Below, one piece after another: positions 1-64,000 of a stretch of DNA of 64,000 bases. Source of the DNA: Mayamaea pseudoterrestris (Eukaryota); assembly GCA_027923505.1 (NCBI GenBank), contig BROI01000012.1:124001-188000 (forward strand). The letters are read 5' to 3'. The notes under the pieces were generated by a model. It saw nothing but the letters and a program-made list of their open reading frames with translations. It was not told the origin of the DNA and made no database searches. How positions within the stretch are numbered: position 1 is the first letter of the stretch; every line of letters starts with the position of its first letter. A program made the translations under genes and the position numbers.

Positions 1-160
1 CGTCTTCGCTCTCCGAAGTAACGCTACTCATTTCATGTTCCTCCACTGCCGCGTCCATCTCCAAGTCGCCGCCTTCGTCCTCCTCAAAAATTGACGGATT
101 AACTTTATCGAGCGCTGCGGCTACATGGCGCTTTCGCAGAGTCATTCGAGTTGCACTCAT
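1..160 (-). CDS. 5' end of a gene running off the window edge (acidic N-terminus, unknown protein)
   Basis: ATG at 160 opens MSATRMTLRKRHVAAALDKVNPSIFEEDEGGDLEMDAAVEEHEMSSVTSESED with no stop before base 1; translated by hand, not in the ORF track. Confidence 0.5.
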   Translation of the reverse strand, partial: MSATRMTLRKRHVAAALDKVNPSIFEEDEGGDLEMDAAVEEHEMSSVTSESED

Positions 161-639
161 TGTAGAATTAGCAATATTCGTTATGACTGAAAGATGCTGC
201 TTTCTCGTTTGCGCGAATATCGCAAATGGATCCGAAAATCCTCGTCCGTCCGTGCGCTCACGAGTCTTGCCGTTTCCAAAGCAGTCTGGACTACCGGTAC
301 GTTACAAAGACTGCTAAAGATCTTTTGAAAATTGTAGCTGCCCCTGAAGCTAAATGATTAGTTGAATATGTGTACTCGCTTCAATAGCAAGGCGAGAGCG
401 AGTTGGAGTCTATTCGCTTGAGCGGTCTGCACCCATGGTTGTCACGTTGTCGCGCCCGACGACGATCAAAAGTCCGCGAATACCGGTGCGTCGTGAGCTA
501 GCATGCGTGGTGAAATTAATCGCGGCGAGACGGAATCTTGGGCAACCTACGTAGTACTACATTTTATTGCACGCGAGCGAGAACAATGTGCCAGCTTATG
601 TAAGTAGAATAAGTCGCTATTACAGGTTGGATGTGACTA

Positions 640-2649
640 TCAATTCACGACATTGGCATCAGCGTTGTCACGAGGATTGTCATCCGCATTGGCATTCGCC
701 CCATTGGCATTTGCAGCCACATTGTTGTTGATCTGCGCAAGCCCATAGCGATAGTCGAGATCACGCCAAAGATACATAAAGTTTCCATTTTCAATCTGAG
801 CAAGCCGCGAAGGAGTGCAAATGCTGGTGCAGCAGAAGTCGTACTTATCATATGAGAAATGATCCGTTCCTTCGATCCAAAGCAAAAATGCCTTTGCCTT
901 GACAACCATGTCAATCCACTTTGCGGAAGCCTCCGTGTACGCCTCTCGGGGCTGTTGCATGTGCTTCTTGTAGCATTTGACCCAGTACGCTCCAACTAGT
1001 TTTACCAAATCAGCGTCGATCGCGTCAGTATTGATTTCGTTGACAAGTCCACCGAGAATTTCCTTGCCAAACTCTGGCGTATGATACTTAAAGGCTGCAA
1101 GTGAGGTACTTGCGTCAAATAGTTTATTCTCTTCAATCATGCCCAACACTGCATTGGTCAACTTCGGCACAACACTTGCGAGATCGGGAAACTTCTTTGA
1201 TAACATTATCTTGAGTTGGACCTCATATGGACTGCCATTCGCCAGGAAGTCAAAGGATAGCAGGTTTGAGTCCAACAACATTTTAATCTTCTTGTTGATG
1301 GTGACAGCAGCTACATTTATATCCTTGCTTGTGACTTTGGTCGGCGCTCGGACAAAGCCCCTGAGAAGGTTGTCGACAAATGGACAATCAAAAATGACGG
1401 CTCCCTTCTCGTTCACCGAATGCTTCAAAATAAAGTCTCGCGTGCGCACCCGCAGTTTTGCTTGTAGATCAAATAGGAGCGGCTCTACTTTGTACTGTCG
1501 ATTTACTGCAGCTTTGAGAGCAGCCTCCTGTCGGCGCTCGCGACGAATTATCGCAGCTTTTTTGGCAAGCTCCTGCGCAGCGACTCGAGCCTCCATAAAC
1601 TCCTTGTAGCGCGCGCTGGACGTGGTATCGTACCCGAGAACAAAATCGACAATCTTGCTGACTGGTTGAGCTGGATACTGCTTGACCAACTTTAGAATTT
1701 GATGCATATGTCGACGAGTGCAAATTGGACCAATCGCCTCGCCTCCGCGCCGCTGCTGTTGCAAAAACGTTACAGACCATACAACCGCTAAACAGTTGAA
1801 AGGATATGTGGTCATCTCGACACTAGTGGTATCAACTGTGCACAAGAGTCGTTTGTCCCAGATGGCTGCATTACAGCGAGATCTGCCACGATTGCCTCGC
1901 CAAGTAACAGTCAAGGCTTTTGCCTGTCGCTTTTCGAAACAGTCTTCACAGCAAAACAAGCCATGAAGAAGGGAAATATAATAATTTCCAGGTTCGTTGC
2001 AGAATTCGCATCGCTTGGCGTTGACAAGCTGGAGCAGTCGTAGGGGAGAGGGAGCGTAAAGGGTGCATTTAGGCAAGATCAATTCCAGGCCGCGAAGTCG
2101 TTCCTCCTGCGTCTTGTTTCCTGTCACCATGGCGCTTTTGACAACCATTGTCATTGTCAACTTGTCGCGCAGCGTCTTGCAACTCAAGGCAAGTGTCAAA
2201 AGCTCGCGATGGCCGACGTACTGCATGACGAGACCGAGCACGTCCAAGTCGATTGTAACGCCCAATCCTTTGCGGCGCTTGCGAGATGTGATAAGAATTT
2301 CAGTATCTGTAGTTTGGTTGCGTTTGCGACGCGAGCTCGCACCATTCTTGTCCTCCATCTGCAACATGTTTTTCACCGACTTGCCCTTGGCGAGACGGCG
2401 AAGACGTTCCGTTGTGGTTTCGCGCTTGGCGATCCAATCCGCAGATGGAGTCGGATGAATAGTATCATTGCTGCTCGCGTCAATTTCCGTCTCGAGAACC
2501 GTGTCATTGTATGCGATTGCGTCATTGGTGCCGTCAATAACAGCAACAGGCTTCTGAATCATCTTATCACCAGCGGAGGGACCGAATAGGGCCCTTTCTT
2601 CCTCGTCGTCGGCTTTCGCACTCTTGGTAGAGTTTCTTGTACTGCGCAT
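640..2649 (-). CDS. F-box-like protein with Cys-rich (CxxC...CCxxC) putative zinc finger
   Basis: 708-aa ORF, likely start MRSTRNS at 2649. F-box-like DLDVLGLVMQYVGHRELLTLALSCKTLRD is followed by CEFC...CCEDC; basic NLS-like RKRRK. Confidence 0.6.
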   Translation of the reverse strand: MRSTRNSTKSAKADDEEERALFGPSAGDKMIQKPVAVIDGTNDAIAYNDTVLETEIDASSNDTIHPTPSADWIAKRETTTERLRRLAKGKSVKNMLQMEDKNGASSRRKRNQTTDTEILITSRKRRKGLGVTIDLDVLGLVMQYVGHRELLTLALSCKTLRDKLTMTMVVKSAMVTGNKTQEERLRGLELILPKCTLYAPSPLRLLQLVNAKRCEFCNEPGNYYISLLHGLFCCEDCFEKRQAKALTVTWRGNRGRSRCNAAIWDKRLLCTVDTTSVEMTTYPFNCLAVVWSVTFLQQQRRGGEAIGPICTRRHMHQILKLVKQYPAQPVSKIVDFVLGYDTTSSARYKEFMEARVAAQELAKKAAIIRRERRQEAALKAAVNRQYKVEPLLFDLQAKLRVRTRDFILKHSVNEKGAVIFDCPFVDNLLRGFVRAPTKVTSKDINVAAVTINKKIKMLLDSNLLSFDFLANGSPYEVQLKIMLSKKFPDLASVVPKLTNAVLGMIEENKLFDASTSLAAFKYHTPEFGKEILGGLVNEINTDAIDADLVKLVGAYWVKCYKKHMQQPREAYTEASAKWIDMVVKAKAFLLWIEGTDHFSYDKYDFCCTSICTPSRLAQIENGNFMYLWRDLDYRYGLAQINNNVAANANGANANADDNPRDNADANVVN

Positions 2650-3234
2650 GATCAGTAATGTCAACGAATCGAGTAGCAATAATGGTAGTATCTGGGCGCA
2701 TTGCAAGATTGAAAACTTTCCGTCGTGAGGCAACGTAGCGACAGTCAAAGTATTTCTTCTTTCCATACGTACCGATTGATCTCGTTTCTCCAGCGTGTTA
2801 CAATGAAAACTTCGCTTGTAAGCGGGCTACTTGAGCTAGGGCGATGCTTGCAAAAGATACGAGCGTCCACGGCGTGACGGCGCGATTAATGTGGATAAAA
2901 AGTCACCGCGGCTGCCTTGTCACTCCTTGAAAGTCTTCACGCTCAATGAATTTACTGAATGTCGCTTGAGAGAGCCTGCTGCAGTTTTAGAGGTTTGTTA
3001 AATTGATGCTGTTGCAGTCGCTTGCGGCAATTCGCTCATGGTCGAGGAGTGAGACTAACATGTTGTGAAAGTGTCGACGTGATGCGATCCTGTGAGTCGC
3101 ATCGTTACTGTCAGGTCATGGTGCGACACTATGCTCGCTCGTTGGCGATGAACCGTCCGTTTCAGTTTCACCATGGCGAAACGGAGGTGCATCATCTACT
3201 TTACAACACTCTACCAAAACGACGCAGTCAAGCA

Positions 3235-4749
3235 ATGACCAAGTTTTTGTTCCTGTTGACGCTGGCAGCTTTTTGCTGCATTTCAATTTACCAGACAGAG
3301 GTCCGCTTGCTTTCCGCATCCGATACAGAAATTGCTGCAGAAAATGACTCCATCCATTCTTTCATACGACCATTTAATACAACATTGCTGCAGCAAGACG
3401 GAAGAAAAGCAGCAAAACAATTTACAAGAATTATACAGATAAATTGGCAAGGCAAGCAAGACTTGAAGACTTTTATGCGAGCTTATTTTGATGACGAAAA
3501 TCTGGTGTGTCGGCACGTCCTCAGCGATTCTTTAAACGCTACAAAATCAATAGCTTCTTCCCGATTGCTTGAGGAACCATCACATACACAATACATTGTT
3601 AACGTAACAATTGGCTGCCGAGCTCTTTTTGAGAATGCTGGCTTGGGGACGGGCAATTTCATGGCTGGTATGTACGCCATGCGACTGGCAGCTCGTGCAC
3701 TTTCCAACGAGCGTCGCAGCGTCGACATGCTCACAAGCTGCCATGATGCGCACCGGGAGCAAGCCAATCTGATACTTCCTTGGTTAATGGGAACGTTCGG
3801 TGGTGCAGCTGCTGCCGGTGATGCTCAATTCAGCGATCGGTTGGCGCAGCAGTATATCAATCCTGCTTCATTCCAAGACGAAGCTTGCAGTTACATTGAC
3901 AAGGCGCCCATTGGACAGCTTTATCCAGAGATGCAGTACGAACTGAGACGCATGGCTGTTACTTTGATTGGGATTCCGCCAGTCGATCATTCGATGTATC
4001 AGATTGTGAAACAGTGGGTCGACGACCAACGACAACGCTTTGCGTCGTCCCCCTTTTTCAATAATCAATATGCTCTCAATTTTAACGCGGACGCACCACC
4101 CTTGTACAACAACGTATCGCTGGATGATGCCATTCTCCACTTTCGTTGCGGCGACCTCATGGACTCGAATCACCCACGGTTTGGCTTTTTACGGTTTCAT
4201 GCTTTTGCGAAACACATTCCGTTGACGGCCAAGTCCATTGGGATTGTCACGCAACCATTCTCGGGATCATTGGAAACGGTTCGTGCACTTGATGCGAGCG
4301 AAACCAAGCGACAACGATGTCGCGTGGTTGTCACCGAGTTGATTTCCTATCTGCAAGCTCGATTTCCAAATGCTCGCGTGCAGCTCCACAATTCACCAGA
4401 CGAAACGATTGCATTGACGTATGCGCGCATGATACTGGCACAAGCGACGATTGCTGGTATAAGTACGTTTGGTGTATTTGCTAGTATTGCGTCCTTTGGT
4501 ACTGGATATATTCGTCGGCCTGACGAACAGTCAGCGACGAATGAGTGGCTGGTGCACCCCAAGCCATTGGACGAAATCATTTCAAGTGACGGGACGCTAA
4601 ATCGTCCGCAAAGACAAGTGCAGGAGCAAGTAAAACAGCTTGTGCTCATGGATGAATTGGACATACTCATGGTCCGACGCGTGAGAGAATTGTGGCTGGA
4701 GCAAGATGGAGAGCAAAAGATTGTCAAGTGGTTTCGCGGAGACGACTGA
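3235..4749 (+). CDS. Type II membrane protein, putative GT11-like (fucosyl)transferase
   Basis: Likely start MTKFLFLLTLAAFCCISI (signal anchor). GLGTGNFMAGMY, ILHFRCGD and ISTFG resemble the GLGNQ, HxRxGD and STF motifs of alpha-1,2-fucosyltransferases. Confidence 0.5.
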   Translation: MTKFLFLLTLAAFCCISIYQTEVRLLSASDTEIAAENDSIHSFIRPFNTTLLQQDGRKAAKQFTRIIQINWQGKQDLKTFMRAYFDDENLVCRHVLSDSLNATKSIASSRLLEEPSHTQYIVNVTIGCRALFENAGLGTGNFMAGMYAMRLAARALSNERRSVDMLTSCHDAHREQANLILPWLMGTFGGAAAAGDAQFSDRLAQQYINPASFQDEACSYIDKAPIGQLYPEMQYELRRMAVTLIGIPPVDHSMYQIVKQWVDDQRQRFASSPFFNNQYALNFNADAPPLYNNVSLDDAILHFRCGDLMDSNHPRFGFLRFHAFAKHIPLTAKSIGIVTQPFSGSLETVRALDASETKRQRCRVVVTELISYLQARFPNARVQLHNSPDETIALTYARMILAQATIAGISTFGVFASIASFGTGYIRRPDEQSATNEWLVHPKPLDEIISSDGTLNRPQRQVQEQVKQLVLMDELDILMVRRVRELWLEQDGEQKIVKWFRGDD

Positions 4750-5054
4750 TTGTGAGCCCATAGCTTCTATGAAATTAAGCAGCGGGATGCTTGCTTAACG
4801 TCACATGATAATCTTTGGGGAACAATAATGAAACTGTTTTCTGAAGAGCCATCCGTCGTCAAAGATGTGGAACTACCGATAGCTAATTTGTAGCCGTAAC
4901 AATCTATCTGCAGTGACTCGTTCAATGGAGGAATTGGTAGTCGGCGCTGCAGCGCATGCCGTACACACAGGTACAGTATTCATAAAATTAAGGTTGCGAT
5001 TTAGAGTAGCTTAATAAACTGCCCCGCACAGTAAGCCGACAACTCGCTTCACCA

Positions 5055-6854
5055 TCAGCAAACGCAAATGCTGTAGATCCAGTCCCATGGATCGCGGTTC
5101 TCCTGGTCTTGCTCCTCCTCAACGACAGAGAAGCGTCGCCACGGCAAGAACGACAAGCCCGTTGCCGTCTCCTCCTTTCGTCGCATGTCCAACTCCTGTC
5201 GCAGCCACACGACATGGTCACTCTTGAGCAAGACACCGACTGAAATGGTAGCATCCGCGTCGTGCTTGCACGGCACCGTCAGTCGCGTCATGCGTCGCGA
5301 CGAGCTTGGTTGAGCTTCAATATTCAGCAGCGAAACCTTGGTCGTCAAAATGTGTCGACGATAGGACCGCCGACGAAGGCGATGCTCGTACAAGGTCAAG
5401 TCAAGGCTCGTTGGTTGCAAGTCGGTAGTTCCGGCGCAGTACATGAGCGCCTGACCGAGTTTCGGTGTAAAGCAACGTTGCTCCTCGTCCCATGAGAGCA
5501 AAATACTTTCCGACTGACCTTCATAAGAAAGCTTGACAGTCCAATTACTCTTTTTCGAAAGTCCAGTCGCGTACAGAGCAGTGACAGTCAGTACACTTGG
5601 TTCAAACGTTAGCGGTCGCGGAACACGATAGGGCGGCTCGAGTAGCTCCACTTCCGTCCCATCCTGTCGCTGCAAAATGGCATGCCGGTTACCAATCACG
5701 TCGCGCAGCAGCGACGACCCTTGCGCAAGCTTGGGCGGTGTCACTGCAGCGGCTGTAGCGTTGTACGTTGGCGTCCAGGCTGGCTCTCGCCGCGGCGCCT
5801 TTGGATAAAACGACTCGTGGCAAAGCTTGCGCAGCACCACGAGCGTGACTTGATCCGTCTTGGACTTGTCCCATCGCAACAAGACTCCATACGTCATGCT
5901 CAAAAAGCCCATGCGCAGTTCAATGAGTGATCTTGTTTCGCAAAAGTTGTCCAAGTCTTGATGAATGCGCGCCTTGCGTCGCTTCATGGTCGCCGGACCC
6001 TTGCGATCGTCCAAGACGACATCCGTCAGCAAGTGCATCTTGGCGCGTAGCTTTTCAAGGCAAGCGTCTCGCCCCTTGGCGCAAATATTGGCGCCAACTT
6101 CGTCGCCCTTGCCCTTGTCTTTTTGCATGCGGCAATGAGCATGAAGATACAAGGATGGATCTGCAGCTTGCGCATCGGCTAGTGCGCCGAGTGAAACGAC
6201 GGATCTTGTCGAGCATTCCGATCGAGTGCTGGTAATGCTGACTTGCCGACGAGGAGCGACGCGAATGCCTGCAGCAGCCGTCGCGTCTCGTTTGTTAGTA
6301 GCAGTGTTACTGCTCGTCGCTGATATATTGCTGTTGTTGCGATTGCTGCGGCTCAATCCCAATGGTCGTCGGCGCTTGCGAGGAGAGTCTGGTTCAACAG
6401 TGACCGCCGCGCCCGGAGGATCGGGTGCTTGCTGATGCGGATGAATGGTACTGGTGGCTGCCGTTGCAACCGTCGACATGGTCGCCACTGTACTTGCCGT
6501 CAATTCACTATTGGTCCGATGAATTTGCATGCCGTCGTTCCCATCGTCGTCGCTGCGATTCCTTGACAGTTTACTCTGCTCGGCGAGGAGTGACTCCAAG
6601 AATTTGTCGTGCAATTGCTCATAGTCAACGTCCGTGTTGCTGCAGTCTTGTCGCGCATTCGTATTCACACAAGCCGATGCAACTGGAGGAGTCTGCAGTC
6701 GCAGTGCCGCGTTCAGTACATTTCCAGGATTGGCGCACTGTCCAACGTCACAGCCAAAGAGATCGATGCTCACGCAGCTTTCGGCCATCCAGTCGCTCCA
6801 ACTGCTGACGGCGCTGTTGCGGTGATTATTGTTGCTGCTGCTATGGACGCTCAT
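5055..6854 (-). CDS. Hypothetical protein (599 aa), low-complexity N-half, possible C2-like C-terminal domain
   Basis: Long uninterrupted ORF; beta-rich C-terminal segment SVLTVTALYATGL...WTVKLSY...LDLTLYEH. Confidence 0.7.
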   Translation of the reverse strand: MSVHSSSNNNHRNSAVSSWSDWMAESCVSIDLFGCDVGQCANPGNVLNAALRLQTPPVASACVNTNARQDCSNTDVDYEQLHDKFLESLLAEQSKLSRNRSDDDGNDGMQIHRTNSELTASTVATMSTVATAATSTIHPHQQAPDPPGAAVTVEPDSPRKRRRPLGLSRSNRNNSNISATSSNTATNKRDATAAAGIRVAPRRQVSITSTRSECSTRSVVSLGALADAQAADPSLYLHAHCRMQKDKGKGDEVGANICAKGRDACLEKLRAKMHLLTDVVLDDRKGPATMKRRKARIHQDLDNFCETRSLIELRMGFLSMTYGVLLRWDKSKTDQVTLVVLRKLCHESFYPKAPRREPAWTPTYNATAAAVTPPKLAQGSSLLRDVIGNRHAILQRQDGTEVELLEPPYRVPRPLTFEPSVLTVTALYATGLSKKSNWTVKLSYEGQSESILLSWDEEQRCFTPKLGQALMYCAGTTDLQPTSLDLTLYEHRLRRRSYRRHILTTKVSLLNIEAQPSSSRRMTRLTVPCKHDADATISVGVLLKSDHVVWLRQELDMRRKEETATGLSFLPWRRFSVVEEEQDQENRDPWDWIYSICVC

Positions 6855-9020
6855 GGTTGCCGTCGCGACGTTTTGCAGTCGCCTTTAGCCTAATTATTTG
6901 TATATATATGTACACGAGATGCTCGCTGCTATTCGATGAGCGTGGATGATTGATCGGGAGGCGGAAGTGATGCTGATGAGGGTGACGGAGAATTGTCTCG
7001 ATGATTTTGCTCCTGTATGGCGCAACGCCCGCAAGACTCTCCTCGAAACGACTCGTCCTCGGTGCGTGGGAAAAACCGAACGAAATCGAGCTAACGCTAC
7101 GGGAGTGCAAATGACTCGCTAACTATAGCACATAGTGTACAGCGTCATTCCCTCACTGATCCACGAGTCCGTTGGACAAAGATACTATACTTTGAAACAT
7201 ATTTCGACACGCAGGCCGCACCCACGTGGACGCGCAACGAAGCTTCCGCACGGATTCAAACAGGATTCGATAGCGAGGCCTTATACGCGAATCTATTGAT
7301 TCGAACGATGCAGACAGCCAACAAGACTTTTAAAGCATCTTCAACTGCGTGGCGAGAGCCGGAAGGTGTCCGCATGGCATGGAGCGTGGCGTCGCTGAAG
7401 GGATTCGGTTTAGCTAAGTGTCTGTAGGGTTGCAGGCTTTCGCAAGCACTACTGGTAGCTATGCATGGCTACCCAAGGACCCAAGGCAGTCTTGTTAGCT
7501 AGAACCGTGCTATCACTACATAGGTTTTAAACAGCTAACAATGAGTACCTTTTGATATACTACCGGTAGTCTCGAGTGTGTCGTCGTCAAAATGGGCTCG
7601 GGAGCACCATGAGAATGGAACGATTCACACTCCTGACATTTTAGTAGGAGAAATGCCTTTAGTTACTGTAGCGTGGAAGCGTTTGCGCCGTTACCGTTTG
7701 CTCTTGATGCGACGGAAGTCCAAATTGTTTCGGCTTTGGGTGAATAGTTATTGCGTTACCCCTTTCATGCACTCGCCGTAAAACGGGTAGTTTGAAATGC
7801 CAGCTTGCTTTTCCCATGCTCCTTCTTAATCCGACTTCGTTGCCATTTCTGCATCACCTCCTTGGTCCGGGGCGACGATGGAAACGATACCAGATGGAAG
7901 CTCCCGCACAATCCTACGCTTGGAGCATCATCCTTACCATTTTACAGTCGTCATTTGATGGCGGTGGAGCCAGGGGCTCCTTGCGGAGTTGGCCAAGCTT
8001 TTAAAGATGACTGATCATGGTGCACTTGTTTGTCCAGTCTAGTCATAGTAATCTGAGCAAGTCGCTCCAAGTAGAGCGGCAGCAAGGCGTCGACCACCAG
8101 TTGCCAGTGTCGGCCCATTGCCAATGGCATCAAACTTTCGCGAGGCTTTCCGTGTTTGCCAATTCGCAACTAGCATGCGCTGATGTAGTAGCAACATGCG
8201 GCGATCAACTTCATGCCCGACATTGTACAGCTCAAGGTTGCAGTCATTGCCAGAAATGGTATACCTGCTTGCTGCTTGTATTCGTCGCTCACCGACGCCA
8301 GGCGTTCCATTGTATGTCGCAAATACCTCTACACTCCAAATACAACGTAGGTCAAACAAGGATATCCAGAAAAGTTTCCAGTAGCAGCCAAAGTTTCAGT
8401 TTGAAAATTGTTGGTAAAGCAAGGTTTTGCCATCTCTTCGTCGATTCGCTCATCGGATTCCCAGTGAGAAGCAAAATAAAGTCCATCGCCCTATCGTAAT
8501 ATACAATGACGTGCAATGCATCGCCTTGCCATATCAATAATCACCAAAGACGGCGATATTGAGGCAACATGTGCGTCGTGTTTAATCGTCCCTTTGCTCC
8601 ACGAAGGAAGGAAGGAGGCGGATGTCGAATGTCGCATGTCACAGTTCATGTTCGCTCCGAGACCCGAGACTCCGAGTTCGTCAATGCCCAAATGCACAGT
8701 CCACGTGAGTTTTTGAATAATATGTGGAGTCAATGCTTCGTGCAGACGTGTGGCAGAGCAAGGATCCTTCGCCAGGAGTATTCACGAAAGGTATGTTTTT
8801 TTCTCGATGGCTTGTCTTTGCAAATGCCGTTCACATATATACCGAAAGTTGCGTGTACGCGCTTCCCTGAGCCACTCGACGTTTTTTCTCTCGCTTGCTG
8901 CTTTCCAGTTCGTCTGCATTAAAGCTAGAAGGTGCAACGACTTTAACTAGGCAACTTGACGAGCGATGATTGTCTCATTGTCGCGCCATCGCGCACCAGC
9001 ATCGAGGTTTTGCAGTTTGT

Positions 9021-9237
9021 GACGTAGTTTTCACTGGCACTCGTTTCATACTATTGCCTCAATGACGTAGTTTTCACTGGCACTCGTTTTGCGCTATTGC
9101 CTTGATGACGCAGTTTTCACTGGCACCCGTTTCGCATTATAGCCTTAGGCTTCGTTCTCACTGGCACTCGTTTCGTAGTATTGCCTTATGACGTAATTGA
9201 CACTGGCACTCGTTTCCTACTATTGCCTTCTGACGTG
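9021..9237. repeat. Minisatellite, 5 copies of a 41-43-bp unit (core CACTGGCACTCGTTTC...TATTGCCT...TGACGT)
   Basis: Units start at about 9021, 9064, 9107, 9149 and 9190, with a partial unit at 9232; read directly. Confidence 0.9.
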
Positions 9238-10679
9238 GTCGGCGATTCATTTGATTGTGTTCCGCAACTTTCGACCTTATTTTGCAACGAACGAACGCTT
9301 TGTTTACATTTATGATCCAAGAGCAGCAAGCGAGTTTAGCATTGCGATACAATGCGTCAGTAGTGCCACTTGCCGCAAGCTCTGCCAGCAACGTGCTTGT
9401 ATTGATGTTGCCGAAGCATTGAGTCTTCCACTTGCCGTTTGGTATTGCCGTTTCGTTTCAAGTCGATTTTTCGGGTTTCACGAAACTGTCGATCGACCAA
9501 CCGACCACCATTTGCAGCAGCATCCGTCATTTTTTTTAAACGCACAGAAGGAAGCTACTGTCATGCCGGATCCAATGGTGCAGTCAGTTTTGTCGTCCGA
9601 AGCGTATTGGTCCCGCCGCAGCTCCGTAAATTGCGTCCGTTTGTTCGTCGCCCCCCTCCAATCCATCCTTGCTACTGCGCCATAGATCATCGAACGCTGA
9701 TACCGTGCATAGACTTGATCTATAATGTAATGGAGCTGTTTGTCAAGTTTGAGTGTGTGCTGATGAGTATTTGAAGTATGTGAGCCCTTGATATGAGACT
9801 CCACATTTTGTGCGAAACTTTGAGGCGAGTCACGCGTAGATGGCAATAAGCATCTCCTCATTCCATTCTCTGCTCTATACTATCAATACAGACGCAAATG
9901 AAGTGATCTAATTGCCAAAGCGGACGGAATTTAAAAGCAACGTTTACATGGCTTCGTACCGAATCACCTGCACCAGCAACCAGCAACACGAAACTGGGAC
10001 ATGCTAGCCCTATCAATGCAACTTGTGTCGAGTTACCTTGAGTACTTGGTCAAGTAGGAGATGATCAGTCTTCTAGCTTGGTAAGAGAGGGGAAACGAGA
10101 CGATTGCGTGTACCTTGCAATAGAATGGGATTTAGTTGTTCGACGTGAAACGAAACGGCAATAGAGGTCTGCCACCGACTAACGAACGGCATGGAAAGTT
10201 CCAGAACCAAACCAAGCTACCTTCGCAAGCACATTCATTCCAGATTAAATTATTTATTGATTCAGCACATGCAGCCTAGTGATGTATTCGTGTTTGATCG
10301 CAGCTGCAGCGAGTGAGCATTTGGTCCATGGTACATGCTGCACTATCTTGCGTCGTTGCTCGTCTGACGAGCAATTCTGTGCTGCGACGACGACGACAAG
10401 GCTGCAAATCGAACGATTGATCACGGCGAGCTTGATCGTGGAGATACCTTGCGCAAGAGTAAAGAAACACTGAATTAAATGGGCGGACGGGTAGGGTGTT
10501 TGTCTATCGAACCTGCCGAGCGAAACGAGACAACTATCCACCGTTAGTGGGAGTTGTTTAGGACGCAAAAGGTAGACCAATGTTCCAATTCCTCTGAAAG
10601 CATACCGTTAGAAACCATACATTAACAATTAACTGTAGCATTTTACAAATCAAGGTAATACGTCATGATGAACATTGTG

Positions 10680-12153
10680 CTAAAATGACACGCCAAGGTT
10701 TTTTTGGAATCGGTGTTTCAACTTTTTCACATGCTTTGGATCCATGCGAACGAATATAGAATCGACCCACGCATATTTCTTGGCATTTGTTTGAAGTGCC
10801 GCTAGCTTCTTCTCCATGATGCTCACTTCCGCTCTGAGAAAGGTGTTGTCTACTTGGAGCTGCCTCGTTTCCTGGTGGTGCTTATCGGTTAAGCGACGGC
10901 CAGGTGGTGTCGACAAGGCCGTGCGAATACCTTTTGTTTCATCAGTTGTAGGAAGAATCTCAAGTATCGTACTGCACGAGACTCGAGTATGCGAAAGGTT
11001 CTGGATAAGCTGGTGATGGCGGTTAGCTCGCGTAAGGTTGGCAACGATAAGCTGCCAAGTCATCTTTCCTGTGACTTCCAGCGTGGCTTGCTCGATCGAG
11101 TTAAGCTCCTGCCGCAGCTGAATTTCTAATGCAGCTTTGCGTCGCGCAGCTTCGATTAGCTCCTTCTTGTGATTGACAAGGAGCTGTCGCTTCTCCGAGT
11201 CGACAGCTTGAATTTTGTCTTCGACTTCGCTTTCCGTGTCCGCTGCAGCCTGAAACAGTTTCTGTAGCTTGGCAACTCGTAAATTGTAAATGAGCTCGGG
11301 GTGTCGAGCCATGAGATTGAGGTTTGCGTTGACAAACTGATCAAATACCGTCTCATACAGTCGGACAAACTCAATGTCGTTGTCATCAAAGCTTCCGGTG
11401 CTTTCGCCATTATTGTCAAAAGTTTCACGAGATTTGATCGAAGCACTGGGTGCACTGTGCGAATCCTCAGTTGATTCGTTGCAGCTAAAACTCATGACTA
11501 GTGCCCGTCGGATGCGAGCCTGGATGATGTTCCGTGCCATCATTTCCTCCGGCGACGTCATGAGTGAATGCTCCACAGTCTCGTCGCAGGCGTGGTCGCC
11601 GCCTGGTTCACGCGAGTCGTCGTCGTTGTCGTCATCTGCCGCTTGGTTGGGAGCCTGCTGAGTCTCTACTGTGATATCCTCGTGTTGTTGGTTCATCGCC
11701 ATGTAGTTTTGATGCAGCTCAGGATACATCTCTAACTGATCGATAATGGCATGAAATGATCCACCGTAGTACGTTTCGGCCGTCACCGACGGAATGGGCG
11801 ATGTTGTATCATATCTTTCGTTGTAAAAATGAGCATCAGGTGTTGGGTTCGGTGGTAGTACCGGGACAGCAGCGTATAGCTGACTCTGAGGTTCATCGGT
11901 CGCCGCAGAACTTGCTTCAAACTTATTTGGAGAGTATGCCTCGTGCTTGATAGTAGCAGGGCTTGCCTGTGGAACAAAAAATGAGCTAGCTGCATGATTC
12001 GCCATCCTGTTTTGTTGGAAAAATGGCTGCGGGGATGTAGTTCTGCTGCCCTGTGGCCTTGCTCCCAAATTCGTCGTTGCTGTTTCAAGTGAAGGTACCA
12101 TGGCATGGTTAGGCGTTATTGACGGGTGCGATATTTGATCTATTTGCTGGCCG

Positions 12154-12195
<42 letters not shown>

Positions 12196-13238
12196 GGGCT
12201 TATAGGTGGACTGGGCAAGTGTTCAAGATGAATGGGACTTGGAGGAGACGCGTAGGCGAGCATGCTGCGATTCGTCGCCACGTTGTTAACATTTGGCGAC
12301 GCGATAGGCAACATTGATCCGACGCCAGTTTGATTTTCCTGATCCTCGTGTAGCTGAATAAGGTCGACTTCGCGTGTAACTTCATTTTTGGTTTCGGACG
12401 AAAGCTGGGGTCGTAATTGTTGCAGTCGCCGATTTGGATTAAGTTCGACCGAAACGTCGGTGATGGATACGTAGTCGGTATCTTCACCGTCTTTCTCGTC
12501 AATAACGTTTTGCTCCTTGCTATTGCTTTGCATAATTGTTAATTTGTGTTTATGTCGTGGGCTTTTTCGCTTGTGGTACCTGTCATCGACCGACTCTTCG
12601 TCCTCGTCATCTTTGGAGTCATACTGGTTTTGCTGCGCATGACGAGTATCATCCTCGTCTTCGTCGCCTAGAGTTGTTTCGTAATCGTCATAGGAATGAT
12701 CCCTTCCGTATCTGTACAAGCGACGACGGTCACGCTCCTCCATTTCCGACGAGTCGTCACTTTCATAGTGCATGGGTTGCCGATGCTCGCGATAATGGTG
12801 TTTAGGCGGACTCGATGACGATCGCGGACTGACATACGGGCTGCGCATAAATTTCCTATTGGGTGGACTTTTTGTCAACGCTCTTCCGGGACTGCTGCTC
12901 AGCGGCCGCGGCTGTTTGTGGTCACGTCGAGCCGCGTCCGTGAGAATGGTGGAAAAGGTTGGATCGTCCTCGCCCGAAAATGATTGCACCAAATTCGGAT
13001 TACGAGCCGACGACCGTGGCGGCGAACGCGATCTGCTCTTGTGAATTGGACTTCGGCTCTTTCGATGCCTTCCTCGGCCTTGGCTATGAGACGATGATGA
13101 CTCACTTGGAGCTATTCGTCCACGGCTTTCTTCCATGCTGTAATCCCAAGTGTCATTATCGTCCGCTCGTACCCTTGAAGACTCGTAGGCCGAATATTCC
13201 TCAGTATACGAATCGGCGTCACTGATAGCGTTGCCCAT
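10680..13238 (-). CDS. Hypothetical protein (852 aa): possible N-myristoylation, disordered S/R/D-rich and polyQ region, C-terminal coiled-coil domain
   Basis: Long ORF starting MGNAIS (MGxxxS motif); heptad-like C-terminal ~235 aa. Confidence 0.8.
12156..12194. repeat. (CTG)13 microsatellite encoding polyQ on the minus strand
   Basis: Perfect trinucleotide run matching the Q13 tract in the 852-aa ORF. Confidence 0.95.
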
Positions 13239-13532
13239 GGTGCTTTTGGTAGGACAAGGTATGCAGCCTTTCGTTGCTCCTTTAGGATTGTTTGGTGGAA
13301 CGCGTTGCTGGAACGCGTTATCTCGGTTCTTGGTGGTTTCGTTTGGCGAGCGGCGAGCGAGGCACGAGCGATTCGTTTAAGTAACCTTCCAATATGACGA
13401 GGCCGGCTTGCTGTCGCTTAAGTAAGACGGTTTCGCCAAGTGTGGCGAGATTCACCGCTGCGATTTTTGTAGCTCACCCGATCTCACAACGCAACGTTGC
13501 ATTGCAAACCATCGACTCTCTACTGTTACACC

Positions 13533-14420
13533 ATGGCGGAAGCTTCGCTAGCACCTTCAACAATTGCAACGACTGTAGCAACGGCTACGACAAAGGCTAC
13601 TGCCTCGCCGTCAGCATCTTCTATACTCCGGGCGCCTCTGACGAAGGACGACCTTGAGTTTGAACTCCAGGACGATCAGTTCTTGATCGACTTTGAGAAA
13701 GCATGGGCTCGCTTTCTCCGCAAGCATCCAAACTGCATGAACATCCCACGGCATTCTAAAATGATGGATCTTGAACAAAAGCTGGAAGCTTCCATGCTCT
13801 CCAAAACAAAGGTGGAAGTTGAAATCGAGCAGCAGATGGCCTTTTTTGCGTCTTCCTGCGAGCAACTCGAGGACGAGTACGCCGCTAAAATGCAGCAGGC
13901 TATTGATCGACAGGCAGCCGTCCAAGATGAACTTGCCAAGCGTATTGCGGTTGTCAATGAGGCGGATGTCCTTCAACAGGAAACCTTGCCGTGGCACTAC
14001 TTTATGCACCAGCTCGATACGCTGGCATCCAAGGCAATCATGCCGCAACAAATTAAAGACATGATGGATGAAGCTAGCGTTACGAGCAACGGACTTAATG
14101 TCAAACCAAGTAATCGGGCCTTGTTACTGACGAATTACGACCTGGAACGACACTCCAGGGATGACCTAATGCTGCGAGCACACGCGACAGACAATGCCAT
14201 ACTTAGCGCTCACATTCAAATGCTCGGGACGGAAATGCAGCGCTACGACAAGGCGACACAGGCGCAGGAATTGGCAAGCAAGTTCTTGACCGACTATAAC
14301 GTCTGGAGCATTCTGAATGCCGGACAGCCAAAGGCGGAGGCTGCAGCTGCGCCGCTTGCCGACTTGACGAAACTATCGCCCTCGGCTGTGACGAGTATGA
14401 CTGAAAGTAACATGATGTAA
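13533..14420 (+). CDS. Hypothetical coiled-coil protein, distant paralog of the C-terminal domain of the divergent neighbour
   Basis: Start CCATGG (MAEASLAP) at 13533; shares DxxF...FE..W/F..F...N.M, A..R.AA, W and DN..L.A motifs with the 10680-13238 product. Confidence 0.75.
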   Translation: MAEASLAPSTIATTVATATTKATASPSASSILRAPLTKDDLEFELQDDQFLIDFEKAWARFLRKHPNCMNIPRHSKMMDLEQKLEASMLSKTKVEVEIEQQMAFFASSCEQLEDEYAAKMQQAIDRQAAVQDELAKRIAVVNEADVLQQETLPWHYFMHQLDTLASKAIMPQQIKDMMDEASVTSNGLNVKPSNRALLLTNYDLERHSRDDLMLRAHATDNAILSAHIQMLGTEMQRYDKATQAQELASKFLTDYNVWSILNAGQPKAEAAAAPLADLTKLSPSAVTSMTESNMM

Positions 14421-14579
14421 TGACGAGTGCTGCTGGTTCTACTCTATCAAATGATGTCTTAACAAATTGTATGCAGTAACTTTACGTGGTGTTACACTGT
14501 CGGTGAAATATACTGCTTGTCATGACATTTATAGCGTTTACAGCAACAATAAGGTATATCCATGCGTAAAATACACCGC

Positions 14580-15767
14580 TCACAGAAACCTCGGGTCTGG
14601 CTGCGGATTCAATAGCTCCTCGACAAGGTCGTGCACTCCGCATCCACCAAAACCAGAGATTCCCTTTTCGTCACGATGCGCATGAGTCGTCTCTGGAGTT
14701 ACAACGGCAACTTTGGCGACCTGCGTCTTGGGTAGGCTCGCTTCTGGTTCTACCACAGCCTTCCATGCAGCAGCAAATGGATTATACTCTGGCGAAAGAT
14801 CCATCAATCCACCGCATCCAGTCTCCATGGCCTTTTCAACGTTCTTATCGCTCGCTGCCTTCCACGACAGTGTGTGCTCGTCCCACTCTTGGCTAATGAC
14901 ATTCATGATGAGCGACTTTTTCTCCGGTGTGTCGTAGGGTGGAAAAAAGTTTGGCGCAAAGTAGTGGGTGATTGTGTTGCGGTCACGGAACAAGTATAAA
15001 CCACTGTCGCGTGCATTGTCATCGGCCCAGTCCATTTCCTTCCGAAGCATGCTTGGTGAGCATGGTAGTGACGAAACTCGTTCAATTGATGCGTCCAGTT
15101 TCCTTGGCACTAGTGGTTGTGGTCCTCGTCTCTTCCAGTCCTCAATTTGCTTGGCGCATTTGCGAAAGTAGGCTGCTCGATAATGAGGACTTTTGAACTC
15201 GGCCTTTCGGCAAAATGTCATGTGATGTGCACCTGGACAAAAGCGAGCTGCAAAATGAAACTGATGAAATAATTGATTGTGGATAAAGCGTAATTGCCAA
15301 TTCATTGGTAATGGCTCGTCCTCAAACTTGCTTGGAGGAGCAGCTTCCAGGTCGAATCGAACCTCCAGTTCGGGCGGAGAGTCGCCATTGGCCACGACAG
15401 CAGTTGGACAAACCGTGATTTCCGGAATTAAAATAGCGCCACTCTCGATTGCTCGTTTGATCTCATTGACCGACAAGCCGCCTAGTGCAGGATCAAAGGT
15501 TCCAATCCGCATAAGTTCAACGTGCGCCGAGTCACGCGCCGTCAACTTGAAGGATTCCGGTGGCTCGCCTCCTCCTACTAGCCAGCCATCGTCGTTCGTC
15601 GAAGCCAAATAGTCGTAGGATCGATCCTGGATTGTGTCAAAGTCAAAGGCAGTTTGATGCGTCGACGAGTCAGGGTTTCCGACGCGAACATTTGCTCGAG
15701 TCAATGAGAGTCCAATAAAGGCGAGGCCATCGACTTTGCAACGCGATGGATCCAAGACGGGCGGCAT
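14580..15767 (-). CDS. Hypothetical protein, possibly 2H-phosphoesterase-like
   Basis: ORF from MPPVLDPS at 15767. Two His motifs, SAHVEL and HHMTF, loosely resemble paired HxT motifs; the function call is weak. Confidence 0.65.
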   Translation of the reverse strand: MPPVLDPSRCKVDGLAFIGLSLTRANVRVGNPDSSTHQTAFDFDTIQDRSYDYLASTNDDGWLVGGGEPPESFKLTARDSAHVELMRIGTFDPALGGLSVNEIKRAIESGAILIPEITVCPTAVVANGDSPPELEVRFDLEAAPPSKFEDEPLPMNWQLRFIHNQLFHQFHFAARFCPGAHHMTFCRKAEFKSPHYRAAYFRKCAKQIEDWKRRGPQPLVPRKLDASIERVSSLPCSPSMLRKEMDWADDNARDSGLYLFRDRNTITHYFAPNFFPPYDTPEKKSLIMNVISQEWDEHTLSWKAASDKNVEKAMETGCGGLMDLSPEYNPFAAAWKAVVEPEASLPKTQVAKVAVVTPETTHAHRDEKGISGFGGCGVHDLVEELLNPQPDPRFL

Positions 15768-16109
15768 GATTGACTTGTTTGGATAGGTCAATTATGCAGT
15801 CCAGTTAGTATCAACAGGATTGGAACGCGACAAGGATGGCAGCAAGATTAACGAAACTGAAATCCTTGCGTTGCAAAATCGTGCCGTAGTTTTTGCGTTG
15901 GCGAATTTAGGCGAGCCATGTCACGCTGTCAGTTATGGCGCGCCGGCCGTGAACGTTGTCGCTCCGGTTTTACTCAGCGACACGCCTGGAGCAGTGGCTC
16001 GGTAAAGCTGCATGACAAGTAAATAAGTAAATATGCATTAACTTGTCTTTGTCATGCCAACCCATTGTATCAAAGGTGATTACTAATATTGAAAATCTGC
16101 TGTGTGCCA

Positions 16110-16793
16110 CATGGTAAACCATACTTGTCTCAGTCTCAGTTGCACCGCAGCCAGTGACTGAATTGCTGCCGTTTTCAAAGATCCAAGCCTTGGACCTTGT
16201 CAAGCACCCTCTGCAGAAAGCATTTGCAGATTTAGATTCATGGTGACAATGTTGGATTGTCACATAAATCTCATCTGAAAGTTTCATGTGGTTGACCACT
16301 TGGAGGAACCTACTTGCTACAATCACGCACATCCACTGACTGATGTGCGTCCTTTTTGGACCATCTCAGCCACTGCCTTTGTCAAACAACTTATGCTGAT
16401 TGCAATGGCATGCTCAGAATAATGCTAGCAAGGTTGATTTATCACATGAAACCCAACTGAAAGTTTGCTGATCTTGGTCACATGGTAAACCCAACTTGTC
16501 TCAGTCTCAGTTGCACCGCAGCCACTGACTGAATTGCGACCATTTTCAAATATCCAAGCCTTGGACCTTGTCAAGCACCATCTGCAGATTACACTTGCAG
16601 GTTCAGAATCATGGTGACAAGGTTAGATCATTAAATAAATCCCATCAGGAACTTTCATGTGGTTGACCACTTGTAGGAACCTATTTGCTACAATCACGCA
16701 CATCCACTGACTGATGTGCTTCCTTTTTGGACCATCTCAGCCCTTGACTTTGTCAAACAACTTATGCTGATTGCAATGGCATGCTCACAATAA
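16110..16793. repeat. Two diverged tandem copies of a ~371-bp unit
   Basis: CATGGTAAAC...CTTGTCTCAGTCTCAGTTGCACCGCAGCC at 16110 and 16481 (period 371); similarity runs to GCAATGGCATGCTCA.AATAAT at about 16423 and 16793. Confidence 0.9.
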
Positions 16794-16799
16794 TAAACT

Positions 16800-17392
16800 T
16801 CTCGACCAGTCTCTGCCAGCAGATGCCTTGACATTTAATTGCCGATATAACATGCCGTGTATACACCCCAAATCACACCAGAATGGTGCCAACATCCTTT
16901 TTTAGGCTACGCTTAAAAATGGTATGCCTGGCTGGTGTCTCAGAAGACTGGTGAGAACTTCTCACCAGTCTCATCCCGCAGATGCCTCGATATTCAACTG
17001 CCCATATAACCTGCCATATACGCACTTAAATCACACCAGAATGGTGCCAACATTATTATTCAGGCTGCGCTACACAATGGTATGCCTGGCTGGTGTCTCA
17101 GGAGACTGCAATGTGATTGGTGACAACTTGTCACCAGTCTCATCCCGCAGATGCCATGACAATTAAATGCCCCTACATCAGGCCCTGTAGGTGCCCAAAT
17201 TACACCAGAATGGTGCCAACACCATTATTCAGGCTGCGCTACAAGATGGTAGGCTTGGCTGGTGTCTCAGGGGATGGCAATGTATTTGGTGACAACTTTT
17301 CACCAGTCTCAGCCCACAGATGCCATGACATTCAGATGCCCCTACAGCAAGCCCTGTAGGTGCCCAAATTACACCAGAATGGTGCCAACACC
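16800..17392 (-). repeat. 169-bp satellite, ~3.5 copies, inverted relative to the large array and degenerate at its left edge
   Basis: Reverse complement of the 31.8-49.7 kb monomer (TGGTGACAACTTGTCACCAGTCTCA, CACCAGAATGGTGCCAACA, GCTGGTGTCTCAGG). Confidence 0.92.
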
Positions 17393-17778
17393 AGTAATTT
17401 GCTTCATCATTCCTGCCAGAATTCCAAGCGGCAATTTGCTTCCACATTCCTGCTGGAACTTCAAGCAGTGTTTTGCGGCTACATTCCTGCTGAAATTCCA
17501 AGCAGTAATTTGCTTCATCATTCCTGCCAGATTTCCAAGCGGCAATTTGCTTCCACATTCCTGCTGAAATTCCAAGCAGTAATTTGCTTCATCATTCCTG
17601 CCAGAATTCCAAGTGGCAATTTGCTTCCACATTCCTGCTGGAACTTCAAGCGGTGTTTTGTGGCTACATTCCTGCTGAAATTCCAAGCAGTAATTTGCTT
17701 CATCATTCCTGCCAGAAATCCAAGCGGCAATTTGCTTCCACATTCCTGCTGGATCTTCATGCAGTGTTTGCATCCACA
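17393..17778. repeat. 37-bp minisatellite with higher-order pattern A-B-C-A-B'-A-B-C-A-B-(C), ~10.4 units
   Basis: A=AGTAATTTGCTTCATCATTCCTGCCAGAATTCCAAGC, B=GGCAATTTGCTTCCACATTCCTGCTGGAACTTCAAGC, C=AGTGTTTTGCGGCTACATTCCTGCTGAAATTCCAAGC. Confidence 0.92.
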
Positions 17779-17790
17779 ACAGGTAAGAAT

Positions 17791-18383
17791 AATCTGCATC
17801 TTGTGGTGTTGACCATACCCACAGTGGAGGCCGTAACCATGGTGTCAGCCTCCAGGCAGTCCTTTTTGCACCATTTGAGACTCTGCACCTGTCAATGGCA
17901 TACCCTGGACATGGTTTGCCTGACTCATTGGGTATTTGGGTGGCCAGGGCATGGGGCGTTTGACAGGTCAGAATCTGCAACTTGTGGTGTTGGCCTTACC
18001 CACTGTGGAGGCCGTACCCATGGTGTCAGCCTCCAGGCAGTCCTTTTTGCACCATTTGAGACTCTGCACCTGTCAATGGCATACCCTGGACATGTTTTGC
18101 CTGACTCATTGTATATTTGGGTGGCCAGGGCGTGGGGCATTTGACAGGGACGAATCTGCAACTTGTGGTGCTGGCCATACCCATAGTGGAGGCCGTACCC
18201 ATGGTGTCAGCCTCCAGGCAGTCCTTTTTGCATCATTTGAGACTCTGCACTTGTCAATGGCATACCCTGGACATGTTTTGCCTGACTCTTTGGGTATTTG
18301 GGTGGCCAGGGCATGGGGCGTTTGACAGGGAAGAATCTGCAACTTGTGGTGTTAACCATATCCACGGTGGAGGCCGTACCCAT
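17791..18383. repeat. 181-bp satellite family B, ~3.3 copies
   Basis: AATCTGCA.CTTGTGGTG at 17791, 17972, 18153 and 18334 (period 181). Confidence 0.93.
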
Positions 18384-19095
18384 TGTGTGCTGAGTCCAGC
18401 CATATTGTTGATTTCATGAAACGGTCAATCAGGCAGCCCTGGTTTGCATTTCAATCTTTTCCTTAAATGTCAACCCCCGCTGTCATGCGCCAGACTGTCA
18501 TGCCATTGAAAGTGACCCACAGAGGGCCTCCACGGCACCTGACTTGCATGGTTAGATGCACCATTGTGTGCTGAGTCCAGCCAAATTGTTGAATTCATGA
18601 AACGGTTAATCAGGCAGCCCTGGTTTGCATTTCAATCTTTTCCTCCAGTGACAACCCCCGCTGTCTTGCGCCAGACTGTCATGCCATTGAAAGTGACCCA
18701 CAGAGGGCCTCCACGGCACCTGTCTTGCATGGTTAGATGCGCCATTGTGTGCTGAGTCCAGCCATATTGTTGAATTCATGAAACGGTCAATCAGGCATCC
18801 CTGGTTTGCATTTCAATCTTTTCCTCCAGTGACAACCCCCGCTGTCATGCGCCAGACTGTCATGCCATTGAAAGTGACCCACAGAGGGCCTCCACGGCAC
18901 CTGTCTTGCATGGTTAGATGCGCCATTGTGTGCGGAGTCCAGCCATATTGTTGAATTCATGAAACGGTCGATGAGGCAGCCCTGGTTTGCATTTCAATCT
19001 TTTCCTCAAGTGACAACCCCCGCTGTCATGCGCCAGACTGTCATGCCATTGAAAGTGACCCACAGAGGGGCCTCCACGGCACCTGTCTTGCATGG
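18380..19095. repeat. 181-bp satellite family C, ~4 copies, not collinear with family B
   Basis: CCATTGTGTGC.GAGTCCAGCC at 18380, 18561, 18742 and 18923 (period 181); joins family B through a CCAT microhomology. Confidence 0.93.
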
Positions 19096-19099
19096 GTTC

Positions 19100-19555
19100 C
19101 AACATAATATTGTTCTTGGCTGGCTACATGATGGTAAACTTGGCTGGTGTCTCAGGGGATGGCAATGGATTTGGTGACAACTTGTCACCAGTCTCAGCCC
19201 GCAGATGCCATGACATTCAAACGCCCCTACAGCAAGCCCTGTAGGTGCCCAAAATACACCAGAATGGTGCCACCATCATTATTCCGGCTGCGCTACAAGA
19301 TGGTAAACTTGGCTGGTGTCTCAGGGGATGGCAATGATATTGGTGAGAACTTGTCACCAGTCTCAATCAGTCCGCAGGCGCCATGACATTCAATTGTCTG
19401 TATAACATGCCATATATACATCCAGATCACACCAGAATGGTGCCAACATCCTTTTTTCAGGATGCGCTACAAGATGGTAAGCTTGCTAGTGTCTCAGTAC
19501 ACTGGACTGTGATTGGTGACAACTTGCCACCAGTGTCAGCCCCAGATGCCTTGAT
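19100..19555 (-). repeat. 169-bp satellite, ~2.7 copies, degenerate at its right edge
   Basis: Same monomer and orientation as 16800-17392. Confidence 0.9.
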
Positions 19556-19978
19556 CTCTGCCTTTGACTTTGTCAACATATTGGCGTGCCAACTAGGAGA
19601 ATGATGTCATTGGTGACAAGGCCTGCATCAGTGGCTTGGTAATGCTGCAGGACAAGCAAAAACAATGCATTAACAAAAGCCACAGTAAAATCAAGGAACG
19701 AGATATGGTTTTCAGCAAGTCGCACCGTGACACAATGTCAGGTTGCGCTCGTCCGTTTTTTCATCTCTGCCATGGCCGCAAGAGGTGCTTCCTGACCCTT
19801 CCTTGACCATCAGCACGTAACGTTTCGAGGATCACAGTCGTGATACGAATCGTTGTTTGACCATGATGAGGAAGCGTTCACTTTCTTGGCAAGCATCAGT
19901 CGATCACGACACCAGAGGCGTCCGTCCTTTAGACTGCAGACTACTCGTCGTTAATCTTGATCGAACGAATCATTTGCC

Positions 19979-21079
19979 ATGACATCCATCATCCCGGGCC
20001 TCAAAACGCGTCAGTTTATTACCAAGCCACTCAAAATGCCCGTCTTGAAGCTCCAAGACTTGACTCCCATGGATTGGACGACGCCGTCAGCAGCAATCGT
20101 ATTTGAAACTTCCGAGTGCAGCATCGAGACGAACGACAATGTCGTTCTCTTTGACCTTTTCTCGGATCATCCAAATTACGTGATGGGAACAAGCATGGCA
20201 GTCAAGACTTTGAAAGACTCGACGACGGAATCATTTTCGAATGGCGCTTCGGCTGCCGACAAGGCTCGCTTGCCCAAAACCATTGGCGACTGGCAGCAAT
20301 TTGAAGCGAATGCAGCTTTGTTTCACATTGTCTCGACGCCCTTTGACGAGAATGAATTTACAGTTCCACTGGAAACATCAAACTTTACCGAGGAGCAAAT
20401 CGCAATGGCGGAACGAATCGCTTCGGAAATTGAAGCGTCGCATCAAGCAAAAGCTAAAGAACAAGTCATGGCGGATGAGCATGATCAGCATCTGGAAAGC
20501 ATCAAGCATGATCCAGCCATTGTCATGACGAGTCAGCAGGACGTTAACGACAAGGAAAGCGACGGTTGCTATCTCTACAAATATTTTCAAGCAGCCAGGT
20601 CATCCACCTGCTCAACCGATTCCGAATCGGATGTTGCGTCCGACCTTACCGACTCTGACTTTGACGATGCGGCAAGCTACGAAGACGAGACAACGCTGGA
20701 TGCTCGGGATGACGAGGAAACGCAGGAACTATTGGTGCTGGAACCAGTTGTTGCTGCGGTGTTGGCAACGCCAGTCTCCGCCACGAGTCGCCAGCAGCAA
20801 CCGTCGAGACTCTTTGACGTGACGACTGCACTGGAGGAGGAAACTATCTTGATGACAACGACGGTTCATTCTACCGCTGCTAACGCAACGACAAACTCTT
20901 CGCCGTCATCCTTGCAGCGAGCTTTGGCTCGAACGTTGGACGACAATAAGACTGCTGCTGCTATTCCCGCGGATACTGCTCCCAGGCCAAAGCTTTCGTC
21001 GCTCCAGCAAGCACTTGCTCAGACGAGTAAGACCAAGCGATCAGTCACATTCAGCGTCACGAATGCGGGTATGGCGTAG
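19979..21079 (+). CDS. LsmAD-domain protein (ataxin-2/Pbp1-type domain)
   Basis: WQQFEANAALFHIVSTPFDENEFTVPLE...EEQIAMAERIASEIE matches the LsmAD pattern WDQFE.N..LF...S.FDE..YT..L....A.RIA.EIE. Confidence 0.7.
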   Translation: MTSIIPGLKTRQFITKPLKMPVLKLQDLTPMDWTTPSAAIVFETSECSIETNDNVVLFDLFSDHPNYVMGTSMAVKTLKDSTTESFSNGASAADKARLPKTIGDWQQFEANAALFHIVSTPFDENEFTVPLETSNFTEEQIAMAERIASEIEASHQAKAKEQVMADEHDQHLESIKHDPAIVMTSQQDVNDKESDGCYLYKYFQAARSSTCSTDSESDVASDLTDSDFDDAASYEDETTLDARDDEETQELLVLEPVVAAVLATPVSATSRQQQPSRLFDVTTALEEETILMTTTVHSTAANATTNSSPSSLQRALARTLDDNKTAAAIPADTAPRPKLSSLQQALAQTSKTKRSVTFSVTNAGMA

Positions 21080-21289
21080 GGTCCATGCTCGAAATATACA
21101 ATGATTACATGCAAATACATGAAGAAGAAGCAAAGCGACACTTTCGGAATGGCGAATGGAAGCAAATCAAGCAAGCATGCGTGTATGCTTATATATGGAA
21201 AGGAAAGATTGAATCATTTATAATATTGCATTGATGATAACATACGATTGAAAGCATACAGTAGATGCCGATCATTTATAGCGGTTCGT

Positions 21290-22630
21290 TCACTCCGTCT
21301 TGGCGACCTGGTCCTCTTTGCCAGCCGTGGCGAGCTGCGGCAACTCAACGACGCCATCGTTGACGACGCGCTCCACAAACTCGGGTGTCGCTAGCTCGTG
21401 GGAGACTGTTCCATGCGCCACGGCATACACCAAGGCATCCGCTCGCGTCGGATTCAGTTCCTGGTCGCAGCTCGAAGTTGTAAAGGTAATTTCCGAAAAG
21501 TATACACTTTCATCGTCGGCGTACAAGTCTAGCCGCATGATTCCCGTCACATGCTTGCTGAGACGCGACACAATTTCCATCATTTTGCTCCACGTCTTTG
21601 GCTGCGCCGGAGGATCGCCGCAGGCTGGGTAATGGCCGAGCGACAATTGCAGCGGCTGGAAGCGACTCGAGTAGTAGGTTCCGTTCAAGCCGCACCGCCG
21701 ACATACCCAGAGCGGATGGCCATCAATGACCCACCAATGCCACTCGCGCAATGTATCCATATTCAAATGTTCCTCCATTATGATTTGACGAGGAATGTAT
21801 TGATACTGCGTTTGTCGTCCCTTTTGAAATGCTTCGTAGCGAGGGTTGGAAAAGAAGTGCTCCATGCTGTATTTCATATTCTCCAGCACGGTCGGTAGCG
21901 CTTCTGGAAGAATCATTTCGTCTGCCGGTTCCTTGCACTTTTTGAAGCAAGAGTAGTGACTTCCATCGAGTACCTTGGCGACAGCTCCCGACGTATGCGT
22001 GGGCTTGATAATGTAATCGGTCGCATTGAGCGATTCTATTTGCAATTGCAAGTCTTGCACCGTTAGATTCTCCATGACAGTCTTGTTAAATAAAGCAAGC
22101 GTCTTTGGAATTTTTAAATGAGGAATGTTGAGGTCGTGAATGAGTCGCTTGACGTGATCCTTGTCGGCCCATTGGGCCTTTAGCTTGCCCCAAGTGTTGT
22201 TGAATAGAAAGCTACTTCGACACTCTTGCGTGTAGGTTCGCTGGCCAGGGTGCTTGAGCAATTGTTCCTCCAAAGCAGCAGTCATGTTTGTCGTATTGTT
22301 GAACGACAAAAGTCGGTCGTCAAGTTTGTTGTTCGGCTGCGGCGGCTGCTTCTTCGTTTGTGACGCCGAACGAAGACGAGTTGGTGGCTCTTGCTGCTGC
22401 TGGACATTTAGGTTATTATATTTTGCATCATGATTTCGCCGATATTCCAAGACGGCCGTCACACTGCGAGGAGCCATGTGCTCGTCCGACGATGTAAACT
22501 GCGGAAGGCCAGTCATGATCAAGTGCGAGGTGCACAGTCCGCAAACCATGCCAAAGACAATCCACGAAGCAACAGCGTAAAAGTCGCGCCGGCGACTCTT
22601 GTTGGCAACCTTTTGCATGTGAGCGAGCAT
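21290..22630 (-). CDS. Membrane-anchored TupA-like ATP-grasp protein
   Basis: N-terminal TM helix; WADKDHVK, IPKTL, YIIKPTHTSG, PRQIIMEEHL and MRLDLY...VYFSEITFT are typical of the TupA-like ATP-grasp family. Confidence 0.72.
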   Translation of the reverse strand: MLAHMQKVANKSRRRDFYAVASWIVFGMVCGLCTSHLIMTGLPQFTSSDEHMAPRSVTAVLEYRRNHDAKYNNLNVQQQQEPPTRLRSASQTKKQPPQPNNKLDDRLLSFNNTTNMTAALEEQLLKHPGQRTYTQECRSSFLFNNTWGKLKAQWADKDHVKRLIHDLNIPHLKIPKTLALFNKTVMENLTVQDLQLQIESLNATDYIIKPTHTSGAVAKVLDGSHYSCFKKCKEPADEMILPEALPTVLENMKYSMEHFFSNPRYEAFQKGRQTQYQYIPRQIIMEEHLNMDTLREWHWWVIDGHPLWVCRRCGLNGTYYSSRFQPLQLSLGHYPACGDPPAQPKTWSKMMEIVSRLSKHVTGIMRLDLYADDESVYFSEITFTTSSCDQELNPTRADALVYAVAHGTVSHELATPEFVERVVNDGVVELPQLATAGKEDQVAKTE

Positions 22631-23102
22631 GACTCTTTATGGTATGTAATTGTCGTCTCTTCGCCTTCGTTTCAAGGGTGGACGCGTGCAGTCGCGAGAC
22701 TGATTGTGAGGCTCGACTTTTGAACAGCATTTGGGAGAACAACGCTCGTCATTATTTTCTGGCACGATCACTTTGTTATGGTCGGTCACAGAGGCAATAT
22801 TAATTTTGGTCAAATGCGTCCAGCATAACAGCTGAAGCTGTAGTTATTTGACCAATGACCATGACTCTGACAACCATCATTCAACTGGCATTAATTACGT
22901 AGACGAGCCAAGCAGTCGCATCGCAATGTGGTTTAGCTATGTGAAACTTTGACAGCAACCTTTCTTGTACCGGTATCTATAATATATTTAATTGCTAGCG
23001 TGAGTGCCTGTATTGCTTCGTGTACCGTACTCGATACTCCGCCTCGTCGCCGTTGCACATTTTTGAATTATTCATCAACTAATCCAACAGTGCGCTCATG
23101 AA

Positions 23103-24197
23103 TCACTCCAGCAAGTCATACAATTCTTCCACTATATCCCACGCCACCAAGTCGGGATGTCCACCCTTCATGCCGGTGCATCGGTGCATGGCTTCGGGCT
23201 CTCGCAAGTTTCCACCATTGTGATTATCGCCAGTGTTGCGACAGATACCAGGCTCGTCGCTGTGAACGTCGGAGCCGCACTCGCCAAGTATTTCCACGTG
23301 TTTGCGGGCATGCACGAGTCGAATGTTGGTGCGCGGCGGCAGTGTTTCGTTTTGATGGTAGTGTATGGCTCGCAAGGCACTCTCCGCAACGTCTTGTCCG
23401 TGCGGTGCAAACATTGGAACGGCAATGACGGGACCTTTGTACATGGCTGCCAAGCTTTCAATGGTTGGTGACGTATATGAATCGTCAAAGAGCTCTGGAT
23501 GTGACTGCGAGTATGCTGTGATTTCGCGCCCATATTTGCTCGTGGTTTCAAAGTGGTTGAACCGACCCATGATGACTGCGTCCATGGATTCGAGCGAACG
23601 GTCGAGTAGATTCTCAAAGGTTTTGGCCCATTGCTGCTCGTTGTAGACGAGCGGTGAGTTTGACACAGTCACGAGTGTAGCATTGTTTGCAAAGTGGTGA
23701 CTCATGGTGAATCCAAAGGTTGATTCGCTGGAAGCGCCAAAGCTATCATTGTAACTGCGCGAACTGGAAATCACATTTTGATACTCGCAGAGCAGAGTGT
23801 TAAAAACTTGTCGAGTATGCGAGTTCCCAAGCATGAATACATAAGTATTGTTTGGTAGAGGAAACTTTCGGCGTCCCCAGGTGGTACTGTCTTGCCGGTT
23901 AGCGTAGTTGAGCATGCGCGTCGTAAAGTCGTCGTAGGCCGGTCCATCGCAAATGTATGGTTTCTTGGATACATTGGCAAGGCTGGCGCGACAAATGTGC
24001 AAATCCAAGAGTGGTTGCTGATCGTTTGATTGCTTTGCAGTGTTGAATTGTTCTCGAGTTGCTATAATGGATGCCGATGTTGTTCTAAGTGTTTGCTTGG
24101 CCGAGTCAATGACTGGAGTTGGAAGTAGAAACAAACTTGTGGCAAAGACTGCGGCAGTCGCAACGAGACAAAGAATTGAAGACAGTATCAAGTGCAT
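23103..24197 (-). CDS. Type II membrane protein, SGNH/PC-esterase-like
   Basis: Likely start MHLILSSILCLVATAAVFA. VFMLGNSHTRQVFNTLLC resembles the GDS..R.....L.C motif of TBL/PC-esterase proteins; C-terminal MHRC...GGHPD. Confidence 0.55.
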   Translation of the reverse strand: MHLILSSILCLVATAAVFATSLFLLPTPVIDSAKQTLRTTSASIIATREQFNTAKQSNDQQPLLDLHICRASLANVSKKPYICDGPAYDDFTTRMLNYANRQDSTTWGRRKFPLPNNTYVFMLGNSHTRQVFNTLLCEYQNVISSSRSYNDSFGASSESTFGFTMSHHFANNATLVTVSNSPLVYNEQQWAKTFENLLDRSLESMDAVIMGRFNHFETTSKYGREITAYSQSHPELFDDSYTSPTIESLAAMYKGPVIAVPMFAPHGQDVAESALRAIHYHQNETLPPRTNIRLVHARKHVEILGECGSDVHSDEPGICRNTGDNHNGGNLREPEAMHRCTGMKGGHPDLVAWDIVEELYDLLE

Positions 24198-24624
24198 GTT
24201 TTGATAGTTTTGTACTGTGCATTTGAGAAAAGATTGAGTGAGTTTTCTGTCGAAAGCAAGGGTAAAGGTGAAGCGAGTAGCGAGCAAGCATTGCATCATC
24301 GTGCCTCATTCGTCGAACGACCATTGTTTCATTGCTTCCATCAACGTACCAGCAACGTTAATCTCTATTGATTAACAGCGTTTTTCAATGAGTAAAAGCT
24401 CCATCAGTGTAAAGAGGACTACGGATGGTAGCCGAGGTAGGAATGGAATGGAATACATTGATCGGTCGAACATGAGTTTTGATGCTGATTTCTTTGGCGA
24501 GCGGCCAAAGTCCCCTTTCGCGAAACCGGTACGACATTAATTCAAAACCGTTTCAACTTGATACTGGTGCGACAGTCGCTCGCATCCGTTCGTTCCGTCA
24601 CTTTTTCGCTCATCCATCATTAGC

Positions 24625-27594
24625 ATGGGGGACGACGGGATAATGCAGCAGCATCAGCTATTAAAAGCGCGAGATATGCGACAAGAAGTGTTTACTATAG
24701 GTAAACCCTGCTCTCATTCTAATTTTCAATGGCAGAATGTTTTATCTGCTAGCAGATTACGCTGCAATATACGCTGGATTCATCTGCTGCTGCTCTCCAT
24801 CACATCATCCGTTCATGCGTGGACATCAACCAATCGACGATCAAATTATTTCGCCATGAACCATTACTCAACAATGAAATCGACACCAGAAAGCAGTCTT
24901 TTGAACGCGACCGTATCCAGTAAATCCGCTTTGCCTCGACAACGACGTAAACAGCAGCAAAAAGAGCCTTCTCTGTTCAAGTCAAAATCACATCATTCAA
25001 TACAATCAAATGCTATAAATCGAGCGACTCTAAAATCTCGCAATCATACAAAAGCTGTTAATGGTAGAACGTCACAAGCTACGTCCAAGAAGAGACCGCA
25101 GGTGCGACGGCTCCGAAACAATTCCTCTGGCGCTAAATCAAAATCGAATGCCACCAACACCAACATAGCTCGACAAGCGAGCTCATACAATACAACCGAA
25201 GGCGCCGTCCTTTTTAATCGACAACTCAATCTACTTGTTAAGCACCAAGTGAAGCAGCAAGCCAATAACAGAACCGACATTAGGAGTAGTAGCAGCAGTA
25301 GACGATCCGTTGCGCAACAGGCGACCGACTTGCTACTTGAAAAGATCCATTTCAACAGCACAGACTATGACGCGGTGTCATTCAACATTGTTCTATCGGC
25401 GTGGAGCCGACAGCGAAGCATTACGGCGGCACAAAAAGCGGATCAACTACTGTCAATACTACTCACATTGAGCGCTCAAACGCAACGACACAATCTACAA
25501 GCCAACTCGTATTCCTACGGAAGCGTGTTGCACGCCTACGCCAAGGCCAATGATGGAATCCGCGGCGCCACGAGAGCATCCGAACTATTGCATCAGCTCG
25601 AGTCGTCTCCGCATATTCAACTTGACACAGACTATTGTCACAATGCCGTGATGGATGCCTGGGCAGTTTCCAATCACGTTGATGCGGGCATGCGGGCGGA
25701 AGCAATCTTGCGAAGACTTTTGGAGCACAATGGCAGTGTCAAACCGACCAAGGTTTCCTTCAATGCATGCATCAACGCATATGCTCGCTCCGGACAAGTG
25801 CAGCATGTTCAGCGACTATTACAGGAAATGAAGAAACTTGCTGACGCTGGTCAAGTGCACTTTGCGCCCGACAAGATATCCTACACGACTTGCATTGACG
25901 CATTCGCCAAGAGCGAGGGTAGCTTGGCCAATGCCAAGCAGGCGGATGCACTGCTGACGGAAATGGAGCGACTGTATGTGGCAACAAACTCGACCAGTCT
26001 TTGTCCCGACGTGGTTGCCTATACATCCGTTTTAACGGCTTACGCCAAGTCGGGTCGCGTCAAGAGTCAAATCGCCAATGACTTGTTGCGACGAATGGAA
26101 TTGTACGCAAACGATCGCCCAAACTCGGTATTTCTAAATGCATGGATCAATCTACTAGCCAAAAATATGGATGTGGAGGTTGAACAAGACTCGGCGGCTG
26201 CTGCGGAAGGCCTGCTACAGTACATGCAAACGGCATTTTGGGAACGAAAGCAGCTTCAACTGAAACCGTGCAAGATTACCTACACGGCGCTCATCACCGT
26301 CTTGGCCGAAGTTGGAACTGTGGCAGCGGCGGAGCGAGCGGAGGATTTGTATCGAGAGTTGGAAGGCTTGTGGCGCGAAACTGGAGACTTGGATTATTTG
26401 CCGACCACGAAAACGTTTGCGAGTTTGTTGAACGCGTGGGCCCGGTGTGGCGGCGCCTCCAAGGCGTTGCGACGGGCGGACGATATAATGGCCAACATGA
26501 AGCGACTGTATGAGGAAACTGGATCGAATGACGTGCGTCCCAACACGATTCTGTTTGTGCAAATTTTTCAAATTCTTGCCAAGAGTGGAGAAGCGAACGC
26601 AGCTGAGAAAGCCAAGGAACTTTTGAGGGAAATGCACGCGTTGTATTTGGCTGGTTGCCCTGACGTGCGGCCAGATTCGACGACATATGCTTACCTGATT
26701 AACACTTTTACGAAAGCCAGAGTCGATAATGTTGCCGAGCTGGCAACGCTTGTTTTGGAGGAGGCAGAAGCTGGATATAACGCAGGGATTGGAGAACTTC
26801 GGCCGACAGCAATGCTATACTCGGCTTGCCTCCAGGCATATGCCAAGTGTGCCTCGAAGGAAGGTGCGCAGCTGGCCGAAGGTTTGCTGAAACAAACAAA
26901 GGAATTGTACGAACGAGGCAAGATTTATGCCAAGCCGAGATTTACGTTTTACAACGCAGTTATGGACGCGCATGCTCGATCCAATGGCGGGCGGCAGGCT
27001 GCTGAGCGCGCTGTGGAACTCTTGGACGAAATGGATGTCCGCAGCAAGGCCGGTGATCAAACGCTTCGACCAAATACAAGAAGTTTTAACGCTGCAATCT
27101 TCGCGTGGAAGAACAGTGGTGAGGCTGATGCACCAGCACATGCTGAATTGTTGCTTCGACGAATGAACGAAGGCTACAAGGCTGGCGAGCGAAGCATGCG
27201 ACCTGATCGGGTGACAATCAACTCGATTATTGGCGTATGGGCCAAGAGTCATGCTGACAATGCAGCGGAACGTGCTGAAGAATGGCTCACGTTTATGGAG
27301 ACGCAGTTTGCTAATGGTGATCGATCCTTAAAGCCGGACTCGTGGAGCGTCAACACTTGTATAAATGCATATAGTCGCTCTGAGCGTGTCGACGCTCCGG
27401 AACGAGCACGAATGTTGTACGAGCGGATGAAAACAGCCTATGAAGCTGGTGACTTGGAGATGCGACCCGACTTGATTACACTCAATTCACTGCAAACGGT
27501 GCTGTCGCGATGCAGTAACAAGGATGAAAGGCATCAGCTAACTCGTATCGCGGATGAGATTGCCAAGTTGTATACATCGACGCTAGCAGCATAA
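24625..27594 (+). CDS. Pentatricopeptide-repeat (PPR) protein, probably organelle (plastid) targeted
   Basis: Many repeats of the form PDKISYTTCIDAFAKS, PDVVAYTSVLTAYAKS, PNTRSFNAAIFAW; signal-like LLLLSITSSVHAW followed by an S/T/R-rich segment. True start uncertain. Confidence 0.9.
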   Translation: MGDDGIMQQHQLLKARDMRQEVFTIGKPCSHSNFQWQNVLSASRLRCNIRWIHLLLLSITSSVHAWTSTNRRSNYFAMNHYSTMKSTPESSLLNATVSSKSALPRQRRKQQQKEPSLFKSKSHHSIQSNAINRATLKSRNHTKAVNGRTSQATSKKRPQVRRLRNNSSGAKSKSNATNTNIARQASSYNTTEGAVLFNRQLNLLVKHQVKQQANNRTDIRSSSSSRRSVAQQATDLLLEKIHFNSTDYDAVSFNIVLSAWSRQRSITAAQKADQLLSILLTLSAQTQRHNLQANSYSYGSVLHAYAKANDGIRGATRASELLHQLESSPHIQLDTDYCHNAVMDAWAVSNHVDAGMRAEAILRRLLEHNGSVKPTKVSFNACINAYARSGQVQHVQRLLQEMKKLADAGQVHFAPDKISYTTCIDAFAKSEGSLANAKQADALLTEMERLYVATNSTSLCPDVVAYTSVLTAYAKSGRVKSQIANDLLRRMELYANDRPNSVFLNAWINLLAKNMDVEVEQDSAAAAEGLLQYMQTAFWERKQLQLKPCKITYTALITVLAEVGTVAAAERAEDLYRELEGLWRETGDLDYLPTTKTFASLLNAWARCGGASKALRRADDIMANMKRLYEETGSNDVRPNTILFVQIFQILAKSGEANAAEKAKELLREMHALYLAGCPDVRPDSTTYAYLINTFTKARVDNVAELATLVLEEAEAGYNAGIGELRPTAMLYSACLQAYAKCASKEGAQLAEGLLKQTKELYERGKIYAKPRFTFYNAVMDAHARSNGGRQAAERAVELLDEMDVRSKAGDQTLRPNTRSFNAAIFAWKNSGEADAPAHAELLLRRMNEGYKAGERSMRPDRVTINSIIGVWAKSHADNAAERAEEWLTFMETQFANGDRSLKPDSWSVNTCINAYSRSERVDAPERARMLYERMKTAYEAGDLEMRPDLITLNSLQTVLSRCSNKDERHQLTRIADEIAKLYTSTLAA

Positions 27595-27647
27595 ACATAT
27601 AATGTATATTTTACATATTAGGTATTAACACTGATGATTACGCAGGT

Positions 27648-28781
27648 TCACTTGGGTTGAGCTTCTCGGTTCTTGTCTTTGGAAGGGCGACTCGTCGTTT
27701 CATGTCGAGCGTTGAAGTAGAGAGCCAAGTTTTCTAGCTGCTGCCGGTGTTGCTGCTGTAATGACATGATCTGGTAGTTGAATTGTATCTGATGGAGCCG
27801 AGATGCCACTAGGGTATCAACCGGATTGATTTGGAGCGGAAAGCCAAACGCATCACAGGCGGCGAATGTTGGGCTGTAAAAATTGTCCTGCATTGCGCCT
27901 CCAACAGCAAGGGGATTGATCGATCCAAAAGCGGGAATGCCCCCTGCTGGAATTTGGTACTGGTTCCAAAGCTGTAGAGTACTAAGGGAAACAGTCGGAA
28001 CTACCGGCAGGCCGTTTATTTGCGAATTGCTTTCGTTTGAAATGGAAATCTTTCGGGGCAGTTTAGTCGTCTCTCCTACAATGCGCCGCTCCTTGCTCAA
28101 TGGTTCGTCACAGTCTTGACCTCCGCTGTAAATGTTCGAGCCCTTAGTCTGCTTGATGTGCTTTCGTTTCCGCTTTTGAATCGTTCGTTTGTGGGACATG
28201 CCGCTTGGAGTCACCGCAGCGGCAGATTGCGTAATGTTAATTGGTCGCTGTTCATCAACTGCGCCAGTGTCGTCCGAATTATGTACGATCTTGGCAGGAA
28301 TGTCGTATGGAGTACCTCCAGCTACCGAATCCTTCCTTTGCAGCATTTCTCGAGTAACATTCGGCGCATTCATGTGAACGGCAGAATCTTCATGCTTGTC
28401 GAGCACTAAATTCGCGTCATCGTGCTCTTCCAATGCCTCTGCCTGCAGCTCAACTTTCTCATCCGCAATGTCATGGTGACGGGCCTTTTGCGTGACAGCT
28501 CCAATGGCTCCGTTCGTTGCAGAATTTGCATCGTCTCGCTCTCGCTCTCCTTCCTGGCTGTCCTTGGCTGCTGCTGATTTCAGATGATTGTCCCCTCTAG
28601 AATGATCATTACCCTCTAAAATCAGCTGCTTTAATGTGACATTAGCATCATGGTCATTGAAAGTATGCCGCTTGGAGCCTTTGGCTTTTTCAGACTTAAC
28701 GAGTGTCGCAGAATTCGCATCGTCAGGCTGCCCTTCCATGCCGCTCCTGTCATCAAGGGACCGAGAAAGTTTGCTTCCCAT
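27648..28781 (-). CDS. Hypothetical low-complexity protein, possible N-myristoylation (MGSKLS) and NLS (KRKRK)
   Basis: 421-aa ORF whose first ATG is at 28781. Confidence 0.6.
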   Translation of the reverse strand: MGSKLSRSLDDRSGMEGQPDDANSATLVKSEKAKGSKRHTFNDHDANVTLKQLILEGNDHSRGDNHLKSAAAKDSQEGERERDDANSATNGAIGAVTQKARHHDIADEKVELQAEALEEHDDANLVLDKHEDSAVHMNAPNVTREMLQRKDSVAGGTPYDIPAKIVHNSDDTGAVDEQRPINITQSAAAVTPSGMSHKRTIQKRKRKHIKQTKGSNIYSGGQDCDEPLSKERRIVGETTKLPRKISISNESNSQINGLPVVPTVSLSTLQLWNQYQIPAGGIPAFGSINPLAVGGAMQDNFYSPTFAACDAFGFPLQINPVDTLVASRLHQIQFNYQIMSLQQQHRQQLENLALYFNARHETTSRPSKDKNREAQPK

Positions 28782-29203
28782 AATGAGACGTTTGCTTGTA
28801 TCTACTCTATATGAGAGCAGCGTTTCATGGGCCGTATGCCGTATGACTCCGAGTTGTTTTTCTTTCGATAAAGAAAAGAGCAAGGAGCCCAAGAAACTGC
28901 GGTTCTGCACCAATTTCGTCTTTCCATAACCGGTACGATTTGCGATTCGAATTTGAGTCGTGTTTTGGTGTCACAATGACCGTTCGTTAATTCTCATATA
29001 GCCTCCGAATTATGTTATAGTCATTCATGATTAAATTGTTCGATGGGGCCGTAATCTTTGATTCGACGAATCTGGTCGAATCTTCTCCGGCACAACAAAG
29101 GGATCATCGCAGCGTCTTCTCCTCACTTTTGTCCACTTGCTGCCAAGATCAAATTGACAGTAACTACTCCATCAGCCTTTACACGATTTTCCAACGGGTC
29201 AAC

Positions 29204-30456
29204 ATGAAGTGTCACAGTTTGCTTCTTCTCATCCTGTCGTCGTCTTTGCACAGCATTGCTGCTCAGCAGTGCGGAACGTCTGGCTTTTCCATTGCCGGAT
29301 CAAGCACCGTATATCCCATTGCCACGGCGTGGGCGGCCGCCTACAGTGACATGTGCACGGGTATCAAGATAAGTCCCATTGATGATGATGGCTCAAGCAA
29401 CGGAGCAGCTCGAGTCTGCGGAGCGGGTGAGGATGGTGCTTCCACGGTCGAAATTGGCGACATGAGTCGGCAATGGCGAGAAGAGGAAGCAACCCAACAG
29501 GATGATGGATACACATATGACTGTGTCATTGGAGATGACTCAAGATCTGTCATACAGATCGATGTGGCGCTCGATGGCATTTCCGTCGTCGCAAGTGGAG
29601 GAGGAACAGCGGCGTCATGCATTGAAGTCCTGGACGGTTTGACAATTGATCAGCTCCGCTGGATGTTTAGCAACTACACCGATTCTCAGCTCGAGGCGAC
29701 AGGATGGGATCCAGCGTCGATTGCGAATTCCGATGGAGACGAGACGACGCATCTTTGGTCTGAGCTTAACGCTTCATGCGAAGCTACGGAGATCTTGGCG
29801 GCTGGACAAGATGAAACGCACGGCACCTTTGATTATTTTAGTGAAACGGTACGTCGAAGGAAGTACAGGATGTAGATGTTTGGATGCTGCAACTGAGTCT
29901 CATGATCATGACTTTCTTTCATTTCTAACGACAGCTATTCGCCGATATGGATAATGGCGAGGGCTTTGCCAACACCTACAACGCCGACCCCGACGGCCCG
30001 GGCGGAACCGTCTCATACGTGGAGTCAAATCCAGCGGCTGTCGGATATGTTGGATATGCTTACTACTACCAGAATGGCATCGAGCTGTACGTGGCGGCCA
30101 TTGAAAACGACGCGGGTGACTTTGTCACGCCCGGCGCCGACTCTGTTGTCGATGGAACATACAACCCGCTCTCGAGAACCATTTACATGAACCTTTTGGA
30201 TGATCCTGAGTCGTTGGCAAACACTGTACCATTTATTCAATTTGGATTCTCGTCGGATGGGGCGGACATTGTTGCGACCACTGGTTACGTGCCGATTCCC
30301 AACCCGAGCGAAATGTTGGCACGATTGCCAGCTGCAGGAGCTACCCAAACGGACGCAGAAGGTAGCGATGTGAAATCATCGTCAGCTCAAAGCGTTAAAA
30401 GCTTTTCTGCGGTGGCAGCAGCTTTGGTTGTTTCCATTGCAGTCACACTAATGTAA
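29204..30456 (+). CDS. pstS: PstS-like phosphate-binding protein with signal peptide and likely GPI-anchor tail; one intron at 29849-29934
   Basis: IAGSSTVYPI, GSSNG, EIGDMSR, VALDGISVV, HGTFDYF, VGYVGYAY, GTYNPLSRTIY. The intron has GTACGT...CTAAC...ACAG and joins the two ORFs in frame; hydrophobic C-terminus. Confidence 0.88.
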
Positions 30457-30820
30457 GCTCCACGTAGTACTTATTTTAAGCTGCGCTACGCGCTCTGTGT
30501 GTCGCTCAGTTTAAAATGATAATGACGCATTTTTACCGCTTTTGCGCAAGCCAGTTTATAGTTTCTTTTGGAGATATTACATGTATACAGAGTTCACTTC
30601 CTGCTGAGCTATAGAAAGCTACTAGGTGATTTCAAGGGTAGAAACGCCGCGAGAGATGGGGCTTTCGCTATCAGCCATGGGCATTTAACTTTGTTGCTTT
30701 ATATTTTTGTGCAAATTTGGCTATCTTCTTAGTTTTATACAAGTTGCCTCGATTATAATGTAATTCCAGTGACCAAACTTAGACCACATCATTGCATCTG
30801 TTGCACAAGGGCTGAGCAAG

Positions 30821-31797
30821 CTACTTGCGTCGCCGGTTCGCCCCACAACGTTCTTTGCAAACTCGATACGCCAAGAAAATTGAAACGACAATAATTTGAA
30901 ATAGGGCAATCATGGCAATAGCAAATGTATCAAACTGATCGATTCCTAGTGCCGTCACAGGAATGACCAAACCGACCACGACTGTCAAGACAAACATGAC
31001 CAGAACGAGCGAAAACAAACACAACCGATGCAGCCATGAGTCACCCAAGAGGCACGTCTCCAGCAAAACGACAGTCAGCAGCAGCGCCACCGCCAAGCCA
31101 AGGACGGCTTGCGTATTGCGTGACAATGCGCTGCCTTGACACGAGCCAGCGCCTGGATCGCTCGGCTGAAAGATTTGGCCGCAGAGTTGCTTTGTAAATA
31201 CAACGCTTTTTGTACCAAAGTAGTCAATGCTGTATGCCCGAATCAACAGGCAAGCCGTTCCATCTGCGCTACTGTCGGACGGCTGATACTCAATGACAGA
31301 ATATTGGTGGTTGCGTTCGTAGTCAACGGCGTGGCAGCCGTCCGAAAATGGTCCACCCTTGGCACTGCCGAGTCGGTCAAGTGGACCCGACATTAGTATC
31401 GGAAAGGAATATGCTCCAGTGGAACTGCCGCCACCGTCTCCGTAGTAGGTATTGGATCCATCGTCAAACGCCAGCATGTGCGTCCGAACTAATCATCAAT
31501 GTTTGCTTGTTTGCAAATACTTGAGATATGTAGGCTGACACGTATGACGATCCTGGCATGCCCCATCCAATTATCCTCTCCTTCCGCTTTTGCACCAACC
31601 CATGGCTTGTTGATACCAAAATAACAAAGTCGTAGTTACTGGCCGCTGCTCAGCGAGCTCAAGCAAAACAACCAGTCTCGCTGCCTGTCACCGCTGTAAA
31701 TGCGTTTGGCCGCTGACTAATCGCAACCGGCATGATACATTGCCACGTAAACGCCTGGTAATTGCCCATTTGCGCCGTTAGCTTCTTTTTGTTGCGT
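30821..31797 (-). pseudogene. 3' part of a PhoD-like alkaline phosphatase with C-terminal TM helices; frameshifted and 5'-truncated at the satellite junction (or sequencing error)
   Basis: Hand translation across frames gives G.RQRDWLF, NYDFVILVS.KPWVG, EDNWMGH..DR and SSDAH-MLAFDDG, resembling the PhoD-type Q..WL, D.W.G...R and DxH motifs. About six frame changes lie in 31478-31690. Confidence 0.6.
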
Positions 31798-34700
31798 TTC
31801 TGGTGTAATTTGGGCACCGACAGGGCCTGCTGTAGGAGTGAAATTCATAGCATCTGCGGGCGTTGGCACAAGTGGTGTCAAAATGTCCCTGAGACACCAG
31901 CCAAACCTACCATCTTGTAGCCCAGCCTGAATAATGATGTTGGCACCGTTCTTGTTGTAATTTGGGCACCGACAGGGCTTGCTGGGCATTAATACATTGG
32001 CAGGTGACAAGTTGTCACCAAATACATTGGCATCCCCTGAGACACCAGCCAAGCTTACCATCATGTAGCGCAGCCTAAATAATGAAGTTGGCACCTTTCT
32101 GGTGTAATTTGGGCACCAACAGGGCCTGCTGTAGGGGCGTCTGAATGTCACGGCATCTGCGGGCTGAGACTGGTGACAAGTTGTCACCAAATACATTGCC
32201 ATCCCCTGAGACACCAGCCAAGCCTACCATCTTGTCGCCCAGCCTGAATAAAAATGTTGCCACCATTCTGGTGTATTTTGGGCACCAACAGGGCCTGCAG
32301 TAGAGGCGTTTGACTGTCACGGCATCTGCGGGCTGAGACTGGTGACAAGTTGTCACCAAATGCATTGCCATCCCCTGAGACACCAGCCAAGCCTACCATC
32401 ATGTAGCGCATTCTAAATAATGATGTTGGCACCATTCTGGTGTAATTTGGGCACCTACAGGGCCTGCTGTAGGGGCGTTGGAATGTCATGGCATCTACGG
32501 GCTGAGACTGGTGACAAATTGTCACCAAAGACATTGCCATCCCCTGAGACACCAGCCAAGCCTACCATCTTGTTGCCCAGCCTGAATAATAATGTTGCCA
32601 CTATTCTGGTGTATTTTGGGCACCAACAGGGCCTGCTGTAGGGGCGTTAGAATGTCACGGCATCTGCAGGCTGAGACTGGTGACAAGTTGTCACCAAATA
32701 CATTGCCATCCCCTGAGACACCAGCCAAGCCTACCATCATGTAGCGCAGCCTGAAAAATGATGTTGGCACCATTATGGTGTAATTTGGGCACCTACAGGG
32801 CCTGCTGTTGTCATGGCATCTGCAAGCTGAGACTGGTGACAAGTTGTCACCAAATACATTGCCATCCCCTGAGACACCAGCCAAGCCTACCATCTTGTCG
32901 CCCAGCCTGAATAAAAATGTTGGCACCATTCTGGTGTATTTTGGGCACCGACAGGGCCGGTTGTAGGGGCGTTGGAATGTCATGGCATCTGCAGGCTGAG
33001 ACTGGTGACAAGTTGTCCTCAAACACATTGCCATCCCCTGAGACACCAGCCAAGCTTACCATCTTGTAGGGCAGCCTGAATCATGATGTTGGCACCATTC
33101 TGGTGTATTTTGGGCACCAACAGGGCCTGCTGTAAGGGCGTTGGAATGTCATGGCATCTGCGGGCTGAGACTGGTGACAAGTTGTCACCAAATACATTGC
33201 CATCCCCTGAGACACCAGCCAAGCCTACCATCTTGTTGCCCAGCCTGAATAATGATGTTGGCACCATTCTGGTGTATTTTGGGCACCGACAGGGCCTGTT
33301 GTAGGGGTGTTGGAATGTCATGGCATCTGCGGGCTGAGACTGGTGACAAGTTGTCACCAAATACATTGCCATCCCCTGAGACATCAGCCAAGCCAACCAT
33401 CTTGTAGCCCAGCCTAAATAATGATGTTGGCACCATTCTGGTGTAATTTGGGCACCTACAGGGCCTGCTGTAGGGGCGTTGGAATGTCATGGCATCTGCG
33501 GGCTGAGACTGGTGACAAGTTGTCACCAAATACATTGCCATCCCCTGAGACACCAGCCAAGCTTACCATCATGTAGCGCAGCCTGAATAATGATGTTGGC
33601 ACCATTATGGTGTAATGTGGGCACCTACAGGGCCTGCTGTAGGGGCGTTGGAATGTCATGGCATCTGCGGGCTGAGACTGGTGACAAGTTGTCACCAAAT
33701 ACATTGCCATCCCCTGAGACACCAGCCAAGCTTACCATCTTGTAGCGCAGCCTGAATAATGATGTTGGCACCATTATGGTGTAATTTGGGCACCTACAGG
33801 GCCTGCTGTAGGGGCGTTGGAATGTCATGGCATCTGCGGGCTGAGACTGGTGACAAGTTGTCACCAAATACATTGCCATCCCCTGAGACACCAGCCAAGC
33901 TTACCATCTTGTAGCGCAGCCTGAATAATGATGTTGTCTCAATTCTGGTTTAATTTGGGCACCGACAGGGCTTGCTGTAGGGGCGTTGGAATGTCATGGC
34001 ATCTACGGGCTGAGACTGGTGACACCTTGTCACCAAATACATTGGCATCCCCTGAGACACCAGCCAAGCTTACCATCATGTAGCGCAGCCAAAATAATGA
34101 AGTTGGCACCATTCTGTTGTAATTTGGGCACCGACAGGGCTTGCTGTAGGGGCGTTTGACTGTCACAGCATCTGCGGGCTGAGACTGGTGACACCTTGTC
34201 ACCAAATACATTGGCATCCCCTGAGACACCAGCCAAGCTTACCATCATGTAGCTCAGCCTAAATAATAAAGTTGGCACCATTCTGTTGTAATTTGGGCAC
34301 CGACAGGGCCTGCTGTAGGGGCATCTGAATGTCACGGCATCTGCGGGCTGAGACTGGTGACAAGTTGTCACCAAATACATTGCCATCCCCTGAGACACCA
34401 GCCAAGCCTACCATCATGTAGCGCATTCTGAATAATGATGTTGGCACCATTCTGTTGTAATTTGGGCACCTACAGGGCCTGCTGTAGGGGCATTGGAATG
34501 TCATGGCATCTGCGGGCTGAGACTGGTGACAAGTTGTCACCAAATACATTGCCATCCCCTGAGACACCAGCCAAGCTTACCATCTTGTAGCGCAGCCTGA
34601 ATAATGATGTTGGCTCATTCCTGGTGTAATTTGGGCACCGACAGGGCTTGCTGTAGGGGCGTTTGAATGTCATGGCATCTGCGGGCTACGACTGGTGACA

Positions 34701-35532
34701 AGTTGTCACCAAATACATTGCCATCCCCTGAGACACCAGCAAAGCCTACCATCTTGTATCCCAGCCTTAATAATGTTGCCACCATTCTGGTGTATTTTGG
34801 GCACCGACAGGGCCTGCTGTAAGGGCGTTGGAATGTCACAGCATCTGCAGGCTGAGACTGGTGACAAGTTGTCACCAAATACATTGCCATCCCCTGAGAC
34901 ACCAGCCAAGCTTACCATCTTGTAGCGCAGCCTGAATAAAAATGTTGGCACCATTCTGGTGTATTTTGGGCACCGACAGGGCCTGTTGTAGGGGCGTTGG
35001 AATGTCATGGCATCTGCAGGCTGAGACTGGTGACAAGTTGTCACCAAATACATTGCCATCCCCTGAGACACCAGCCAAGCTTACCATCATGTAGCGCAGC
35101 CTGAATCATGATGTTGGCACCATTCTGGTGTATTTTGGGCAACAACAGGGCCTGCTGTAAGGGCGTTGGAATGTCACAGCATCTGCAGGCTGAGACTGGT
35201 GACAAGTTGTCACCAAATACATTGCCATCCCCTGAGACACCAGCCAAGCCTACCATCTTGTCGCCCAGCCTGAATAAAAAATGTTGGCACCATTCTGGTG
35301 TATTTTGGGCACCGACAGGGCCTGTTGTAGGGGCGTTGGAATGTCATGGCATCTGCAGGCTGAGACTGGTGACAAGTTGTCACCAAATACATTGCCATCC
35401 CCTGAGACACCAGCCAAGCTTACCATCATGTAGCGCAGCCTGAATCATGATGTTGGCACCATTCTGGTGTATTTTGGGCAACGACAGGGCCTGCTGTAAG
35501 GGCGTTGGAATGTCACAGCATCTGCAGGCTGA
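31798..35532 (+). repeat. 169-bp satellite array, left arm (~22 monomers)
   Basis: Consensus CTGAGACTGGTGACAAGTTGTCACCAAATACATTGCCATCCCCTGAGACACCAGCCAAGC...GGCACCATTCTGGTGTAATTTGGGCACCTACAGGGCCTGCTGTAGGGGCGTTGGAATGTCATGGCATCTGCGGG; the 169 period also appears in the ORF track offsets. Confidence 0.97.
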
Positions 35533-35845
35533 TTGTAACTTGTAAATCAAATCGTTGCACCTTTCGCTTGTAGCTGTCCTTGGATGGCCAATCCAAGCTT
35601 GCAGTTGCTACAATACGAGAGACGAATAAATCGCTTTCTTAACTCTTCAAGCTTAGTAACTCTGCTTGTTTCTACTCTCTATCGCACTAGTTTCAGCAAT
35701 ATACTCGTTGAATCGCTTCGAAGCCGTCGCTGCCACGCATCACGCGATCGTGAGGCTGTGGTGAGCCGCGAGTGCCGCTGTGTCACCCTATCGGACATTC
35801 GGTGTGACTTGCCCGATTTTCGCTGTTTTCGTTCACATCCTGCAA
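35533..35845 (-). repeat. 3' LTR (313 bp)
   Basis: TTGTAACTTG...CATCCTGCAA; identical to 41805-42117 except C35660 vs G41932, as far as can be seen by eye. Confidence 0.95.
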
Positions 35846-35853
35846 CTCCCCTC
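35846..35853 (-). other. Polypurine tract
   Basis: CTCCCCTC on + (GAGGGGAG on the element strand) directly abuts the 3' LTR. Confidence 0.8.
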
Positions 35854-35862
35854 AAGTCATAC

Positions 35863-38800
35863 CTAATAGTTCGATTCCTTGAAAAGCAGGTTCTTTAAGT
35901 GCTTGCTTGCCGTTGCCCGCGGAAGAAACTTGGTAAGTACATCCGCCGGGTTTGTCGTTCCCATGATGTGGTTGAAATTAATAATTCCCGCCGCAATCGC
36001 TTCGCGTACACGGTGAAATGCCAGTGCATTGTGTCGCTTCGTCAGACTAGAGTGCGGTAAGTTACTGCTTTGCGTTACCGACTTGTTGTCTCCAAACATC
36101 CATGAAGGTCCGTCGAGCGGAACTCCCAACATGCGTAGCGTGAAGCGGAGATCCATGATCTGCTCCGTGCTCACTCTCGCTGCTACAAACTCCGAGCCGT
36201 ACGTCGCCGTCTCGACCGTCGCTTGGCGTTTCGAAAACCAATCGACGACTGTTCCATTCAACATGTGTAGCATGCCCATCGCTGCCCGTCCCGTCGTGTA
36301 ATCGTGGTACAGGTTTGCATCTTCAAACGTTGACATTCGCACCGCCTTGCCGCGCGGCGTGGGCATGTTCCACGGAAGCTCTTCGCAGATCTTGCCGTAC
36401 ACACTGTAGTCCCAATCCATCTTGTCAACTGTCGCGTATCGCTCGTCCGTTGGAATCGAAACGTTGAATCGAATCGCTCCATCCGGGTATCGTCGTAAGT
36501 ATCCGCAAATATGCTTCAACCGTTCCAAGTGCCCCGCTCGTGGCGCAGCTCGGAATCTCCCCATAGTCATGACAGCGCAGTGAATGTCGAATCGACATAA
36601 ACTTACTGCCCATTGCAACGCACCAATTATCGATTGATACTTCGCAATTCCGTCGTCGTCAAGTTCTTTCGTTTCGTCGAGTTCCGGATGATCGCCGTCG
36701 CGTAGTGGACTTGTCTGCGGTCGCGGTTCCTCGCCGAACATTTCTTTGTAGTTCGCTAGTAGCCTCGTGACGTACTTCTTCGCTCCGAAGCAGAGTACGC
36801 CGTCGTCGTCTCGCCAAACGTCTGCGCCCAAATGATATGCCAATGGACCGACGCCCTTCAACTTGTAGTTGTAGTTCTCAATTAAAAGATCCGTTAGTTC
36901 CTTTGGATTCTTCATCGCTATCGCTAAATCGTCGACATACACACAAACGTATTCGTAGTGCGTGCCTTTATCGCGCATCCACACGTCCGGTTCTGCGATA
37001 CACGGCGTGAAGCCAATGTCGCGGAGCGTGTCTGCAAAGTGCTCGTGCCAGCGTGCGCCTGACGTGCGAAGACCGTATAATGCCTTCACGATCGTGAGCG
37101 TGTGACCCTCGAGCTCCCCGAACTCCGGACCTGCCACGATATAAACCTTCTCTTTCGTTTTCGCTTCCAAGTATGCGTTGCCGACGTCAGCTGCCCACAG
37201 TTCCAGACCGTTGAGTTCCGCTAACATCGCTACCATTCGTAGACTTCGCAATGACACAACGCCCGAGTAAACTGAATCCTTCGGCGGCTCTGTCATATGT
37301 CCTCCTGCGACGAGTCGTGCTTTCCGTCGCAAATCGTGCTTGACATCGAATATCATGTGCACGTTTATTCGTTTCCATGGCGCCGGCATAACCTTACCGA
37401 CTCCTTGATCTGCGAACGTGTCGTAATCATTTATCTGATTTAATTCCGTTCGAATCGCATCCGTCCACAGCGTGTTGCCGTTGATCTCGTCGAGAGCTTT
37501 CGCATCTTTATAATTGCGCGGCAGTCTTACGCCAAATTTGTAGCGTACGCCGTTTGCTTTCGATTTTCGTTTCGCTGCTGTCACCATCTGTCGAAACTTC
37601 TTTCGCTTCCGAGTGTAATGTTCCAGCTGCTTCCATCCTGGCTTGTCGAGTAAGCTGTGCTTGAGTCCATACTCTGCGATCGTTATCGGATCGTCCTTCT
37701 TCATGATCGCGAGAGGCTCCCACGTCGTCGTTCCGTCGGTCCATTCGACGAGAACGTTACTTGAACTTCCCTTGTATGTCGGATCGTTCGGTTTCAGATT
37801 AAGCTCGTGTCCGATTACTTTCGTGAATACCCACTGAGTCGCCGGATCGTTTCGTATATCTTCGTCCATCTGTCGTTCGATTAAATCCGACAGTTCGTTG
37901 TAACTTATTAAGTCTTTCGCTGGCTCCTCTCCCATCTGGATCAGGAAACCTTTCGTCGTTTCGAGTAGCTCGTTATCGCGTACTTCGATATATTCGCATA
38001 CAGTCGCTCGCATTTTCTGACCGTTTTCGTGTTCCCTTACGAACGTGCGTCCGATGAGTTCGCTTGGAGAGAACAGAGGGCATTTATTCCCTGATTCTTG
38101 CTCAGCCCTTCTGAAGAACTTCGCTGGTACGTTGGCGTGGTTCGCCATCGGAATCGTTTCGTCGTCGTTTCCTTCGTAGTTGTCGTGACTACTTTCTGTC
38201 GCATTCGTGCTATGATAGCGTCCTGTCGCGAGATCTGGAGTTTCAAAATTTCGCTCGCTTGCGCGTGTAGCTTCTTCAGAAATCTCCCCTCCAGACTCAG
38301 GGAAGGAAGGCAACTCTCGTGGTAACAAGTAGCTGCGCGAGACCACGTTGGAGCGCGGAATCGCCTGAAGCGTGTCGTCCGTCAGAACGAGAAAAGTCAT
38401 GTGCGGACCGCTATTCTCTGCGATGCCCACGAATCGGCCGTTGCCAGATCGTACCGCCGAGGGAAAACTCCCCTGCGCCTCAAACGTGACCGGTTCCCAC
38501 CACTTGAAATGTAACAAAGGCGAAATATCCGGCAAATTTCCGAACGCAACTTCCGTTGGAGTGCGCCATCCCAGCGATTTTGTCGCGAGGACGTTCAGAA
38601 TCATGATTACGAATTTAATCAGCAAAACCCAGCAATGCCCTGGCGAACCCGAATCTCGTTGGAGGTTCTCCATCATTGGCTTAATGTGCGACGTGTGACG
38701 TTCGCATGGATTTTGTTCTGGGTGACCCGGTTCTGTGGTCACTTGAGGAATATTGTACATCCGACAGAGATCCCTCACAGCCTTGCCAGTCTCCGACTTG

Positions 38801-41655
38801 GCATTGTCGCTGAGCAGTCCGTTAGGAGCGCCCACTTCGCGGATAAAATCCTCTAACGCGTTTGACATGTCGCTCTCCGACTTCATCGGGTAGCCGCGCG
38901 TGTAAAAACTTTCTCGTCCAACAAAGAGCTGCATCTTAGTAGCTCCCCCATGCCCTAGAATTCCATCATCCAAAGCTGGCGTGTCAGAGTGTATCGTGTC
39001 CGTGGCGAATAGTTCGCGCAACCGCTGAACGTTTGCGGCCGGAAATCTTGATTTTGTGAGGTGTCGAAATGGTAATCGTGGATGTTCGCTGAGATGATAC
39101 CATGCCTCCGTGTGACGTAAAGTCTGTTGAACGCGCTCAGTCGGGACCCATCCGAGGTACGGCCGAAGAGCATTATAGTCCGGTTCCTTGCTTCGTAGCT
39201 TCCGCAAATTAACGCGTGAAAACTGAGCGTGTCGCACGCACCGATTGATCAGTACGTCAAGTTCGTCGCCAGTGCGTGTCGGCGTGTGACGATTGCGGTG
39301 CGTGATACCGTCATCGTCGAATCGTTCGTCAAAAGATCCATAATCGTGATCGCGTTCGTCGAAATCGTCGTGCGCGTGCTCGACATCGTAAACAGTCGGG
39401 TCCCACGGCACGTCCGACGTCATGATGACAGTCGGATACTTATCCAAATCATCGAACGTGGGTTTCGTCACGTCCAAGTATACCAGGCCATCGCGAATCG
39501 CCAATGGCAAAACGTAGCCTCCAATGTTCGTCGTAATTCGTTGCGTTCCGCCAAACATGGTCGGAATATCGTCGACACGATGTCCCATTGCGCGCAATTG
39601 ATTCGGGCAATGAATCGTCGGTCCGTCTCGCTTTAAAGCATACTGGTGACACAAAAGCAGAATGGTTTCGCCACTAAGGGTCTTAGCCAGTCCAGCTGCA
39701 GTGCCAATCTTGAGAGCTGGGACAATATGATCGTCAATACCAGTCACATCCACCTCGGCGTTCGTTTCCGAAACGACGAGCATGTCTCCTCCGCATAAGC
39801 CTCCGTTCGCGCCGCTGTCGATGAGCGCGCCTTCGTTGATCCGCTCGTAGTGTGCGCGATTGACGCGCATACGACGATGCATGTTGAAGCTGAATGTACC
39901 TCGTCCGGTGTTATCAGTCGTCAACGATCCTGTCACTTGCTGAGTTGTAGTACTCGCATTGTTCGCTTGCAGAACCGATCGTGCAGCCGTTTGGACTGAC
40001 ATTCCACTATTGCCTGGCTGAATATTAATCGTGCCAGGAACGCTTGCGTGATCGTTCGCTACAGATTCCGTCGCGTGACGCTCTTGATGCGCCGCGTTGA
40101 CTTGCGTCTGCGTCGTAGCCGTGCCTCGTTGGTTGCGCGGTCGCCATCCGTTTTCGGGTGTCTTGGGCGCCGTCGCACGCTTGTCCTTCAACTGCTTTCG
40201 CTGATCGAACTTCATCTCCAACCAGACTTCATCCTTCACGCTCGCGTGAGGTTTCTTCATGATCGCTGCGAATCGTTCCGCCGATAAGCCGCTTGGAGTC
40301 GCGCCGCCATTGCCGCCGCCGCCTCCTTTCGTTCCACTAGACTGCGCTTGATTGATTGTGCGCTTAGTCTTCGTCGTCGATGGATGTTTCTTGTCATACT
40401 TGATGCAGCACTCTTCTAAGTGCGCGTACAACTGCGCGAAATTGTCTTCCGAGTCGTGTTGCCCCATGTGTTTCTTGATGGCAATCATTCCGTCAAAACC
40501 TGCTAGCGAGGCGCTGAATCCAGTGTGCTCAGAGAAAGCGTCGCGTAGCATGTCGTATCGTTGTAAACCTGTCAGAGCTTCTGCGTCCATTTCGAGCAGC
40601 CAGATGACTTTCTTGTAGAACAGTGCGAGAAATTCGATCGTCGGCCTTGACCACTTCTCGGTCAGCCGCATTCCCTGCAGTTCCGTTCGCGCGCGTTCCT
40701 TCTCGATGTGAGCAGTAGCGCCTTCTTCGTATCGCGTTCGCAATCGTTGGTAGACTTCGCGTCCGTCCATCGTCTTCTTGAACTGCTGTACTGCGAGTGA
40801 TGCAGACGGAGTTCGACAGTGCGTGAGAAAGATTCTGTATACAAACACATTCTTCTTTGCATACGCCTTCTGTTCCTTCGGTCCCTTTTCCTTCGGGTCA
40901 TAATCGTCGTCAAAGACTTCGTGGAAGTCGTGCAATGTAGCGATGACTTTCAACTCGGAAATCCACTGTTTCCACGAGGAATCCAGCTTCATTTCTTTAC
41001 AATCCTTCGCCGAGAACTTGATAGACTTCGTAAATTGGTCTGAATACTTCTCGTCGTCTTCGTCGTCACCGAGGTCCAGTACGGATGTCGGTGACTGCTT
41101 CGTGTCCACGTCCACGCTCGTCGGTGGCACCTTGTCGGCCGAGTCGGGCTTCGACTCGTCGCCTTCGTTCGTTAGCGTGGAGTCCTTGGATTCGTCCTTC
41201 TTGGATTCCGTTTCGCTTTCTTTCACTGGAGGTTTCGCTCCGCTTCCGCTGCCCACGCTCGCAATGTTGCGCGCTTGGACTCGTTCCTTCGCTCGTGCTG
41301 TGACGAACGTCGCCAGCGTTTCGGTGGTCAGTTGCGACCATGTCTTGATGTCCGGCGACTCTTGCGCCAAATACCATTCGATCGCGTTCGTGATCGTGCG
41401 TTGTTTCATCTTCGTTAGCGAGTGTTCGCTCGTTTCCTGCGTGACATTGTCGCCATCGTCAGTCGTCGTCGTTGTCGTCGTCGTGACGTTCCACTTCGTC
41501 GCGAAATCGTCGTACTCCATCTCGATCAATTGCGTAAGCGATTCTACTCCGAGTTCGTCGAATAACTCCTTGAACTGAGGATCTTGGAAAACGCCTACGT
41601 TCTCTTCGTAAACATGCGCGAAAGCCGCGTCCTTTTGCGCGCGAGTTTCCGCCAT
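35863..41655 (-). CDS. Copia gag-pol polyprotein (Gag, aspartic protease, integrase, chromodomain-like module, RT, RNase H)
   Basis: First ATG at 41655 (MAETRAQ). PR: ALIDSGA. IN: FATDT...LLSDNA...QNPCER. RT: KARLVAGG, ADVGNAYL, ALYGLRTSG, YVDD. RH: TFEDA, SEFVAA, GDNKS, NPADVLTK. IN before RT is the Copia domain order. Confidence 0.97.
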   Translation of the reverse strand: MAETRAQKDAAFAHVYEENVGVFQDPQFKELFDELGVESLTQLIEMEYDDFATKWNVTTTTTTTTDDGDNVTQETSEHSLTKMKQRTITNAIEWYLAQESPDIKTWSQLTTETLATFVTARAKERVQARNIASVGSGSGAKPPVKESETESKKDESKDSTLTNEGDESKPDSADKVPPTSVDVDTKQSPTSVLDLGDDEDDEKYSDQFTKSIKFSAKDCKEMKLDSSWKQWISELKVIATLHDFHEVFDDDYDPKEKGPKEQKAYAKKNVFVYRIFLTHCRTPSASLAVQQFKKTMDGREVYQRLRTRYEEGATAHIEKERARTELQGMRLTEKWSRPTIEFLALFYKKVIWLLEMDAEALTGLQRYDMLRDAFSEHTGFSASLAGFDGMIAIKKHMGQHDSEDNFAQLYAHLEECCIKYDKKHPSTTKTKRTINQAQSSGTKGGGGGNGGATPSGLSAERFAAIMKKPHASVKDEVWLEMKFDQRKQLKDKRATAPKTPENGWRPRNQRGTATTQTQVNAAHQERHATESVANDHASVPGTINIQPGNSGMSVQTAARSVLQANNASTTTQQVTGSLTTDNTGRGTFSFNMHRRMRVNRAHYERINEGALIDSGANGGLCGGDMLVVSETNAEVDVTGIDDHIVPALKIGTAAGLAKTLSGETILLLCHQYALKRDGPTIHCPNQLRAMGHRVDDIPTMFGGTQRITTNIGGYVLPLAIRDGLVYLDVTKPTFDDLDKYPTVIMTSDVPWDPTVYDVEHAHDDFDERDHDYGSFDERFDDDGITHRNRHTPTRTGDELDVLINRCVRHAQFSRVNLRKLRSKEPDYNALRPYLGWVPTERVQQTLRHTEAWYHLSEHPRLPFRHLTKSRFPAANVQRLRELFATDTIHSDTPALDDGILGHGGATKMQLFVGRESFYTRGYPMKSESDMSNALEDFIREVGAPNGLLSDNAKSETGKAVRDLCRMYNIPQVTTEPGHPEQNPCERHTSHIKPMMENLQRDSGSPGHCWVLLIKFVIMILNVLATKSLGWRTPTEVAFGNLPDISPLLHFKWWEPVTFEAQGSFPSAVRSGNGRFVGIAENSGPHMTFLVLTDDTLQAIPRSNVVSRSYLLPRELPSFPESGGEISEEATRASERNFETPDLATGRYHSTNATESSHDNYEGNDDETIPMANHANVPAKFFRRAEQESGNKCPLFSPSELIGRTFVREHENGQKMRATVCEYIEVRDNELLETTKGFLIQMGEEPAKDLISYNELSDLIERQMDEDIRNDPATQWVFTKVIGHELNLKPNDPTYKGSSSNVLVEWTDGTTTWEPLAIMKKDDPITIAEYGLKHSLLDKPGWKQLEHYTRKRKKFRQMVTAAKRKSKANGVRYKFGVRLPRNYKDAKALDEINGNTLWTDAIRTELNQINDYDTFADQGVGKVMPAPWKRINVHMIFDVKHDLRRKARLVAGGHMTEPPKDSVYSGVVSLRSLRMVAMLAELNGLELWAADVGNAYLEAKTKEKVYIVAGPEFGELEGHTLTIVKALYGLRTSGARWHEHFADTLRDIGFTPCIAEPDVWMRDKGTHYEYVCVYVDDLAIAMKNPKELTDLLIENYNYKLKGVGPLAYHLGADVWRDDDGVLCFGAKKYVTRLLANYKEMFGEEPRPQTSPLRDGDHPELDETKELDDDGIAKYQSIIGALQWAVSLCRFDIHCAVMTMGRFRAAPRAGHLERLKHICGYLRRYPDGAIRFNVSIPTDERYATVDKMDWDYSVYGKICEELPWNMPTPRGKAVRMSTFEDANLYHDYTTGRAAMGMLHMLNGTVVDWFSKRQATVETATYGSEFVAARVSTEQIMDLRFTLRMLGVPLDGPSWMFGDNKSVTQSSNLPHSSLTKRHNALAFHRVREAIAAGIINFNHIMGTTNPADVLTKFLPRATASKHLKNLLFKESNY

Positions 41656-41804
41656 CGTTGTCGTCGTGACAATGTTCTTGCTATCACCTGCGGAACTTTC
41701 CGGGCCAAGAACCAACGTGCGTCCACGTTACTTCGTAAATCAATAGTACTCTTCGTCGATAAAGTCTCTATGCCGAGGCAATGAGTCTCAAGACAGTGTT
41801 AATC

Positions 41805-42117
41805 TTGTAACTTGTAAATCAAATCGTTGCACCTTTCGCTTGTAGCTGTCCTTGGATGGCCAATCCAAGCTTGCAGTTGCTACAATACGAGAGACGAATA
41901 AATCGCTTTCTTAACTCTTCAAGCTTAGTAAGTCTGCTTGTTTCTACTCTCTATCGCACTAGTTTCAGCAATATACTCGTTGAATCGCTTCGAAGCCGTC
42001 GCTGCCACGCATCACGCGATCGTGAGGCTGTGGTGAGCCGCGAGTGCCGCTGTGTCACCCTATCGGACATTCGGTGTGACTTGCCCGATTTTCGCTGTTT
42101 TCGTTCACATCCTGCAA
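41805..42117 (-). repeat. 5' LTR (313 bp)
   Basis: Direct repeat of 35533-35845 at offset 6272. Confidence 0.95.
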
Positions 42118-45100
42118 CTGAGACTGGTGACAAGTTGTCACCAAATACATTGCCATCCCCTGAGACACCAGCCAAGCCTACCATCTTGTCGCCCAGCCTG
42201 AATAATGATGTTGGCACCATTCTGGTGTATTTTGTGCACTGACAGGGCCTGTTGTAGGGGTGTTGGAATGTCATGGCATCTGCGGGCTGAGACTGGTGAC
42301 AAGTTGTCACCAAATACATTGCCATCCCCTGAGACACCAGCCATGCCTACCATCTTGTAGCCCAGCCTGAATAATAATGTTGGCACCATTCTGGTGAAAT
42401 TCGGGCACCGACAGGGCCTGCTGTAGGGGCGTTGGAATGTCACGGCATATGTGGGCTGAGACTGGTGACAAGTTGCCACCAAATACATTGCCATCCCCTG
42501 AGACACCAGCCAAGCCTACCATCATGTAGCGCATTCTAAATAATGATGTTGGCACCATTCTGTTGTAATTTGGGCACCTACAGGGCCTGCTGTAGGGGCG
42601 TTGGAATGTCATGGCATCTACGGGCTGAGACTGGTGACAAGTTGTCACCAAATACATTGCCATCCCCTGAGACACCAGCCAAGCCTACCATCTTGTAGCC
42701 CAGCCTAAACAATAATGTTGCCACCATTCTGGTGTATTCTGGGCACCGACAGGGCCTGTTGTAGGGGTGTTGGAATGTCATGGCATCAGTAGGCTGAGAC
42801 TGGTGACAAGTTGTCACCAAATACATTGCCATCCTCTGAGACACCAGCCAAGCTTACCATCTTGTAGCGCAGCCTAAATAATGATGTTGGCACCATTCAG
42901 GTGTATTTTGGGCACCTACAGGGCTTGCTGTAAGGGCGTTTGAATGTCACGGCAACTGCGGGGTGAGACTAGTGACAAGTTGTCACCAAATACATTGCCA
43001 TCCCCTGAGACACCAGCCAAGCCTACCATCATGTAGCGCAGCCTGAATAATGATGTTGGCACCATTATGGTGTAATTTGGGCACCGACAGGGCCTGCTGT
43101 AGGGGCGTTGGAATGTCACGGCATCTGCGGGCTGAGACTGGTGACAAGTTGTCACCAAATACATTGCCATCCCCTGAGACACCAGCCAAGCTTACCATTT
43201 TGTAGCGCATCCTAAATAATGATGTTGGCACCATTCTTGTGTATTCTGGGCACCTACAGGGCCTGCTGTAGGGGCATTGGAATGTCATGGCATCTGCGGG
43301 CTGAGACTGGTGACAAGTTGTCAACAAATACATTGGCATCCCCTGAGACACCAGCCAAGCTTACCATCTTGTAGCGCAGCCTAAATAATAATGTTGGCAC
43401 CATTCAGGTGTATTTTGGGCACCTACAGGGCTTGCTGTAAGGGCATTTGAATGTCACGGCAACTGCGGGGTGAGACTAGTGACAAGTTGTCACCAAATAC
43501 ATTGCCATCCCCTGAGACACCAGCCAAGCCTACCATCTTGTCGCCCAGCCTGAATAAAAATGTTGGCACCATTCTGTTGTAATTTGGGCACCTACAGGGC
43601 CTGCTGTAGGGGCGTTGGAATGTCATGGCATCTACGGGCTGAGACTGGTGACAAGTTGTCACCAAAGACATTGCCATCCCCTGAGACACCAGCCAAGCCT
43701 ACCATCTTGTTGCCCAGCCTGAATAATAATGTTGCCACTAATCTGGTGTATTTTGGGCACCAACAGGGCCTGCTGTAGGGGCGTTAGAATGTCACGGCAT
43801 CTGCAGGCTGAGACTGGTGACAAGTTGTCACCAAATACATTGCCATCCCCTGAGACACCAGCCAAGCCTACCATCATGTAGCGCAGCCTGAATAATGATG
43901 TTGGCATTATTATGGTGTAATTTGGGCACCTACAGGGCCTGCTGTTGTCATGGCATCTGCAAGCTGAGACTGGTGACAAGTTGTCACCAAATACATTGCC
44001 ATCCCCTGAGACACCAGCCAAGCCTACCATCTTGTCGCCCAGCCTGAATAAAAATGTTGGCACCATTCTGGTGTATTTTGGGCACCGACAGGGCCGGTTG
44101 TAGGGGCGTTGGAATGTCATGGCATCTGCAGGCTGAGACTGGTGACAAGTTGTCACCAAACACATTGCCATCCCCTGAGACACCAGCCAAGCTTACCATC
44201 ATGTAGCGCAGCCTGAATCATGATGTTGGCACCATTCTGGTGTATTTTGGGCACCAACAGGGCCTGCTGTAAGGGCGTTGGAATGTCACAGCATCTGCGG
44301 GCTGAGACTGGTGACAAGTTGTCACCAAATACATTGCCATCCCCTGAGACACCAGCCAAGCCTACCATCTTGTTGCCCAGCCTGAATAATGATGTTGGCA
44401 CCATTCTGGTGTATTTTGGGCACCGACAGGGCCTGTTGTAGGGGTGTTGGAATGTCATGGCATCTGCGGGCTGAGACTGGTGACAAGTTGTCACCAAATA
44501 CATTGCCATCCCCTGAGACATCAGCCAAGCCTACCATCTTGTAGCCCAGCCTAAATAATGATGTTGGCACCATTCTGGTGTAATTTGGGCACCTACAGGG
44601 CCTGCTGTAGGGGCGTTGGAATGTCATGGCATCTGCGGGCTGAGACAGGTGACAAGTTGTCACCAAATACATTGCCATCCCCTGAGACACCAGCCAAGCT
44701 TACCATCATATAGCGCAGCCTGAAGAATGATGTTGGCACCATTATGGTGTAATGTGGGCACCTACAGGGCCTGCTGTAGGGGCGTTGGAATGTCATGGCA
44801 TCTGCGGGCTGAGACTGGTGACAAGTTGTCACCAAATACATTGCCATCCCCTGAGACACCAGCCAAGCTTACCATCTTGTAGCGCAGCCTGAATAAGGAT
44901 GTTGGCACCATTATGGTGTAATTTGGGCACCTACAGGGCCTGCTGTAGGGGCGTTGGATTGTCATGGCATCTGCGGGCTGAGACTGGTGACAAGTTGTCA
45001 CCAAATACATTGCCATCCCCTGAGACACCAGCCAAGCCTACCACCTTGTAGCCCAGCCTGAATAATAATGTTGCCACCATTCTGGTGTAATTTGGGCACC

Positions 45101-48100
45101 TACAGGGCCTGCTGTAGGGGCGTTGGAATGTCATGGCATCTGCGGGCTGAGACTGGTGACAAGTTGTCACCAAATACATTGCCATCCCCTGAGACACCAG
45201 CCAAGCTTACCATCATATAGCGCAGCCTGAATAATGATGTTGGCACCATTATGGTGTAATTTGGGCACCTACAGGGCCTGCTGTAGGGGCGTTGGAATGT
45301 CATGGCATCTGCGGGCTGAGACTGGTGACAAGCTGTCACCAAATACATTGCCATCCCCTGAGACACCAGCCAAGCTTACCATCTTGTAGCGCAGCCTGAA
45401 TAATGATGTTGGCACCATTATGGTGTAATTTGGGCACCTACAGGGCCTGCTGTAGGGGCGTTGGAATGTCATGGCGAGACTGGTGACAAGTTGTCACCAA
45501 ATACATTGCCATCCTCTGAGACACCAGCCAAGCTTACCATCTTGTAGCGCAGCCTGAATCATGATGTTGGCACCATTCAGGTGTATTTTGGGCACCTACA
45601 GGGCTTGCTGTAAGGGCATTTGAATGTCACGGCAACTGCGGGGTGAGACTAGTGACAAGTTGTCACCAAATACATTGCCATCCCCTGAGACACCAGCCAA
45701 GCCTACCATCATGTAGCGCAGCCTGAATAATGATGTTGGCACCATTATGGTGTAATTTGGGCACCGACAGGGCCTGCTGTAGGGCGTTGGAATGTCATGG
45801 CATCTGCGGGCTGAGACTGGTGACAAGTTGTCACCAAATACATTGCCATCCCCTGAGACATCAGCCAAGCCTATCATCTTGTAGCCCAGCCTGAATAATG
45901 ATGTTGGCACCATTCTGGTGTAATTTGGGCACCAAATGGGCCTGCTGTAAGGGCGTTGGAATGTCACAGCATCTGCAGGCTGAGACTGGTGACAAGTTGT
46001 CACCAAATACATTGCCATCCCTGAGACATCAGCCAAGCCTACCATCTTGTAGCCCAGCCTGAATAATGATGTTGGTACCGTTCTGGTGTAATTTTAACAC
46101 TGACAGGGCCTGCTGTAGGGGCATTGGAATGTCATGGCATCTGCGGGCTGAGACTGGTGACTAGTTGTCACCAAATACATTGGCATCCCCTGAGACACCA
46201 GCCAAGCTTACCATCATGTAGCGCAGCCTGAAAAATGAAGTTGGCACCATTCTGGTGTAATTTGGGCACTGACACGGCCTGCTGTAGGTGCGTTAGAATG
46301 TCATGGCATCTGTGGGCTGAGTCTGGTGACAAGTTGTCACCAAATACATTGCCATCCCCTGAGACACCAACCAAGCCTACCATCTTGTAGCCCAGCCGGA
46401 ATAATGATGTTGGCAACATTCTGGTGTAATTTGGGCACCAACAGGGCCTGCTGTAGGGGCGTTGGAATGTCACGGTATCTGCCGGCTGAGTCTGGTGACA
46501 AGTTGTCACCAAATACATTGCTATCCGCTGAGACACCAGCCAAGCTTGCCATCTTGTAGCGCATTCTAAATAATGATGTTGGCACCATTCTGGTGTAATT
46601 TGGGCACCTACAGGGCCTGCTGTAGGGGCGTTGGAATGTCACGGCATCTGCGGGCTGAGACTGGTGACAAGTTACATTGCCATCCCCTTGAGACACCAGC
46701 CAAGCCTACTATCTTGTAGCGCAGCCTGAATAATAATGTTGCCACCATTCTGGTGTAATTTGGGCACCGACAGGGCCTGCTGTAGGGGCGTTGGAATGTC
46801 ACGGCATCTGCGGGCTGAGACTGGTGACAAGTTGTCACCAAATTCATTGCCATCCCCTGAGACACCAGCCAAGCTTACCATCTTGTAGCGCATCCTGAAT
46901 AATGATGTTGGCACCATTCTTGTGTAATTTGGGCACCTACAGGGCCTGCTGTAGGGGCGTTGGAATGTCATGGCATCTGCGGGCTGAGACTGGTGACAAG
47001 TTGTCACCAAATACATTGCCATCCCCTGAGACACCAGCCAAGCTTACCACCTTGTAGCCCAGCCTGAATAATGATGTTGGCACCTTTCTGGTGTAATTTG
47101 GGCACCGACAGGGCCTGCTGTAGGGGCGTTGGAATGTCATGGCATCTGCGGGCTGAGACTGGTGACAAGTTGTCACCAAATACATTGCCATCCCGTAAGA
47201 CATCAGCCAAGCTTACCCTCTTGTAGCGTAGCCTGAATAATGATGTTGGCACCATTCTGGTGTAATTTGGGCACCTACAGGGCCTGCTGTAGGGGCGTTG
47301 GAATGTCATCGCATCTGCGGGCTGAGACTGGTGACAAGTTGTCACCAAATACATTGCCATCCCCTGAGATATCAGCCAAGCCTACCATTTTGTAGCCCAG
47401 CCTGAATAATGATGTTGGCACCGTTCTGGTGTAATTTGGGCACCTACAGGGCCTGCTGTAGGTGTGTTTGAATGTCATGGGCACCTACAGGGCCTGCTGT
47501 AGGGGCGTTGGAATGTCATGGCGAGACTGGTGACAAGTTGTCACCAAATACATTGCCATCCTCTGAGACACCAGCCAAGCTTACCATCTTGTAGCGCAGC
47601 CTGAATCATGATGTTGGCACCATTCAGGTGTATTTTGGGCACCTACAGGGCTTGCTGTAAGGGCATTTGAATGTCACGGCAACTGCGGGGTGAGACTAGT
47701 GACAAGTTGTCACCAAATACATTGCCATCCCCTGAGACACCAGCCAAGCCTACCATCATGTAGCGCAGCCTGAATAATGATGTTGGCACCATTATGGTGT
47801 AATTTGGGCACCGACAGGGCCTGCTGTAGGGCGTTGGAATGTCATGGCATCTGCGGGCTGAGACTGGTGACAAGTTGTCACCAAATACATTGCCATCCCC
47901 TGAGACATCAGCCAAGCCTATCATCTTGTAGCCCAGCCTGAATAATGATGTTGGCACCATTCTGGTGTAATTTGGGCACCAAATGGGCCTGCTGTAAGGG
48001 CGTTGGAATGTCACAGCATCTGCAGGCTGAGACTGGTGACAAGTTGTCACCAAATACATTGCCATCCCTGAGACATCAGCCAAGCCTACCATCTTGTAGC

Positions 48101-49695
48101 CCAGCCTGAATAATGATGTTGGTACCGTTCTGGTGTAATTTTAACACTGACAGGGCCTGCTGTAGGGGCATTGGAATGTCATGGCATCTGCGGGCTGAGA
48201 CTGGTGACTAGTTGTCACCAAATACATTGGCATCCCCTGAGACACCAGCCAAGCTTACCATCATGTAGCGCAGCCTGAAAAATGAAGTTGGCACCATTCT
48301 GGTGTAATTTGGGCACTGACACGGCCTGCTGTAGGTGCGTTAGAATGTCATGGCATCTGTGGGCTGAGTCTGGTGACAAGTTGTCACCAAATACATTGCC
48401 ATCCCCTGAGACACCAACCAAGCCTACCATCTTGTAGCCCAGCCGGAATAATGATGTTGGCAACATTCTGGTGTAATTTGGGCACCAACAGGGCCTGCTG
48501 TAGGGGCGTTGGAATGTCACGGTATCTGCCGGCTGAGTCTGGTGACAAGTTGTCACCAAATACATTGCTATCCGCTGAGACACCAGCCAAGCTTGCCATC
48601 TTGTAGCGCATTCTAAATAATGATGTTGGCACCATTCTGGTGTAATTTGGGCACCTACAGGGCCTGCTGTAGGGGCGTTGGAATGTCACGGCATCTGCGG
48701 GCTGAGACTGGTGACAAGTTACATTGCCATCCCCTTGAGACACCAGCCAAGCCTACTATCTTGTAGCGCAGCCTGAATAATAATGTTGCCACCATTCTGG
48801 TGTAATTTGGGCACCGACAGGGCCTGCTGTAGGGGCGTTGGAATGTCACGGCATCTGCGGGCTGAGACTGGTGACAAGTTGTCACCAAATTCATTGCCAT
48901 CCCCTGAGACACCAGCCAAGCTTACCATCTTGTAGCGCATCCTGAATAATGATGTTGGCACCATTCTTGTGTAATTTGGGCACCTACAGGGCCTGCTGTA
49001 GGGGCGTTGGAATGTCATGGCATCTGCGGGCTGAGACTGGTGACAAGTTGTCACCAAATACATTGCCATCCCCTGAGACACCAGCCAAGCTTACCACCTT
49101 GTAGCCCAGCCTGAATAATGATGTTGGCACCTTTCTGGTGTAATTTGGGCACCGACAGGGCCTGCTGTAGGGGCGTTGGAATGTCATGGCATCTGCGGGC
49201 TGAGACTGGTGACAAGTTGTCACCAAATACATTGCCATCCCGTAAGACATCAGCCAAGCTTACCCTCTTGTAGCGTAGCCTGAATAATGATGTTGGCACC
49301 ATTCTGGTGTAATTTGGGCACCTACAGGGCCTGCTGTAGGGGCGTTGGAATGTCATCGCATCTGCGGGCTGAGACTGGTGACAAGTTGTCACCAAATACA
49401 TTGCCATCCCCTGAGATATCAGCCAAGCCTACCATTTTGTAGCCCAGCCTGAATAATGATGTTGGCACCGTTCTGGTGTAATTTGGGCACCTACAGGGCC
49501 TGCTGTAGGTGTGTTTGAATGTCATGGCATCTGCGGGCTGAGACTGGTGACAAGTTGTTACCAATCACATCGCAGTCTACTGAGACAATATTATTAAACC
49601 TACCACCTTGTGGCGTCGCCTAAATAATGATGTTGGCACCATTCCGGTGTAATATGGGTGTATACATGGCTTGCTGTAGAGGCGTTTGAATGTCA
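42118..49695 (+). repeat. 169-bp satellite array, right arm (~45 monomers), including a 2,047-bp tandem duplication
   Basis: Same monomer and orientation as the left arm; degenerates at 49560-49695. Confidence 0.97.
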
Positions 49696-49967
49696 AGATC
49701 CCTACAATCCTACTGTCTAAGATTTTTGCATCTGGAGAAGCAGCAGCTGCATTGGCGCACGTTGTATTTATACATTCTACAACAGTGACTGGAAAGGGGC
49801 GGGGCAGTGTCCCACAGACTGCTAGATCGTTACAGTAGCTACCAGTTAAGTGGTGGTAAATGTGTCGTTGTCCTCCCCTCAAAATGGCCTCGATTCAATT
49901 TCATGAAGCATACTCGTCCATTGCGCAAGACACTCATCAAACCATGACCAAGACATAGACCATGCGT

Positions 49968-51047
49968 CTACGACACGTATTTTGGATAGTACTCGTCAAT
50001 ACTTCGGCCACGCTCCGTCCTGACGTAGGACCTCCATTGGATCGTTCCGCCGACTGGATCGAAGCCGAGCTCATAGACTCGCGCACCGTGCTCGCGAAAC
50101 GCTGGTGATCCGCCGTAGCCAGACTGCCGGCCAAAGCAGTAGTGCATGTTGCTGTTGCTGCTGCTACTACTCGTCCAACGATTGCTGCTGACATTGTCGT
50201 TTTCGAAAGGACAGCAGTAGCTATTTCCATGGTTGTGTCCAACGGCCACGAATCCAACGTTTTGCGCATCCATCAAAGCATTCATCATGCCATTGTCCGT
50301 GACGAGCGGATCAATCATTCCCGTCATAGTATCACCAAAGCATTTGTTACTACTATATGTCATGTCCGCGGTTGGCAAGTGCTGAAAGCAAAAGGTGGCA
50401 ATGTTTGGATCGTTGGTAGCTTGGAACCAATCAACTTGACTTGCGTCAATTTTTTCGGGAAGCATGCCACCTCCACTGTCCAGTAGCAAGACTCGCGACG
50501 CAATGGTTGCATCGTCGCTGGCGTAAATGTCGAGCCAGTAATTGCTTTCGCCGAATATATAATTGGGACCAAGTTGTGTGAGACTGAGTAAACTGCTCGC
50601 CTGATCCACTCGCACTATGCGCGATCTTCCCACGCGGGCTGGTCGGTCGGTTTCCGAGTAGTATGCAACATCATGATTGCCAAATATCAAACACCATGGA
50701 ACGTTGAAAGGTTCCAGTACGCTAGCCAGCTGACGAATGTAGTCGTCGGCATTTGTTCGAATGACTTCGCTCGTGACCATGTCGCCCGACAGTACAATCA
50801 AGCCTGGTTGCTCCAAAGATAGGACGGTTCGAATGGTTTCAAATGTGTATGGATCTTGTTCGCCTGCATTAGTTTCGCCAAGATGAATGTCGGTAATTTG
50901 TACAATCTTGAAGGTTTCTATCCGCGAATTGGTGGTGCGAAAGTTGAGTCGTTGGCGTTCGACATCGGCATCTGCAAGCGACAAGAAGGACATTAGCATC
51001 CATGATAGCAAGACTATCGGCCCTGTAGATTGTGATATTCTTGTCAT
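49968..51047 (-). CDS. Secreted calcineurin-like metallophosphoesterase (DCR2 / purple acid phosphatase-like)
   Basis: Signal peptide; FKIVQITDIHLG, VLSGDMV, FGNHD, FQHLP and VGHNHGN motifs. Confidence 0.88.
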   Translation of the reverse strand: MTRISQSTGPIVLLSWMLMSFLSLADADVERQRLNFRTTNSRIETFKIVQITDIHLGETNAGEQDPYTFETIRTVLSLEQPGLIVLSGDMVTSEVIRTNADDYIRQLASVLEPFNVPWCLIFGNHDVAYYSETDRPARVGRSRIVRVDQASSLLSLTQLGPNYIFGESNYWLDIYASDDATIASRVLLLDSGGGMLPEKIDASQVDWFQATNDPNIATFCFQHLPTADMTYSSNKCFGDTMTGMIDPLVTDNGMMNALMDAQNVGFVAVGHNHGNSYCCPFENDNVSSNRWTSSSSSNSNMHYCFGRQSGYGGSPAFREHGARVYELGFDPVGGTIQWRSYVRTERGRSIDEYYPKYVS

Positions 51048-51311
51048 GCTTATATAATGGTTGTTGAAACCTATTCGTCACAAGGATTTCTTCCTTTGCT
51101 GTGCCTCGTTTTCCTTGGTTTCAGCGAGTGAAATTGTGTGCGCCCGAGGACGTCTCCCTCCACGCGCCCCTCTGCCAGCGAGCGAGCCAGTCTAATGTGC
51201 GGTCGTAGCGGTACTCACCGCCCCGCGCAGCCAATCGACCATGCGAATCCATTCGTTTCTCGCTTGATGCGATCAACGACAAAAACCTCTTGCTTCATCC
51301 ATACTACACCA

Positions 51312-52175
51312 ATGTACAGGTTTCTCTTGCTAATATTTCTTCTAGAATCATGGCGAGTAGATCCATTCACTGTTCTGAAACCAGTGCCTGCAAAGAGAAT
51401 ACGGCAATCGACGCAACGGAGTCAAATTTCAAGCTTGTTATTCGGCAATAACAATTATAATGCAGACGACGAATCAATAAGCTACTCGGCAGCAGAACTA
51501 GTAGATGATGAAGATGACGACGCCGATAGTTTTGGGTTGAACGACACGGAATCCGACTGGATACCCGATCGCGTCAAGGCTAAAGAGCGACGAGAAGCCA
51601 AGCGCGTGCGAGTGGAACGCATCGTCGAGGAGCAGCAGACAGCCAAAGTAGAAGCAGACACAACAGCAGAACAAGCTGATGATAATGACACAAGCGATCC
51701 AATGCTACTCCAAAAACCTCGCGCATCGCCCTACAACGACGAGCAGGAGCGTCTCATAGCCAGCATGGGCGGCAAGCTGCCGCAGACCGCCATGCGCGAA
51801 CCAGGATACTTGGGCGACTGCACGCTGCAGGAGATTGCCTCCGACTACTCTGTGCCCGTCTGCTACTTGGCGGACGTCTTGTGCATGTGGAACGTGCCGG
51901 TGCCCATTGACGTGCGCTCCACGCGACTGGGTGACATGGTCACGGGCGAGCAAGCCTTTGCGATTTTGGAGGCAGTCAACTCGTTGGATATTGCGGCGTT
52001 GCAGGATAGATACTCGAACGATAATATAGTGCAGCTTTGCGCCAATTGGGAACTAGACTTGCCGCAAGTGTTTCAGTTTTGCGTGTCGGAAGGTTGGAGC
52101 TTGCCGTTTGGAGTGAGAACATGTTTGCGGGTGGAGCAAGTGGAGGAGTTGCTTCGCGTCATGCAAAAGATTTAG
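51312..52175 (+). CDS. Hypothetical, probably plastid-targeted protein with two IF2_N-like HTH repeats
   Basis: Start MYRFLLLIFLLESWRVDPF (signal peptide + F); repeats TLQEIASDYSVPVCYLADVL...TRL...EQAFAIL and NIVQLCANWELDLPQVFQFC...TCLRVEQVEELL. Confidence 0.65.
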   Translation: MYRFLLLIFLLESWRVDPFTVLKPVPAKRIRQSTQRSQISSLLFGNNNYNADDESISYSAAELVDDEDDDADSFGLNDTESDWIPDRVKAKERREAKRVRVERIVEEQQTAKVEADTTAEQADDNDTSDPMLLQKPRASPYNDEQERLIASMGGKLPQTAMREPGYLGDCTLQEIASDYSVPVCYLADVLCMWNVPVPIDVRSTRLGDMVTGEQAFAILEAVNSLDIAALQDRYSNDNIVQLCANWELDLPQVFQFCVSEGWSLPFGVRTCLRVEQVEELLRVMQKI

Positions 52176-52292
52176 TAATAGAATGCATGCATGTTTGCAA
52201 CGATAAATATTGAAAGGTGGTAATAAATTGAATTATAGCGTGTACTTATAATGTATTAATCTATCAATAAAGCTCAATTTCCTTAAGCGCAT

Positions 52293-52733
52293 TTACACAA
52301 AAACTCGTCGAAGCACTCTTCGCGAATGAACAGGCGTGGTAATGCGTCGCGGCATGGTCGGTGCGGCGTCTGGAACCTTGAAGGCTGTCGCAAAGATGCT
52401 GCTAATGGCTTCGTCGGAAAAGTCGCAACTCTCAATTCGCTGTGGCAGTTTCAGTGCCATGTCTTCGTGATGAGTATGAACGTCTTGTCGTTGTTCGTTA
52501 ACATCAGTTGGCTGTCTCACTATGAGTGGCTCCCATCGACTTTCGGAAGCAACAGTATGCTGCTGCGGGTCGTTCATCTTGGCCAGTTTGTGGCGACACA
52601 GTGTTCGTCGTCGGCGTCGTGGAGGCGACGAGCATGGCTTGCTAACGGGGCAAGCAGGCGATCGAGCGTTGTCAACTACGAGCTCAAGAGGCTCGGTAAT
52701 AGAGAGTTGCTGGAGAAAGAGGGAGAGAGGCAT
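52293..52733 (-). CDS. Small hypothetical protein
   Basis: ORF MPLSLFLQ...LVVDNARS...SRWE...LPQR...PTMPRR, followed by an AT-rich 3' region convergent with the previous gene. Confidence 0.55.
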   Translation of the reverse strand: MPLSLFLQQLSITEPLELVVDNARSPACPVSKPCSSPPRRRRRTLCRHKLAKMNDPQQHTVASESRWEPLIVRQPTDVNEQRQDVHTHHEDMALKLPQRIESCDFSDEAISSIFATAFKVPDAAPTMPRRITTPVHSRRVLRRVFV

Positions 52734-53485
52734 GGTATTGCTATATTCGTGTTGGGCGAATGGAAATTTGTGAGGCATCGTTCAAGAGGCATCGTGGTTG
52801 ATGCGAAGGTTGTCACTCGGCACGGAAGCACGATTGGGCGTCGGAGTGCAACGTTCGGTCATGGAACGGTAGCGCTTAAGTAAATGATCGTCGCAAGGCC
52901 TGTTCCGTGGCGGTTCCATGCCCGATTAGCGTTCCGTTTGCGTCATTGTTGATCACCTTGACTAGTACTGTAAGAACCTCCGTAGTTGCAGTTTACATAA
53001 GGGGCAATGACAGGTGTGAGAAAGACGGATTTATTCGGTATCGGAGTAACAGTCATCAAATGACTGTTATTAGTCATGAAATGACTGTTAAGGACATCTT
53101 GTAGCCAGATGACTGGAACTATGACCCCGGAATGATCGGAGAAAGGCGAATGCCGGAACTATTTACAATTGCCTATTTGCTCGTCAGACATTCTGCGCAA
53201 TGATTTTGTTCTGCAGACGCAAAGACAGGGTCTATCATTGGTAAACACCAGCATGATGATGCTTGGGCGTTGCACGCAAGCGAACTCCCGTTTGTTCCAC
53301 GTTCTGTAATGAGTCATTGATATTATTAGAAGTACCGCTCCGACGCGACCTCAAACCCGAAACCCGGCAGGCAGCTTCGATCAATCGACGGCCGATCCCT
53401 TCCACCCTTTGCCTTGCTACTTCTACCTATTTTCATGTCGAGACAAGTGAAGAAGCTTCTGTCTATCAATTTCATTGCTGGTAGC

Positions 53486-54922
53486 ATGGCGCGATCATTG
53501 CTCCCAGAAAAGTCAAAGCATCAATATTCATCTGATCGACTTCGATCCATTCGACTCGTTGCCGTTTGCATCACTGGCTGCTTTGTCTTGTCGAGCATTG
53601 GATTATATATATGTATCGATAGTCTTGACGACAGCAATACTTCATTTGATCCATCAGTAAATGGAATCTTTTTGTTGAATTCGATGCGACGAGCTGCTCG
53701 GGAGCGACGATTACCCTCCACTCCTCGCTTGAAGAAACGACAAGCAAATGCTATCAAAGCCGCTAAACAAGACACTCACGCATCTCAATCTACCGGTAGT
53801 CAAAGCAAGCAAACGAAACGACAATTGTTTGAAAAAGAGTTTCCTCCCGACGATATGAATCGCATAGAACGAGTCGTTGCGAGTCTACGAACCGACGATC
53901 CTCAAGTGCCAAGGGTTGATTTCGACTACGACATTGACAATTGTCCAGCTACGCCTCCATCAACCTATCCACACCACTGGAACCTTTTAAATATATTGCA
54001 AGCATGGGATCCAAACAATACAACCATTCCAAGCATCATTTACAATTCACTCTGCGTCTTTGACTTTCGAACCGACGAAGCAATCGTTCAAACCTATCGC
54101 CAAAGAGAAGTTCCCTTTGTCGTTCGTCACTATCCAGACTTGTATAGAGCTACCGAGCGATGGAACTACCAAGACTATTTGCTAAATCTAGTCGGACCAA
54201 ACGTTCCGCAGCGCAACGAACACTCGCGCAATAATCGCTTCATGTTTTGGCGAAAAATACGAGGCATGCCGGCACCGGCAGACTGGAAACCACCGACGGA
54301 CATGGTGCAAATGACACTAAAAGAGTGGATGCGAAAGGCAAACGAGCTGGAGCAGCAAACAAAAGGTCGCGAGAGTGCAGCCGCCAACGTAGTTTCGCAG
54401 ACGGAGCAGGATCACTGGTACTTTCGGTTGAATGGCGCCTACAAGAACTTGAACGACTACTTGTACGACGAGCTACCCTTTTTCCGACCAGATCAACCAC
54501 CCAGCTTGTTCATGGTGGATCCATCCGAGGAGAGAGGCATCAACTGTCGGTTTGGCATGACTGGAGTCACGGCAGAGTCGCACTTTGACCCAACGCGAAA
54601 CTGGATTGTACTACTGGGCGGCCACCGCCGCTACATTCTCAGTCATCCGCGCGAATGCATCAACTTGGAGCTATATCCGCTGGGCCATCCGAGTGGACGA
54701 CACTCGGCGCTAGATTGGAGCAAAGTTTCGTCGTCGTATAGTGGTCCACTTTCGCAAGCCGCGGCGCACGAAGTTGTGCTGCAGCCAGGGGATGCACTCT
54801 ATTTGCCGACTTCGTACTTTCACTTTATAGTATCGCTCGATACAACCTACCAGTGCAACGCGCGGTCGGGTGTTACAACGGAGAATATCCACCACTTGCA
54901 CGAGTGTGGGTTTCCCGTGTAA
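53486..54922 (+). CDS. Membrane-anchored JmjC/cupin-like Fe(II)/2-oxoglutarate oxygenase
   Basis: TM segment near the N-terminus; HxD motif ESHFD and distal LQPGDALYLPTSYFHFIVS. Confidence 0.85.
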   Translation: MARSLLPEKSKHQYSSDRLRSIRLVAVCITGCFVLSSIGLYICIDSLDDSNTSFDPSVNGIFLLNSMRRAARERRLPSTPRLKKRQANAIKAAKQDTHASQSTGSQSKQTKRQLFEKEFPPDDMNRIERVVASLRTDDPQVPRVDFDYDIDNCPATPPSTYPHHWNLLNILQAWDPNNTTIPSIIYNSLCVFDFRTDEAIVQTYRQREVPFVVRHYPDLYRATERWNYQDYLLNLVGPNVPQRNEHSRNNRFMFWRKIRGMPAPADWKPPTDMVQMTLKEWMRKANELEQQTKGRESAAANVVSQTEQDHWYFRLNGAYKNLNDYLYDELPFFRPDQPPSLFMVDPSEERGINCRFGMTGVTAESHFDPTRNWIVLLGGHRRYILSHPRECINLELYPLGHPSGRHSALDWSKVSSSYSGPLSQAAAHEVVLQPGDALYLPTSYFHFIVSLDTTYQCNARSGVTTENIHHLHECGFPV

Positions 54923-55814
54923 AGGAGTGGGCGCTCGGCCAAGGAGAACTCTGCATCTGCACTGAATAGCGATGCTTCATCTGTGATTATTTCGCTGCTT
55001 TGCACTCAGTCTCAACATGCGCCCGCCGTCTGCACTCGGCGTCGGTAAGGACTTTTAGTGCGTTTGTCGATCCATTCGCATGATGCCACCGCGCTAGTGG
55101 CAAATAACACTGTACAATTATAGGGATGGGCTGTCATACCTTGCAAAGGAATAGCATTTTTCTCATTATTGGTACTTCCTAAATTCTAGCAGGGAACAGT
55201 TAGCTCGGTCGAAGATCCGAATTGAAAAGCGCTAGCCGAATTACTATGAGAAACACACCCATTTACTAGCTGCTCTGCCGAAACGACTCAAAGAGGCTTC
55301 AAAGTGGGTTGTCGTTCCAGAGTTTGCCGCTGGCGCCATGGGGAATGGGCCTGGCCCCGTATCGCGAAGTTGACTTGCGCATTGATCTACCAGCCAGGCG
55401 AGTTCGAATCACAAACAGCGAGTCGCCGCGCACGAGCTGGCCCACCAGTGAATGTGTAACTTGAGACAATTTGTGGTTGAACGAAGGGATTGCGAGTTGG
55501 TACGAGAATTGGGCAACGAATGCAAACTGTCGCCTCCGACAAAATACTGAACGAGGCGTCAACATTTCCCGAGAGCCTCTCTTTATCAAGTTATCACATC
55601 CAATCCAGCCAGTATCTAGTCGGGTGAAAGGAATTTGATCGACTATCCGCCGACGCCTACTGTCAGCGCAATGGATCGGGCAGCTGCATTCCCGGCAAGC
55701 TCGCCTACTTAAGATGCACCATTGACGCTAGAAGCCTCCAACACCCTTCCTGCAACGCCTATGGTAGACAAAGCATAATGCTATAATTGAGTATTATTTG
55801 GAACTCCGACTATT

Positions 55815-56806
55815 CTAATCAGATTCCTCAATCGTGGTCCGTTTCCCCTTTGAGAGCGAGGCACGTACTGAGCCGAGAGAAAACGCTTTCAGGAGAGCGC
55901 CATTGAAGGAAAGTGATACACTCCCAACCATGGAACGCTCCTGGCCGCTGTAAACTGAATTTTCTTGGGAATGGGGACCAGTTCTGGAGGTCGTCTCTGT
56001 TAGGTCATACTTGGGCTCTCTCTTGGTCGGTGCCAAAGTGAAGTCGACAATCAGCTCGCCATGTGTTTTGTCAACAAGTGTGCAGTTATCGTATGAACAA
56101 TAATCGTATTCAGTTCCGTTGTAGTCGTAGCATTGTAAATAGCAAAAAATTTCGGAAAGGGTGGTGTTCGAGTCGATGTAACGCATGTTCGCGCTTTTAA
56201 GCTTGGGGTCAACGTTGAAACGAGGAATTTCCCCATTGTAGGCGTCGATGGAAATCCTCGTGGCAGTTGGACCATCGCAGCTGTCTGTTGTACCATAAGT
56301 CACATATCCATTATCATTGACGTCACTGTCAGTTGGCTTGCGGCCCTTGTCGTAGTAGTAGTCATTGGCGTCTTTCGCAAGGTAACCGTAGAGGTAGGTA
56401 GAGCCATAGCAAGCCGAGTTGTCGCTAAACGATCCAAATTCAACAGCACTGCTCTTCGTCACTGTCTTTTTATAATATTTATCGCGACGGCGCTCGGCGA
56501 GGTTGGACACTTCGGACTCATCCTGAGGCTGGTGCTGCTGCATGAAAGCTTGGAATCTCTGATCAAGATCAGGGTCTTCCAAATGGGGCGTTTCGCGCTG
56601 GAACCCCTGCTGTATCACACATTTGGTTCAAAATAAGGCAGGTGTTAGCAACTGACGGTCTCCATCCCTTCTACCTTCTACCGGCTCGCACTGGATGGGT
56701 GATGGATGGCTGACGGCTGACGAATACAAACACGCAAACCGATGCAACTTACACCAAGGATGCACTTCGCGGCTGAGACCATCAAGAGAACCGTAAAGAG
56801 CTTCAT
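55815..56806 (-). CDS. Secreted hypothetical protein; probable intron 56610-56752
   Basis: Exon 1 MKLFTVLLMVSAAKCILG ends at a GTAAGT donor; GCTAAC branch and TACAG acceptor rejoin in phase 0 with the 55815-56618 ORF. Confidence 0.65.
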
Positions 56807-57511
56807 GACTTCGAGTGGTAGATGAGATTCGGAGACGAAATGTATGAAAACTGATAATTGTGTGGTTGATCGGTAAGTGTCGGTGTAGTAGGATGGATTG
56901 AAAAGCTTTTTCATGTCAAGGCGATTGACAGTGTTGCACATTTGATACGATTGGATATCAATGAAATGACATTTTAGACTATTGCCCGAGTTTTTTCTGT
57001 CGGCTACATAGCCGGAAATGGCATCGGAGTAGCAACAAAAGTGTCACTGGCAACTTTTACTTAAGCAATGATCGTTGAGGACGTGATGTCGAAGGCAGGC
57101 TGGCTCCCTACGAGGTACGCTGAGAAACGCTTACAACTCCGCAGAAGAGTTTTCACTGCCAATTTCGCTATCATGCTCTTCAGGAAAGGATAGTTTAGTT
57201 TGGTAAAATGTTGCATTACTTGACTCTTTGCTGAGATGTTTATTCCACACAGTCCGTGGACTGGGTTCCAGCTCAACTACAAATAAATGGTAAAGCAGCA
57301 ATGCTCGTTACCTCGGTGTATTTGAAGCAAGTATCATTGCAGAGAAGGGATTAATTTGGTAGATCTATTTGGCAATATGATGCGATAACTCACCAACACT
57401 CGTCCTGGTACAGTGCCATACCTGTTGACGAGCCAGGTCACTGAAAATAAAGTCGCAGCGAAACTAGCCGATGACCACGAACACCTTGGAATCCAAAACA
57501 CAACGAGCACC

Positions 57512-60500
57512 ATGGCAGCCGACACTTCCTCGCTCGCAGACTTGCTGTCACACTCTAAGGCCCTGCACGAATCGTCAAAGCTTTCGTTGGTGCAACTGGT
57601 ACCGGTGCATTTCAGCTTGCTGCGAGTCGCGGGAGTGAAAAGTCAAATTCTTGTACTTGGCGATTGCGACGATGCATCAGTCAGTGATGGCTCGAGAGCA
57701 ACTGCTACTGCGTCCTGGAGTGAGCTACTGAAATTTCTGCGCGAAATTAAAGATGGAGCAGAGGACACGAACGATGCTTGCAAGCTTTTCAGTGCAGAGA
57801 AGCTATTCGTCTTTCAGTTTATGTTGCTGCAATCAAGCCATTCGACGACTGCCGGTCATCATCCACTTCAAGCCATTACGTCACTCATGCTTCCCGTGAT
57901 CGAGTATGAAACCAAGTTACAGCAGCAGGACTCTGATTTTGAATTAAGCGACGATATAAAACTGCAGGAAAAGGAGCTGGAGGAGCTCATGGAAGCCATT
58001 CTTGAGGCAGTCTTTGCGCAGGCTGCGGACGAATCGTTGTCAGTATCAAGCAGCAACGAGCAAATGCAGGAATGCTTGAACCAACTGTACAAATTTGCCA
58101 GTCGACTCTTGACCGATGGATCTACTTGTCGTAGCAGCAGCTTGGCTTGGAAGACTTTGACGCGCATTTTGACGCGCTTGTACGAGCATCAAGTGCAGCA
58201 ACAGCAGCAATGTGGCGACGAGCATGCTGCATTCATGCTGTTGCAGGCGATTGCAAGTCAAGTCGAGCAAGGCATCCAGGCAGCTGTACAAACTGCCTTG
58301 TCTTCGGCCACGTCTTCTTTCGAACAATCTGCTAGCTTGTCGTGGCTCATGCCTCCCATTACCAACGACTTGTTGCCCTTGCTGGTGTCATCGTCGCCAT
58401 TCCTTGCAGAAGTACATCCCGACGGCAATACCATCGATAGCGATTCGACACCATTGACAAAGATCCGGATCCAAGTGTTGCAGCTATACAGACAGGAACG
58501 AGTCAAACCTGAGCGATTTCAGCAGGCAGGAGTCTACTTGGTCGTCACAAGTGTTTTGTGTATTCTTTTGCCAAGCGTGACGCTGTCGGAACTACAACAT
58601 AATGACGCGACGGACCTTTGGGACTTGATTTATCTTTGCGTATCACAGGGACTTGATGCACCGAGGCGAGGATCATCTTGGAACGAGCATCAATCATCAT
58701 TGTCTCAAAGCACATTGGACGGTAGCGTCGCTCGTCCCACCGATACGTTGCGACTTGCCGCTGATTCCGGCACGCTGCAATTGCTTCGACGACGAGGCCT
58801 CTATCTGCTTCGCATACTGGTTCAAACCATTGGGGAGCCAAGTAGCATGGCGATTTGGAGCAAGTACGTGGCCTGCTACGAAACGCTGGAGATGGAAAGT
58901 ACTCCTCATCTCGTTGACCAAACGTGGGCAACGATTGCCGACATTGCGTCAAACATTTCCGTCGATTCAGAACTGGAATTGGAGAATAACAAGCTCGTTA
59001 GTTCGCCTCTAAGTTTCTCGTGGAAGTGGCTCAAGGTCATGTTGGCTCGAGTCTTGACGACCCACGAAGCTCCGACGGTTCGAAAGCTGAGTCTCTTTCG
59101 ACTGTTTGTTGGAGAGGCCGGCATACTGCTGACACAATCAGCAAGCCAACAGTCGAGCATGACAATGATCAAGGCTTCCGACCGCGATCGACAGAGGAAG
59201 GTAAACAGCAGGCCATCTAAAAGTGCGGGAAAACAATCTCGCGGCGCTCCCATGACTGTGGTTTCGCCTGACTTTGTGCTCGAGTCTGTTTTATTGTCCA
59301 TGGACACGCTCGAAGCATCCGTTGGAACCAATATACATTTTAACAATGATAAAAAGGAAAGTCGGCAAGACATGATGGAATTGTTTGCCACATTTCTCTG
59401 CTCCTACATTCGATCGCTGCAAGATAACGCGTCTCGTTGTAAAGAGTTTTTTCTCGGTTTGTTGGCACCAGAAATACTTTGCCAAATCAGTCGCAAGACA
59501 GTCAAGCTTGTCTTCACATGCATTGCAGATATTTGTTTAGAATCTGGAGCGCGCTTCAAGATTTTTTTGGACGATGAGGTGCTCACGACTGTTTCCAAGT
59601 CACTGCACTTTGTTATGTCTGCAGGCGCGGTTCCGCTAGATTATCAGAAATCAATTCTTGAAAGCCTGTCAATCATGCTTGCAAACGGAGATACAAATTC
59701 AGCGAAAGCCTTGAATCCACTGACGATATTGGGCATACTTGATCTCTTTCCAGTCCCTGACATTGACGAAACCTCGTTGGCAGATGAGACCCAGGAACAA
59801 CGAGGCGCCGAGTCGCCATGGCCTGATCTTGATCCAACTTTCGATAATGTCCGAAAATGGCTTGGAGGAATGAGGACTCAAGACCCCTCTTGGAGAACAA
59901 CCTTTGGCGCAGGCGTTGCAGCTGCCTATATTGATGGTGCGCTGGCGGGCACGGCGACGACGCGGCAGTGGGATCCCTTGGTCGGTCTGTCGACTGCGGA
60001 GAAGGAAATGGGCAAGGCAATCATTTTCTTTTGCTCACTGGTCACTGCTGGGGAACAAGAGTTAAAGACTGCAGCCGAACTCATTTGGCCTGCTATACAT
60101 AAAGGCTTATCAAATGCGCCAGTAGCAATATCGAGCGTCTCCTACACAGGCGCAGAAAAAGTCGCGAAGGCGGTTGTACTTCTCGAGTATGGATGCAAGC
60201 TTCGAGTTATTAGCGGTATGGGAAATGGCGATCTCTTGGTGGATCGCAAGATGCAAACCATGATGCCGCCACCGCAGCACATTGAAACCTTGCTCAAGCT
60301 GGCGACCAAGTTTATTTTGCACGGAATTCGTGTGCTGCTGCCATCAGCCACAAATGCCACTGACTTGTTCAAAAGTTCTAATGCACGTTCGCCTGTCGTG
60401 CGACAGGCGACGGCAAGCTTTGGTCGCTGGATAAATGTGCTGCATACATTGCACGAAGGATTTCCTTCTAGCGCCGCTACGTCAGAGACTATTCATGATC

Positions 60501-63070
60501 TTCTTCAAGAGAATGTGACAACCATTATTTCTGAGGCGACGCGCGGTGGCGAATCTACGGCGGTCACATTACAAGTCGCGGCCATTTTCGCGTCGCTGAC
60601 GAGTGGTGGTCAGATACCGGAAGGTCATTTGATAGATGTTTGTGACGCGCTAGCGAGCATTGAATATGTAGACGAAGGACTTTCGGCAGTTGAAGAGCAA
60701 GCGTCTCGCAGCATATTCCAGGCAGCAAAATGGGGCTCTCTGTCAATTCTTTTAAAACGTTTATTGATGTCGAGTGAACACGACACAGCCAAACAGACAA
60801 TGCAACGAATTCTTGAAAAAGTCAACGACTCCATTCACTTAGTCTCATTGAATGCCATACAAAGCTTGTTTACTTGTGTGATTCTTGCGGCGGAGTATAC
60901 CTTAACCAACTCGACGAAGACCGATAGTCTCGACAATGTAATACGAACGTTGACTAGCCTTATGGATGAAACGAAAACAAGCAGTGAATCCTCAGAGATG
61001 CTCGACGCCATTTGTGGCCTTGTATTTCGCCCTGAGCTTGTGATGATAGAGAGTAAGCGCTTGCTTGAAGATCCAGATTGTCTTGCACCAATTCGTGACG
61101 CCTTTCGAGATTTTATCAAGCAAGCTGGTTCCCAACGCACTTATATTGCCGCCGCAGTTCTCTGTCGGATCATTCACGGCTGGCTAGGGCCCAACGACAA
61201 GCCATCTCAAACCGGAATCGCTGCCATTCCTTATCGTGATGACATTGCATCACTTCTCGTATTCAAGGAAGCCCGCATGGACGACGCATGTGTCAATAAG
61301 AGTTTTCAATCGCAAAACTATAGCGAAGTGCTTCCTTTAGGTACCGACGACCGCAGCGTCACCCGTGGTTTCGCGATCGCGTTTTTATCACGGCTCCCTG
61401 GCGCCGACGAAGGTTTGTCACCTCTTGTTCTTTCGGATCTTTGCCACTTCCTTGTTCGCTTCCTTTTAGATGATTTGCTGACACAAGAAAAAATGGAAAT
61501 AAGACTTGGTTCTTCGTCTTATTGTCGGCGAATGCGAAGTTTACAAGCGCTTTGCGTTCTCTCAAGGTTTGTCACTGCCGATATAGCCGAGGAAGTTTGT
61601 AAGCACGTAATGCAGGTCTTTGAAGATCAATTGTACGGGCAGATACGATACTTTCTGGAAGTATTTACAATTCAGTGCGCGAGGAAATTTCCAGAAATCT
61701 TTGGCCGCGCTCTGTTGCACGATATTCGTAGAGTAAATCTTTCCCTCCAGCATATCTCATCAATTTGCATTGTTGTCGGTGCGCTCACCTGCGGTCGATA
61801 TCAGATGGATTACTTTACTAATAAGGAAAACGTTGGAACAGCTCTTTCTGGTGTATTGCCTTGGCTTGGAAGCACTCAAGGCTTTGCTCGAGCGATCGCT
61901 CAGTTGCTTGTGCATCGGCTCATACCATTTGCAATCGACGTGTCAATTCAATGCGACGATCCTGTACGAGACAGCGATTGGTACCTTCGTTCCGTCTATT
62001 CGTTCCTGGACACGCACGAAGAAATGAAGCGGCTTCGGGCAAAACAAACCAAGTTCTTTGAAACTTATGATGCAGATACAGCATGCACTCTCGACGGAAT
62101 AATGCAATTGACTGTCGATGAAGGCGGCGAGGCGTTCCCAGCGCATCTCGTGGCCGTAATGAAGGACACACTGAAAGAAGTATTTGCGGAAGGCAACGCA
62201 GATGTGATACCCGAGTGGAAGCAAGTCGAAATGATGATGTCCAAGCCGGGTTTTGCCAGTGGAGCTAGCGATTCTCGCGGCGAGGTTGAAGTGAATTTTC
62301 AACGCAAGATTATTCCACTTGATGCGCTAAACCTTGCTCTGGAAAATGAGCAGGATCGAAAACGACGCAATCGTGCGGGACGAAGGAAGCAGCCGCTCAT
62401 AGTTTGCGCTAGCTTGATCGACAAGGCGCCCAATTTAGCTGGCTTGGCGCGCACGGCGGAAATATTTGCTGCCGACCGCCTCGTAATCCCTGAGCGCCGA
62501 GTGACACAAATGGATAACTTTAAGAGCATCAGTGTGACGGCTGCTGACTGGATCGATATCGAGGAATGCAAAGAAGTGGTACGTAATCGACACTATTCAG
62601 TTTTGTGTATAATTGCTCGTGGTGCCAAATGATTATATATCAGTTTAACCAAGATCTGTTCTGATCTCGTTGATGACAAAAGCTATCAGAATGATGGAAC
62701 CAATGTTTCAGAGAAGCTTATAGATTTCGATCTATTTCAACTTATCCACTCTATTTCGTCCGTGTTCCTTCAGAATCTACTGTCGTGGCTTCGGAAGCAC
62801 AAGCGCAATGGTTGGTTTGTCGTCGGACTTGAGCAGACTTCATCCAGTATCAGTCTCGAGCAGTTTCGTTTCCCAGATCGCCCGATTATTCTCTTGCTGG
62901 GCAAGGAAAAGGAAGGCATACCAGTCGAATTTCTAGATGCGGTCGATCAGTGCGTCGAAATTCCGCAGCTCGGCATTATTCGCAGCTTAAACGTCCACGT
63001 GAGTGGCGCTATTGCCATTTGGGAGCAGACGCGGCAGCGATTAACGAATGGAAAGATAAACCTGTCATAA
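57512..63070 (+). CDS. TRM3: TARBP1/Trm3-like tRNA Gm18 2'-O-methyltransferase (SpoU/SPOUT domain at C-terminus); intron 62579-62773
   Basis: NFQRKIIP, LIVCASLIDKAPNLAGLARTAEIF, GLEQTS, LLGKEKEGIP, VEIPQLGIIRSLNVHVSGAI. The GTACGT...TTCAG intron joins the ORFs in frame. Confidence 0.92.
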
Positions 63071-63388
63071 ACGTTTAGCCTGATGCAACCGTGATGATGC
63101 TTGGCGCTGCAATATTATTTGCGAGAGTCCTTGTTTTATATCGTGGACTCCGAGGATAGGCTGGTGCACGGAAGAAATGGATAGACGTCTAGCCAGCGGC
63201 AATGCCAATTAAACGAAAATAGTCGGCCCTCGATACATCGACCGCCAACTATGAGTTCTTAAAAACTATATATAAACTATAGATGCGTAAATAACATGCA
63301 TAAAGGTACAGTCATGCACTCAACGATTGAGCGAGTACGCATTCAATTAACGTTCTCTTGCGCAGCAACCAGAAACAAAGCTCGCTCT

Positions 63389-64000
63389 CTACTTCTTGGC
63401 AGCATACCACTCCTTGACTTCCGGAAGCTCCTTGAAACGCTCCAAATACGCCTTGATCGCCGGATACTTGTCCCAACAATCCGTTGGGACATGATCAATG
63501 TATCCACGCGTAAACGCATCGAGCGTGGCGTAGGCCATGCAGTCGGCAACGGTTGGGTGCTCCTTGCTCGCCATCCATACACCACCATGCTTCTCAATCA
63601 AGCGTGACATATGATTGGCGTGCTCTGGCAAGACGGTCTCCAACCATTTGGTTCGCATTTGCTTAATCTTTTCTTTGCCTTCGTCCGTCTGGGCGAAACC
63701 TTCGGGATAACCAAAGGACTGCGGACTCATGCCAATGAACATGCACGGCGCCCAATAGGTCCAAAAGTCGTCCAGAATGTTCATCGCTTCCTCAATCTCG
63801 TAGAGATGCTCGCGAGGATACAAGGTATCACTAAAAGTGGCACCGACATAGCGCAACAAAGCCATACTTTGCGCCATTGGCTCGCCATTATCAATCGTCA
63901 TGACTGGTAACTGTCCATAGGGCGTCTTGGGTTTGAAGGATTGCCATTCCTCTCGACTGAGCCGCTCGTCGTCAAAGGGTGTGTTGCTTAAGACGAGGGC
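63389..64000 (-). CDS. Glutathione S-transferase (sigma-like), 5' end beyond the window
   Basis: ...PFDDERLSREEWQSFKPKTPYGQLPVMTID...MAQSMALLRYVG...PTVADC...; the frame stays open to base 64000. Confidence 0.9.
   Translation of the reverse strand, partial: ALVLSNTPFDDERLSREEWQSFKPKTPYGQLPVMTIDNGEPMAQSMALLRYVGATFSDTLYPREHLYEIEEAMNILDDFWTYWAPCMFIGMSPQSFGYPEGFAQTDEGKEKIKQMRTKWLETVLPEHANHMSRLIEKHGGVWMASKEHPTVADCMAYATLDAFTRGYIDHVPTDCWDKYPAIKAYLERFKELPEVKEWYAAKK

Follow-up and report, generated by a model that had tools for sequence, protein, structure and literature searches.

The element described here, a Ty1/copia LTR retrotransposon of the CoDi type known from diatoms, is intact, was inserted recently and lies within satellite DNA, and its integrase very probably carries a small domain with the chromo fold. 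The locus is a real further example of the diatom Copia integrase chromodomain, a type already published; since such a domain has been in print since 2009, we regard the locus as a well-supported new example and not as a discovery. The best overall explanation, namely an intact CoDi-type element with an integrase-borne module that would tether it to chromatin, is given a probability of about 0.55.

The element and its surroundings were delimited in the window, i.e. the whole stretch of 64,000 nucleotides that was analysed, and comprise the following features.

32003 to 35532, unstranded: left array of the 169-bp satellite, 21 copies, CpG observed/expected 0.26
35529 to 35532 and 42118 to 42121, unstranded: left and right copies of the 4-bp target-site duplication CTGA, from satellite monomer comparison
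35533 to 42119, minus strand: Ty1/copia (CoDi-type) LTR retrotransposon, 6587 bp, repeat family D3, from self-BLAST
35533 to 35847, minus strand: 3' LTR; on the element's strand a purine-rich tract (..GAGGGGAG) lies before it
41805 to 42119, minus strand: 5' LTR, a 315-bp identity stretch with the termini TTG...CAA on the plus strand
42118 to 49695, unstranded: right array of the 169-bp satellite, about 45 copies, CpG observed/expected 0.29

The direct LTRs differ by a single mismatch (314 of 315 bases identical) and are bordered by a target-site duplication, as in Ty1/copia elements; the right CTGA copy shares two bases with the end of the LTR identity stretch. Intact satellite monomers read GCAGGCTGAGACTGG, and the insertion is flanked by ..GCAGGCTGA followed by the LTR at one end and by the LTR followed by CTGAGACTGG at the other, so that the monomer is continuous across the insertion except for the duplicated 4 bp. 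This confirms the initial placement of the element inside satellite DNA, with 169-bp arrays on both sides. A 4-bp duplication has likewise been described for Blackbeard, another diatom CoDi element (PMC2806351). Self-BLAST returned only the element itself and its two LTRs, indicating that no further copy is present in the 64-kb window.

The satellite forms an 11-kb island with ordinary genes on either side. Its CpG observed/expected ratio is 0.26–0.29, whereas that of the flanking genes is 1.09–1.14; this depletion is compatible with methylation, although it falls short of demonstrating it. A centromere role for the 169-bp satellite was considered and given up, nothing pointing to it.

A single uninterrupted frame spans most of the element. 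It extends over 1954 codons from stop to stop, with the first ATG at 41653–41655 (codon 25) and the stop at 35863–35865, and it contains the following features, listed in the order of translation.

35863 to 41727, minus strand: gag-pol open frame
39808 to 39819, minus strand: aspartic protease motif DSGA at residue 637, a sequence motif which we take to mark the protease active site
38719 to 38904, minus strand: integrase catalytic core, residues 942–1003, Pfam rve E 2.5e-4 (21.7 bits, under the 32.6-bit cut-off)
37849 to 38079, minus strand: SH3/Tudor-like beta-barrel plus long helix, residues 1217–1293, predicted with AF2 and matched with VIA
37645 to 37839, minus strand: chromo-fold domain, residues 1297–1361, assigned from the AF2 fold, conservation and sub-threshold Pfam Chromo matches in relatives
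37549 to 37626, minus strand: basic stretch LEHYTRKRKKFRQMVTAAKRKSKANG linking the chromo domain to the reverse transcriptase, read from the sequence
36751 to 37386, minus strand: reverse transcriptase, residues 1448–1659, Pfam RVT_2 E 3.1e-25

The order protease, integrase (IN), reverse transcriptase (RT) in one frame and the Copia-type RT (RVT_2) are those of Ty1/copia elements. The arrangement of the Ty3/gypsy chromoviruses (RT-RH-IN-chromodomain with a Gypsy-type RT) was not found, IN lying upstream of an RT that is RVT_2. Protein comparison gives 99–100% identity to a protein named for the diatom Mayamaea pseudoterrestris, which agrees with the diatom hosts of the CoDi-A/CoDi-I elements. 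In the preliminary description, a chromodomain-like peptide had been noted between the integrase core and RT, and it was read exactly at 37690–37833 (residues 1299–1346). Its coordinates were right; the coding strand, however, is the minus strand (the plus-strand frame has a stop), and the domain is wider, covering about 37645–37839. A second small barrel domain, directly upstream of the chromo domain, had been overlooked. The C-terminal extension of the integrase, which lies entirely upstream of RT, consists of a low-complexity linker, the SH3/Tudor-like barrel, the chromodomain and a basic tail. The basic linker, which is also basic in the family consensus, is a possible nuclear localisation signal. 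After cleavage of the polyprotein the module could stay on RT and not on the integrase.

At the sequence level, the protein of the element itself gave no match to the Pfam Chromo profile at E<=10, either with the whole frame or with three sub-segments, and searches of PDB sequences (phmmer with the segment, a family profile and a domain-only profile) returned chance matches or nothing, with no chromodomain among them. This lack of Pfam or PDB sequence matches to the segment is what would be expected of a mere spacer between IN and RT that resembles a chromodomain by chance. Such a spacer is, however, scarcely credible. The segment is not a chance motif, because the module to which it belongs is conserved in 1457 representative protein clusters (E<=0.001) and folds confidently; several of its positions are 93–100% conserved in an alignment of 292 rows (on which all conservation percentages given here are based), and the structure match lists are nearly purely chromo-type. 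Both halves of the module were found in 120 of 120 RT relatives among the matches listed, and the barrel HMM likewise gave 120 of 120. In the Atlas, the nearest clusters carry the label Bacillariophyta; one Chromo-bearing cluster (score 0.75) is taken as a lead only. The chromodomain-like pattern noted at the outset is thus part of a conserved module with a chromo fold, and goes beyond chance.

Among the relatives, Pfam Chromo was matched by 4 of 106 at E<=1, by 3 of 105 at E<=0.05 and by 2 of 43 in another set. The matches in the set of 105 reached 15.0–17.6 bits, below the gathering cut-off of 25.1 bits of the PF00385 profile. Four distant relatives that lack the long loop described below (P0087, P0178, P0180 and P0123) read as ordinary chromodomains.

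In order to analyse the fold, an AF2 model of the 176-residue module (residues 1210–1385) was used. The model comprises two small domains and has a pLDDT of 91.2 (86.2 for the chromo domain alone). The chromo domain contains three strands (92–99, 115–120 and 125–129 in model numbering) followed by helices at 130–147, i.e. the three-stranded antiparallel sheet and C-terminal helix of the chromo fold. When this domain alone was submitted to Foldseek, 40 of the 41 matches listed were chromo-type, with probabilities up to 1.00 and E 0.067–0.44. A structure search independent of Foldseek, against 48,161 PDB chains, gave chromo, chromoshadow, CHD or cpSRP43 domains in 11 of the best 12 rows (Z 5.6–6.5), the other being GEN-1. 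The HP1 chromodomain 1kna was aligned with Z 5.8 and an rmsd of 1.7 A over 49 of 52 residues (model 89–148 against chain 23–74). These are modest values throughout (Z<8, Foldseek E>0.001), a common outcome with a domain of about 55 residues. The AlphaFold check suggested in the preliminary description yielded a confident chromo-type model.

A chromo fold does not by itself indicate what is bound. Chromoshadow domains match the model as strongly as chromodomains do, and the best single matches are chromoshadow: the HP1alpha CSD (Z 6.5) and the Swi6 CSD (Foldseek probability 1.00). Chromoshadow domains dimerise through their C-terminal helix and do not read histones. The cpSRP43 chromodomains also score high. 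The domain might accordingly be a binder of proteins or nucleic acids that does not read methyl-lysine, either in the chromoshadow manner, by dimerising or by docking a host factor, or in the manner of cpSRP43, by binding a basic peptide, and might aid integrase assembly or act as a host tether that is not necessarily heterochromatic. We consider this rather unlikely, and the aromatic cage bears on it in both directions. With the HP1 cage numbered Y24, W45 and Y48 (PMC3350952), two of the three classical positions are aromatic: W1299 lies at Y24 according to the alignment ranges with 1kna and 6mha, and W1329 at W45 by the chromo-box pattern. The Y48 position has no aromatic, so the third cage residue is without counterpart, and most 'shadow' chromodomains are described by Novikov et al. 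(2012) as retaining W45 and lacking Y24 and Y48 (PMC3350952). Unlike in that shadow type, an aromatic residue (W here) occupies the Y24 equivalent, position 1299, in 97% of the 292 rows. The motif T-x-E-P-L conserved after strand 2 is likewise chromodomain-like, of the classical and not the shadow kind (PMC3350952). Furthermore, Chromo heads the list of 25 Pfam families for the 106 relatives (E<=1), being the family matched, weakly, by the largest number of relatives, and Chromo_shadow (PF01393) does not appear in that list.

The remaining positions of the domain are also strongly conserved: W1329 is W in 98% of the rows, E-P-L at 1337–1339 is kept in 94–97%, and Y1353 is aromatic in 100%. The turn between strands 2 and 3 (T-D-G-T-T-T here, E-D-G-x-x-T in the family) is three residues shorter than in HP1. 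The family-specific long loop between strands 1 and 2 contains a conserved insertion of about 9 residues (H-x-G-P-L...Y-K-G-S-x-Y-N), with aromatics at Y1318 and position 1323 that might complete a cage. At three well-conserved positions of this loop the present copy has L, N and S, as against G (93%), P (97%) and an aromatic (96%) in the family, a departure at all three that is found in only 6 of the 292 rows.

The barrel that precedes the chromo domain (residues 1217–1293) is predicted with a pLDDT of 87–95. With VIA, it matched Tudor and Spindlin domains at Z 5.1–5.6, the best match being the Tudor domain of ERCC6-L2 (Z 5.6, rmsd 2.7 A, 58 of 58 residues), together with Spindlin, BAHCC1, SMN, SETDB1 and KDM4A; designed SH3, CarD and PRC barrels score like these Tudor matches. 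The family consensus of the barrel contains few conserved aromatics, and the list of 25 Pfam families matched by the 106 relatives (E<=1) includes none of the Tudor type. When the two-domain model was submitted to Foldseek, no match reached E<=0.001, and the best rows, tandem-Tudor and tandem-chromo proteins, had an rmsd >11 A; as modelled, the two-domain arrangement as a whole appears to have no convincing structural counterpart in that search.

The module might also read a mark other than H3K9me/H3K27me, for instance one of active or transcribed chromatin, either alone or through the pair of barrel and chromo domain, the satellite insertion then being incidental or retained as harmless. The chromodomains of Chd1 and CHD4, which are not known to be H3K9me readers, score as high as that of HP1, the cage departs from the classical one, and the two-domain layout recalls combinatorial readers such as the SETDB1 tandem Tudor and Spindlin. 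Only one insertion is available here, and in the survey of Maumus et al. (2009) the mapped CoDi insertions were mostly intergenic, some very near genes and some inside other transposable elements (PMC2806351). We nevertheless hold a mark of this kind to be improbable, as the present data indicate no particular alternative and the sole observed insertion lies in a CpG-poor tandem repeat.

The preferred explanation remains that of a chromatin tether. The module would remain on the integrase after the polyprotein is cut and would tether the pre-integration complex to a feature of chromatin, most likely the methylated histone tail of silent, repeat-rich chromatin. Owing to such a tether, new copies would land in repeats like the 169-bp satellite and would spare the genes, in a genome that is compact. 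Whether the domain does direct integration to silent chromatin seems to us evenly balanced; the insertions that bear on targeting amount to one, in one CpG-depleted satellite. A bolder version, which we think unlikely, is that the integrase tail acts as a two-part 'royal family' reader, in which the Tudor-like barrel and the chromodomain with its own loop would recognise a combined signature of silent repeats and steer integration into CpG-methylated satellites. If true, this would be a Copia counterpart of the chromoviruses that was built independently and from other domains, and the barrel would possibly be the first of Tudor-like type in a Copia element.

Where a retrotransposon lands sets the extent of the harm it does, most of all where the genome is small and densely packed with genes, as in diatoms. 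To our knowledge, chromodomain-guided integration has been demonstrated experimentally only in Gypsy-type chromoviruses, and we know of no later follow-up of the 2009 sequence observation on Copia chromodomain targeting. The intact, apparently young copy, the confident two-domain module, the mutable cage residues W1299 and W1329 and the satellite insertion make this old proposal directly testable. The presence of the module in more than 1000 clusters suggests that sequence data rich in diatoms contain a major domain family still without annotation.

The closest published relatives are the diatom CoDi-A (CoDi-I) Copia elements, for which Llorens et al. (2009) reported a putative chromodomain at the C-terminus of INT and already proposed a capture independent of chromoviruses (PMC2774666); the chromodomain was restated for 'CoDi-I' by Ustyantsev et al. 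in 2017 (PMC5348765). The view in the preliminary description that integrase chromodomains are foreign to Copia is therefore outdated (PMC2774666). The element agrees with CoDi-A/CoDi-I in its diatom host, in the order PR-IN-RT and in having a chromo-like module after the integrase. To judge by its position, the module is presumably the published one, and the element is a putative member of the CoDi-A/CoDi-I clade; the CoDi-A papers deal with elements of Phaeodactylum and Thalassiosira, whereas the present one is from Mayamaea. The passages on the CoDi-A module in PMC2774666 and PMC5348765 make no mention of an upstream barrel, a predicted three-dimensional fold or the size of the family.

The element resembles chromoviruses such as MAGGY in being an LTR retrotransposon whose integrase is followed by a fused chromo-fold domain. 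It differs from them in belonging to another superfamily, in having IN before RT, in the internal position of the domain within the polyprotein and in the barrel that precedes the chromodomain. The MAGGY chromodomain binds H3K9me2/3 and has been proposed to target heterochromatin (PMC3350952), and by analogy we infer that targeting by the present module would follow a similar mechanism. As regards the cage, the first and second aromatics are present here, whereas all three occur in group I chromoviruses, and the first and usually also the third are missing from group II (PMC3350952). Like the HP1/Polycomb chromodomains (PF00385), the domain has three strands and a helix with aromatic equivalents of Y24 and W45; unlike them, it has sub-threshold Pfam scores, the loop insertion of about 9 residues and a shortened turn without a Y48 equivalent.

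Chromatin-reader domains have also been captured independently by other stramenopile LTR elements, Chronos (an oomycete Ty3/gypsy element) and Gypsy lineages of Ectocarpus carrying chromodomains or a Tudor domain (PMC5348765, PMC12477816), the Ectocarpus Gypsy Tudor being presented in its paper as the first Tudor domain reported in a transposable element (PMC12477816). In those Gypsy elements a single reader sits at the C-terminus, whereas the present Copia element combines a Tudor-like barrel with a chromodomain, placed in tandem. The position of the module and its basic tail fits the plan of the yeast elements Ty5 and Ty1. In these Ty1/copia elements the C-terminus of the integrase holds the determinant of targeting as well as a nuclear localisation signal; however, the motifs of Ty5 and Ty1 are short peptides, with Sir4 or Pol III subunits as their binding partners, and not folded readers like the one predicted here.

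The chromodomain-like peptide of the preliminary description proved to be the exact translation of 37690-37833 on the minus strand; on the plus strand the frame is interrupted by a stop. The peptide corresponds to residues 1299-1346 of a stop-free frame of 1954 codons (first Met at codon 25), and residue numbers refer to the codons of this frame. It belongs to a 6587-bp Ty1/copia element, probably of CoDi type, bounded by two 315-bp direct repeats, with these features:

35533..42119 (-), whole element
35533-35847 and 41805-42119 (-), LTRs, 315-bp direct repeats differing from each other at one base
35863..41727 (-), gag-pol frame
residue 637 (-), protease motif DSGA
residues 942-1003 (-), integrase core (weak Pfam rve match, E 2.5e-4, below the cut-off)
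residues 1210-1385 (-), the module, an SH3/Tudor-like barrel followed by a predicted chromo-fold domain
between the chromo-fold domain and the reverse transcriptase (-), basic tail TRKRKK...KRKSK, where the family consensus is basic too
residues 1448-1659 (-), reverse transcriptase (Pfam RVT_2, Copia-type, E 3.1e-25)

The succession of DSGA, rve and RVT_2 gives the order PR-IN-RT, as in Ty1/copia, and the peptide does lie between integrase and reverse transcriptase. The integrase's own C-terminal barrel, placed by Copia motifs at about residues 1070-1130, is taken by us to be distinct from that of the module. Read on the strand of the element, a purine-rich tract is present 5' of the 3' LTR. 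Neither a second copy nor a solo LTR of the element was found within the 64-kb window, and the Copia element is intact and apparently young. The presumed primer-binding region just inside the 5' LTR (41770-41804, minus strand) reads GATTAACACTGTC...; the tRNA-Met-like TGGTATCAGAGC motif, typical of many Copia elements, was not seen in it by eye.

The location of the element within satellite DNA was borne out on both sides, since it splits a 169-bp satellite into arrays of 21 copies (32003-35532) and ~45 copies (42118-49695). Monomers without the insertion read GCAGGCTGAGACTGG; the left flank of the element ends in ..GCAGGCTGA and the right flank picks up with CTGAGACTGG. Comparison of the flanks with intact monomers indicates that the satellite is unbroken except for a 4-bp duplication, CTGA. 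A 4-bp duplication has likewise been reported for Blackbeard, a diatom CoDi element (PMC2806351). Without the element the satellite island measures ~11 kb, and ordinary genes (PPR, PBP-like, metallophosphatase, JmjC/cupin, GST) stand on both sides of it. The two arrays had CpG observed/expected ratios of 0.26 and 0.29, against 1.09-1.14 for the gene regions on either side and 1.54 for the element itself. There are 3 CpG and 35 TpG+CpA in the satellite consensus; among 48 monomers, variation per base was 0.163 at CpG positions and 0.039 at other positions (~4x), many of the changes at CpG positions being G>C rather than transitions. Such depletion and variability would fit, though they do not prove, methylation of the satellite CpGs over a long time; in the same limited sense the CpG figures are compatible with a young element. 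A second repeat cluster lies 13 kb upstream (16795-19095), with ~3.6 copies of a 169-bp unit followed by tandem repeats of 37/111 bp and two distinct 181-bp arrays; by eye only, the consensus of this unit has motifs in common with the main satellite, in reverse orientation. Elsewhere in the window, the C-terminal end of a 1747-codon frame (57389-62629, plus strand) matched SpoU methylase only weakly (E 2.6e-4, below the cut-off), and the long frames 640-2826, 3007-4749, 5055-6884 and 10680-13376 gave no Pfam match at E<=0.001.

The structure of the 176 residues of the module was predicted with AlphaFold2 together with 105 relatives (mean pLDDT 91.2, pTM 0.60). Two domains were obtained: a barrel and long helix spanning model residues 12-84 (in the numbering of these 176 residues) and a three-strand-plus-helix unit (model residues 92-147), which reached a pLDDT of 86.2 when predicted on its own. 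VIA-align, which is independent of Foldseek, gave 26 chains with Z>=5 and none with Z>=8 against 48,161 PDB representatives. Of its best 12 rows, all of which fell on model residues 84-154, 11 were chromo or chromoshadow domains or proteins of the CHD or cpSRP43 kind (Z 6.5 for the HP1alpha chromoshadow domain, 6.2 for Chd1, 5.8 for CHD4; for the Drosophila HP1 chromodomain, Z 5.7, rmsd 1.9 A, 50/53 residues). The twelfth was GEN-1, a protein that itself has a chromodomain. Foldseek with the chromo domain alone returned chromo-type proteins in 40 of the 41 matches listed, with probabilities up to 1.00 and target-normalised TM of 0.6-0.76, yet E-values of just 0.067-0.44. When the best 1000 Foldseek chains were re-examined, the 50 rows listed comprised 41 chromo-type proteins (model residues 67-156), 8 of Tudor/Spindlin type (model residues 1-87) and one meaningless 22-A alignment. 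The structural scores are modest because the domain spans ~55 residues, and the chromo fold was accepted because the match lists are almost purely chromo-type; on these predictions the second domain very probably has this fold.

The fold thus upheld the chromodomain-like module, whereas the Pfam Chromo profile (PF00385) gave no match to the protein of the window at E<=10, and the sequence-level link to known chromodomains is weak. Chromo was the Pfam family most often matched by the relatives, yet of 106 no more than 4 matched it at E<=1 (2 of 43 for domain-only pieces); at E<=0.05 there were 3 of 105, scoring 15.0-17.6 bits where the cut-off is 25.1. Family profiles found no chromodomain among PDB sequences, and the nearest Atlas cluster bearing any Pfam family has Chromo (score 0.75, a lead only). 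Four distant relatives (P0087, P0123, P0178 and P0180) lack the long loop of ~9 residues between strands 1 and 2 and resemble ordinary chromodomains; P0087 is among the three that match Pfam Chromo. On this evidence the family looks like a chromodomain into which a conserved loop, H-x-G-P-L ... Y-K-G-S-x-Y-N, has been inserted, and the loop-less proteins may represent the ancestral form of the module.

Residues 1210-1385 were also compared with 1.84 billion representative proteins, which yielded 1457 matching clusters at E<=0.001, including 513 at E<=1e-10. Most best matches span all 176 residues, and hence the conserved unit exceeds the motif originally noticed. With the RT-RNase H region as query, 8000 candidates were scored and 2419 of them reached E<=1e-20; HMMs built in this analysis detected both module halves in all 120 of the matches listed. 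In 292 aligned rows, the protein of the window among them, an aromatic residue occupies positions 1299 (97%), 1301 (96%), 1318 (98%) and 1353 (100%; Y here), while H1307 (96%), W1329 (98%), E-P-L 1337-1339 (94-97%) and W1365 (98%) are retained. That the chromo resemblance is due to chance is, with such conservation, highly improbable. In this copy, as in the annotated twin that is 99% identical to it, L, N and S replace the G, P and aromatic residue of the loop (37755-37826, residues 1301-1324), which are among the best-kept loop positions of the family (all three kept in 260/292 rows, all three changed in 6/292). Judging from this alignment, the function of the loop, whichever it is, may be altered in the lineage of this copy.

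The upstream domain (residues 1217-1293) gave Tudor-type matches, with ERCC6-L2 Tudor at Z 5.6 (rmsd 2.7 A, 58/58 residues) and further matches to BAHCC1, Spindlin, SMN, SETDB1, KDM4A and PHF20L1. Comparable scores came from designed SH3 domains, CarD and PRC barrels, few aromatics are kept in the barrel consensus, and no Tudor-type family was among the 25 Pfam families listed for the relatives. The predicted structure is best described as an SH3/Tudor-like barrel, with no firmer family membership. A Gypsy Tudor domain of Ectocarpus was called the first reported in a TE in a 2025 paper (PMC12477816); the presence of such a barrel in Copia elements, should it be confirmed, would be a small addition.

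The methyl-lysine pocket of HP1 is formed by Y24, W45 and Y48 (PMC3350952). Superposition on HP1 1kna paired model residues 89-148 with chain residues 23-74 (Z 5.8, rmsd 1.7 A, 49/52), and the 6mha alignment paired 88-148 with 22-74; these ranges put W1299 at HP1 Y24. W1329 occupies the W45 position of the chromo box. The turn due to hold the Y48 equivalent lacks an aromatic and is shorter than in HP1. Two of the three cage positions are therefore retained, and the conserved aromatics of the loop might complete a pocket. A module that reads a different chromatin mark is an improbable explanation. Chromoshadow domains match as well as chromodomains do, which favours a non-histone binding role, an alternative that we nevertheless regard as doubtful.

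The closest protein carries the name of the pennate diatom Mayamaea pseudoterrestris (99% identity for the module and 100% for the RT region), a species with a 30.6-Mb assembly and ~19% repeats, chiefly Ty1-Copia (PMC9724779). The annotated twin, P0153, has 1602 residues against 1954 codons here, and its chromo segment begins at residue 940 instead of 1292; its gene model seems to omit part of the gag end. Whether the motif had been described in CoDi elements can be answered from print: a putative chromodomain at the INT C-terminus was described for diatom CoDi-A Copia elements by Llorens et al. 2009, who also suggested that it was acquired separately from that of chromoviruses (PMC2774666), and the same statement was made for 'CoDi-I' of Phaeodactylum by Ustyantsev et al. 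2017 (PMC5348765). The word 'chromodomain' occurs 0 times in the paper in which CoDi1-7 were defined (Maumus et al. 2009, PMC2806351). From host, position and kind we infer that the module and clade are those already published. No study of Copia chromodomain function or of the barrel-plus-chromo pair was found in literature judged by titles and abstract starts. The original observation holds, with more precision on four points: it is on the minus strand, the domain is wider, there is a second domain, and the family is very large. Its interpretation is supported in part. A chromodomain in diatom Copia elements is not new, and what is added, of modest interest to transposon specialists, is a fold predicted with confidence, the condition of the cage positions, the barrel in tandem with the chromo domain and the size of the family.

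The reading we favour is that the predicted module would remain on the integrase once the polyprotein is processed, bind a chromatin mark of silent repeats and bias integration toward them. We give this targeting a probability of roughly 0.5. The window contains one insertion in a CpG-poor satellite; this single insertion, the incomplete cage and the equally good chromoshadow matches count against it. So do the published CoDi insertions, described as mostly in intergenic DNA, some near genes and some within other TEs (PMC2806351). The element would be a good substrate for binding and insertion-site tests, which are not known to have been made for Copia chromodomains. For integration targeting, the integrase tail of yeast Ty5 offers one comparison. 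Another is MAGGY, a chromovirus in which the chromodomain reportedly binds H3K9me2/3 (PMC3350952); the Copia chromodomain is likewise proposed here as an integrase-borne targeting module.
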